From NCBI GenBank assembly GCA_002104905.1, contig MCFE01000691.1, forward strand, positions 1-44,566: a DNA stretch of 44,566 nucleotides, written 5' to 3'. The position numbers and the translations under genes were made by a program. How positions within the stretch are numbered: the stretch's first letter is position 1; each line of letters starts with the position of its first letter. This document shows positions 1 through 44,566 of this stretch, piece after piece. The DNA is from Basidiobolus meristosporus CBS 931.73. Its lineage: Eukaryota > Fungi > Basidiobolomycota. The notes beneath the pieces were generated by a model. That model was not told the origin of the DNA. It searched no databases and saw only the letters and a program-made list of their open reading frames with translations.

Positions 1-335
1 TGTGGTGGTCAGATAAGGAGATATTGACCATATATGGTCACTAAATTAGCGGATTTCGTCGTTTTGGCCGATGCTCAGTATTGGAGCATGGTGTGAATGG
101 CCCTACTGGTACTTGCTGAATCCCAAATGAAACGAATGTAGCATCATATGGCAGCTTGTGGATGACGGAATCCCTTTAGACCATTGTCATGCTGACGGAT
201 CTATAAATAATCGTCATACATGCTGCTGCATCTATTGATTACTCGGTTAATGCTGTGGGAATGTGGTGATCCAATGTTGAACTTTCTAGGGTTTATTGAG
301 TCGATGCGAATACAGCTGAGCTTCGGTGCAGTTCC

Positions 336-1773
336 TCACTCCTTGGGAAGATTCTCCTTGCGCATGTAGATGTCTCTAAATGGGTCTTGGTTGAAGTAGT
401 AGGCCACCTCCTCAATCTGCTCCACCTCTAGATCGCGCACTGGCACACTTGTGTCCCAGGTCAGTTTCGACAGGTGATGGTCTAACCCGGGGCTGAGGGA
501 TCTAAGCCAGAGCTGAGTGGGTGGGTGGCTAATGAACCTGGTTGTTTGTTCCACTTACTTGACAGCTTTGTTGATTGGGGCGGTTTTCTTGTTGAAGAGA
601 GTGCGTATTACAAACTGGAACACATGCTGCGGCACTAGAGGGAAGCCATCAGCTGACCATACGACGGAACAGTCGCCATCAATCGCCATCAATCGCCCTC
701 ACGTACCTTTGGACTCCAGCAGCTTGGGAGTGAACATCAGGACCTGGTAGTTATCCTGGAGGGTAGTTGGTGTTTAGTAAAGCCAACGGACCATCCCAGG
801 GGAAGCATACGGTTACCTGTGGGTACATGCCCTCCTCCGGGATCTCCTCGATCAATTCGATGTCACTGTAGGCTTGGGCGATGACCGATGTGGAAGTGCG
901 GTAGCGGGACTTGATGGGGGCCAGGAATTTCTAGGAAAACCTTTAGCACAGGAAGCAGGCACGAGACGATCAACAACCGTGGTTACTTTGCCAAAGTCGA
1001 CGGGACAGATGGTGCATATCCGGACGCGACCGAATTTCTGGAAATCCAAGGACTCGCCGATGTCGTTGATGGCATAGTTGATATACATCCGGTGGGCGTC
1101 CGTCTTGTACACCGTAACCACCACCAGCAGATCCTCGTTCACTAGGGGGATTCGGCATGTTAGTCCAGGTGCGATGCGCGCGTATCAGGCGGGGCTGGGG
1201 TTACCGTGGGTTTTTTCTCTGATAGGCAGGCTGCCGAGGTACTCGTCTTGGAGGAGCTTCTGGGTGGTTCTGTACGCATAGGGATCCGCGCGGAAGGGTA
1301 CAACGCGGGGATCCGCCTCGCTGAGTTTCTTGGCGGGCAAACCGCGAATCAGAACAACCTTCAATAAATCTCACGTTGCAAAAAGTATCCGTACTGTTAA
1401 TTCGTCGTAGAGTGGAACGCGGGGCTCTACGCAGATGATTTTTTTGGGCTCGCATTGTAGAAAGCTTCGGGTGTGCAGTCCAATGCCTATGGCAATACGG
1501 AGCCATTAGTGTCCGGCGCGGCAAACAAATATGAGAAACCGCCTCTATACCTGGCAGACAATCCAAGATCACTTTGTCCCGAATGACATTTCGGCCAATT
1601 TTCTCGGCTATTTGATCTGTAGGAATGGGGTTAGTGTCCAGCGCAACGGCACCTCTCCCGGGACAGAGCTTACCGGCGAACTTCTGCTTCGCAATCCAAT
1701 GGGCCCGATGCTTGGGCACTTGTTTCCAGCTCGAGAGAGGGAAAATAGGCGGTAGCGCTTTGGGAAGAGGCAT
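336..1773 (-). CDS. MTF1: Mitochondrial transcription factor Mtf1 / TFB-like (rRNA adenine dimethylase fold), multi-exon
   Basis: ATG at 1773. Manual splicing at GT-AG introns gives KVILDCLPG|IGLHTRSFLQCEPKKIICVEP (SAM-fold motif), FQKFGRVRI, SRYRTSTSVIAQAYSDI, FQFVIRTLF and K|SLSPGLDHHLSKLTWDTSVPVRDL, collinear with fungal Mtf1 as recalled. Stop at 336-338. Confidence 0.8.
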
Positions 1774-2128
1774 TTTGCACAGTTAGCCAGCTGTAAAACG
1801 AGATTTCGGAAAATCAAACCAATCCTGCATAAAAGACCATCTAATTTGCGAACAATGGGGGAAGAAAAGATCACAATCCCTCCGCCCTAACCCGTGACTG
1901 GAAAATTTTGCCCAAGGCCGAAATTCGATATTAAGCAGGTGAATGCGGTAGCAGTCCGGGAGAGATGTGGATTTTTCAGTTACTAGCTGGGGAAACAAAG
2001 TTGGCCCCAAACTATTAATTTTGACCAGGGGCTCCACCCCACGAAAATATCATTTCGTTTTGGTCAAAATATTCCCCTCGGTTATTACTAGTGTCTGAGT
2101 GAATAACCACGAAACGCTTTCTAACCAA
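1774..2128. promoter_or_regulatory. Probable bidirectional promoter shared by MTF1 and NDUFS1
   Basis: 355 bp lie between the divergent ATGs. No individual element was identified. Confidence 0.5.
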
Positions 2129-4437
2129 ATGTTGCGTCAAATTTCACACTCTGGGAACCTCCGTAAAGCTCCCACTTTACTTCGCAACGTTCGAGGTACG
2201 TAAATCCTCCCCGCCTCCTTTCCTTTCTTTCCTGAGGGCTGGCTCTCTGGCCGGGTTTCCCCGACCACCAGCCTCTTAGCCCCCTGGCTGTTTCCTCGGC
2301 TTACTGACCTTCGTTTCTAGCCTCCCGTTGTTTCAGCGTCACCGCCGCGCGCAAGGAAGAGATCGAGATTTTCATCGATGACAAGCCAGTGAAAATCGAG
2401 CAAGGCGCGGCACTCATCCAAGCCTGCGAAAAGGCTGGTGTAGATATTCCCCGGTTTTGTTACCACGAGCGTTTGTCTGTGGCCGGTAACTGCAGAATGT
2501 GCCTTGTGGAGGTCGAGAGATCTCCCAAGCCAGTGGCTTCCTGTGCCATGCCCGCAATGCCCGGTATGAAGATTCGCACCAACTCCCCCTTAGTGAAGAA
2601 GGCTCGTGAGGGTGTGATGGAGTTTTTGTTGGCCAACCATCCTCTTGATTGCCCCATCTGTGACCAGGGTGGTGAATGCGATCTTCAGGACCAATCGATT
2701 CGTTACGGCTCGGACCGCAGCCGTTTCTCCGAGGTGGTCGGTAAGCGTGCTGTCGAGGACAAGAACCTTGGCCCCCTCGTCAAGACCTCCATGAACCGTT
2801 GCATTCAGTGTACTCGTTGCGTTCGATTCGCCAACGAGGTTGCCGGCGTTCCCGAGCTTGGTACCTCCGGCAGAGGTAACGACATGCAAATCGGCACCTA
2901 CGTCGAAAAGGCCCTCAACTCGGAGATGTCTGGCAACTTGGTTGACCTGTGCCCAGTTGGTGCCTTGACCTCCAAGCCCTATGCTTTCACATCCCGTCCC
3001 TGGGAGCTGAAGAAGACCGAGTCCATCGATGTTCTTGACGCCATTGGCAGCAACATCCGCATCGACTCCCGTGGTGTCGAAGTCATGAGAGTCCTGCCTC
3101 GTTTGAACGAGGAGGTCAACGAAGAGTGGATCTCGGATAAGACTCGTTTCGCATGCGACGGTCTCAAGAGACAGCGTCTTACCACTCCCTTGATCCGCCA
3201 AGGAAACACCTTCGTTGCCGCCACCTGGGCCGAGGCGCTCGGTGAAGTTGCCGAGAGATTGAGACAGGTCAAGCCTGCTGAGATGAAGGCCGTCGCTGGA
3301 CAATTGGCTGATGCCGAAAGTATGGTGGCCTTAAAGGACTTGTTCAATCGCTTGGGCTCGGAGAACCTCACCGTCGACAGCCCATTGACTGGACACTCTC
3401 CCGTTCACGGAGTCGACGTCCGCTCCAACTACCTGTTCAACTCCACCCTCGCTGGGGTTGACGAGGCCGATGTGGTCCTTCTCGTTGGCACCAACCCTCG
3501 CCACGAGGCACCCATCCTCAACACTCGTCTCAGAAGAAACTACCTCCACAACGGCCTTGACATCGGAGTTGTCGGGGAGTCTTCGGATTTGACATACGAT
3601 TATGAACACCTCGGCGACAACGCCGCCGCCATCGAGAAGTTGCTTTCCGGGGAGCATCCATTTGCCAAGCGCCTCGCCGAAGCCAAGAAGCCCATGATCA
3701 TTGTTGGCAGCGGGATCTCGGAGCATGAGGATGGCTCCTATGTATTCAAATCCCTCTCCGAGTTCCTCCAGAAGCACGAGTCCAAGTTCTTCCAAGAGGG
3801 CTGGAACGGCTACAACGTTTTGCAGCGCGCCGCCAGCACCGCGGGTGCCTTCGATATCGGCTTTGTTCCTCAGGCCGAATCCACTGAGGCCAAGTTCGTC
3901 TATCTCCTAGGCGCTGATGAGATCCAGTCCTCTGACATCCCCAAGGACTCTTTCGTTGTCTACCAAGGCCACCACGGTGACGTCGGCGCCAACTTCGCCG
4001 ATGTCATTCTTCCAGGTGCCGCCTACACCGAGAAGAGCGCCACCTACATCAACACCGAAGGCAGAGCTCAACTCACCAGAGCCGCCGTCTCCCCACCATC
4101 CGGTGCCCGTGAGGATTGGAAGATCATCCGTGCGCTCTCGGAGGTTGCCGGCGCTACCCTTGCCTATGACGATGTCACCACTCTTCGCGAGCGCATGAGC
4201 GACATCGCCCCCCACCTGGTCCGCTACGAATCGGTCGAGGCCACATCCCAAGCCAACTTGGGTCTCGGCCAGCTCTCCAAATTGCAAGGGTCCCCCAAGG
4301 GAAGTCCATTCCCCGCCGTCATCCAAGACTTCTATATGACCGATGTTATCAGCAGAGCCTCCTCCACCATGGCCAAATGTTCCGCAGCATTTTCTCGTAG
4401 CTCCACCAAGGAACCTTTAAAGATCGCCCATGCTTAA
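2129..4437 (+). CDS. NDUFS1: NADH:ubiquinone oxidoreductase 75/78-kDa Fe-S subunit (complex I)
   Basis: ATG 2129 starts a presequence-like [13 protein letters not shown]. One intron at 2196-2320 (GTACGT...TACTGAC...TAG). Fe-S motifs: [50 protein letters not shown]. Confidence 0.98.
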
Positions 4438-4636
4438 GCATCTGTCTAACCCCCACCCATTGACTCTCCCCCAACACATGTCACGCTAGTTTAACTTCAC
4501 CGCATCAATTCTCTGTAGAAGAAACACCCACACTATATAAAATACCGACAAAGTCCATTAAATCACAAGCTTTATTATTCAGCAGGGATTCTAGTTATTC
4601 GGCACCATCAGAAGGGATTCTAGAATGGAGGCGGGG

Positions 4637-6081
4637 TCATTGCTGCCCCTTGGAGAACTGGATCACCGCATACTTGCCGGAGACCATCCAATCGGCGTCG
4701 ACCTGCTCCAGTTCCTCCGCTTGGCCCTCCTTCAGGCCAACAATCACGTCGCTCTTGTTCGTTCTCAATGCGCACAAGGCAGGGAAACCCTGCTCGGTGG
4801 CGAGTGGCCCGATGGCGGTGGTGAACGGAGTGACCGTGGGCCACGCGCAGTCATACACAAGCTTGCGGTAGTTCAGGTCGCCTTTGAATAGCAGCAGGGA
4901 TGACCGGCAAAGGCCCTCATAGAGGTCGGGTGCTTGGGATCGGATGTGGTAGAAGGCGTAGGGGGAGGTCCAGAACTTATGGCTCTGTAGCTCCCAGACC
5001 CCGGACTTGAGGTATTCGGCCCAGCGCTGCGCCAGGTCATGCAGCCTTGCGTCTTGTGCCTCGCCGAACCCGGCAAGACAGGTTTGGATGGTCCACATGA
5101 AATCCACTTCGGTGGTGTCCGAGACAAACCATGGATCGGCTTTGCAGTGGAAGTGGATTTTGGAGGCGTACTGCTTGTGGATAAGCCAGTCGGCTAAGAT
5201 CAGATCGCCAAACAACTCGAACCCTTCAATGGTAAAACTGGTTAGCCCGCTGACAGAGGGGACGGTCTGAATGGAGTCCTCTACAAACCAGCATTGTCCA
5301 GAACAAAATCGATCCTTGCGTTCTTCAACGTCTCCACCTTCTTCCACATGGGCTCGAGGTCGTTAGCGAGGATGTACTTCTCGGCATCCTCCTTTCCTTT
5401 CTGCAGCTTCTCTATATCCTCAGCCTTCAGGTTGACCAGCAGCGACAGGTCGGTCTGGTTTCCCCACAGCGAGATCAAGGCCAGTTCGTAGAAGGTCTCC
5501 TGTACGGCTGAACCGGGAACCTTGAAGAGCGAGTCGGCTCTTTTGGCTAGCTCGAGGACTGCTGTGCGAGAGGCCATAAAGGTGGCTTCCTTTTGCCGGG
5601 TAAATGGATCATAGCTCTTCCAGTGCTTGGACAGGCGAAAGATCTCGCGGATGCGACGGTAAAGATAGCACTCGGAAAACAGCCAGGTGGCCTTGAACCA
5701 GGTCTGACCGTCGAAATGGGTATGCAGGCAATCGTTCCAGAGGGAAACGTCGGTGTCACCATCCTCCTTGATGTCTCTATCAAAGGAAACGGGTCAGAAA
5801 CAGAGTGGAGGCCGGCCCTCACACGCACAGGCCTACCTTAGCTGACGGTCTCTTTGGAGTTCGTAACGTAGTTCGCCGATATCTGAGATGATGGCTTTCG
5901 CCTCAGTCTTCTTCTCGACATTCTCCGCCTCATCCGGCAGTGCGTTGTAGGAACGATACAAGTCGTCAACGATCTTGGTCACAATCACCGGGAGTCTGTC
6001 CTTGATGGTTGTGTAGGCAAAGGTGCCCAGAGCCACCCCAGAAAGTGGCTTGCAAGGTGGATTGGCTGGGCTGGTGGACAT
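4637..6081 (-). CDS. ARMT1/DUF89 damage-control phosphatase family protein, multi-exon
   Basis: ATG 6081. FAYTTIKDRLPVI, SLWGNQTDLSL, FVLDNAG|FELFGDL, KADPWFVSD, FKGDLNYRKL and RTNKSDVIVGL are DUF89 hallmarks. Confidence 0.92.
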
Positions 6082-6124
6082 TTCGAAGGCAAGCCGGTGT
6101 TCGATGATATGCCGCAACTAATAT

Positions 6125-6152
6125 CTGCTGATCGTATCCTGCTGATCGTATC
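6125..6152. repeat. Perfect tandem duplication of CTGCTGATCGTATC (2 x 14 bp)
   Basis: Read directly, about 45 bp upstream of the ARMT1 start codon. Confidence 0.9.
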
Positions 6153-6529
6153 ACCCCAACAAAAGGCCAGGGCTTAATCGATGAATCTCGATCAATCCTT
6201 TGCGATCAACCAGTTGCATGCCCAGTGATATGACGTTGATTTACCAAATGCCCTCGCACTGCCATGACCAGACGTAATTGGTTTGGCCATGTTCAACAGC
6301 TCACCCACCACTCGGACAGCATTTGGCTCGAATCCAGCGGCTGTGGTAAACCAATGTCGATTGACGGGCATGTGACCAGATTCGCAACCACTGCTGAAGA
6401 CACTAGGATATAATGTCTAGCCTTCTGATTTAGTAGTCACTGGAGATTCGTATACAATATTGACAGGAAATTTTATTTCGTGATTTCATTGCCGATTTCA
6501 TTACCGGGTTTTCAGAAGCGTCAGCATTC

Positions 6530-6556
6530 TCCTCTCCTCTCCTCTCCTCTCCTCTC
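6530..6556. repeat. (CTCCT)n microsatellite
   Basis: About five tandem CTCCT units in the ARMT1-PPZ intergenic region. Confidence 0.85.
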
Positions 6557-6787
6557 TTAATTCTACCGTCCTCCTCGTTGAGGCACTTTGTATGCTCTGT
6601 CACACAAGTAGCCAACCCAAGTAAGGCCCATTTCCGCTCCCTGATCTGCCGCTCTCACCATTCTTTTGTGTGCATCCCGAGTCTCCTTCAATACTAACCC
6701 TCCTCAATACAGCAGCTCCACACACCCACGCACACGTACACGCACACACACACGCACACGCACTCCTAGTAGCTTGTCTTCCGCTCC

Positions 6788-8076
6788 ATGGGAAACAATT
6801 CCTCCAAAAAATCCAAGGGTACCTCCGACAACGAGGCTCCAGTTGGAAGGTCGCGAAGGGGCTCCATCCCCTTTATCGACAACTTCAAAAGCAACGGGGA
6901 TTCCGAAGCGAATGCCAACACCCTCGAATCGATCCTTGTGCGGCGCAGAAGTTCCGTCGGCAGCAACGAGCTCGGGGTGGACGCGCCCACCACGCCCACC
7001 AGAAACTCCTTCATCTCACTATCACGACGCGGAAGCTCCGACAGACGCCGGTCCCTGAATGTGGACGATATGATCAGTCGATTACTGGAGTCCGGCTATT
7101 CCGGAACTGTCCCCAAAATCCCGTGTTTAAAGGAGACCGAGATCATGGCGGTTTGCGAGGCAGCCCGGGAGATATTCCTGTCGCAGCCAACGCTAGTCGA
7201 GATCTCGTCCCCGGTGAAGATCGCCGGAGACATCCACGGGCAGTTCACGGACCTCCTGCGCCTCTTCGACATGTGCGGCTTCCCGCCCACCGCCAACTTC
7301 CTCTTCCTTGGGGACTATGTGGATCGAGGGCGCCAGAGTCTCGAGACGATTCTGCTCCTGCTGTGCTACAAAATCAAATACCCCGAGAATTTCTTTCTGC
7401 TCAGAGGCAACCACGAATGCGCCAATGTCACTCGAGGTATGATTGTTCACACATGGGGTGCGTCCTTCTTGTGTTAAGTGTATTTTCTGTAGTGTACGGC
7501 TTCTTTGACGAATGCAAACGGAGATGTAGCATCAAGATCTGGAAGACCTTCATCAATGTGTTCGACACCCTGCCCATAGCCGCCCTCGTTGCTGGCAAGA
7601 TCTTCTGTGTCCACGGGGGGCTTTCGCCGCATCTTCATCATATGGACGACATCCGGAAGATCGAGCGTCCGACCGATGTCCCGGACGAAGGCCTGCTGAT
7701 AGATCTGCTTTGGAGCGATCCCAGTGAGACGGTTGCCGACTGGGAGGACAACGAGCGAGGCGTGTCCTACTGTTTCGGGAAAACGATTGTAAACGAGTTC
7801 CTTGCCACGCACGAACTGGACCTCGTATGCCGGGCCCACATGGTGGTGGAGGATGGCTACGAATTCTTCAACGGCCGCACACTAGTGACGGTGTTTTCCG
7901 CGCCCAATTACTGCGGAGAATTCGACAACTACGGAGCGGTGATGAGCGTGAATGAGGACCTGCTGTGTAGCTTCGAGTTGCTGAAGCCTGTAGATACGCC
8001 CAAACTCCGCCCGGGAAGCCTGCAAGGGGCCCCCTCGTCCCCGCCAGCTCAAGACGCGAAAGCGTCTTCGTTGTAG
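6788..8076 (+). CDS. PPZ1: PP1-family Ser/Thr phosphatase, PPZ type
   Basis: Starts MGNNSSK (N-myristoylation-like). PPP motifs GDIHGQ, GDYVDRG and RGNHE. PPZ-type ANVTR|VYGF across the 56-nt intron at 7437-7492, plus [13 protein letters not shown] and [11 protein letters not shown]. Confidence 0.9.
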
Positions 8077-8259
8077 AGCAGCCAAAATAGAGATTGTCAC
8101 ATATACGTAGATTTCGATATGTTTCCCCCTTTTTGTACACTCCACTCCACCCCTATAGTTCTACTCTGTTTTTCTCCATATTCTCCTCAATATCCACCAC
8201 TCACACGCTTTAACTAAAAGAATGCTTTATTGAACCTAAAGAACCCGCACACAGATGGT

Positions 8260-10497
8260 TCATTGGTGCGCACTCAACATGCGCGCACAATCGAAGTCCC
8301 ATTTGGCTCGCCATTGATTGGCCTTGCACTGCTCCTTAGTCCACGGGTAACCGTAGGTGATTGGGCTGAATATCAGGTAAACGTAGAGCACGGTGAGCAT
8401 CATGGTGAGCACGAGCATGGTTCGTGCTCTGAAGTGCAGGGGGCGAATCAGGTGGTCCAGAGTTGTGCACGTCAGCAGGATTGCGAAATACAACGCCGGT
8501 AGATAATGATGAAGGAAAAGCTGACGTGACATCAGGAAGAATGGGAGGAAGTGCAGGGCCCAGCCCACGAAGTAGAGCCCCACCGAGGATAACCAACGAT
8601 GTAGCGTGTCTAGGTTGGGGGTTAGTGAGAGTCGTGTTGCACTCCGGTTCAATTACCACTTACCATCTTGGTAGCCACGCTGGCGACGAAGCACCAGGAT
8701 CCCTCCGAAGAAGCCGCTGAGTCCCAGACACAGGGTGGTGATCCACCAAACGACTGGGTTGCCCAGGAGATAGACTTGTGAATGCTCCTTTCCCCAGAAA
8801 CTTATCCCTCGCCTCAGCAAGGGCCAATCAGCAGGCCGAGAGCCATATGGATGATACGACGCCAGCCCGGCATTGATCTTCCACATGGTCCGGTGGAGCT
8901 CGGTGAACTTTTGCAGGAAGCTCTGGTGCGGGTAGTTCGCTTTGGCGGAGTCTTCGGGCAGACGTGCGTCGGTGACCGTGTCGACCATCCACAGAGTCTT
9001 GGCTGGTTTGGCCTGTCTCATGCAGGCGACCTCCAGCTGGTCGAATCCCCATTTGGGCAGCTTTTTCTCGCTGGAGTAGAGATCACAGCTCATCCGGGTG
9101 TGGACCAGCTTGAATTTGCTGTGGAACGCCATGAGCCGGTCTGCGGACTCCGGGACGTCCCTGTCATGGTCGTATATGACCACCTTCCAGAGATCATTGT
9201 CGTCTCCCCACTCGTAGCCGCTGACCTCGAAATGGATCTTGCTATTGCTGACCGGGGCTTTAACGCTGTGGCTGTGCAAGCGTTTGTTGGTGACCGAGTG
9301 CAGCAGACGTACTACGTCCCCGTTTTTCACCCACTCGAGGCCGGTTTGAGTGGTGTTCGTCTTGGCCTTGGTGATGACCCAGTCGTTGTGATAGTCTCGA
9401 TGGGAATACAATGTGACCTGTTGCTGCCGACTTCCCGATGGGTAGAAGTGTGGGTGGGAATGAAGATACCCGCTATTCGTGGCCACATGACGGATCTTGA
9501 GCTTGGCTCCGTAGGCGATGTCCCGCAAGGTGTCAGGAATGCTCCCACCCTGGAGCGAGCTACGGAACTGCGGCGACATGAAGCCGTTGCCAGTCCCACT
9601 CTTGGCCAGCCACATGAGATGCACCTGAAACAAAGACATGTAAATCGCGCCAGGCAGGAGAATCAGACACACACCTCGGGCCAGGAGCTCTCTCGCGAAG
9701 CGACTGGGGGTGATCGAGAGGTCTCCGATCAGATCCCACAGTTGGGCTAGGGTCGAGACTCCTATGGTGGCGTAGAGGAAAAGACCGACCCATTTGACAC
9801 TGCCGGTCAGCCCGAGCGAGACCCCGGTGGCAGTTAACCAGAACCACCACTTCGCAGTGAACGGGGTGGTGAGTTGGTTCTGAAAATGAACCCACGCGAG
9901 TATAGTGAGCGCGGTGAAGAACACCAGGGGAGAGTCTAGGAGTATGTGGCGGAACTGGGCAGTGTACGAGTTCTCAAAGGTGACTACGAAGGCGCCCAGT
10001 GATGCAGCCAGGTGGGAGCAGTGGGCACCGCGTAACGTAAAGTAAGCAATGGGAACAAGTAGCCAGCCTAGCACGGCAGGGAGCAGGCGCATGGCAACAT
10101 AGGGCACGTTCGGCTCGACGTAATCCAAGCCAATCTTCTCGAACATGAAGCTACCGTCGAAGCCTGTGACATAGCCGACGGCCGCAATCATCATCTTCGC
10201 CAGCGGCGGATGAACATCCATGAAAAACTCGCGTTTGATGTACTTGCTAGCGAACCCGCCGAAATGGACCTCGTCAAACACCACAGAACTGGGCTCCGAT
10301 ATCCGGTAGAATCGCACCAGCGCAGCGATCAAGGTGATGGCCGAAACCACCGCCAGGTGGGATGGGCGAACGGTGGCCGGAGCGGACGCTTCGAACCCCT
10401 TCAACTTCCCATTGTTGTCAAGCTCGACCGCCCCGTGAAAGTCCACCCCCTTGTCAAGATTCTTGCGTTTACGCACCGAGGGTACAATTGCCACCAT
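8260..10497 (-). CDS. PMT1: Dolichyl-phosphate-mannose protein O-mannosyltransferase, PMT1 subfamily
   Basis: VVFDEVHFGGFASKY...MDVHPPLAKM, MIR domains (YLHSHPHFY, RLHSH, QLEVAC), C-terminal LFLHHYLPALYF. One short intron near 8610-8663. The start is taken as the first in-frame ATG (10497); the ORF-track start at 10569 is TTG. Confidence 0.93.
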
Positions 10498-10798
10498 CCG
10501 AAGAGGAAAAGTATGGCGGAAAAATAAAGCAGCTGGACTGGAAAGTGGCGTATATTTATTCGGATTCAATCATATAAACATTGACGTGCACCATTGACAA
10601 CAACTTCTTATTTTTATGACTGTTGATGCCTAGTGCCTGCCAATCGTTGCGAGATGCTATGACAACGGTCAAGCTAAAATTAGCCAGAAGAGGATGCTTT
10701 TAATTTTGTATAGAGACTGTATATTAAATTGTACTGCTCCCTGAGGATTACGTGATGGGAGGAAGAAAGGTATATGTGAGCGTGATAGCAAGACGGCA

Positions 10799-13653
<2,855 letters not shown>

Positions 13654-13984
13654 GTGTTTATCCAGCGAAGTACAGACAGAGGAGGGAAATATGTCTACAG
13701 GTCAGGAAGCGGCTTTATCAAATAAAGATAAAATCGTTTCGGGCTTATTTAATGCTGGATTTGGTGTTAAATCAAGCAGGCAATTTGATTAGCACCTGCC
13801 AGACCATTTGCCCCAAACGCAATGCCCATTCCCAGCGCACAATCAAGTCTAGATCAGAGTGACGCGTTGGGTCTGATTGCTGCCAGCACCGGTCGAGAAT
13901 GGGGGGAGATTGATCTACACTGGTGAATATTCCATATTTCAGATGAGCAGGAACCCTTGAGCCCAAGCACTTTATTTTTGAACT

Positions 13985-14947
13985 ATGACTATTGACCAAG
14001 TCCCCGTTCTCCCACCAGCCCAGCCCGCACCCATGTCCCTTCCAGAACTATCCAAACTCTCTCTCGAGCAAACAAGCGAATCACACCCTGTCTCCGAACC
14101 AGATCCACACGGAGGGGACCAACCTCAGTCCCGAGCAGACCCAAGCCCCCAAGAGGAGGACGACATGGTCACAGTGTTCACCGATCCGGCCAACTTCAAC
14201 GTCAAGCATCCTTTAAATAGCTCTTGGATACTCTGGTACGACAATCCTGGGAAAAAGACCAACCAGCACAGTTGGTCCCAAAACTTGAAGCAGATCATTT
14301 GCTTCGACACAGTCGAGGATTTCTGGGGGTAATGTTCTTAGCCACCCACGCTGCTCAGCGTTGACAACTAAACCGAACCCATTTCCTTTCTCTACGCGCA
14401 GAATATGGAACAATCTGATTCCGATCAGCGACCTGAGCGCCGGCTCGAATTACCACTTCTTCAAAGAAGGGATCAAACCCATGTGGGAAGACCCAGCCAA
14501 CGACAAGGGAGGAAAGTGGGTTATTCAGCTACCGAGGAAGACAGGGGAGCAAATCAATCAGCTCTGGCTTTACACGGTATGTTCGGTGTGTTGTTGCCCA
14601 GTGGGCTAGGGGTATTGATTCCGGTCTGTGCAGGTTCTCTCATGTATAGGCGAATCCTTTGCCTACGAGGATGAGATCTGTGGCTGTGTTGCGTCCATCC
14701 GTAAAGGCTTCTACCGGCTGGCTCTGTGGACTCGGTCTTCTGATGACCAGGAGATATGTCTATCTATTGGGTATGTACTTTGCTCACAGTATCGCTCAGA
14801 GCCACTCAACGAACAAGCCGTTTTACTCTCTGTAGGACACATCTGAAGGAGACATTGTCCCTTGGGCCCAACCAAAGCCTAGGCTTCCAGGCACACTCCG
14901 ATGCATCCAGAAGTGGCTCGTTCAAGAAAGACCGCTTTGTTGTTTAA
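13985..14947 (+). CDS. Translation initiation factor eIF4E (class I), 4 exons
   Basis: KHPLNSSWILWYD, TVEDFWG, NYHFFKEGIKPMWED, GGKW, LWLYT and YRLALWTR; the conserved Trp set is present. Canonical introns. Confidence 0.96.
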
Positions 14948-15082
14948 CCACAATCCCCTAGTCAGATAAACCATCAACAAACCCCATTCAATGAAAATGT
15001 AGATGTAAATGAATGCCATTTCAATGTTTAGTTTAAGGTGGCGACATGGAGCAATTAGTTGGATTACAATTTATACAGCATT

Positions 15083-17359
15083 TTACGATTGTCCAACGGA
15101 TGGAAGCAAATCAATAGCCACGGCCTCCATATTCTGAAATATACTGACCATTTCCTGCTTGTCCGGAGGTTGCGGTGTTGCTTGGGTGTTGCTTGGGGTG
15201 TTGCTTGGGTATTCATTGTATCTCTGAGGGGGATAATAACTGTTGCCTGGCTGAGAGTAGGGAGGATACGCTGCGGAGGCGGCTTGTTGGCCGTAGGCCT
15301 CCCCGCCGCTTGAAATTGACTGGCTGCGCTGTTGGTGAGGCCTGTAAGGATCCATAGAGCCTTCGGGTGGGTAGACGGAGCCTGGTCTGGTCTGTGCTGC
15401 GGTGCTTCCGTATGAATAGCTGTTGCTTCGGCTGAGAGATGGGTTGTACATCGGCTGGGGCGGGTACTGTCCATACGCCGAGTCTCGAGAGAGATTGGCA
15501 GGTAAATAGGGATTAGCTTGATGTCGGGCTAGGATGCTGATAAATAACTCAGTCGAGCAAAGCAGATTTGGATATGAACCAATACTCACTGTTGCCGTAT
15601 CTAGCTACTGACGACTCCATCAAATTGTTGTAGGTCGACCGAGCTTCGTGAAACTTCTCGTTCAGCCCAATCAAATCATCTAGAACCTTTGGCTCAGTAA
15701 CTGCAAACCAGCTGGTGATCAATGCCCCCCACTAACCTTTCTTACGGCCATAAGACCCGATCAACTTGACCAACTTTGGGCGCAGGGAGAGGGAAATGTT
15801 GTAAAGTGTCTGTGATGGACCAAGGGTTACCAACCACCATCCATGGTGTACGCACGGGCACGCTTGTTTACCTGAAGCTCTTCGTTCTCCGTCAAGTGGT
15901 CCCTGTGAGGGTCGATTTTACCGAGCACCTGGAGCAACCTATCAACGTTATGCGCCTCAGCCATGACCTCTTCCTCATCCTCCTGGTGGGGCGAGGAGCC
16001 ATGTTGCGATTCTGGTAGCTTTTCCTAAGGCGAAGCCTGAATCAACGGAACCGCTAAGGCGAACTACAGTGATGCTGTGCAACTTACAACATAGTTTACT
16101 GGGAAGATCCCAATTCGACCCCTTAAATCACCTTTCCACCACTCCTTGTACTTGGTCTCGACAACTGTGATTACATCCCCCTTGTAAAACCCTAGCTCTC
16201 CGCTCTCGGTAGCCTTGAAGTCAAAGAGAGCTCTAACCCGGGTGGCCTCTAGCGACTGCTTAGGCTCGATTTTCTGAAAAATATGGTCACGCACCATTCA
16301 CACACCAAAAACGTAACGCGTTAAGAGAGGCAATACCTTCGCTTGGGCTCCATTGTTCGTGGCAGCGCCTGTGTATGCGCTACGCTGCTGAAATAAATTT
16401 CCATTAGCATTTGCGTGCTCCCGAACGATGGTTCATGAACTCGTTATTTACATAATTTTTGCGACTTTCATTCTCTGATAGCGATAACGCCAATGCAAGC
16501 TGTAGCTCGTCTTCCTCCTTAAGCTTATCCAATTCGGACTAGAAATTCGCCTATATGAGTCTCGTTCACTTTGGAATCATGTATGAGGTAGACAACACAG
16601 TACCTGCGTAGGCTTTTTGGGGGCTTGGGGTGTGGGAAATTGGTAATCTAAAGAGAGGTTGAGAAATCAAGAACAGCACCTCCACATAGCAGAAAGAAGC
16701 ATACTTTGTTCTCTCAGTTGGGAATATGTCTCTTGCATTAAGCTCAAGGTGGAATCATTGCGAAATTCGAAATTCCATTGTTGGATAAGTTCAAGTATTC
16801 TGTTCTTAACGAGCTCGTGGACATTCTACGAACGAAAAAATATTAAGTACTTCCTCCACGGCGGCTACTGTTGATGCTGAATATGTCTGCTTACACGATC
16901 ATTTAACATTCGAACGAGGTGAGTGGTGAAGGCCCTAGAGCAGATTTCCCGATGCACTTCGATTCCGCAGTTTTTTACCAAAGCCTCCGTCAGCTACAGG
17001 AGGGGATGTGAGCCATCATGGAGAACTCTCAAGTAAAGTCTATGCGCTTACAGTCAAAGCATAAAGAAGCACATTGGCGTTACGATGTGTCAAACGTTTG
17101 GAGACCGCAGCGACACAATCTCTGCCTCTGTATACCAAATAATTAGAGGGCCTTCGCGTGAAGATGCTACAACTGCTTCTTACCCGTTGGCGGTTTTATT
17201 GACTCTGTCGCAGACGGCCAAAATGAGCTCCCAATCATCAGACGTTAGATTCTCACTAGTAGCATTGGCTAGTGAGAGTTAATTAGCAGCACGATCCAAC
17301 GAAAATAGCTAGCTGTACTTACCAACTGCCTCATCAAAAGGATTAGCATTCCGAAACAT
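15083..17359 (-). CDS. HSE1: ESCRT-0 subunit Hse1/STAM (VHS-UIM-SH3), multi-exon
   Basis: ATG 17359 MFRNANPFDEAV. VHS: ATSENLTSDDWELILAVCD, VKNCG. UIM: EEDELQLALALSLSE. SH3: VRALFDF...WWKGDLRGRIGIFPVNYV. P/Q/Y-rich tail. Confidence 0.93.
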
Positions 17360-17990
17360 GATTTGTGTATTTTAATGAGTACTTGGTGTGTATGATTATA
17401 AAGGGCTATGGGTTGGTAAATAGAAATAAGTTAAGAATATCTGAAGCCCAATCTTGGCTCTATACCAAATCACCATTCCAGCTACATATCTTGGCAAATC
17501 CCCTGACACGCCAAATGCCGGGAATAATGCTACCCAGACAAATCGATTACTCGAGTAAGTTTAGCAATTATTTGGGAAAGTTGTTTAAACACACTTAAAA
17601 CCATGTTTGTGCAGGAATTATGTATGTCAACATGTCCGGTATCGCACGTGATTTGGTTGCGTCATATAGAGGCTACGATGCTGTATCCCATCTAGATACG
17701 AGCCCATAATTTATTGCTTAATTACCTGTGCCGCCACTTCTCACCACCTATGGATCCTTCCAAACAGTGATCCAATCATCAAGTGATCTGAACTGACGGT
17801 GGAAGATACTGAGAATATGGGTGCTGGCCAATCATGAGGCAAGCGTCAAGTGTCACGCAAAATTATGTATGTAGCCTTAGTAGGACTTCATTTATTAAGC
17901 ACTATTTGGAATGTGCTGGGTGTTGCCTTTTGCCTCCTTATTTCCCTTACACCTTTGCCACTTTATCCCTCATTTCCAAGTCGACTTCTA

Positions 17991-18322
17991 ATGGGTGGAA
18001 TCGCTGTTCTTATCGTAGCTGCTGCTATCGCTGTTCTCTGTGTTGCTGCTTACTTTTTCAGCCCCAAGGGCCCTGATCAAACGTGAGTTTTTATTGTAGC
18101 CAAACAACATTTGAATTCACCCTAACCTTCAAATTCTAGTCTTTACCGTACCAGCATCATCTTGGCCCTTATTTGCATGTACCTTATGTAAGTCCATTCC
18201 GACCCTTCTTGCTAAGCCTTCGAATTTTCCTGACTTTTTTTCATAGGTGGGCAATTACCTATATGGCTCAGTTGAATCCTTTGATAGCACCAAAACGCTC
18301 TGATCTTAAGCCTGGCCATTAA
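17991..18322 (+). CDS. VMA9: V-ATPase V0 subunit e
   Basis: Three exons (introns 18083-18139 and 18188-18246) give MGGIAVLIV...FSPKGPDQTLYRTSIILALICMYLMWAITYMAQLNPLIAPKRSDL, the subunit-e signature. Not shown whole in the ORF track. Confidence 0.93.
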
Positions 18323-18946
18323 AGATAGCAGGATTAGCTCGAGATGTAAACTTTTTTGTTTTCTCATATTCTTGACTCTCTGAGCACAATGCCACCTTCG
18401 CATCCGACTCTTTACTAGTAATGCAACCTAATATCGACGTTTTCCAATACCTTCAATGAATAAAGACCCTTTGACTCGATGACAGACACTGTTGTTCTGC
18501 TACTCGGGCGTATCACTTGATCCTGCTGAGAATTTAAAGTTTTAATGGTTACGCTAATCATGTATTACGGGATTACTCCCTTGGACTGGCAGATGTTTGT
18601 AGAAATTTGAAGTAACAATAGATTTTACTGGTTGGATCGCCTTCATGGAATACTCGGCAACATCCCAAAATAGCAGGCAGAAAGTTGCCCATATTTAATT
18701 AAGCTTAAAATGTGCACGATGTTTTCTTCAATGGAGTTCAGATCTACCACTCTTCCCCAGCATTTCTTTAAATGAAAATTACCCAATTCAGACAGGGTTA
18801 GGGATGGAATACAGAGCCCAGGTATGTCCAATTAGTTGTTTAGTAAGTCCAAATGGTTGTTTAATTTTCTGTCTAGATGAGCAAGGATATCCTGATTGTT
18901 GTTTAGCAAAATCTTTTTTCATTCTTTTTTCGCAATTCCGATGGTT

Positions 18947-19114
18947 GTTCAATTTGCTGTTTAGTTGTGATAGGCTGCTCACATTGTTGTTTAGCTATTC
19001 AATTTCCTGTTTAGTTGTGATAGGCTGTTCACATTGTTGTTTAGCTATTCAATTTCCTGTTTAGTTGTGATAGGCTGTTCACATTGTTGTTTAGCTATTC
19101 AATTTCCTGTTTAG
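18947..19114. repeat. 50-bp tandem repeat, 3 full copies plus a partial
   Basis: Unit TTGTGATAGGCTGTTCACATTGTTGTTTAGCTATTCAATTTCCTGTTTAG starts at 18965, 19015 and 19065, with one mismatch in copy 1. Confidence 0.95.
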
Positions 19115-19365
19115 CCAAATTTATTGCTTGACAGGATATCAATATTGCTCAGCTTTAGGGTCGAATTCTGGAATAAATTATTGTGAGGAAAAACTTTTTC
19201 ATTTCATGACTGGATGCTTTGATCACTCATGGAAATCCTAGCCAAACCGTCCCTTGGTGGCATTATTCCATTTTACTAAACAGACAATCAAAATATTCCC
19301 ATTTGGTAGAGAAACACGCCCCAGGTAGATAGTATCGTTGTTGTGTTCACTTTCTTCCAACCCAT

Positions 19366-20595
19366 ATGTCGCTTCACCTTGGTCGTCTTCTGGTTTGTCC
19401 ACCGAGAGCGAGGTTTTCTTCTCTTTCCACCATAAGGCAGGTTAAATTCTCCACCCTTCACTCTAGATATGCTTTCTCGAGAACGCTATTCGGTCAAAAA
19501 GGCTGCATTCAAGGGATCCCAGGAGTAAGGACTAGAGAGAGAGCCTTTCTCCCGTGCATAACGGAAATACGCTCCACCGTATTGCATTCCACCATCCCAC
19601 AAGAGGAGGAGAATACTCCAGTGATTGCTGATAAAGCCGGAGTAAGATGGAAGCCTATGCCAGAGTTAACCCTTGCCAAGCTACCCCAAGTTTACAAAGA
19701 GCTATCGAAAGCAAAGCTTGCCGCCCTGGTAGCTTTGACCACCATGTGTGGCTATGCTGTCGCTCCAGAAGCTGTAAATCTCACCACCATGTTTTGGACT
19801 ACAATTGGCACCACCCTTTGCATCAGCTCGGCCAACGCATTCAATCAATGGGTAGAGATACCATACGATGCGCAAATGAGTAGAACTCGCAATAGAGTTC
19901 TAGTACGCCATGCTGCCTCGCCGCTTCACGCATTTGCATTCGGGTCTGTCACTGGCTTATCCGGTATCAGCATGTTGGCGTTTGGTGTGAGTCCGTTAGT
20001 CGCCGCGTTAGGTGCGGCCAACATAGTTCTTTACTCGGCCATCTACACGCCACTCAAACGTATCTCCATTGCCAACACTTGGGTAGGAGCCATCGTAGGC
20101 GGCATCCCACCCATGATGGGCTGGGCTGCTTGCACAAATGGCTTAGAGCCGGGGGCTTGGTTGCTCGGATTTATTTTGTACGCGTGGCAATTTCCCCACT
20201 TCAATTCATTGAGCTGGAATCTGCGTGCTGATTACTCCAAAGCCGGGTTTAGAATGATGGCAGTGACGGATCCTGCACTTAATGCGCGTGTATCTCTGCG
20301 CTACAGTCTTGCATTACTCCCACTATCCTGTATAGCACCCATGCTTGACGTCACTACCTGGTGGTTTGCGGCGGATTCATTCGTGGTCAATGCAATCCTG
20401 GCTCATGGGGCATGGCGTTTCTGGAGGCATTCGGACGAAAAGACAGCCCGAAAGCTGTTCTTCGGCTCTCTCATCCATCTCCCACTCATCCTTGCTCTGT
20501 TGATGATTCATAAGAAGAGCAAAAATGAGGAGCAAAAGAAGCTACCGTATGCCGAGCTGAAAAACGCGCAAATCATCAAGCGAGAATTGAGCTGA
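19366..20595 (+). CDS. COX10: Protoheme IX farnesyltransferase (heme O synthase), single exon
   Basis: NAFNQWVEIPYDAQMSRTRNRVL, YTPLKR, WVGAIVGGIPPMMGWAA and WQFPHFNSLSW. Confidence 0.97.
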   Translation: MSLHLGRLLVCPPRARFSSLSTIRQVKFSTLHSRYAFSRTLFGQKGCIQGIPGVRTRERAFLPCITEIRSTVLHSTIPQEEENTPVIADKAGVRWKPMPELTLAKLPQVYKELSKAKLAALVALTTMCGYAVAPEAVNLTTMFWTTIGTTLCISSANAFNQWVEIPYDAQMSRTRNRVLVRHAASPLHAFAFGSVTGLSGISMLAFGVSPLVAALGAANIVLYSAIYTPLKRISIANTWVGAIVGGIPPMMGWAACTNGLEPGAWLLGFILYAWQFPHFNSLSWNLRADYSKAGFRMMAVTDPALNARVSLRYSLALLPLSCIAPMLDVTTWWFAADSFVVNAILAHGAWRFWRHSDEKTARKLFFGSLIHLPLILALLMIHKKSKNEEQKKLPYAELKNAQIIKRELS

Positions 20596-20919
20596 TCAGC
20601 ATAAGCCATTCTTGGCCATTCATTCATCCTCACTAACTTTATTTTCTGAATCGACTCTGCATATTTCTCAATACACTGCTTCACTCAAATATATGCGATA
20701 TTTTGTTTACGGTCAAAGGGGTTGTGTGATATTGTGGGAATCTCTTGCAAAATACCGCTTTTTAGCAATTAAATAGCTTGAAGGAATCAAGTGATTTTTT
20801 TTGATAAAAAAAAGAAAAAAAATCCCGAAAAGGTCTAGGAGCGAAAGCCAGGCAGCCATAATATTAGTCACATAGAAGCCATTAGAGAATAATTTCCCTG
20901 CCACCAGCCCAATTGCAAC

Positions 20920-22572
20920 ATGGAAGAAGGTCCACAAATACAAGTTCGCTTTACCACGCGCCAAACCCAATACGCTGTAACAGATACCCCAATTGTGGTT
21001 CCCACACGCCTCAAAAGATATGGACTCTCAGAGATTATCAACCATTTGTTGGGCCTAGGTAAGCGAAGGTTTTGTTAATGCTATTAATGATGCCACGATT
21101 CGGTCGACCCGTGTTCCGCTCCATACAGCCCGACTTACGCTATTGCTGGTTTAGAGAAGCCAAAGCCCTTCGATTTCCTTATTGATGGTGAATTCCTGAG
21201 AACTAGTCTAAATGAGTATTTGGTGGAGAAGGGCCTGTCCACTGTAAGTGTATGAAGCAAAGGCCCTCACAACCCGGTCTTCTGATGGTATTATGCACTG
21301 TAGGAAAACTTGATCACCATCGAGTATGTCGAATCCATGTTGCCACCCACGCCGTTATCTGGATATAAACACGACGATTGGATTGGTGCGATCGACAAAG
21401 AGCAGGAAGGGTATGATGGATCAATGGTCGTCCGATAGGCTCAATACTCATTCCACGTTTGTAGGTTCTTTTTGACCGGATGCTATGACAACAAGGTTCG
21501 TGTTTGGAACAAATCTGGCGACTGTGTGGAGACGTTTGTTGGCCACGAAGGTCCGATCAAGAGCGTTAAATGGATGAAGTCCCAAGGTAAATACTAGAGC
21601 AGCTCCACCGAGGCGTATATATATTCACGTCGTTTGCGCATATTAGATGGTGGCTTAAGACTGCTCTCCGGCTCTCACGATCAGACGGTTATTGCCTGGG
21701 AATACTCTCCCTCTGAGCAGTCATATGAGATGCTTTATCAATGTGTCGGACACAAAGGCAGCATTGAATCCATTGCGGTTCATGAGTCTGGCGATCATTT
21801 CTTGACTGCCTCATGGGATGGTTCCATCAAATTCTGGAACACCGAAAGCGTGGAGGAGGAGGATTCCAGCGCAGTTCAAACCAAAAACAAGAGAAGAAAG
21901 GCTGCCAAAGAGAGCGATGTCCCCACCAAAGTAATCCCTACACTACGGCCATGTGTACAAGGCTTCATATTAATCACAGTTATTTCATAGACTCCACTCA
22001 CTACATTGGATGGACATGTTGGCTCGGTATCATCCATCATCTACAACCAGTCCAACTACAACCAGGCATTCAGTGGTGGTTGGGATCATTCAATCCGAAT
22101 CTGGGATCTCGAGTCTCGGGTCAACGTTAACACCAAGGTAGGCGAGGGTTGTACGCTGTTGTTGCACTCGCTTTACTAATCTTGCCATCTACTGTAGAAT
22201 TGCGAGAAGGTAGTTTTAGACGTGGACTTCTCCGAGAAGTCTGGCCTTCTGGCGTCAGGCCACTCTGACCGCTCAATTCGCTTGTGGGATCCTCGCTCCG
22301 ACGATTCGGCTGTGGTTAAGCTTACTCTTTCTTCGCACCAGAACTGGGTTTCGTCGGTATCTTGGTCCGAGAAATCCCCGTTCATGCTGGTTTCTGGCTC
22401 ATACGACTCCAACATCAAAGTATGGGATATTCGTAGCAAAGCTCCTCTGTACACCATTTCTGGGGCTAGCCAGCCTGACCAAAAGGTGCTTGCTGTGGAA
22501 TGGTCCAATGACATGATCTTGAGCGGTGGTGAGGACTGTTCCTTCAAGATCCATTCGGCCAAACTTGAATAG
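20920..22572 (+). CDS. YTM1: Ribosome biogenesis WD40 protein Ytm1/WDR12, multi-exon
   Basis: N-terminal NLE domain QIQVRFTTR...GLSEIINHLL|EKPKPFDFLIDGEFLRTSL, then WD repeats (HDDWIG, SHQNWVSSVSW, LVSGSYDSNIKVWDIRS). Confidence 0.93.
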
Positions 22573-22814
22573 ACTGGGAGCTAGCGCATGTTACATAGAT
22601 GATCCAGTTGCCTCCACCTCTTGTTAGTACACATAATACATATCTGAATTGAACAGTAAAATAAATTCTGCTATTTATCCACAACCGCATGATTGGCCAT
22701 ACACTGATGCACATTGCCATTGTTTACTTTAATTGAATGTGTTATGATTTTGATGTTGTTCATATATTCTTGATACCTGCTTGTTCCCTGTCTTCACCAT
22801 TCAACCTTTAAACC

Positions 22815-24599
22815 ATGTATGAGGATGATTCCATAGACGAACGTTACTTGAGGCCGAGCACAGACGACAGCTTTACTGAAGAAAGGTAAGCTTGGTATTG
22901 AGGCATGCCCCCCAATGCTTTGATTGACTTGGTGTGGTATTACAGCCCTGTCGAGCACCCAGCCTATCGCTGCGAATACATAAACGGCCAGCTGGCTGCA
23001 TATGGGTTTCCTTCAGATCTGAACCTACTGGAACCAGACAAGGAAAGCTCGAAAGAAATAATCAATATTCTATTTGTGTTGTTAAAGCAACGACAGGTCA
23101 ATACACCTTTTGACCTTTCTTCATCAATACGACAACCTTCCCAACAGTTCTTCTTATTCTAGCAAGATGTTCAAATTCGAGACGACCTTGAGGAGAAAGC
23201 TCGACGCCTCCACGATGACTATGAAAGAGTATCCGCTTTGTTGGTATGTATAATTCGCAACCTACCCTCCAGCGGAGTTTTAATTCGAGAATCTTCTCCC
23301 ATTGAAGCTGAAAGAAAGGTCTCGACTGGAAGCAAGTGAACGTGAGGTCGCAAACTTCAAAGCAAAACTCAGGTAAATTTCAGCTTGACGTAGGCTTTCA
23401 ACTCCACCAATAACCTTGCGTTTGTGCTAGTGTTTCCGAGAAGAACATCAGAGAGCAGGTAGAAAAATCCCGGAAATTGAATGAAGAGTTGACCAAGATG
23501 AAGTCCAACCTGCAGTTAATCAAGACTCAATATGCGGTTTGTTGCGATGGCTTTTTGCCTCGCTGTATCTTTCACTAAGTGTAAACTTCAACTTTACAGC
23601 ATGAAATACGCAAAAAGGATACCGAGAACATCAAGTTAAAGGACCGTATACAGAAAGGCACTAGCGTAGACAAATCAAGCAAGAAGCCGCAAATTAGATT
23701 GTTGAACCCGATAGCTCCAGTGAAAAGTATCAGACGTACCGGATCATCCATCTCAGATGGCGGCAAGGTAATTTTTCGACCAAGGAAAGTAGGTTTCATC
23801 AAGCTAACTATATACGTAAACGTAAACGCAAACGCAATTCCCGTTTCAGCCGGCTGATCTCACAAAAGACACATTGATGAAATACCAAGAACGCGAAGAA
23901 AAGATCATCCATGAAAATGGGCAGCTTAGGAACACACTATATGTAATTCACCAAGAGCTAGTCAAAATGCTTGAATCCGACTCGATACAAGCCCTGGGTA
24001 TGCAAGGAAACGAAAGCGTAGTCGCCAGTACGGACATCAAACATGTAAACCGAGCCCACTTTTCATCTCACATGGACCTCATTAACGCATATTTCAGGAA
24101 CTCAAGCTAGAACACTTCCGATTGCCTTGTGAATTCATCATCAACGACATCGATAGTGAGACAAAGGCTCTTGTCGAGGAGTTGCATCTCATTCTCGAGA
24201 TCATATCATCTATGGATCTGGAGCCAAAAACCAGCAATACAAACGATGATGCAGTCATAGCTTTAACCACCAAGCTCGGTAATGTGTTGTGCAGTCCACT
24301 TTTAATATCCGAAGCTAACATTGTCCATTGTAGACAAGTACAGGTCAATCATTGCTGAGCAGCAGAAGCTACTTGAGCTCGCCGTGAACAAGCAAAATGA
24401 CGCGACGGCTGTCAAGGACTTGGAGAGGTTAGTTGCTCTATGCTGACTTTTTACCGGGTAGTTGTTCATATTGCTTCACGAAATTTCCAGAAAGCTTGAA
24501 GACAATGCTATCGATCTGATACCATCCAAGATGAACGCATGTACACTTACTCCCGCAGATAGTCCACAGCTCAATATCGACAGGAAGGATTTGAACTGA
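22815..24599 (+). CDS. Coiled-coil protein of the ADIP/SSX2IP (Msd1-like) family, multi-exon
   Basis: YINGQLAAYGF, INILFVLLKQRQ and KTQYA|HEIRKKDTEHIKLKDRIQK resemble the afadin/alpha-actinin-binding domain. Consistent GT-AG introns; TGA at 24597-24599. Confidence 0.65.
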
Positions 24600-24872
24600 G
24601 CCTCCTTGCTCTAGCATGTAGAACATGTATCGATTGATTGCGCTTGTATAAATAAATAAATGGGCAACGATTCTTGCGGTTGAATATATGTTTAATTGTT
24701 TGAGCGTAGTAGAAAATAGAGATAAGCTCATTGGGGCTGCTAAGATTTCGGTCAAAGTCAACGCATCGAGAGTCGCTCGATTTCTTCAACTGTCATCATC
24801 CTACCTGACATACTATTTTGAACTGGTCTGCGAGCAGGGTCATACGGATGTGGGGGCTGCCCATCTAGTTAA

Positions 24873-27800
24873 TCAATAGATATTAGGATCAGTTTCGTTA
24901 GGTTCGGCCGAGATATACTGGTGCTTACTCAAGTAGGGAGGAGGCCTCATCGGAAAACCTCCCATATTGCCTGGCAGAGCTTGCTCTCTTCCAAATTGAT
25001 CGCGCGAAGCATAGGGGGAAGAGCCTGGGGGTATCAAATATGAGTTCTGTTGGAGGTTAGGTACGAACTGGTCAGGATGGAGTGATTGTTGACGTAGGAG
25101 GTGTTGCTGCTGAAGCATGGGGTGGTGTTGGTTCAACAGTTGGTCAAAGAACACCGGAGGTCTTTGTGTACCACCACCACCACCGCCTAGATTGTAAGGG
25201 GAGGGGTGGTCTGATCGGTATAGGGGTGTTTGATTGATATTCATGTTGTTCGGTGAAGAAAGTCTTGTGCGATTTGGGGATTCCTCATAGGATACACCGG
25301 ATGATTGCGACTGGTGAGATGCCATTGGTGCGCTGGCGGATATGGGCTCCATCCCACTCCCCGAATTACCCATTACTTGGGCGGGGTAGTTCGAGCGCGT
25401 GGTTTGGGGCTGGTACTGACCAGGTGGATTAGGTGAGCTTGGCGCGTAAGGAGAAATGGGTTTCTGGACTGGAGAGTAAGCTCCGTTGTTCGGTTCATTT
25501 TTGCCACTCAGTTGTCTATAAACAGAAGTCGGGATGTTTCCTCCAAATAGGGCAGCGATGGATTTGGGAGTAGGCTTGTTCTCCGCAGCCAAGGGCTCTG
25601 GCTTCTTAGTGGAAACAATTGAAGGATCCCCAAGTGCACTTGGACCGGGCAATTGCTTAGGATTTGCGAGCTCGATAGACTTGTTTTCATTGTTGTCCAT
25701 GGAGTCATTCGTTGCCTAGTTGAAGACACTTAGTGGAGCTTTCAAAAAGGAATTACTCTAATGAAGATTACCTTGTTCTTATTCAGCCGTGCCATTATCA
25801 TATTAAATCCAGTCTTATCTTCCGTATTGTCCTGAGGTGCCTGGTGTTTTGATGGTGCGTTGACTCCTAGGCTTTTCAATATATCAGCTTCGGATGTCAT
25901 GTTTGAATGAGATTGCTGCTGCCCAGGATTAGGCCTGAATTGGGATTGATGTTGACTTTGTGGCGGCTTGGCACCCAATTGCTTGAAAATATCTTCCTCC
26001 GTTAACATTCGTCCAGGGGCATGAGAGCCCGAGCCCAAAGGTTGTGCTCTAGGTGGTTGGCCGGTATGTTTCGAGGTACTTGCAGTAACACCCAAGGTTT
26101 TCAGTACGTCGGCCTCAGATAGCATCTTTTTGGTTTGCGCTGTACTAGTCAACACTGAAGTAGGCGCCAAATTGGTATGGGCTTGACTGGCTTGACTGCC
26201 CATCAATATCCGGCTTAACATAGCAGACTCTTGTAGTTTGCTAGGCTCGGAAAACCTTTCCTCCGCCATGTTCTCTTTTTGAAAGAGTCTGAAGAATCGG
26301 GAGGAGCCTTGAGCGGTATCTCCTTCGTTATTTACAGGGATTGACTCTCGAGTTGCGCTTACTGGAATCGTCGGCATATCCCGATTGTTGAGCAACGGCT
26401 CCATACTTTTCTTTTCATCCTTGAAGTTAAGACCACCCGGGCCAAATAAATAATCAATATTGCCCTGAGCTGGTTCTCTCCGAGAATTTCCATCCTCAAA
26501 CATAGTGTTCGTAGCGGTGTTCATTGTGTTCTGTTGCGTCATGTCTACTCTTGGCTTCATGCCTCCCCAGCTCTCAACCTGTGCTGCTTTTGGATTGGGT
26601 TGATATTGCGGTTCATTGCTACTAAGGTCCAAGTTCGGCTGCGACTTTTTAGTGTTTTGTTCATTCAGCTTGCTTTTCCAAGCTTGAATTTCATCAACGT
26701 AGCCAGTTTCATCGACAGTGCTGTACGAATGGCCATCCTGTTTCCCACCTTTCTCGGTTTCTGGGTCATAATTCATCCATTCGGGTGTATCCTGCTTACT
26801 ATTATAACGCTGATGCTCTCCGCCAATGTCCAACTTCTTTTCCAATAACTGCTGAAAATGTCTGTTGCGATCCTGTAGATTCCCATCTTTCCCGCCTATG
26901 GAAGAGTTAATGTTGAGCAGAGAGACAGCCGCCAATCTTAAAGTTAGCAACTTACCAGTCCTACGGCTCTGACCAGACCCTTGATTGTTGCGATTGCGGC
27001 CTCCCTGATTTTCTCGTGAGGAATTCTTTTCAAACTCCTCTCGGGTTTCACGCGAGCCTTTTCTGTTGGTGCCATTCTCTCGCTCTTTAGAGTAGTTACG
27101 TTCCCGCTCGACATTCGAGTTGGATGAACGCTTGCTATTATGTTCACCTCGATTGTCATCCTATGAGCACAATCAAGTTAGCCTCGCCACGCCGAAAAAA
27201 TCTGGCTTAGAGAATACTAACGTTTCGTCCATTTCGCCCATTTGCTAAATGGCGAGGAAGATTGTAACTATTTTTGGAGTTGCGGGATGAAGCCGATCTT
27301 TCAGACGATTTTGCATTCACCATTGCTTGCTTTTGGGAAGAAGCGAAACTCATTTTTGGGGGCCCGAGCACAATACTTTTTTCTAATAGATGTACGGTTT
27401 GTTAGAATTCTCTGTTTGGGACGATTTCAATGAAGTGCTATACCTCCGGGTTTGTTTGAGGTTTCTTCACAGTGCTTATCTGTAATTTTCAAGTACAAAT
27501 GTCCATTGGTTGTTAGCAGGGTAGCAATGGGGAGGCGCATTCGTTGGTGGTAGCATACCAGTTTTCCTGTCATCACTTGTGTTAAAAGGTTTCCTATAGG
27601 GAAGGTAGAGCGTTACCATATAGTGAGTTTGTCATATTAACATAGCGCCAATAAACCTACTTTCTTTCTGCTTCAGACTCGCGATAGCCTGATTCATAAT
27701 AGGTGTCGCTAGTGTATGTAAATAAGAAAATGAATGCCTGTTTATAGACATGCAGAAATAAAGTGTACTGACCCAATCCAGGTAGTAACATCAGGGAAAG

Positions 27801-28161
27801 TGTCAGGGCATTTGACCAAAGGACTTTTGGATAGTACAAGAAGCTGATCCACGCTGTATTTGACTGAGCGTTTCATCTTTGGGAAAGGCTTCATTTTCTC
27901 GCTTTCATTTTCTGGTTTTCTAGCTCTTTTTTCTTCTGCATCACCGGCTTCCGTGCTCTGAAGATTCTTTGACGCTTTTCTCCCATTTTTGTCCAATAAA
28001 GCACCTTTAGTCATTGGCTGAGAAGCAACAGGATCAGCAAGATTCGTGCTCAGAGTGGGCGAATCGTTACTTGAACTAATTGAACTGTTTTCAATTAACG
28101 ATGCTACTGTGGAGTTTAAAAGCTCACTAATACTATTGTTACTCTCGTCGAATGTTGCCAT
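24873..28161 (-). CDS. Low-complexity eIF4E-binding protein, 4E-transporter (4E-T/Eap1)-like, about 8 exons
   Basis: N-terminal YSVDQLL (YxxxxLL) followed by SKSPL. Splicing through small exons yields IVLGPPKMSFASS, an R/E/N-rich tract, TPEWMNY, SRFFRLF and a Q/P-rich tail. The family assignment is motif-based inference. Confidence 0.6.
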
Positions 28162-28957
28162 GATGACTAAACTATCGATCAGTGAAAAAGTAAGTAAGAT
28201 GTTGGATGATGGGCGGGTTTACTAGCTACGCTGGCTCATTCATCTGCATGAGTTTGTATCCACAATCAAGGGATTCTAGTACATATGTAAAGAAACGCAA
28301 TATATCATATGTATGCTAAAGGAACTCACTTGGGAACTGTTTGGAGAAGATACTATTGGTCAGCTTCGAACAGGTTAAGCTATGAATTGATGTGATAGTC
28401 TGATGGCAAAGCCGTGAAATGAATATATTTCAATCAAGAACTATCAGAATCCTCAAATATCAAGAAAAACTCTGAAATAAGACTTTAGGGAAAACCGGGT
28501 GAGAAACAATACGATTTGTTCAAAGCAGGCAAAGTTTGGTGGTTGGAGAAAGAAGACCAGCTGGAAATTGCTGACTATGAGTATTATAGCCAAAAGGAAA
28601 TTTCGTGGCATCTTACCCGAATTATAACCACCTACTGATCCAACATTGGAAATATGGTTATTCTATAACCGAACTGAAATGAAATTGTGCGATTTTGCAA
28701 CTGCGGCTACGGTTGGCCTTGCTATCTGTGTATGCCACGAATATATATAACTCTCTGGATAATGCGTAAACAACTGTTCTTAATATGGAAATCTCCGAAC
28801 TAGTCTAGAAATTTACTTTTCAATGCATAATGCAATTCCCAAGCAAATCAAAACATCATGTTAATTGGCTGCCAACGGCTGCTAAAAGAGAACACTAGGT
28901 GGAATTTGCCTCTGCTGCCTGAAGGCATGTGGCGGTGATGAGGGGGGAGGGGGAGGG

Positions 28958-30483
28958 TCAAGGCCGACCAACACTAACGTCTGGGTACACGTCGAACCGG
29001 CGCTGAGTGGTGATTGGGATCCCTTGTCTTGTGGCACTCAATTTGTCGAGGTCTGGCCAGAGAGATGCATTAGATAGCTATGTTGAGTAGAATGTAAGAT
29101 CACCTACCGATGGCTGCATAGACAATATCCTCCATGTGGCCAGTGGTTGCAACCACCTCGCCACTGATTTAGAGTGAAGTTAGTATTTGCAACATTAGAT
29201 TATTTCCTCTGGTGACTCATACTTTGGATCAACCACAGTAGAATGGCCCCACGCCGCATATCCTGAGGAGGTATCCCGGGCCGGCGAGCATGCGGCGACA
29301 TACATCTGTCAGATATATTAAGTATTTGGAAGAGTTCGAAAGGGAGGCTTCTTACGTGGTACCTGATTATCAACTGCCCTGTATCAATAAGTTAGCCGGG
29401 AACCTTATCAAACAAGTGATGTGTGTACCTAGCGCGTTGGAGGAGCTCCCAGTGGAGTGGTCCAGTAGTCATGTTAAATGCCCCGGGATACAACATGGCA
29501 ATGCACCCTGTATAGATGTATATATATATATGAGTCGATAACAAAAAGCCTATTCACTCCTGCCAAAAAGATTACCATTGCGTGCAGCTATCATCGCTAG
29601 CTCTGGAAATCTTATATCGTAGCATATCCCGATGCCAATCCTACCATACTCTGAACATCTCGTGAGTAATAGATCGATTTGGTTGGTGCACTAATAGATT
29701 TACCAGTCTCGAAATGCGTCACCTTATTGCCTGGACTTAAGGTATCACTCTCCTGCAGTATGTTAATACAGAGAACAAAACTGGACCATTCTACGAAAAC
29801 GCCTTACCCAAAACCGAATCTTGCCAGGAATATCGATGTTGAATAGGTGAATCTTACGGTGCTTTGCGATCATCTCCCCTTTGTCCAAACGAAGCAAAGT
29901 AAGAGCATGGTTTATGGTGCATATTGGTGTCTGACTACCTTTTGGATTGTAGATTGTGCACGTGTTGTAGAGTTTATCGGCATCTTTTTCTGGGATTGAA
30001 CCTGGAAATACTTAAGTTTGTGTGTTGAAGTTAATGGCGAGGTGATTTCTTTTTATCTACCTCCTACTAAATAAACCCCCGCTTGCTAAGCTTGTAGTTA
30101 GCATTTCCAAGGCCATTGGGAAAGTACCTAACGCTACTTGCCTTTGCTACTTCGGACAACGCTTTGACAGAATCGCCTGGAATGGTTTCAGCGTATTGTG
30201 GAAAGTATTGGGTCCCGTACGGAGAGTTGAAGCATTCCTACGAAATCTATTGAGTTGGAATATATTGCAGGTAAGGTGTACAGAGCATACTTACTGGTAA
30301 TACAACTATGTTGGCGCCATTCTTGGCTGCCTCCAAAACGCGCTCACGGGCTACGGTAAGATTAGTGACTTTGCAGGAGTCTACTTTCTGCTGAACCAAG
30401 GCCAACTTAAACGACTTCCCAGTGCTCGAACTATACCACCGTCTTTGGAGAGGTTTGCTCAAATTCCAGGTTCGCTTCAACAT
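28958..30483 (-). CDS. NIT3: Nitrilase-superfamily omega-amidase (Nit2/Nit3), with a probable mitochondrial presequence, multi-exon
   Basis: Catalytic triad contexts VVLP|[11 protein letters not shown] and [10 protein letters not shown]. Also [21 protein letters not shown]|AVDNQ and AWGHS. Arg/Ser-rich N-terminus [19 protein letters not shown]. Confidence 0.92.
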
Positions 30484-30727
30484 AATTAAGCTTTCACTGG
30501 ATGGTATACCACACTACTGGAAAGATATCGAACTCCATGCACTTTATACTCCCCTTCGGAGCCCAATCAGATGACATCATTCAAAATTGGTATCTAGTGC
30601 TACCATTGATATTGATGAAGCGCACAACCAAGAGTCAGTCAACATACAATACTCATTCTCATTTAAAGCTTGTCAAGTCGGGCTTCAGGTATTCAATTTT
30701 ATCCATGTTTATTTGGTCAAGTATATC

Positions 30728-31759
30728 TCAAATTCCTACTAAATGCCACATAGCAGCCAGCAAGAGAAAGTATATGGAAGGGTGCGCAGCTTTGTGTTCG
30801 GTAGTTGCGACACTTCTAACGGAGGGGTGGGTAAGCTTAGGATTCAACACACGGTCGATCACATGTAGCACCCCATTGCTGAGCAAGATGTTTCCCTTCT
30901 TGATTATAGCGTTGTTGACGAATATCCTGCCATCTCTGATTCGAATAGTTAGATTTCCCCCCGAACCAGAGATGTATTGATCTTGGTCGGACATTTGTTG
31001 CGTAAATATCAGTGAGGGGGTAATAACATGATATCTGATCAAGTCAACCTCGGACTTGGCGGAATCCGGCCCCTGGCTAGTCAGGTTGGAGAACTTCCAT
31101 GCCGAATTTTCTGGTACAAAATATGTTAGACCTACAAGTTGATCAATGGGCGTGGCTAATTTCTGTGACTTGGTGAAACTTAGGAAGTCGGTTAAATTTA
31201 AGGCGGTTAGTGTTTGGCTTGGATAAGTTGGCGGGGTAAATACGTTATCCACAAGGTTAAGCAATCCATTAGAAGCAGGCAGATCGGATGCAGTGACATT
31301 GGCGCTGAGAATACCAAAGCCAACCTGGTATTGTCTAATAGGCTTCTTAATCACTCGTAACTCCAGGTTTTGAGGCTGTGCTACTGGCAAATGCACGAAT
31401 CGTGGATCTTCCAGCAAGGTGCTGATTACCTCTGAGGTGACTATCTCATCAAATTTCTTGATATCACGCGACAAGTGATACTTGAAGACTGAGGCCGCAG
31501 TATTTGCCTCAATTTTGTCGAAGGCAATGCCTTGTAAGGCGGAATCAATTGGAGCAAAGATAGTGTACGGACTGGGACCGGTTAAGATATCCTTGAAATC
31601 TGAGAATCCCGGTTGGCTTATTATTGAACTGAATATCTTTAGGTTCGGATTACTGAGAATATTTTGATAGAGGCTGTTACTAGTATTCTGACCCAATACT
31701 AAGTAACTATTTAGAAGTAGCCACCTAATCCCATGTAGAAGCGCTATTCTTTTTGCCAT
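30728..31759 (-). CDS. Secreted, probably GPI-anchored fasciclin (2 x FAS1) protein, single exon
   Basis: YTIFAPIDSAL...KYHL...SNGLLNLVD and TYFVPENSAW...RYHVI...SNGVLHVIDRVL. Hydrophobic N- and C-termini. Confidence 0.9.
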   Translation of the reverse strand: MAKRIALLHGIRWLLLNSYLVLGQNTSNSLYQNILSNPNLKIFSSIISQPGFSDFKDILTGPSPYTIFAPIDSALQGIAFDKIEANTAASVFKYHLSRDIKKFDEIVTSEVISTLLEDPRFVHLPVAQPQNLELRVIKKPIRQYQVGFGILSANVTASDLPASNGLLNLVDNVFTPPTYPSQTLTALNLTDFLSFTKSQKLATPIDQLVGLTYFVPENSAWKFSNLTSQGPDSAKSEVDLIRYHVITPSLIFTQQMSDQDQYISGSGGNLTIRIRDGRIFVNNAIIKKGNILLSNGVLHVIDRVLNPKLTHPSVRSVATTEHKAAHPSIYFLLLAAMWHLVGI

Positions 31760-32574
31760 CTCCTCTGTGGGGAAGCCGTATTGCTGGTTAAGCGCTAATG
31801 CCCTATAAAATATGAAAACCCTTTCAGAACACTGCTATGCTATAGGTTCATATGGCTCGGAGAAAACCTTCTACCTTTTCCGGGGTGTTTTTTTACAACA
31901 CTTGGGTTATGGATCCAGTTAAAATTTACAAGAGCCCAAAAGTGGGGCAAAGATATGAAGAAATCCGACGAAACTTTACAAGATCAGGTAGTGTTAAGAC
32001 TCTCCAAACGATTAAATCATGGAATCAGATTCCATTTTATCTGTCTTTCAGTTATGAATACGGTATATACATCCTGCATGATCGCGGAATTTTTCTAACT
32101 TGAATCACTTCCTGAGTTGTTATTTGATTCGGCAGTGAAGTATGTTTGAGCAAAAACTATATATTACTGGTCGGAGTGACTTCTTAAATTGTGGGAGAAG
32201 ATAGACGATTGCTTTCCATTTACTATACTATGTGTTGTTTGGATAATTGGGCTATGGTGAGGGTCCTGTCTATCCAGTGTATTCCTTGTAATTTAAATGC
32301 TTCAAACATTGGAGCAGGAAGCGGCTCTCAATGTTAAAAATATGCAATTAATGATGAAGAGTTAGGGGTACTGGGCAGAAATCAACAAGAGGCAACGTGA
32401 TAAAAAGCTGAAACAAGCTGCTTGCCTCCGAAGTACCGAATCAATTTTAATTCTTTATAAGTTGCATGATTACCAGCCATATCCCGATTGATCTTGAGCA
32501 CTTGTTTCCATTCAAAGCTTTTTGCTATATCAAGTCAGTTGGGTTAGATTTAAGTTACTATACAGTGACCAGGA

Positions 32575-33933
32575 ATGAAATTCGATACAGTCTTATGGCT
32601 CTTGCCTCTTCCTTTCATGGTACACGGTGCATGTCAAGGCGTTCGGAGGCGATCAGAGATTCGAGAATTGAGTGAGGCAGAAATGTCCTCTTTCATTGGC
32701 GCCATTTTGGAGCTTAAAAGAAGAGGAAAATATGACGGATTCGTAGTGCAACATGTGGATGGTTTTCCTTTCGCACATAACTCGCCAGCGTTTTTTCCCT
32801 GGCATCGAAAATATCTACTCAACTTTGAGGATGCTCTTCGTGAGATTGATCCCGATGTTACCGTGCCTTATTGGGTAAGTATTGCTGATCACCTGTATGC
32901 CAGTTTTATAGCTGAAATTTCAATAGGATTGGACTCTAGATTCGCAAGCTCCAGAAGCCAGCCCAATATTTACATGGTTTGGTGGGAACGGAGAGGGTGA
33001 AGATAACTGCTTAAAAAGTGGGCCATTCGCAAATTGGCGAACGTCAGTACCTGAACAAAAATGCCTACAGCGGCAGTTTGACCTGCAAAATGGGTTGATT
33101 TCACCATTACAATCCCCGGAGTTACTGCATGAAGATATAGCCACATCAAAGAATTATTCAACATTACAAACAGTCATCGAGATGGGAACTCATAGTTTGG
33201 TGCATGTTGGTATTGGTGGCGAAGGAGGAGATATGAGCTTTGAATACAGTTCAAATGAGTAGGTATTACATTCTTTCGTGTGCAAATGTTGCAAAACTAA
33301 TTCGTTGTAAACTTTTCCCACCAATGTAGCCCGATATTTTGGCTAGTCCATTCTTTTGTGGATAAAATCTGGTCAACTTGGCAGTCATTTGATCCAAAAA
33401 ATGCGCTAAGCTACGATGGAATTAATCCGGCAACAAACAAATCAGTTGCATTAACTGATGTACTGGACGTTTTCGGAACACAAGTCAAAGACGTAATGAG
33501 TACGAAAAAGCTATGCTACCGATATTCTCAAACACCAGCAATTCCAATGCCAAATAACGACACGTCTATCAGCAGACCTAGTCATTCAGGATCCTCGGAG
33601 AACGATATAATTAATATCATAAAGCGTAGGTTTGGTGAAGTTGCCACTTCAAATTCCTATAGAAAACGAACAATACTATATGGAGACATACCGGCATATT
33701 TCGATATTTATGGTGGGCCAACGCCTGATGACCGAAGCGAAAAATATCAGCTTAGAGTTCCAATGGGGCTACCGCAAAAATTCATCAATAAGATGGGATA
33801 TCCTACTAGAACAGTCCGAACAATTGAGAATACACATGGGAGATTAACAAGAATAATCAATCTAAACAAGGAATATATTTCACCAGTTTCCCTAGCAAAA
33901 AAGCTACAAACCGAATTGAGTATTTTTGGTTGA
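32575..33933 (+). CDS. Secreted tyrosinase (type-3 di-copper), 3 exons
   Basis: Signal-peptide-like start. CuA: QH...AHNSPAFFPWHR, VPYW|DW. CuB: THSLVH, N|DPIFWLVHSFVDKIW. TGA at 33931-33933. Confidence 0.92.
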
Positions 33934-34263
33934 AGTTCAATTTTTGTAGCGATTTCAATGTATAGTCACCACTTCCCCAACATTCTATAGCCAGACACAC
34001 ATATGCTGGCTTCTTTCCAGCCAGCCACCATGTAAATAACGACTAGATTCTACGCCGGGGAGTCTGGAGCCGCCACCTTCAAAAGCACGGTCGCCTCCCT
34101 CGAGAACTGTCCAGAAATACCGATGATGCATCCTCACTCACCCACCATTACCCGGCAAAGGACGGCTGGGCCCCAGGGGTGGAGGGATCTGGCGCAGAGC
34201 ATATCCACAACCCATCACCATGATAGGCCAAAAGCGGGGAGTGAGAAAAATGAAAAATAAATG

Positions 34264-34334
34264 TGCGCTAGCTGGGAGTCGAACCCAGGCCAACTGCTTG
34301 GAAGGCAGTTATTCTACCGCTATACTACTAGCGC
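34264..34334 (-). tRNA. tRNA-Gly(TCC)
   Basis: GCGCTAG acceptor stem, ACTGC-CT-TCC-AA-GCAGT anticodon arm, GGTTCGACTC T-loop, downstream oligo-T. Confidence 0.96.
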
Positions 34335-34679
34335 CTGTTAGTTATATAAAAAATTAGAAATAATATTCTATTAATTTTAATTGGTACTACTGGCAATGCT
34401 TTCCGGCAAACCTGTCGGACAGCCTCCCTAACTTACATCCAAATCCTTGGATAGTATGCCAACAATCAATGATCGGGCTCAGCCTGGATACAACCATGAA
34501 AAATCGAATAAGGCATGTATCCAAAGGGGGAGGGACGAACCAAAAAAGGGACCATTTCCCTTGTACGAAAGTAGGGAGTTGTGTAGGAATGAGCATCCTC
34601 ATCGAATAGGCAATGTAAAAGCGATAGATTCTAGTGAAACAAAAGGTGTACAGATATAGAAGTTAAAAAGAAAAAGTAT

Positions 34680-34752
34680 CGCCCAAAGGGGGGCTCGAAC
34701 CCCCGACCCTAAGATTAAAAGTCTCATGCTCTACCGACTGAGCTATTCGGGC
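34680..34752 (-). tRNA. tRNA-Lys(TTT)
   Basis: GCCCGAATAGCTCAGTCGGTAGAGC, TGAGA-CT-TTT-AA-TCTTA, GGTTCGAGCC; intronless. Confidence 0.96.
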
Positions 34753-35109
34753 TCACACAATCTAGTGAGATCTATGTATATGAATACCTTCAAATAATAT
34801 GTACGCATACATGCACACGTATGTGCTCCAATATAGCAAAACCAATTTCCCAGCCATACCACTGTTAGCTGGACAGTCACCTCCACCTCCTACTAGAGCC
34901 TGCCACTTGTCTGCAGCGGAATGATACACAAACGCTGATGTGAATTGGGTTAGGGGATTCATGAAATACAAAGCCACGGAGACCTATACCTACCAGGCCT
35001 ACGCCAGTAACAGGTATAACCTCTGAGCCATTCCCCATGGAAGAACTACCGTGTGGGAAGTAATCATAGGGCTATAAGAATTTTCTACAAAGAGTACATC
35101 ATCAGTAAT

Positions 35110-35191
35110 GACACTTTGGCGGAGTGGTTAACGCGGTGCCCTGCTAAGGCATTTCCCTATGGGAGCGCAGGTTCGAATCCTGCAGGTGTCG
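35110..35191 (+). tRNA. tRNA-Ser(GCT)
   Basis: 82 nt with a long variable arm (TTCCC-TAT-GGGAG), TGCC-CT-GCT-AA-GGCA and GGTTCGAATCC; T6 terminator. Confidence 0.96.
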
Positions 35192-35201
35192 TTCCTTTTT
35201 T
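35192..35201 (+). terminator. Pol III oligo-T terminator after tRNA-Ser (representative)
   Basis: TTCCTTTTTT directly follows the tRNA. Each of the nine tRNAs has a run of at least 4 T shortly downstream on its own strand. Confidence 0.8.
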
Positions 35202-35808
35202 TCATGTATTCTCATTGATACGAAATCATTTTAATGTATTGGAACAGCATTATCTTAGCAATGGTGGGGTATAGCATAGTAGATAGATAGTCTACTGGAG
35301 GTGCTGATGGCCGAGTTCAAATCACGGAGGATTGATAGCGGCCGGCTGTTTGGCCTTAGAAATAATACACCCGGTTATGCAAAAATTTTTCATAGTTGGC
35401 ATAGTGTTTGCTGGGCTCCCCAACTTTAAAATAATTCTCAATTTTTAGCCAACCCTAGACGTGAGACACAGATGTATAAAATGCAACCATGAAGCTACCA
35501 GGATTCCACAAAAGGCACCAGATACTTGTAACAAAGCAATTCGTTTCCTGCTTATGATTAGAAGTTTGATCTGATGCATGATATTGGAGCACCAAACCTC
35601 GTGACAAGGAGATACTATGGATCGCGTAATTTCATAGGAGACGCCATGGCAAGTTTCAAGCTTCAAAGAATGACAAGAAATGCGTATAGATCTCCAAAAC
35701 AGCCTATGTGGCAGGAGAGTAGATTAAAGCCAAGAGAATCGATCATACAGTCTTGGAGAGGAAACACAGCATGATAAACGGCAAGCGCAAGAAAGCTAGG
35801 TATATAAT

Positions 35809-35880
35809 TCCTCATTGGTCCAGTGGTTAGGATTTCTCGCTTTCACCGAGACGGCCGGGGTTCGATTCCCCGATGGGGAA
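35809..35880 (+). tRNA. tRNA-Glu(TTC)
   Basis: TCCTCAT/ATGGGGA acceptor, TCTCG-CT-TTC-AC-CGAGA, GGTTCGATTCC. Confidence 0.96.
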
Positions 35881-36252
35881 TAATCTTTTGTGTACTTTCG
35901 TTCATAGCTTTTTACTAAAGAGAAACGACCCGTTTCAATGGCAGTATACGGTAATTCTTGGGCGGACTCCTTCATGCGGGCCAAAAGCTGCCCATATATA
36001 AAAATAAATACAAACATATCCCACCAATATCCTATGTTGAAATATGGGCCCAGCCCCAGAGCGTCCAAGCGAGCTTACCTAAAGGTATTCCGAGGAGGTC
36101 CTGCCACAGAATGTGTGATCACCCTAGCGAAATGAGAGCAAGAATTCTCGGCTGTCACAAAATCTACATCGAGTACAGCACACAAGTAACCATCCGTTAG
36201 TATACAAACTTACAGTATGCCAATAGCTTATTTGCCAAAAAAGTAAAATACT

Positions 36253-36326
36253 CACCCCCGGTGGGACTCGAACCCACAATCCTCAGATTAGAAGTCTGAT
36301 GCCTTATCCAATTAGGCCACGGGGGC
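36253..36326 (-). tRNA. tRNA-Arg(TCT)
   Basis: GCCCCCG acceptor, TCAGA-CT-TCT-AA-TCTGA, GGTTCGAGTCC. Confidence 0.96.
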
Positions 36327-36674
36327 AATTAGTAACAGAAGAAGCGGTTGCGTGCTAAAGACTAAATCGATTTCCTATTTACCTTTCTAGACATTCTAAT
36401 GCAAAGGCATTGTACATGATATTCCACCTGTATTGGAGCTAAGTGCTCTTCCACTGTAGAAATTTATCTACAGTAGGCCTGAGCTCAAAAACAAACCAGT
36501 AGTATGCTATACTTTGCTCATCTTAGCAGAGTGCTCCAGATAGTCAGATTATGAACTCAGCATATTCTTACCAATAAGCAGTGCTATGAAGATAGAAGCT
36601 TATGTAGGCATTGCCTTCTACAAAAAAATCTACTTGACAGAAACGTAGACTGCAACCCGCCAGGTGCAAAAGAT

Positions 36675-36747
36675 TGCTCCCTGCCAGGATCGAACTGGCG
36701 ACCTTCAGATTATGAGACTAACGCGCTGCCAACTGCGCTAAGGAAGC
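36675..36747 (-). tRNA. tRNA-Met(CAT), elongator type
   Basis: TTAGT-CT-CAT-AA-TCTGA with the T-T 31:39 mismatch typical of fungal elongator Met. G1 start and a GTTCGATC T-loop, so not the initiator. Confidence 0.94.
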
Positions 36748-37048
36748 TTCTAAGCTACGGGGAAATTGGTTGCTATTTGTCATTTTTGAGTCTCCTGTAG
36801 TGGTACGAGAATGTACCACCAGCAGTTATGAATAGAGCCGGGCTCAATTGTACTCATCAGCGCTAATATCGATTTGAAACTCGAGCAAAAACCGGAGACT
36901 GCATATCCATGCTAGGTTCTTTGTATTGTCCATATAGTTACTCCTCTTCAATAGATACATAAAAACATACAATCCCTTGAGGAAGTGTAGTTGATATGTA
37001 ACAATGTACAATGGTTCACCGAAATACATCAAAAACCAAAAAGAGATC

Positions 37049-37120
37049 GGGCTCCAGCGGGAATTGAACCCGCGACCTCTCGCACCCAAAGCGAGAATCA
37101 TACTACTAGACCATAGAGCC
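37049..37120 (-). tRNA. tRNA-Pro(TGG)
   Basis: GGCTCTA acceptor, CTCGC-TT-TGG-GT-GCGAG, GGTTCAATTCC. Confidence 0.96.
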
Positions 37121-37286
37121 GGATTTATGGGTAGTAGCTTTACGATTTAGATCATTTTCAGTCCGTAGTAAACCATATAGTCAAAACGATCTCGGATTTT
37201 ACTTAATTTGTAGAGTCAGATCAAGGAGGAGAGATTCATTACCTCCAAAATATAGGTTTTCTCTACAAGAACTAAAATCAAAAGAG

Positions 37287-37358
37287 CTCTCAGACCGGGA
37301 ATTGAACCCGGGTCTCCCGCGTGACAGGCGGGGATACTTACCACTATACTATCTGAGA
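37287..37358 (-). tRNA. tRNA-Asp(GTC)
   Basis: TCTCAGA acceptor, CCCGC-CT-GTC-AC-GCGGG, GGTTCAATTCC. Confidence 0.95.
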
Positions 37359-37612
37359 TTACATATTTATTATGTACATACTTTTCTGCACAAACCTAAT
37401 ACTCTATATTATGGCGGAGCTCCGCCAAAAACTGCATAATCCTACGTAAACGAATGGTAGGGGAATCCTCTTGAATATCTGGGAACACGGAAATAAAAAT
37501 ACTAATCCATACTCTGATAGATCGAGTTACCCTTCTGGAAACCCATATGATGCTATTAAAAAGGACAGTGATAAAAAAAGTCCTGGTAAATGCTGAATCC
37601 CAACAAAAGATG

Positions 37613-37684
37613 AGGTCTCGCCGAGAATCGAACTCGGATTACAGGATTCAAAGTCCTGGGTGCTAACCATTACACCACGAAACC
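37613..37684 (-). tRNA. tRNA-Gln(TTG)
   Basis: GGTTTCG/CGAGACC acceptor, CAGGA-CT-TTG-AA-TCCTG, AGTTCGATTC. Confidence 0.96.
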
Positions 37685-38020
37685 GCCTTTGTTTCATGTA
37701 AAAATTTGTAGCGATTTCAATGTATAGTCACCACTTCCCCAACATTCTATAGCCAGACACACATATGCTGGCTTCTTTCCAGCCAGCCATCCATGTAAAT
37801 AACGACTAGATTCTACGCCGGGGAGTCTGGAGCCGCCACCTTCAAAGCACGTCGCTCCTCGAGAACTGTCCAGAAATACCGATGATGCATCCTCACTCGT
37901 GATCTAGCATATACTGGTGGCTGGCTGAAAGAGCAGCATATGTGTGTCTGGCTATAGAATGTTGGGGGAAGTGGTGACTATACATTGAAATCGCTACAAA
38001 TTTTTACATGAAACAAAGGC

Positions 38021-38092
38021 GGTTTCGTGGTGTAATGGTTAGCACCCAGGACTTTGAATCCTGTAATCCGAGTTCGATTCTCGGCGAGACCT
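38021..38092 (+). tRNA. tRNA-Gln(TTG)
   Basis: Inverted copy of 37613-37684. Confidence 0.95.
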
Positions 38093-38346
38093 CATCTTTT
38101 GTTGGGATTCAGCATTTACCAGGACTTTTTTTATCACTGTCCTTTTTAATAGCATCATATGGGTTTCCAGAAGGGTAACTCGATCTATCAGAGTATGGAT
38201 TAGTATTTTTATTTCCGTGTTCCCAGATATTCAAGAGGATTCCCCTACCATTCGTTTACGTAGGATTATGCAGTTTTTGGCGGAGCTCCGCCATAATATA
38301 GAGTATTAGGTTTGTGCAGAAAAGTATGTACATAATAAATATGTAA

Positions 38347-38418
38347 TCTCAGATAGTATAGTGGTAAGTATCCCCGCCTGTCACGCGGGAGACCCGGGTT
38401 CAATTCCCGGTCTGAGAG
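38347..38418 (+). tRNA. tRNA-Asp(GTC)
   Basis: Inverted copy of 37287-37358. Confidence 0.95.
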
Positions 38419-38584
38419 CTCTTTTGATTTTAGTTCTTGTAGAGAAAACCTATATTTTGGAGGTAATGAATCTCTCCTCCTTGATCTGACTCTACAAATT
38501 AAGTAAAATCCGAGATCGTTTTGACTATATGGTTTACTACGGACTGAAAATGATCTAAATCGTAAAGCTACTACCCATAAATCC

Positions 38585-38656
38585 GGCTCTATGGTCTAGT
38601 AGTATGATTCTCGCTTTGGGTGCGAGAGGTCGCGGGTTCAATTCCCGCTGGAGCCC
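38585..38656 (+). tRNA. tRNA-Pro(TGG)
   Basis: Inverted copy of 37049-37120. Confidence 0.95.
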
Positions 38657-38957
38657 GATCTCTTTTTGGTTTTTGATGTATTTCGGTGAACCATTGTACA
38701 TTGTTACATATCAACTACACTTCCTCAAGGGATTGTATGTTTTTATGTATCTATTGAAGAGGAGTAACTATATGGACAATACAAAGAACCTAGCATGGAT
38801 ATGCAGTCTCCGGTTTTTGCTCGAGTTTCAAATCGATATTAGCGCTGATGAGTACAATTGAGCCCGGCTCTATTCATAACTGCTGGTGGTACATTCTCGT
38901 ACCACTACAGGAGACTCAAAAATGACAAATAGCAACCAATTTCCCCGTAGCTTAGAA

Positions 38958-39030
38958 GCTTCCTTAGCGCAGTTGGCAGCGCGTTAGTCTCATAATCTGA
39001 AGGTCGCCAGTTCGATCCTGGCAGGGAGCA
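38958..39030 (+). tRNA. tRNA-Met(CAT), elongator type
   Basis: Inverted copy of 36675-36747. Confidence 0.94.
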
Positions 39031-39378
39031 ATCTTTTGCACCTGGCGGGTTGCAGTCTACGTTTCTGTCAAGTATATTTTTTTGTAGAAGGCAATGCCTA
39101 CATAAGCTTCTATCTTCATAGCACTGCTTATTGGTAAGAATATGCTGAGTTCATAATCTGACTATCTGGAGCACTCTGCTAAGATGAGCAAAGTATAGCA
39201 TACTACTGGTTTGTTTTTGAGCTCAGGCCTACTGTAGATAAATTTCTACAGTGGAAGAGCATTTAGCTCCAATACAGGTGGAATATCATGTACAATGCCT
39301 TTGCATTAGAATGTCTAGAAAGGTAAATAGGAAATCGATTTAGTCTTTAGCACGCAACCGCTTCTTCTGTTACTAATT

Positions 39379-39452
39379 GCCCCCGTGGCCTAATTGGATA
39401 AGGCATCAGACTTCTAATCTGAGGATTGTGGGTTCGAGTCCCACCGGGGGTG
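39379..39452 (+). tRNA. tRNA-Arg(TCT)
   Basis: Inverted copy of 36253-36326. Confidence 0.95.
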
Positions 39453-39824
39453 AGTATTTTACTTTTTTGGCAAATAAGCTATTGGCATACTGTAAGTTTG
39501 TATACTAACGGATGGTTACTTGTGTGCTGTACTCGATGTAGATTTTGTGACAGCCGAGAATTCTTGCTCTCATTTCGCTAGGGTGATCACACATTCTGTG
39601 GCAGGACCTCCTCGGAATACCTTTAGGTAAGCTCGCTTGGACGCTCTGGGGCTGGGCCCATATTTCAACATAGGATATTGGTGGGATATGTTTGTATTTA
39701 TTTTTATATATGGGCAGCTTTTGGCCCGCATGAAGGAGTCCGCCCAAGAATTACCGTATACTGCCATTGAAACGGGTCGTTTCTCTTTAGTAAAAAGCTA
39801 TGAACGAAAGTACACAAAAGATTA

Positions 39825-39896
39825 TTCCCCATCGGGGAATCGAACCCCGGCCGTCTCGGTGAAAGCGAGAAATCCTAACCACTGGACCAATGAGGA
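39825..39896 (-). tRNA. tRNA-Glu(TTC)
   Basis: Inverted copy of 35809-35880. Confidence 0.95.
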
Positions 39897-40513
39897 ATTA
39901 TATACCTAGCTTTCTTGCGCTTGCCGTTTATCATGCTGTGTTTCCTCTCCAGAACTGTATGATCGATTCTCTTGGCTTTAATCTACTCTCCTGCCACATA
40001 GGCTGTTTTGGAGATCTATACGCATTTCTTGTCATTCTTTGAAGCTTGAAACTTGCCATGGCGTCTCCTATGAAATTACGCGATCCATAGTATCTCCTTG
40101 TCACGAGGTTTGGTGCTCCAATATCATGCATCAGATCAAACTTCTAATCATAAGCAGGAAACGAATTGCTTTGTTACAAGTATCTGGTGCCTTTTGTGGA
40201 ATCCTGGTAGCTTCATGGTTGCATTTTATACATCTGTGTCTCACGTCTAGGGTTGGCTAAAAATTGAGAATTATTTTAAAGTTGGGGAGCCCAGCAAACA
40301 CTATGCCAACTATGAAAAATTTTTGCATAACCGGGTGTATTATTTCTAAGGCCAAACAGCCGGCCGCTATCAATCCTCCGTGATTTGAACTCGGCCATCA
40401 GCACCTCCAGTAGACTATCTATCTACTATGCTATACCCCACCATTGCTAAGATAATGCTGTTCCAATACATTAAAATGATTTCGTATCAATGAGAATACA
40501 TGAAAAAAAGGAA

Positions 40514-40595
40514 CGACACCTGCAGGATTCGAACCTGCGCTCCCATAGGGAAATGCCTTAGCAGGGCACCGCGTTAACCACTCCGCCAAAGTGTC
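40514..40595 (-). tRNA. tRNA-Ser(GCT)
   Basis: Inverted copy of 35110-35191. Confidence 0.95.
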
Positions 40596-40952
40596 ATTAC
40601 TGATGATGTACTCTTTGTAGAAAATTCTTATAGCCCTATGATTACTTCCCACACGGTAGTTCTTCCATGGGGAATGGCTCAGAGGTTATACCTGTTACTG
40701 GCGTAGGCCTGGTAGGTATAGGTCTCCGTGGCTTTGTATTTCATGAATCCCCTAACCCAATTCACATCAGCGTTTGTGTATCATTCCGCTGCAGACAAGT
40801 GGCAGGCTCTAGTAGGAGGTGGAGGTGACTGTCCAGCTAACAGTGGTATGGCTGGGAAATTGGTTTTGCTATATTGGAGCACATACGTGTGCATGTATGC
40901 GTACATATTATTTGAAGGTATTCATATACATAGATCTCACTAGATTGTGTGA

Positions 40953-41025
40953 GCCCGAATAGCTCAGTCGGTAGAGCATGAGACTTTTAATCTTAGGGTC
41001 GGGGGTTCGAGCCCCCCTTTGGGCG
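40953..41025 (+). tRNA. tRNA-Lys(TTT)
   Basis: Inverted copy of 34680-34752. Confidence 0.95.
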
Positions 41026-41370
41026 ATACTTTTTCTTTTTAACTTCTATATCTGTACACCTTTTGTTTCACTAGAATCTATCGCTTTTACATTGCCTATT
41101 CGATGAGGATGCTCATTCCTACACAACTCCCTACTTTCGTACAAGGGAAATGGTCCCTTTTTTGGTTCGTCCCTCCCCCTTTGGATACATGCCTTATTCG
41201 ATTTTTCATGGTTGTATCCAGGCTGAGCCCGATCATTGATTGTTGGCATACTATCCAAGGATTTGGATGTAAGTTAGGGAGGCTGTCCGACAGGTTTGCC
41301 GGAAAGCATTGCCAGTAGTACCAATTAAAATTAATAGAATATTATTTCTAATTTTTTATATAACTAACAG

Positions 41371-41441
41371 GCGCTAGTAGTATAGCGGTAGAATAACTGC
41401 CTTCCAAGCAGTTGGCCTGGGTTCGACTCCCAGCTAGCGCA
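41371..41441 (+). tRNA. tRNA-Gly(TCC)
   Basis: Inverted copy of 34264-34334. Confidence 0.95.
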
Positions 41442-41590
41442 CATTTATTTTTCATTTTTCTCACTCACCCACCATTACCCGGCAAAGGACGGCTGGGCCC
41501 CAGGGGTGGAGGGATCTGGCGCAGAGCATATCCACAACCCATCACCATGATAGGCCAAAAGCGGGGAGTGAGAAAAATGAAAAATAAATG

Positions 41591-41661
41591 TGCGCTAGCT
41601 GGGAGTCGAACCCAGGCCAACTGCTTGGAAGGCAGTTATTCTACCGCTATACTACTAGCGC
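41591..41661 (-). tRNA. tRNA-Gly(TCC)
   Basis: Unit 3 copy with the same cloverleaf. Confidence 0.95.
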
Positions 41662-42005
41662 CTGTTAGTTATATAAAAAATTAGAATAATATTCTATTAA
41701 TTTTAATTGGTACTACTGGCAATGCTTTCCGGCAAACCTGTCGGACAGCCTCCCTAACTTACATCCAAATCCTTGGATAGTATGCCAACAATCAATGATC
41801 GGGCTCAGCCTGGATACAACCATGAAAAATCGAATAAGGCATGTATCCAAAGGGGGAGGGACGAACCAAAAAAGGGACCATTTCCCTTGTACGAAAGTAG
41901 GGAGTTGTGTAGGAATGAGCATCCTCATCGAATAGGCAATGTAAAAGCGATAGATTCTAGTGAAACAAAAGGTGTACAGATATAGAAGTTAAAAAGAAAA
42001 AGTAT

Positions 42006-42078
42006 CGCCCAAAGGGGGGCTCGAACCCCCGACCCTAAGATTAAAAGTCTCATGCTCTACCGACTGAGCTATTCGGGC
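42006..42078 (-). tRNA. tRNA-Lys(TTT)
   Basis: Unit 3 copy. Confidence 0.95.
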
Positions 42079-42435
42079 TCACACAATCTAGTGAGATCTA
42101 TGTATATGAATACCTTCAAATAATATGTACGCATACATGCACACGTATGTGCTCCAATATAGCAAAACCAATTTCCCAGCCATACCACTGTTAGCTGGAC
42201 AGTCACCTCCACCTCCTACTAGAGCCTGCCACTTGTCTGCAGCGGAATGATACACAAACGCTGATGTGAATTGGGTTAGGGGATTCATGAAATACAAAGC
42301 CACGGAGACCTATACCTACCAGGCCTACGCCAGTAACAGGTATAACCTCTGAGCCATTCCCCATGGAAGAACTACCGTGTGGGAAGTAATCATAGGGCTA
42401 TAAGAATTTTCTACAAAGAGTACATCATCAGTAAT

Positions 42436-42517
42436 GACACTTTGGCGGAGTGGTTAACGCGGTGCCCTGCTAAGGCATTTCCCTATGGGAGCGCAGGTTC
42501 GAATCCTGCAGGTGTCG
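42436..42517 (+). tRNA. tRNA-Ser(GCT)
   Basis: Unit 3 copy. Confidence 0.95.
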
Positions 42518-43133
42518 TTCCTTTTTTTCATGTATTCTCATTGATACGAAATCATTTTAATGTATTGGAACAGCATTATCTTAGCAATGGTGGGGTATAG
42601 CATAGTAGATAGATAGTCTACTGGAGGTGCTGATGGCCGAGTTCAAATCACGGAGGATTGATAGCGGCCGGCTGTTTGGCCTTAGAAATAATACACCCGG
42701 TTATGCAAAAATTTTTCATAGTTGGCATAGTGTTTGCTGGGCTCCCCAACTTTAAAATAATTCTCAATTTTTAGCCAACCCTAGACGTGAGACACAGATG
42801 TATAAAATGCAACCATGAAGCTACCAGGATTCCACAAAAGGCACCAGATACTTGTAACAAAGCAATTCGTTTCCTGCTTATGATTAGAAGTTTGATCTGA
42901 TGCATGATATTGGAGCACCAAACCTCGTGACAAGGAGATACTATGGATCGCGTAATTTCATAGGAGACGCCATGGCAAGTTTCAAGCTTCAAAGAATGAC
43001 AAGAAATGCGTATAGATCTCCAAAACAGCCTATGTGGCAGGAGAGTAGATTAAAGCCAAGAGAATCGATCATACAGTCTGGAGAGGAAACACAGCATGAT
43101 AAACGGCAAGCGCAAGAAAGCTAGGTATATAAT

Positions 43134-43205
43134 TCCTCATTGGTCCAGTGGTTAGGATTTCTCGCTTTCACCGAGACGGCCGGGGTTCGATTCCCCGATG
43201 GGGAA
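43134..43205 (+). tRNA. tRNA-Glu(TTC)
   Basis: Unit 3 copy. Confidence 0.95.
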
Positions 43206-43577
43206 TAATCTTTTGTGTACTTTCGTTCATAGCTTTTTACTAAAGAGAAACGACCCGTTTCAATGGCAGTATACGGTAATTCTTGGGCGGACTCCTTCAT
43301 GCGGGCCAAAAGCTGCCCATATATAAAAATAAATACAAACATATCCCACCAATATCCTATGTTGAAATATGGGCCCAGCCCCAGAGCGTCCAAGCGAGCT
43401 TACCTAAAGGTATTCCGAGGAGGTCCTGCCACAGAATGTGTGATCACCCTAGCGAAATGAGAGCAAGAATTCTCGGCTGTCACAAAATCTACATCGAGTA
43501 CAGCACACAAGTAACCATCCGTTAGTATACAAACTTACAGTATGCCAATAGCTTATTTGCCAAAAAAGTAAAATACT

Positions 43578-43651
43578 CACCCCCGGTGGGACTCGAACCC
43601 ACAATCCTCAGATTAGAAGTCTGATGCCTTATCCAATTAGGCCACGGGGGC
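43578..43651 (-). tRNA. tRNA-Arg(TCT)
   Basis: Unit 3 copy. Confidence 0.95.
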
Positions 43652-43999
43652 AATTAGTAACAGAAGAAGCGGTTGCGTGCTAAAGACTAAATCGATTTCC
43701 TATTTACCTTTCTAGACATTCTAATGCAAAGGCATTGTACATGATATTCCACCTGTATTGGAGCTAAATGCTCTTCCACTGTAGAAATTTATCTACAGTA
43801 GGCCTGAGCTCAAAAACAAACCAGTAGTATGCTATACTTTGCTCATCTTAGCAGAGTGCTCCAGATAGTCAGATTATGAACTCAGCATATTCTTACCAAT
43901 AAGCAGTGCTATGAAGATAGAAGCTTATGTAGGCATTGCCTTCTACAAAAAAATATACTTGACAGAAACGTAGACTGCAACCCGCCAGGTGCAAAAGAT

Positions 44000-44072
44000 T
44001 GCTCCCTGCCAGGATCGAACTGGCGACCTTCAGATTATGAGACTAACGCGCTGCCAACTGCGCTAAGGAAGC
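44000..44072 (-). tRNA. tRNA-Met(CAT), elongator type
   Basis: Unit 3 copy. Confidence 0.94.
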
Positions 44073-44373
44073 TTCTAAGCTACGGGGAAATTGGTTGCTA
44101 TTTGTCATTTTTGAGTCTCCTGTAGTGGTACGAGAATGTACCACCAGCAGTTATGAATAGAGCCGGGCTCAATTGTACTCATCAGCGCTAATATCGATTT
44201 GAAACTCGAGCAAAAACCGGAGACTGCATATCCATGCTAGGTTCTTTGTATTGTCCATATAGTTACTCCTCTTCAATAGATACATAAAAACATACAATCC
44301 CTTGAGGAAGTGTAGTTGATATGTAACAATGTACAATGGTTCACCGAAATACATCAAAAACCAAAAAGAGATC

Positions 44374-44445
44374 GGGCTCCAGCGGGAATTGAACCCGCGA
44401 CCTCTCGCACCCAAAGCGAGAATCATACTACTAGACCATAGAGCC
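44374..44445 (-). tRNA. tRNA-Pro(TGG)
   Basis: Unit 3 copy. Confidence 0.95.
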
Positions 44446-44566
44446 GGATTTATGGGTAGTAGCTTTACGATTTAGATCATTTTCAGTCCGTAGTAAACCA
44501 TATAGTCAAAACGATCTCGGATTTTACTTAATTTGTAGAGTCAGATCAAGGAGGAGAGATTCATTG

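Follow-up and report, generated by a model that had tools for sequence, protein, structure and literature searches.

The window analysed here is a whole contig of 44,566 nucleotides from Basidiobolus meristosporus CBS 931.73. Gene calling with ARAGORN located 25 canonical tRNA genes between positions 34263 and 44445, which are of nine kinds and recur in a fixed order over 2.8 repeats; no tRNA gene was called in the first 34 kb of the window. The first copy of this cassette (34236–37740, plus strand) was delimited from the tRNA calls and by self-comparison, and it includes the first 38 nt of a spacer segment, X, described below. Its genes are, in order, Gly-TCC(−), Lys-TTT(−), Ser-GCT(+), Glu-TTC(+), Arg-TCT(−), elongator Met-CAT(−), Pro-TGG(−), Asp-GTC(−) and Gln-TTG(−), giving the orientation pattern − − + + − − − − −. 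All nine kinds score between 58 and 70 bits against the Rfam tRNA family, for which the gathering score is 29. Each contains A- and B-box-like sequences and is followed by four or more consecutive T residues, the first of them 3–7 nt downstream, so that every gene would be transcribed by RNA polymerase III in its own right, with internal promoter boxes and a T-run terminator of its own. The initial annotation had named these nine kinds, their fixed order and their mixed orientation, all of which ARAGORN and Rfam recover, and the A/B boxes and individual oligo-T terminators that it assigned to each gene are likewise found.

Little else was detected between the genes. An Rfam search of 33800–38000 at E up to 0.1 returned only the tRNAs and two sub-threshold antisense matches, with neither a 5S gene nor any other known RNA. 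No tandem repeat reaches a TRF score of 30 or more in 33900–37950, there are no internal repeats within the unit besides the similarity of one tRNA gene to another, and neither a replication gene nor any element besides the tRNA genes was found in it.

Immediately upstream lies a gene called as a tyrosinase (32617–33933, plus strand; Pfam Tyrosinase), which constitutes the single-copy flank. Its C-terminal exon corresponds to the ORF at 33358–33933, and the repeat begins 5–9 nt after its stop codon. The orthologous tyrosinase of B. ranarum terminates at the corresponding residue; the syntenic locus in that species contains no match to the spacers X and Y, and the next gene there encodes an ethanolamine-phosphate cytidylyltransferase. 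In a search for the far boundary of the array, the orthologue of this cytidylyltransferase in the present genome was not among the 120 matches listed. Exact look-ups of the array ORFs, and one homology search, for independent assemblies gave no match.

Between the tyrosinase gene and the first tRNA gene there are two spacer segments, both on the plus strand. Segment X (33939–34139) ends in the heptamer CTCACTC (34133–34139). Segment Y (34140–34235) forms the loop between this heptamer and its inverted counterpart GAGTGAG (34239–34245); DNA folding pairs the motifs at the ends of X and Y as an inverted repeat matching at 10 of 11 positions around a 93-nt loop.

The cassette is present in three copies whose orientations alternate. 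Copy 1, which is forward, is followed by copy 2 (37965–41469, minus strand), which is 100% (rounded) complementary to copy 1 across 3505 nt and carries its tRNA genes in mirror order, and then by copy 3 (41563–44566, plus strand), which the end of the contig truncates 121 nt past tRNA-Pro. The direct period in the window is about 7,326 nt. Over about 3.5 kb, three variant sites set copy 1 apart from copies 2 and 3, two of them substitutions and the third a small indel; in the comparison with copy 2 these lie at 36443, 36630 and 35752–3. Copies 2 and 3 share all three variants against copy 1 and are distinguished from each other only by two one-base homopolymer indels, with zero substitutions. 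Two variants of the unit are present in the contig. The earlier reading of the repeats as nearly identical, spacers included, and as running off the end of the window agrees with these three variant sites and with a contig end that falls inside copy 3. That reading had overlooked the inversion of the middle copy.

The changes of strand occur at two places that have the same heptamer in common. At switch 1 (37741–37964, no strand assigned), the sequence proceeds forward through X as far as CTCACTC (37892–37898) and turns at 37899/37900, beyond which X is read back in reverse complement, starting at about its position 118. At switch 2 (41460–41562, plus strand), the inverted arm ends in CTCACTC (41460–41466) and passes straight into forward Y. 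There is microhomology at both turns, and the loops are of about 80 nt and 93 nt. The two junctions differ greatly in sequence quality. Switch 2 is clean, with 41460–41686 identical to 34133–34359, and it may therefore have good read support. Around switch 1, the roughly 170 nt at 37788–37960 depart from copy 1 of X almost exclusively by one-base indels, which worsen toward the turn: one insertion and four homopolymer deletions, with no substitution, on the forward side, and four clear indels on the reverse side, where the last 25 nt or so align poorly. An indel-only zone of this kind is what results when very few long reads contribute to the consensus, which suggests that switch 1 is backed by few reads. 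The arms that flank switch 2 (copies 2 and 3) are separated by the two homopolymer indels and those that flank switch 1 (copies 1 and 2) by the three variant sites; the reverse complement of copy 1 is therefore not matched exactly by copy 2, and a single molecule simply folded back on itself does not account for switch 1. A missed SMRTbell adapter can be discounted for both turns, neither of which has adapter-like sequence.

The initial annotation had proposed a repeat unit of about 3.76 kb. A spacing of 3,762 nt does exist in the window, because X recurs directly at 37703–37898 following tRNA-Gln; this spacing is found only for X, a segment of about 200 nt, and the copies as drawn are not head-to-tail, the window holding no two complete consecutive units in that arrangement. 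Further information came from very small runs of the source sample. In four of these (X20–X23), all 29 of the words sampled from 33950–34264 are present, a set that spans the distal part of X, the X-to-Y junction, Y and the junction of Y with the arm. Together with the recurrence of X, these closing-spacer words lead us to infer a head-to-tail unit of 3,762 bp.

Two other very small runs (X3 and X4) contain a fraction of 0.67 of the words from 32500–38400. The predicted share is 0.66–0.72 if the array alone is present and at least 0.9 if it is accompanied by its flank; because the observed value fits the former prediction, these runs seem to hold the array and little or no adjacent single-copy sequence. 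Since the closing spacers are fully represented in some of the small runs while others appear to lack the single-copy flank, the unit is probably present in high copy number, on the presumption that only high-copy sequence was retained in these runs, whose type is a guess ('DNA?') and which derive from the same sample as the assembly and are hence not independent of it. The more general proposal of a homogenised, rDNA-like array of high copy number that has collapsed in the assembly is compatible with the words in these runs and with the two unit variants.

Overall, the interpretation that we favour, and that we judge somewhat better than an even prospect, is that the locus is a genuine rDNA-like array of high copy number in which 3,762-bp units follow one another head-to-tail, and that its arrangement has been wrongly drawn as a consequence of fold-back long reads or rare rearranged molecules. 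The unit would consist of spacer X, spacer Y and the nine separate tRNA genes, and the array would begin right after the tyrosinase stop codon and extend past the contig end. Recombination among the units would maintain their near-identity and hold the nine tRNA genes in equal numbers. Both switches would be fold-back junctions at a short inverted-repeat hub, at which the CTCACTC that closes X has two potential pairing partners, GAGTGAG at the Y end and a similar motif in the middle of X. These junctions most likely arose in palindromic, fold-back long reads, or else in rare rearranged molecules, and the assembler presumably took them up for want of a unique route through the repeat. Inverted duplicates at contig ends are a common artefact of long-read assembly. 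The present contig resembles fold-back chimeric long reads in that it ends in an inverted duplicate with a short, asymmetric loop, shows microhomology where it turns and has a poor consensus at one of the turns; it differs from them in having two serial turns and in the variants that separate copy 1 from copy 2, so that its origin requires more than a single read, or else a real molecule.

The principal alternative is that the chromosome is as drawn, with units that alternate in orientation, or with at least one fixed head-to-head point, at switch 2, that joins two opposed arrays. In its favour, switch 2 is clean and looks like a classic inverted-repeat template switch, and the variants that tell copy 1 from copy 2 make switch 1 a junction between two distinct units. 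There is also a precedent in Schizosaccharomyces japonicus, in which 3-kb units of six tRNA genes change orientation across a centromere, being reversed at one side of it (doi 10.1101/2023.09.04.556195). Against this, the indel-only zone is hard to reconcile with a switch 1 that exists in every copy of the genome, and the zero substitutions between copies 2 and 3 are what would be expected of one unit read on both strands. Moreover, the turns lie exactly one unit apart at the same heptamer, which is more suggestive of a zigzag read than of a stable locus, and the closing spacers of the head-to-tail arrangement appear to be high-copy. Perfect palindromes of 3.5 kb with loops under 250 nt are, in addition, generally unstable. 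We consider a chromosome of this form unlikely.

The high-copy signal could instead derive from an extrachromosomal form of the unit, either a 3.76-kb circle or a unit-length molecule with hairpin ends, accompanied by a single chromosomal copy beside the tyrosinase gene. High-copy closure words suit a circle as well as they suit a tandem array, and the succession forward, turn, reverse, turn, forward, in which the turns share one heptamer and are a unit apart, is that of a strand-displacing polymerase reading a unit-length dumbbell. Were hairpin-ended molecules abundant, however, switch 1 should have a better consensus than it does, and the unit offers no replication gene or other element apart from its tRNA genes; we give this possibility little credence. 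Equally slight, in our estimation, is the chance that the zigzag is real, that is, that units are cut or stalled at the CTCACTC hub and both of their ends fold back on the short inverted repeats nearby to produce unit-length hairpin-ended (dumbbell) or palindromic tDNA in vivo, of which the contig end records one instance; the trigger might be, for example, the stalling of replication forks at tRNA genes. The arrangement at the hub has parallels in Tetrahymena rDNA and in yeast models, in which a short inverted repeat that encloses a loop of about 100 nt and lies next to a DNA break primes a fold-back from which a large palindrome forms. The palindrome predominates in those cases, whereas the evidence here suggests one that is rare or artefactual. 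Least probable of all is a single nine-tRNA cluster in the genome of which every extra copy is an assembly artefact, a reading to which the near-identity of the copies and a palindromic contig end typical of long-read artefacts lend some colour, and which is at odds with the two substitutions that copies 2 and 3 share against copy 1, with the second occurrence of X after tRNA-Gln and with the presence of the unit in runs seemingly free of single-copy flank.

A head-to-tail array of the kind that we favour has counterparts elsewhere. The initial annotation knew of no such array in fungi, a view that is contradicted by S. japonicus: its telomere-to-telomere assembly contains a 5.6-kb unit in 34 copies and a 6.4-kb unit in 46, both of which carry 18 tRNA genes as well as 5S genes, and the arrays had been collapsed in earlier assemblies (doi 10.1101/2023.09.04.556195). 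Both cases are fungal, with units of several kilobases that contain many kinds of tRNA, and the S. japonicus units are repeated tens of times. The S. japonicus units differ in including 5S genes, of which the present unit has none, and in their location in or near centromeres among LTR elements; S. japonicus moreover belongs to the Taphrinomycotina and is very distant from this zygomycete-grade fungus, and no homology of the spacers is implied. Our search of the literature found no report of a tRNA array in Basidiobolus or other zygomycete-grade fungi.

In Entamoeba, nearly the whole tRNA gene set is organised in tandem arrays, whose near-identical units contain several isotypes each (PMC2652664). 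The Entamoeba units have at most five tRNA genes, with short tandem repeats between the genes, whereas the present unit has nine genes and no such repeats. The Entamoeba arrays and the present one have independent origins. The human locus at 1q23.3 is a head-to-tail array of a multi-kilobase unit with several tRNA genes and a variable copy number; it comprises 9–43 units of 7.3 kb, each of which binds the insulator protein CTCF (PMC4041453).

Arrays of tRNA genes of several isotypes are thus already known in fungi from S. japonicus, and the array described here adds another case. A practical corollary is that, at contig ends, the present assembly is an unreliable source of tRNA gene counts and of array structures. 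If much of the tRNA gene set of this fungus lies in a few rDNA-like arrays, the organisation seen in Entamoeba and S. japonicus would have arisen independently a further time, in a lineage far from both. This fungus would then offer a culturable system in which to examine how an equal dosage of unlike tRNAs is set against codon demand, how such arrays stay uniform and how they interact with the retroelements that target tRNA genes.

Analysis of the whole window using ARAGORN revealed 25 tRNA genes, all within positions 34263–44445, with none in the first 34 kb. They are of nine kinds, which recur in mixed orientations in the fixed order Gly-TCC, Lys-TTT, Ser-GCT, Glu-TTC, Arg-TCT, Met-CAT, Pro-TGG, Asp-GTC and Gln-TTG; the Met-CAT gene is of the elongator type, judged from a sequence reading of its T-loop. 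All nine genes score 58–70 bits against the Rfam tRNA family, for which the gathering score is 29. Sequences resembling the A and B boxes occur in every one, and four or more consecutive T residues begin 3–7 nt past each 3′ end. The initial annotation, which had named these nine kinds, is thus correct as to gene content. The unit carries no 5S or other known RNA besides tRNA according to Rfam, no tandem repeats were found in its spacers, and the similarities among the tRNA genes are its only internal repeats. The Ser–Glu spacer (35193–35807) is 615 nt long, and searches of it for tRNAs, Rfam families and repeats found nothing; the other spacers span 165–370 nt.

Six of the nine tRNAs encoded at 34263–37684 carry U34 (Gly-UCC, Lys-UUU, Glu-UUC, Arg-UCU, Pro-UGG and Gln-UUG), and in yeast these species bear Elongator-dependent modifications of U34. 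The codons of the six are not uniformly rare across the ORFs of the window: in its six long ORFs, AAA (35%) and GAA (33%) are minor codons, CAA is the major codon (61%) and AGA is the commonest arginine codon (22%).

The repeat finder defined three arms containing the nine-gene cassette: copy 1 (34236–37740, forward), copy 2 (37965–41469, inverted) and copy 3 (41563–44566, forward). The direct period of the copies is approximately 7,326 nt, which shows that the middle copy is flipped. Between the flank and copy 1 lies a spacer segment of about 200 nt, termed X (33939–34139), followed by a 96-nt segment, Y (34140–34235), which separates X from the first tRNA gene. X recurs directly at 37703–37898, immediately after tRNA-Gln, and a spacing of 3,762 nt is seen for X only. 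The repeat unit of about 3.76 kb proposed earlier is supported by the recurrence of X, but the copies as drawn alternate in orientation. A head-to-tail unit would consist of X, Y and the nine genes, 3,762 bp in all, and its closure is displayed once in the window.

Three sites set copy 1 apart from the other two. It has G at 36443 and C at 36630, where copies 2 and 3 have A, and a small indel or transposition distinguishes it from them at 35752–3. Copies 2 and 3 differ from one another by two one-base homopolymer indels and nothing else. Copy 2 does not result from a simple fold-back of copy 1, and copies 2 and 3 could be a single unit read on both strands.

At the first of the strand turns flanking copy 2, forward X reaches the heptamer CTCACTC (37892–37898) and turns at 37899/37900 into its own reverse complement, from about X position 118, with a loop of some 80 nt. 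Across the approximately 170 nt of 37788–37960, the differences from the first copy of X are almost exclusively one-base indels, mostly homopolymer contractions, which become denser closer to the turn, and the final 25 nt or so can hardly be aligned to X. Because real divergence would bring substitutions, this zone looks like a consensus from very few long reads. At the second turn the junction sequence is clean. The inverted arm terminates in CTCACTC (41460–41466), the reverse complement of GAGTGAG at the end of Y, and passes directly into forward Y, as the CTCACTC of X does at 34133–34139. In DNA folding, the motifs at the ends of X and Y form a 10/11 inverted repeat around Y; the fold as such is no stabler than that of shuffled sequence (z = 0.12). 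The middle of X holds GGGGAGT, which resembles the pairing partner at the end of Y. The heptamer at the X end can thus pair to either side, which accounts for the use of CTCACTC at both turns, irrespective of the process behind them.

Copy number was approached through sequencing runs from the same sample as the assembly, their type being our guess. Of the words sampled from 32500–38400, two runs of about 110 million letters contain 0.86 and 0.80, and two of about 1 million letters contain 0.67. The predicted share is 0.716 for an ideal head-to-tail array, 0.662 for the arms alone and about 0.24 for the flank, which indicates that these tiny runs contain the array and little or no flank. In four further tiny runs, 29 of 29 words sampled from 33950–34264 are present, an interval that reaches from distal X across its junction with Y, through Y and over the Y-to-arm junction. 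If, as we infer, tiny runs retain high-copy words only, then we also infer that the whole unit, including the head-to-tail closure, is high-copy. Runs bearing the same species label but from a different sample hold 0.08 of 32500–38400 and 0.00 of the spacers, that is, tRNA-sized shares only.

Overall, the locus is probably a genuine array in which independent Pol III tRNA genes repeat head to tail at high copy, distorted in the contig by fold-back turns. Long reads that fold back, or else infrequent rearranged molecules, would turn at the inverted-repeat hub, and the assembler would have followed them inside a repeat offering no unique path. Against this count the clean second turn, the differences between copies 1 and 2, and the appearance nowhere in the window of two consecutive head-to-tail units. 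A real fixed inversion point, or units alternating in orientation as the copies are drawn, is a rather unlikely explanation. It is quite improbable that an extrachromosomal circle or a hairpin-ended monomer is the source of the high-copy signal. Least credible is a single cluster whose other copies are purely artefactual, since the pattern of variants shows that at least two real unit variants exist, copy 1 on the one hand and copies 2 and 3 on the other.

The window is the entire contig MCFE01000691.1 of GCA_002104905.1, probably the JGI PacBio assembly of Basidiobolus meristosporus CBS 931.73. At 33933–33942 the repeat starts 5–9 nt beyond the tyrosinase stop codon, and the tyrosinase 3′ untranslated region would consequently fall inside X. 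Two comparisons fit a Basidiobolus source: the fasciclin protein encoded in the flank has its nearest homologue in Basidiobolus ranarum (74% identity), and the B. ranarum contig JASJQH010006901.1 is syntenic with the window across six genes. There, within 1–3950, the gene that comes after tyrosinase encodes an ethanolamine-phosphate cytidylyltransferase, and no orthologue of it from the window's own genome is among the 120 matches listed. The 15.8 kb examined of the syntenic locus include no tRNA genes and no match to X or Y; the array position is therefore not common to B. ranarum. Elsewhere in the window, 18948–19114 consists of 3.3 copies of a 50-nt unit with 98% identity and lies upstream of a UbiA prenyltransferase ORF (19366–20595) by about 250 nt, and the G+C content falls from 0.49–0.55 in 1–16000 to 0.40–0.46 in 16001–44566.

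Classic multi-isotype tandem tRNA arrays are those of Entamoeba, in which a unit has at most five genes, separated by short tandem repeats, and the arrays account for more than 10% of the genome (PMC2652664); one such array lies at human 1q23.3 (PMC4041453). Large tRNA clusters originated many times among eukaryotes, according to a survey published in 2010 (PMC2888827). We found no report of a tandem tRNA array in the literature for Basidiobolus or other zygomycete-grade fungi, and a 2023 review of the genomes of such fungi does not mention tRNA. The belief that no such array had been described in any fungus is contradicted by the telomere-to-telomere assembly of Schizosaccharomyces japonicus, in which a 5.6-kb unit present 34 times and a 6.4-kb unit present 46 times each carry three 5S genes together with 18 tRNA genes; that assembly also has a 575-kb tRNA array, and its 3-kb units of six tRNA genes switch direction on one side of a centromere (doi 10.1101/2023.09.04.556195). 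Multi-isotype tRNA arrays are thus already known, fungi included, and the array of this window would be a further example.

Follow-up and report, generated by a model that had tools for sequence, protein, structure and literature searches.

In the classical human DUP-TRP/INV-DUP rearrangement, which reportedly forms by FoSTeS/MMBIR as set out by Carvalho et al. in 2011, one switch takes place on long pre-existing inverted low-copy repeats and duplicated flanks are left behind. Inverted triplication by ODIRA starts from two independent inverted-repeat pairs flanking an origin, preserves the spacer of each interrupted inverted repeat as a single-copy loop at the hinge, and keeps the distal chromosome (PMC4689423). 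In vitro, strand-displacing polymerases generate palindromic chimeras, as in MDA, whose inverted junctions fall at short microhomology with a small arm offset and which are typically single fold-backs in amplified DNA (Pacasus, 10.1101/173872). Among long reads, orphan zigzag triplications carried by a single read, as well as fold-back reads, are documented artefacts that can tangle or extend assemblies (PMC5829575, Frith & Khan 2018; PMC12870357, Heinz, Meyerson & Li 2026). The zigzags were described for nanopore R9.4, whereas PacBio orphans were called 'fountain-like' (PMC5829575), and almost no fold-back reads were found in the few PacBio sets tested, which comprised HiFi, Iso-Seq and Mas-Seq and not older chemistry (PMC12870357).

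The zigzag considered here forms the unanchored right end of a contig of Basidiobolus meristosporus CBS 931.73, and the window analysed is that entire contig (44,566 bp). The public assembly of this strain is a PacBio assembly (PMC7466969), to which the present contig presumably belongs. BLAST self-comparison reveals a repeat unit with a period of 3,762 bp (33943 aligns to 37705), the first copy of which carries nine tRNA genes according to ARAGORN and Rfam, namely Gly-TCC, Lys-TTT, Ser-GCT, Glu-TTC, Arg-TCT, Met-CAT, Pro-TGG, Asp-GTC, and Gln-TTG. The inversion begins after just 1.05 forward units, and the window stops within the third copy. By exact look-up, four ORFs that are located on the unit or cross junction 1 are absent from the protein collection, and a metagenome scan with the 29-mer that begins at the start of the heptamer CTCACTC returned no match. 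The features of the array are as follows.

33943..37704, plus strand: unit 1, 3,762 bp, with unique flank on its left (BLAST self-comparison, ARAGORN, Rfam)
34133..34139, plus strand: CTCACTC heptamer (S), unit positions 191-197, occurring once per unit
34239..34245, plus strand: GAGTGAG (S'), the inverted partner of S, 99 nt downstream, occurring once per unit
37705..37898, plus strand: start of unit 2, unit positions 1-197 (194 nt here), ending in the CTCACTC at 37892-37898 that is switch point 1
37790..37968, no strand: error burst, with about 17 errors in 179 nt, nearly all of them 1-nt deletions, extending to either side of switch point 1
37899..37911, minus strand: 13-nt bridge following the first CTCACTC, which matches approximately 34032-34055 in reverse complement, with noise, and is neither foreign DNA nor adapter
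37912..41459, minus strand: inverted copy, the reverse complement of 37797-34246, with the nine tRNA genes intact in opposite orientation
41460..41466, plus strand: CTCACTC of switch point 2, in which the inverted copy ends (complement of S') and the third copy begins (S)
41460..44566, plus strand: third copy, equal to 34133-37240 and continuing into the contig end
41467..41565, plus strand: loop of the second palindrome, 99 nt, single-copy, ordinary unit sequence identical to 34140-34238 (100%)
41566..41572, plus strand: GAGTGAG (S') of the third copy, closing the hinge stem

The zigzag is truly present in the sequence, and the geometry that an earlier note had read from it holds at each coordinate. 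The forward run ends at the first CTCACTC, the backward run given there as about 3.57 kb measures 3,568 nt (37899-41466), and forward sequence resumes at 41467 with the base corresponding to 34140. By alignment, 37912-41470 is the reverse complement of 37797-34236 (99.7% over 3,564 nt) and 41460-44565 matches 34133-37240 at 99.87%. The two palindromes proposed in that note were also recovered, one with arms at 34236-37797 and 37912-41470 and the other with arms at 38465-41470 and 41563-44565, the latter truncated by the contig end. Likewise, excision of 37899-41466 does restore a normal, collinear unit (99.7%), as 37705-37898 joined to 41467-44565 is collinear with 33943-37240 at 3,290 of 3,298 identical positions; between 37705-37898 and 33943-34139 there are five indels and no substitutions. 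The forward-plus-inverted period is 7,327 nt. Were the two switch points independent, base-exact restoration of phase would have a chance of only about 1/3,762, and hence their coupling is not random. The third copy reaches base 44565, and the contig breaks off within a collapsed repeat that lacks a unique anchor on its right, as expected of a long-read chimera or fold-back artefact carried into an assembly.

The two hinges are of different quality. Together S and S' form an interrupted inverted repeat that the unit naturally contains, and it is this repeat that the second junction uses, with a clean sequence and 7 nt of microhomology in a stem extendable to 10 bp with one bulge; the predicted single-stranded DNA fold likewise pairs S with S'. 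S' is situated 17 nt past the 3' end of the minus-strand tRNA-Gly gene, immediately beyond its T-runs. Since some 38 inverted 7-nt pairs of the same type exist per unit, the repeat itself is unremarkable; the fold energy around the heptamer is unexceptional (z = 0.31 and -1.71), and Rfam reports tRNA alone and no special RNA at the heptamer. At the first hinge, microhomology amounts to at most 4 nt (ACTC/GAGT), with the breakpoint blurred by sequence errors, and the loop comprises about 80-85 nt when the noisy bridge is aligned (BLAST gives 114 nt). The error rate around junction 1 is approximately 9.5%, compared with approximately 0.07% between the other copies, a roughly 100-fold excess (Fisher p = 4e-20 against the inverted/third-copy background of 2 differences in 3,006 nt). 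This junction lies 3,956 nt from the unique flank, and a fixed junction at such a distance would be expected to attract many uniquely placed reads and to be polished. Errors at the level of raw reads, about 4 kb from unique sequence, thus imply that few reads can carry junction 1, and we infer that one or very few do.

Comparison of the copies likewise speaks against a feature fixed in the genome. Relative to unit 1, the inverted and third copies both carry 36443 G>A and 36630 C>A, while the differences between these two copies are exclusively indels, as is typical of errors in long-read consensus sequence. Thus the inverted copy is the complement of the third copy and not of unit 1, so that the junction-bearing molecule is not simply a fold-back of unit 1; judging from the two substitutions, it probably differs from the one that continues into the flank. 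Given a correct assembly of the contig, such a pattern of substitutions would suit a fork moving leftward in vivo.

The locus resembles an ODIRA product in its forward-inverted-forward order, although the third copy runs off the contig, short of any distal sequence that would mark an interstitial position. An ODIRA hinge would preserve the spacer of a short interrupted inverted repeat as a single-copy loop. Hinge 2 fits this description exactly (CTCACTC/99 nt/GAGTGAG), whereas hinge 1 offers no more than 4 nt in error-laden sequence. The differences are that one heptamer serves both hinges in place of two independent repeat pairs, that the amplicon equals exactly one period of a tandem array, and that distal sequence is missing. 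Moreover, ODIRA derives all three copies from one segment, whereas unit 1 deviates at 36443 and 36630, a deviation for which later recombination with another unit could be the source. DUP-TRP/INV-DUP resembles the present case in having two template switches, an inverted middle copy and junction microhomology, but here self-comparison of the unit shows no long inverted repeats other than those made by the event, and synthesis returns to the exact base that it left. The chimeras of strand-displacing polymerases show comparable junctions and arm offsets, their usual single fold-back being the point of difference. The resemblance to long-read zigzags lies in a forward-inverted-forward order that a single read could span, at a place where nothing points to support from multiple reads, although in the present case we infer the read support.

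It is likely that the zigzag arose from one double template switch on a single molecule of the tandem tRNA-gene array and that one or very few long reads brought it into the assembly, extending the contig into the collapsed repeat. A polymerase synthesizing the top-sense strand would have halted with its 3' end at the CTCACTC that closes at unit position 197. This end would have jumped some 80 nt back, onto the complementary strand, on microhomology of at most 4 nt. Copying would then have proceeded backward for 3.57 kb until the sole GAGTGAG of the unit, adjoining the tRNA-Gly terminator, was copied and the same 3' end, CTCACTC, was regenerated. Back on the original template, this end may have re-annealed where it had departed, with synthesis resuming at position 198. 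Such a departure and return would explain why both switch points share a heptamer, why excision restores the unit exactly and why the inverted stretch is as long as it is, the run of 3,568 nt ending where the departing 3' end was first recreated. The switch could have taken place either in a rare nucleus or in vitro, during library repair or by the sequencing polymerase; in either setting, the zigzag is probably a single-molecule chimera and not fixed in the genome. A genuine FoSTeS/MMBIR or ODIRA event in vivo would be expected to leave the same geometry and microhomology, which counts against a single-molecule origin, as do the missing adapter and the clean junction 2, with the commonest palindrome artefact of PacBio sequencing, the missed adapter, being largely excluded.

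A genuine, fixed inverted triplication, in which a fork stalled in the second unit and two switches of the FoSTeS/MMBIR type inserted an inverted copy of nearly a unit, appears unlikely. The geometry, the 7-nt microhomology, the genomic asymmetric loops and the adapter-free hinges are all as this account expects, and, as there is no self-complementarity that could cause an overlap mis-join, at least one read must carry junction 1. The substitutions common to the inverted and third copies would also fit a leftward fork folding back on DNA that it had just copied. It has, however, to attribute the errors at junction 1 to poor local polishing, even though their roughly 100-fold density falls exactly at the junction and only 4 kb from unique flank; the right side is unanchored, and in the leftward version no microhomology is visible at the return switch, and nothing explains how far the excursion ran. 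An explanation that dispenses with any chimeric molecule, namely an unsplit PacBio polymerase read with missed SMRTbell adapters or a mis-join of opposite reads by the assembler or finisher, is barely tenable. The contig end, the forward-inverted-forward order with constant period and the low quality at one hinge are in keeping with it, but both loops consist of ordinary genomic sequence, the arms show an offset of about 80-100 nt, and no self-complementarity able to seed an inverted overlap exists at the unit head. A missed-adapter palindrome would have symmetric arms meeting at an adapter. In a plausibility check against the adapter sequence, nothing adapter-like scored above shuffles at hinge 1, and at hinge 2 only a genomic T/C-rich run did so. 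Mis-joining by the assembler through self-complementarity was rejected, the head of the unit being no more self-complementary than its shuffles. Simple inversion by recombination likewise fails, because about 100 nt beside each hinge is present once and not exchanged and the breakpoints do not match, and a double-strand break at 197/198 followed by snap-back of unit monomers fails for hinge 2, whose template must cross 197/198.

The earlier note had further proposed that the array may amplify by site-specific fold-back. In such a model, CTCACTC would be a fork barrier or nick present in every unit beside the tRNA-Gly terminator, where diverging forks fold back. The product, a 'dog bone' of unit length capped by hairpins or an inverted dimer of 7.3 kb (ODIRA), would amplify the unit, and the contig end would be a read of this extrachromosomal element, either free or integrated. 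In favour of the model, tRNA genes are known to pause forks, S' lies directly against a Pol III terminator, both hinges involve one site, and the forward-plus-inverted period matches the expectation for a unit-length dog bone. ODIRA also predicts hairpin loops from interrupted inverted repeats (PMC4689423). The model is nonetheless highly improbable. It has a single instance with no second copy, the unit offers some 38 equivalent inverted pairs, microhomology at hinge 1 is 4 nt or less, the regional fold energy is ordinary, and the shared site is more simply explained by departure and return. Of the double-template-switch reading, the geometry was retained, and so was the finding that one junction coincides with a short interrupted inverted repeat already present in the unit, as in ODIRA/MMBIR products, whereas the extension to amplification found no support: the event occurs once, at an unanchored contig end, and the coincidence of the heptamer would follow automatically from re-annealing. 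As a polymerase that departs and returns accounts for the junctions, a site-specific mechanism is unnecessary; the zigzag is not a programmed amplification step, and there is no evidence here for a special route of array amplification.

The last 6.7 kb of the contig (from 37899) are consequently unfit as evidence for the architecture or copy number of the array. Depart-and-return switching on one molecule would carry a signature of its own, in which one short word stands at both switch points, excision restores the unit exactly, and the excursion stops at the first site that regenerates the departing 3' end. Were the fork-barrier model true, an early-diverging fungus would possess a means, akin to ODIRA, of enlarging an array of Pol III genes. 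Should the structure instead be fixed in the genome, it would constitute a natural inverted triplication within a tandem tRNA array and a hint that Pol III gene arrays may grow by replication-based fold-back in addition to unequal crossover.

The window, a complete contig of 44,566 bp, ends in a forward-inverted-forward arrangement (the zigzag) of copies of a 3,762-bp tandem unit carrying nine tRNA genes, copies of which make up the contig from 33943 to its end. The left 34 kb contains ordinary fungal genes, namely those for the complex I 75-kDa subunit, a protein O-mannosyltransferase, heme O synthase and a fasciclin protein. A short tandem repeat (18948-19114; period 50 bp, about 3.3 copies, 97-98% identical) lies in an AT-richer stretch, and GC content steps from 50-57% over 1-16000 to 39-47% from 16000 to 44566, the lower-GC side including the gene-bearing part ahead of the array. 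The zigzag is composed as follows.

33943-37704, plus strand: unit 1, the copy adjoining unique flank, after which unit 2 begins
37705-37898, plus strand: the opening 197 positions of unit 2, up to and including CTCACTC (37892-37898)
37912-41470, minus strand: inverted copy, the reverse complement of 37797-34236 at 99.7% identity
From 41460, plus strand: third copy, the forward unit again, starting at CTCACTC, with base 41467 corresponding to 34140

The earlier note had described an inverted middle unit with both switches at one heptamer, and both the coordinates and the excision test agree: removal of 37899-41466 leaves sequence collinear with unit 1 (3,290 of 3,298 positions identical). Were the breakpoints independent, phase would be restored to the base in only about one case out of 3,762, and the two template switches are therefore coupled. 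Within the unit, the tRNA genes (34263-37684) are spaced about 250-620 bp apart, seven of the nine on the minus strand and Ser and Glu on the plus; their Rfam scores are identical across all copies, indicating that they are intact in all three. The unit head (33943-34252, about 310 nt, including both heptamers) has 53% GC vs 42% in the remaining unit, and an Rfam search of it returned no family beyond the adjoining tRNA.

The return to forward sequence at 41459/41460 (hinge 2) is clean, with the inverted copy ending on a copied GAGTGAG and the forward copy opening at CTCACTC. In unit 1 these elements lie at 34133-34139 (CTCACTC) and 34239-34245 (GAGTGAG, 17 nt past the 3' end of a minus-strand tRNA-Gly gene), and the 99-nt spacer between them is retained once, as the loop of hinge 2. 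Microhomology here amounts to 7 nt, or 10 if one bulge is allowed. In the predicted single-strand fold these elements pair with each other, at an energy that is ordinary (z = 0.31 and -1.71). Neither heptamer has a second occurrence within the unit, but the unit also contains about 38 further 7-nt inverted pairs separated by at most 150 nt, so the heptamer repeat in itself is not special. The forward-to-inverted switch (hinge 1, 37898/37899) is noisy. The 13 nt behind the first CTCACTC align in reverse complement with about 34032-34055, roughly one third of the bases being missing, which places the loop at about 80-85 nt; microhomology is at most ACTC/GAGT.

A depart-and-return event could produce this geometry. 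A growing 3' end in CTCACTC would leave its template, vacating a site that only an end of the same sequence could re-prime. Backward copying from about position 113 of the unit would reach its first GAGTGAG 3.57 kb away, in the unit before; once copied, this element would recreate CTCACTC, which would re-anneal to the vacated site and allow synthesis to continue from position 198. Such an event would account for the 3,568-nt length of the inverted stretch, for the use of one heptamer at both switches and for the restored phase, with no need for a site-specific enzyme or barrier, and the product behaves like a FoSTeS/MMBIR double template switch. The template-switch geometry of the earlier note gains support, but its site-specific fold-back amplification of the array is unsupported. 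Programmed or hotspot amplification of the ODIRA (PMC4689423) kind is very improbable. In shape the zigzag is like an inverted triplication of the ODIRA type, whose hinges should come from interrupted inverted repeats (PMC4689423), as hinge 2 does; however, distal sequence is missing, the three copies are not identical and hinge 1 shows at most 4 nt of microhomology in error-rich sequence, so membership is not established. Classical DUP-TRP/INV-DUP needs a long pre-existing inverted repeat, which the unit lacks.

The zigzag is probably a single-molecule chimera at the contig end, either an artefact of polymerase activity in vitro or a rare somatic event in vivo, and we infer low read support for its junctions. 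A genuine inverted triplication fixed in the genome is unlikely. Around hinge 1, 37790-37968 contains about 17 errors in 179 nt, nearly all 1-nt deletions and many within short single-base runs, whereas just 2 differences in 3,006 nt separate the inverted copy from the third, making an excess of roughly 100-fold around hinge 1 (Fisher p = 4e-20). At normal depth, this junction, with unique flank just 3,956 nt away, would have many uniquely placed spanning reads and a better consensus than the repeat interior; its poor consensus despite that proximity counts against a fixed feature. Where the inverted copy differs from the third, it does so by indels without exception, and one site (35752-35753 / 39952-39954 / 43077-43079) reads GTCTTGG, GTTCTGG and GTCTGG in the three copies, which points to consensus errors left within the repeat; together these form the pattern of long-read consensus error. 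In the parsimonious, rightward version of depart-and-return, the template of the inverted copy would be unit 1, which lies immediately behind. Two substitutions (36443 G>A and 36630 C>A) are common to the inverted and third copies and absent from unit 1, and this mismatch suggests that the junction-bearing molecule came from elsewhere in the array and was joined only by overlap to unit 1, the copy anchored in the flank. Taken at face value, the contig would fit a leftward fork, which matches the shared substitutions but leaves the return switch and excursion length without explanation. The zigzag also forms the unanchored end of the contig, which, with the error burst, indel-only differences and substitution pattern, argues against a fixed genome feature.

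A missed adapter or an assembler mis-join has the slightest probability of all the readings. Both loops are genomic and the arms offset, and a plausibility check gave no adapter-like sequence. The unit head is not self-complementary, so junction 1 must be present in one read or more. Simple inversion and snap-back of unit monomers cut at 197/198 were likewise ruled out. A 29-mer beginning with the heptamer had no match in a metagenome scan. For B. meristosporus CBS 931.73 there is a public PacBio assembly (PMC7466969). Frith and Khan (PMC5829575) found long-read rearrangements to be mostly orphans, each present in a single read; the non-tandem orphans of nanopore data often took a zigzag form implying triplication, and they rated these probable artefacts. 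Heinz et al. (PMC12870357) describe fold-back artefact reads able to tangle assembly graphs, although such reads were almost absent from the PacBio data they tested (HiFi, Iso-Seq and Mas-Seq).

The heme O synthase ORF (19366-20595) falls in a cluster of at least 90% identity with the Basidiobolus ranarum protein KAK9728213.1, whose contig measures 45,415 bp, nearly equal to the present 44,566 bp. Given this near equality, shared repeats may be what interrupts both assemblies here.
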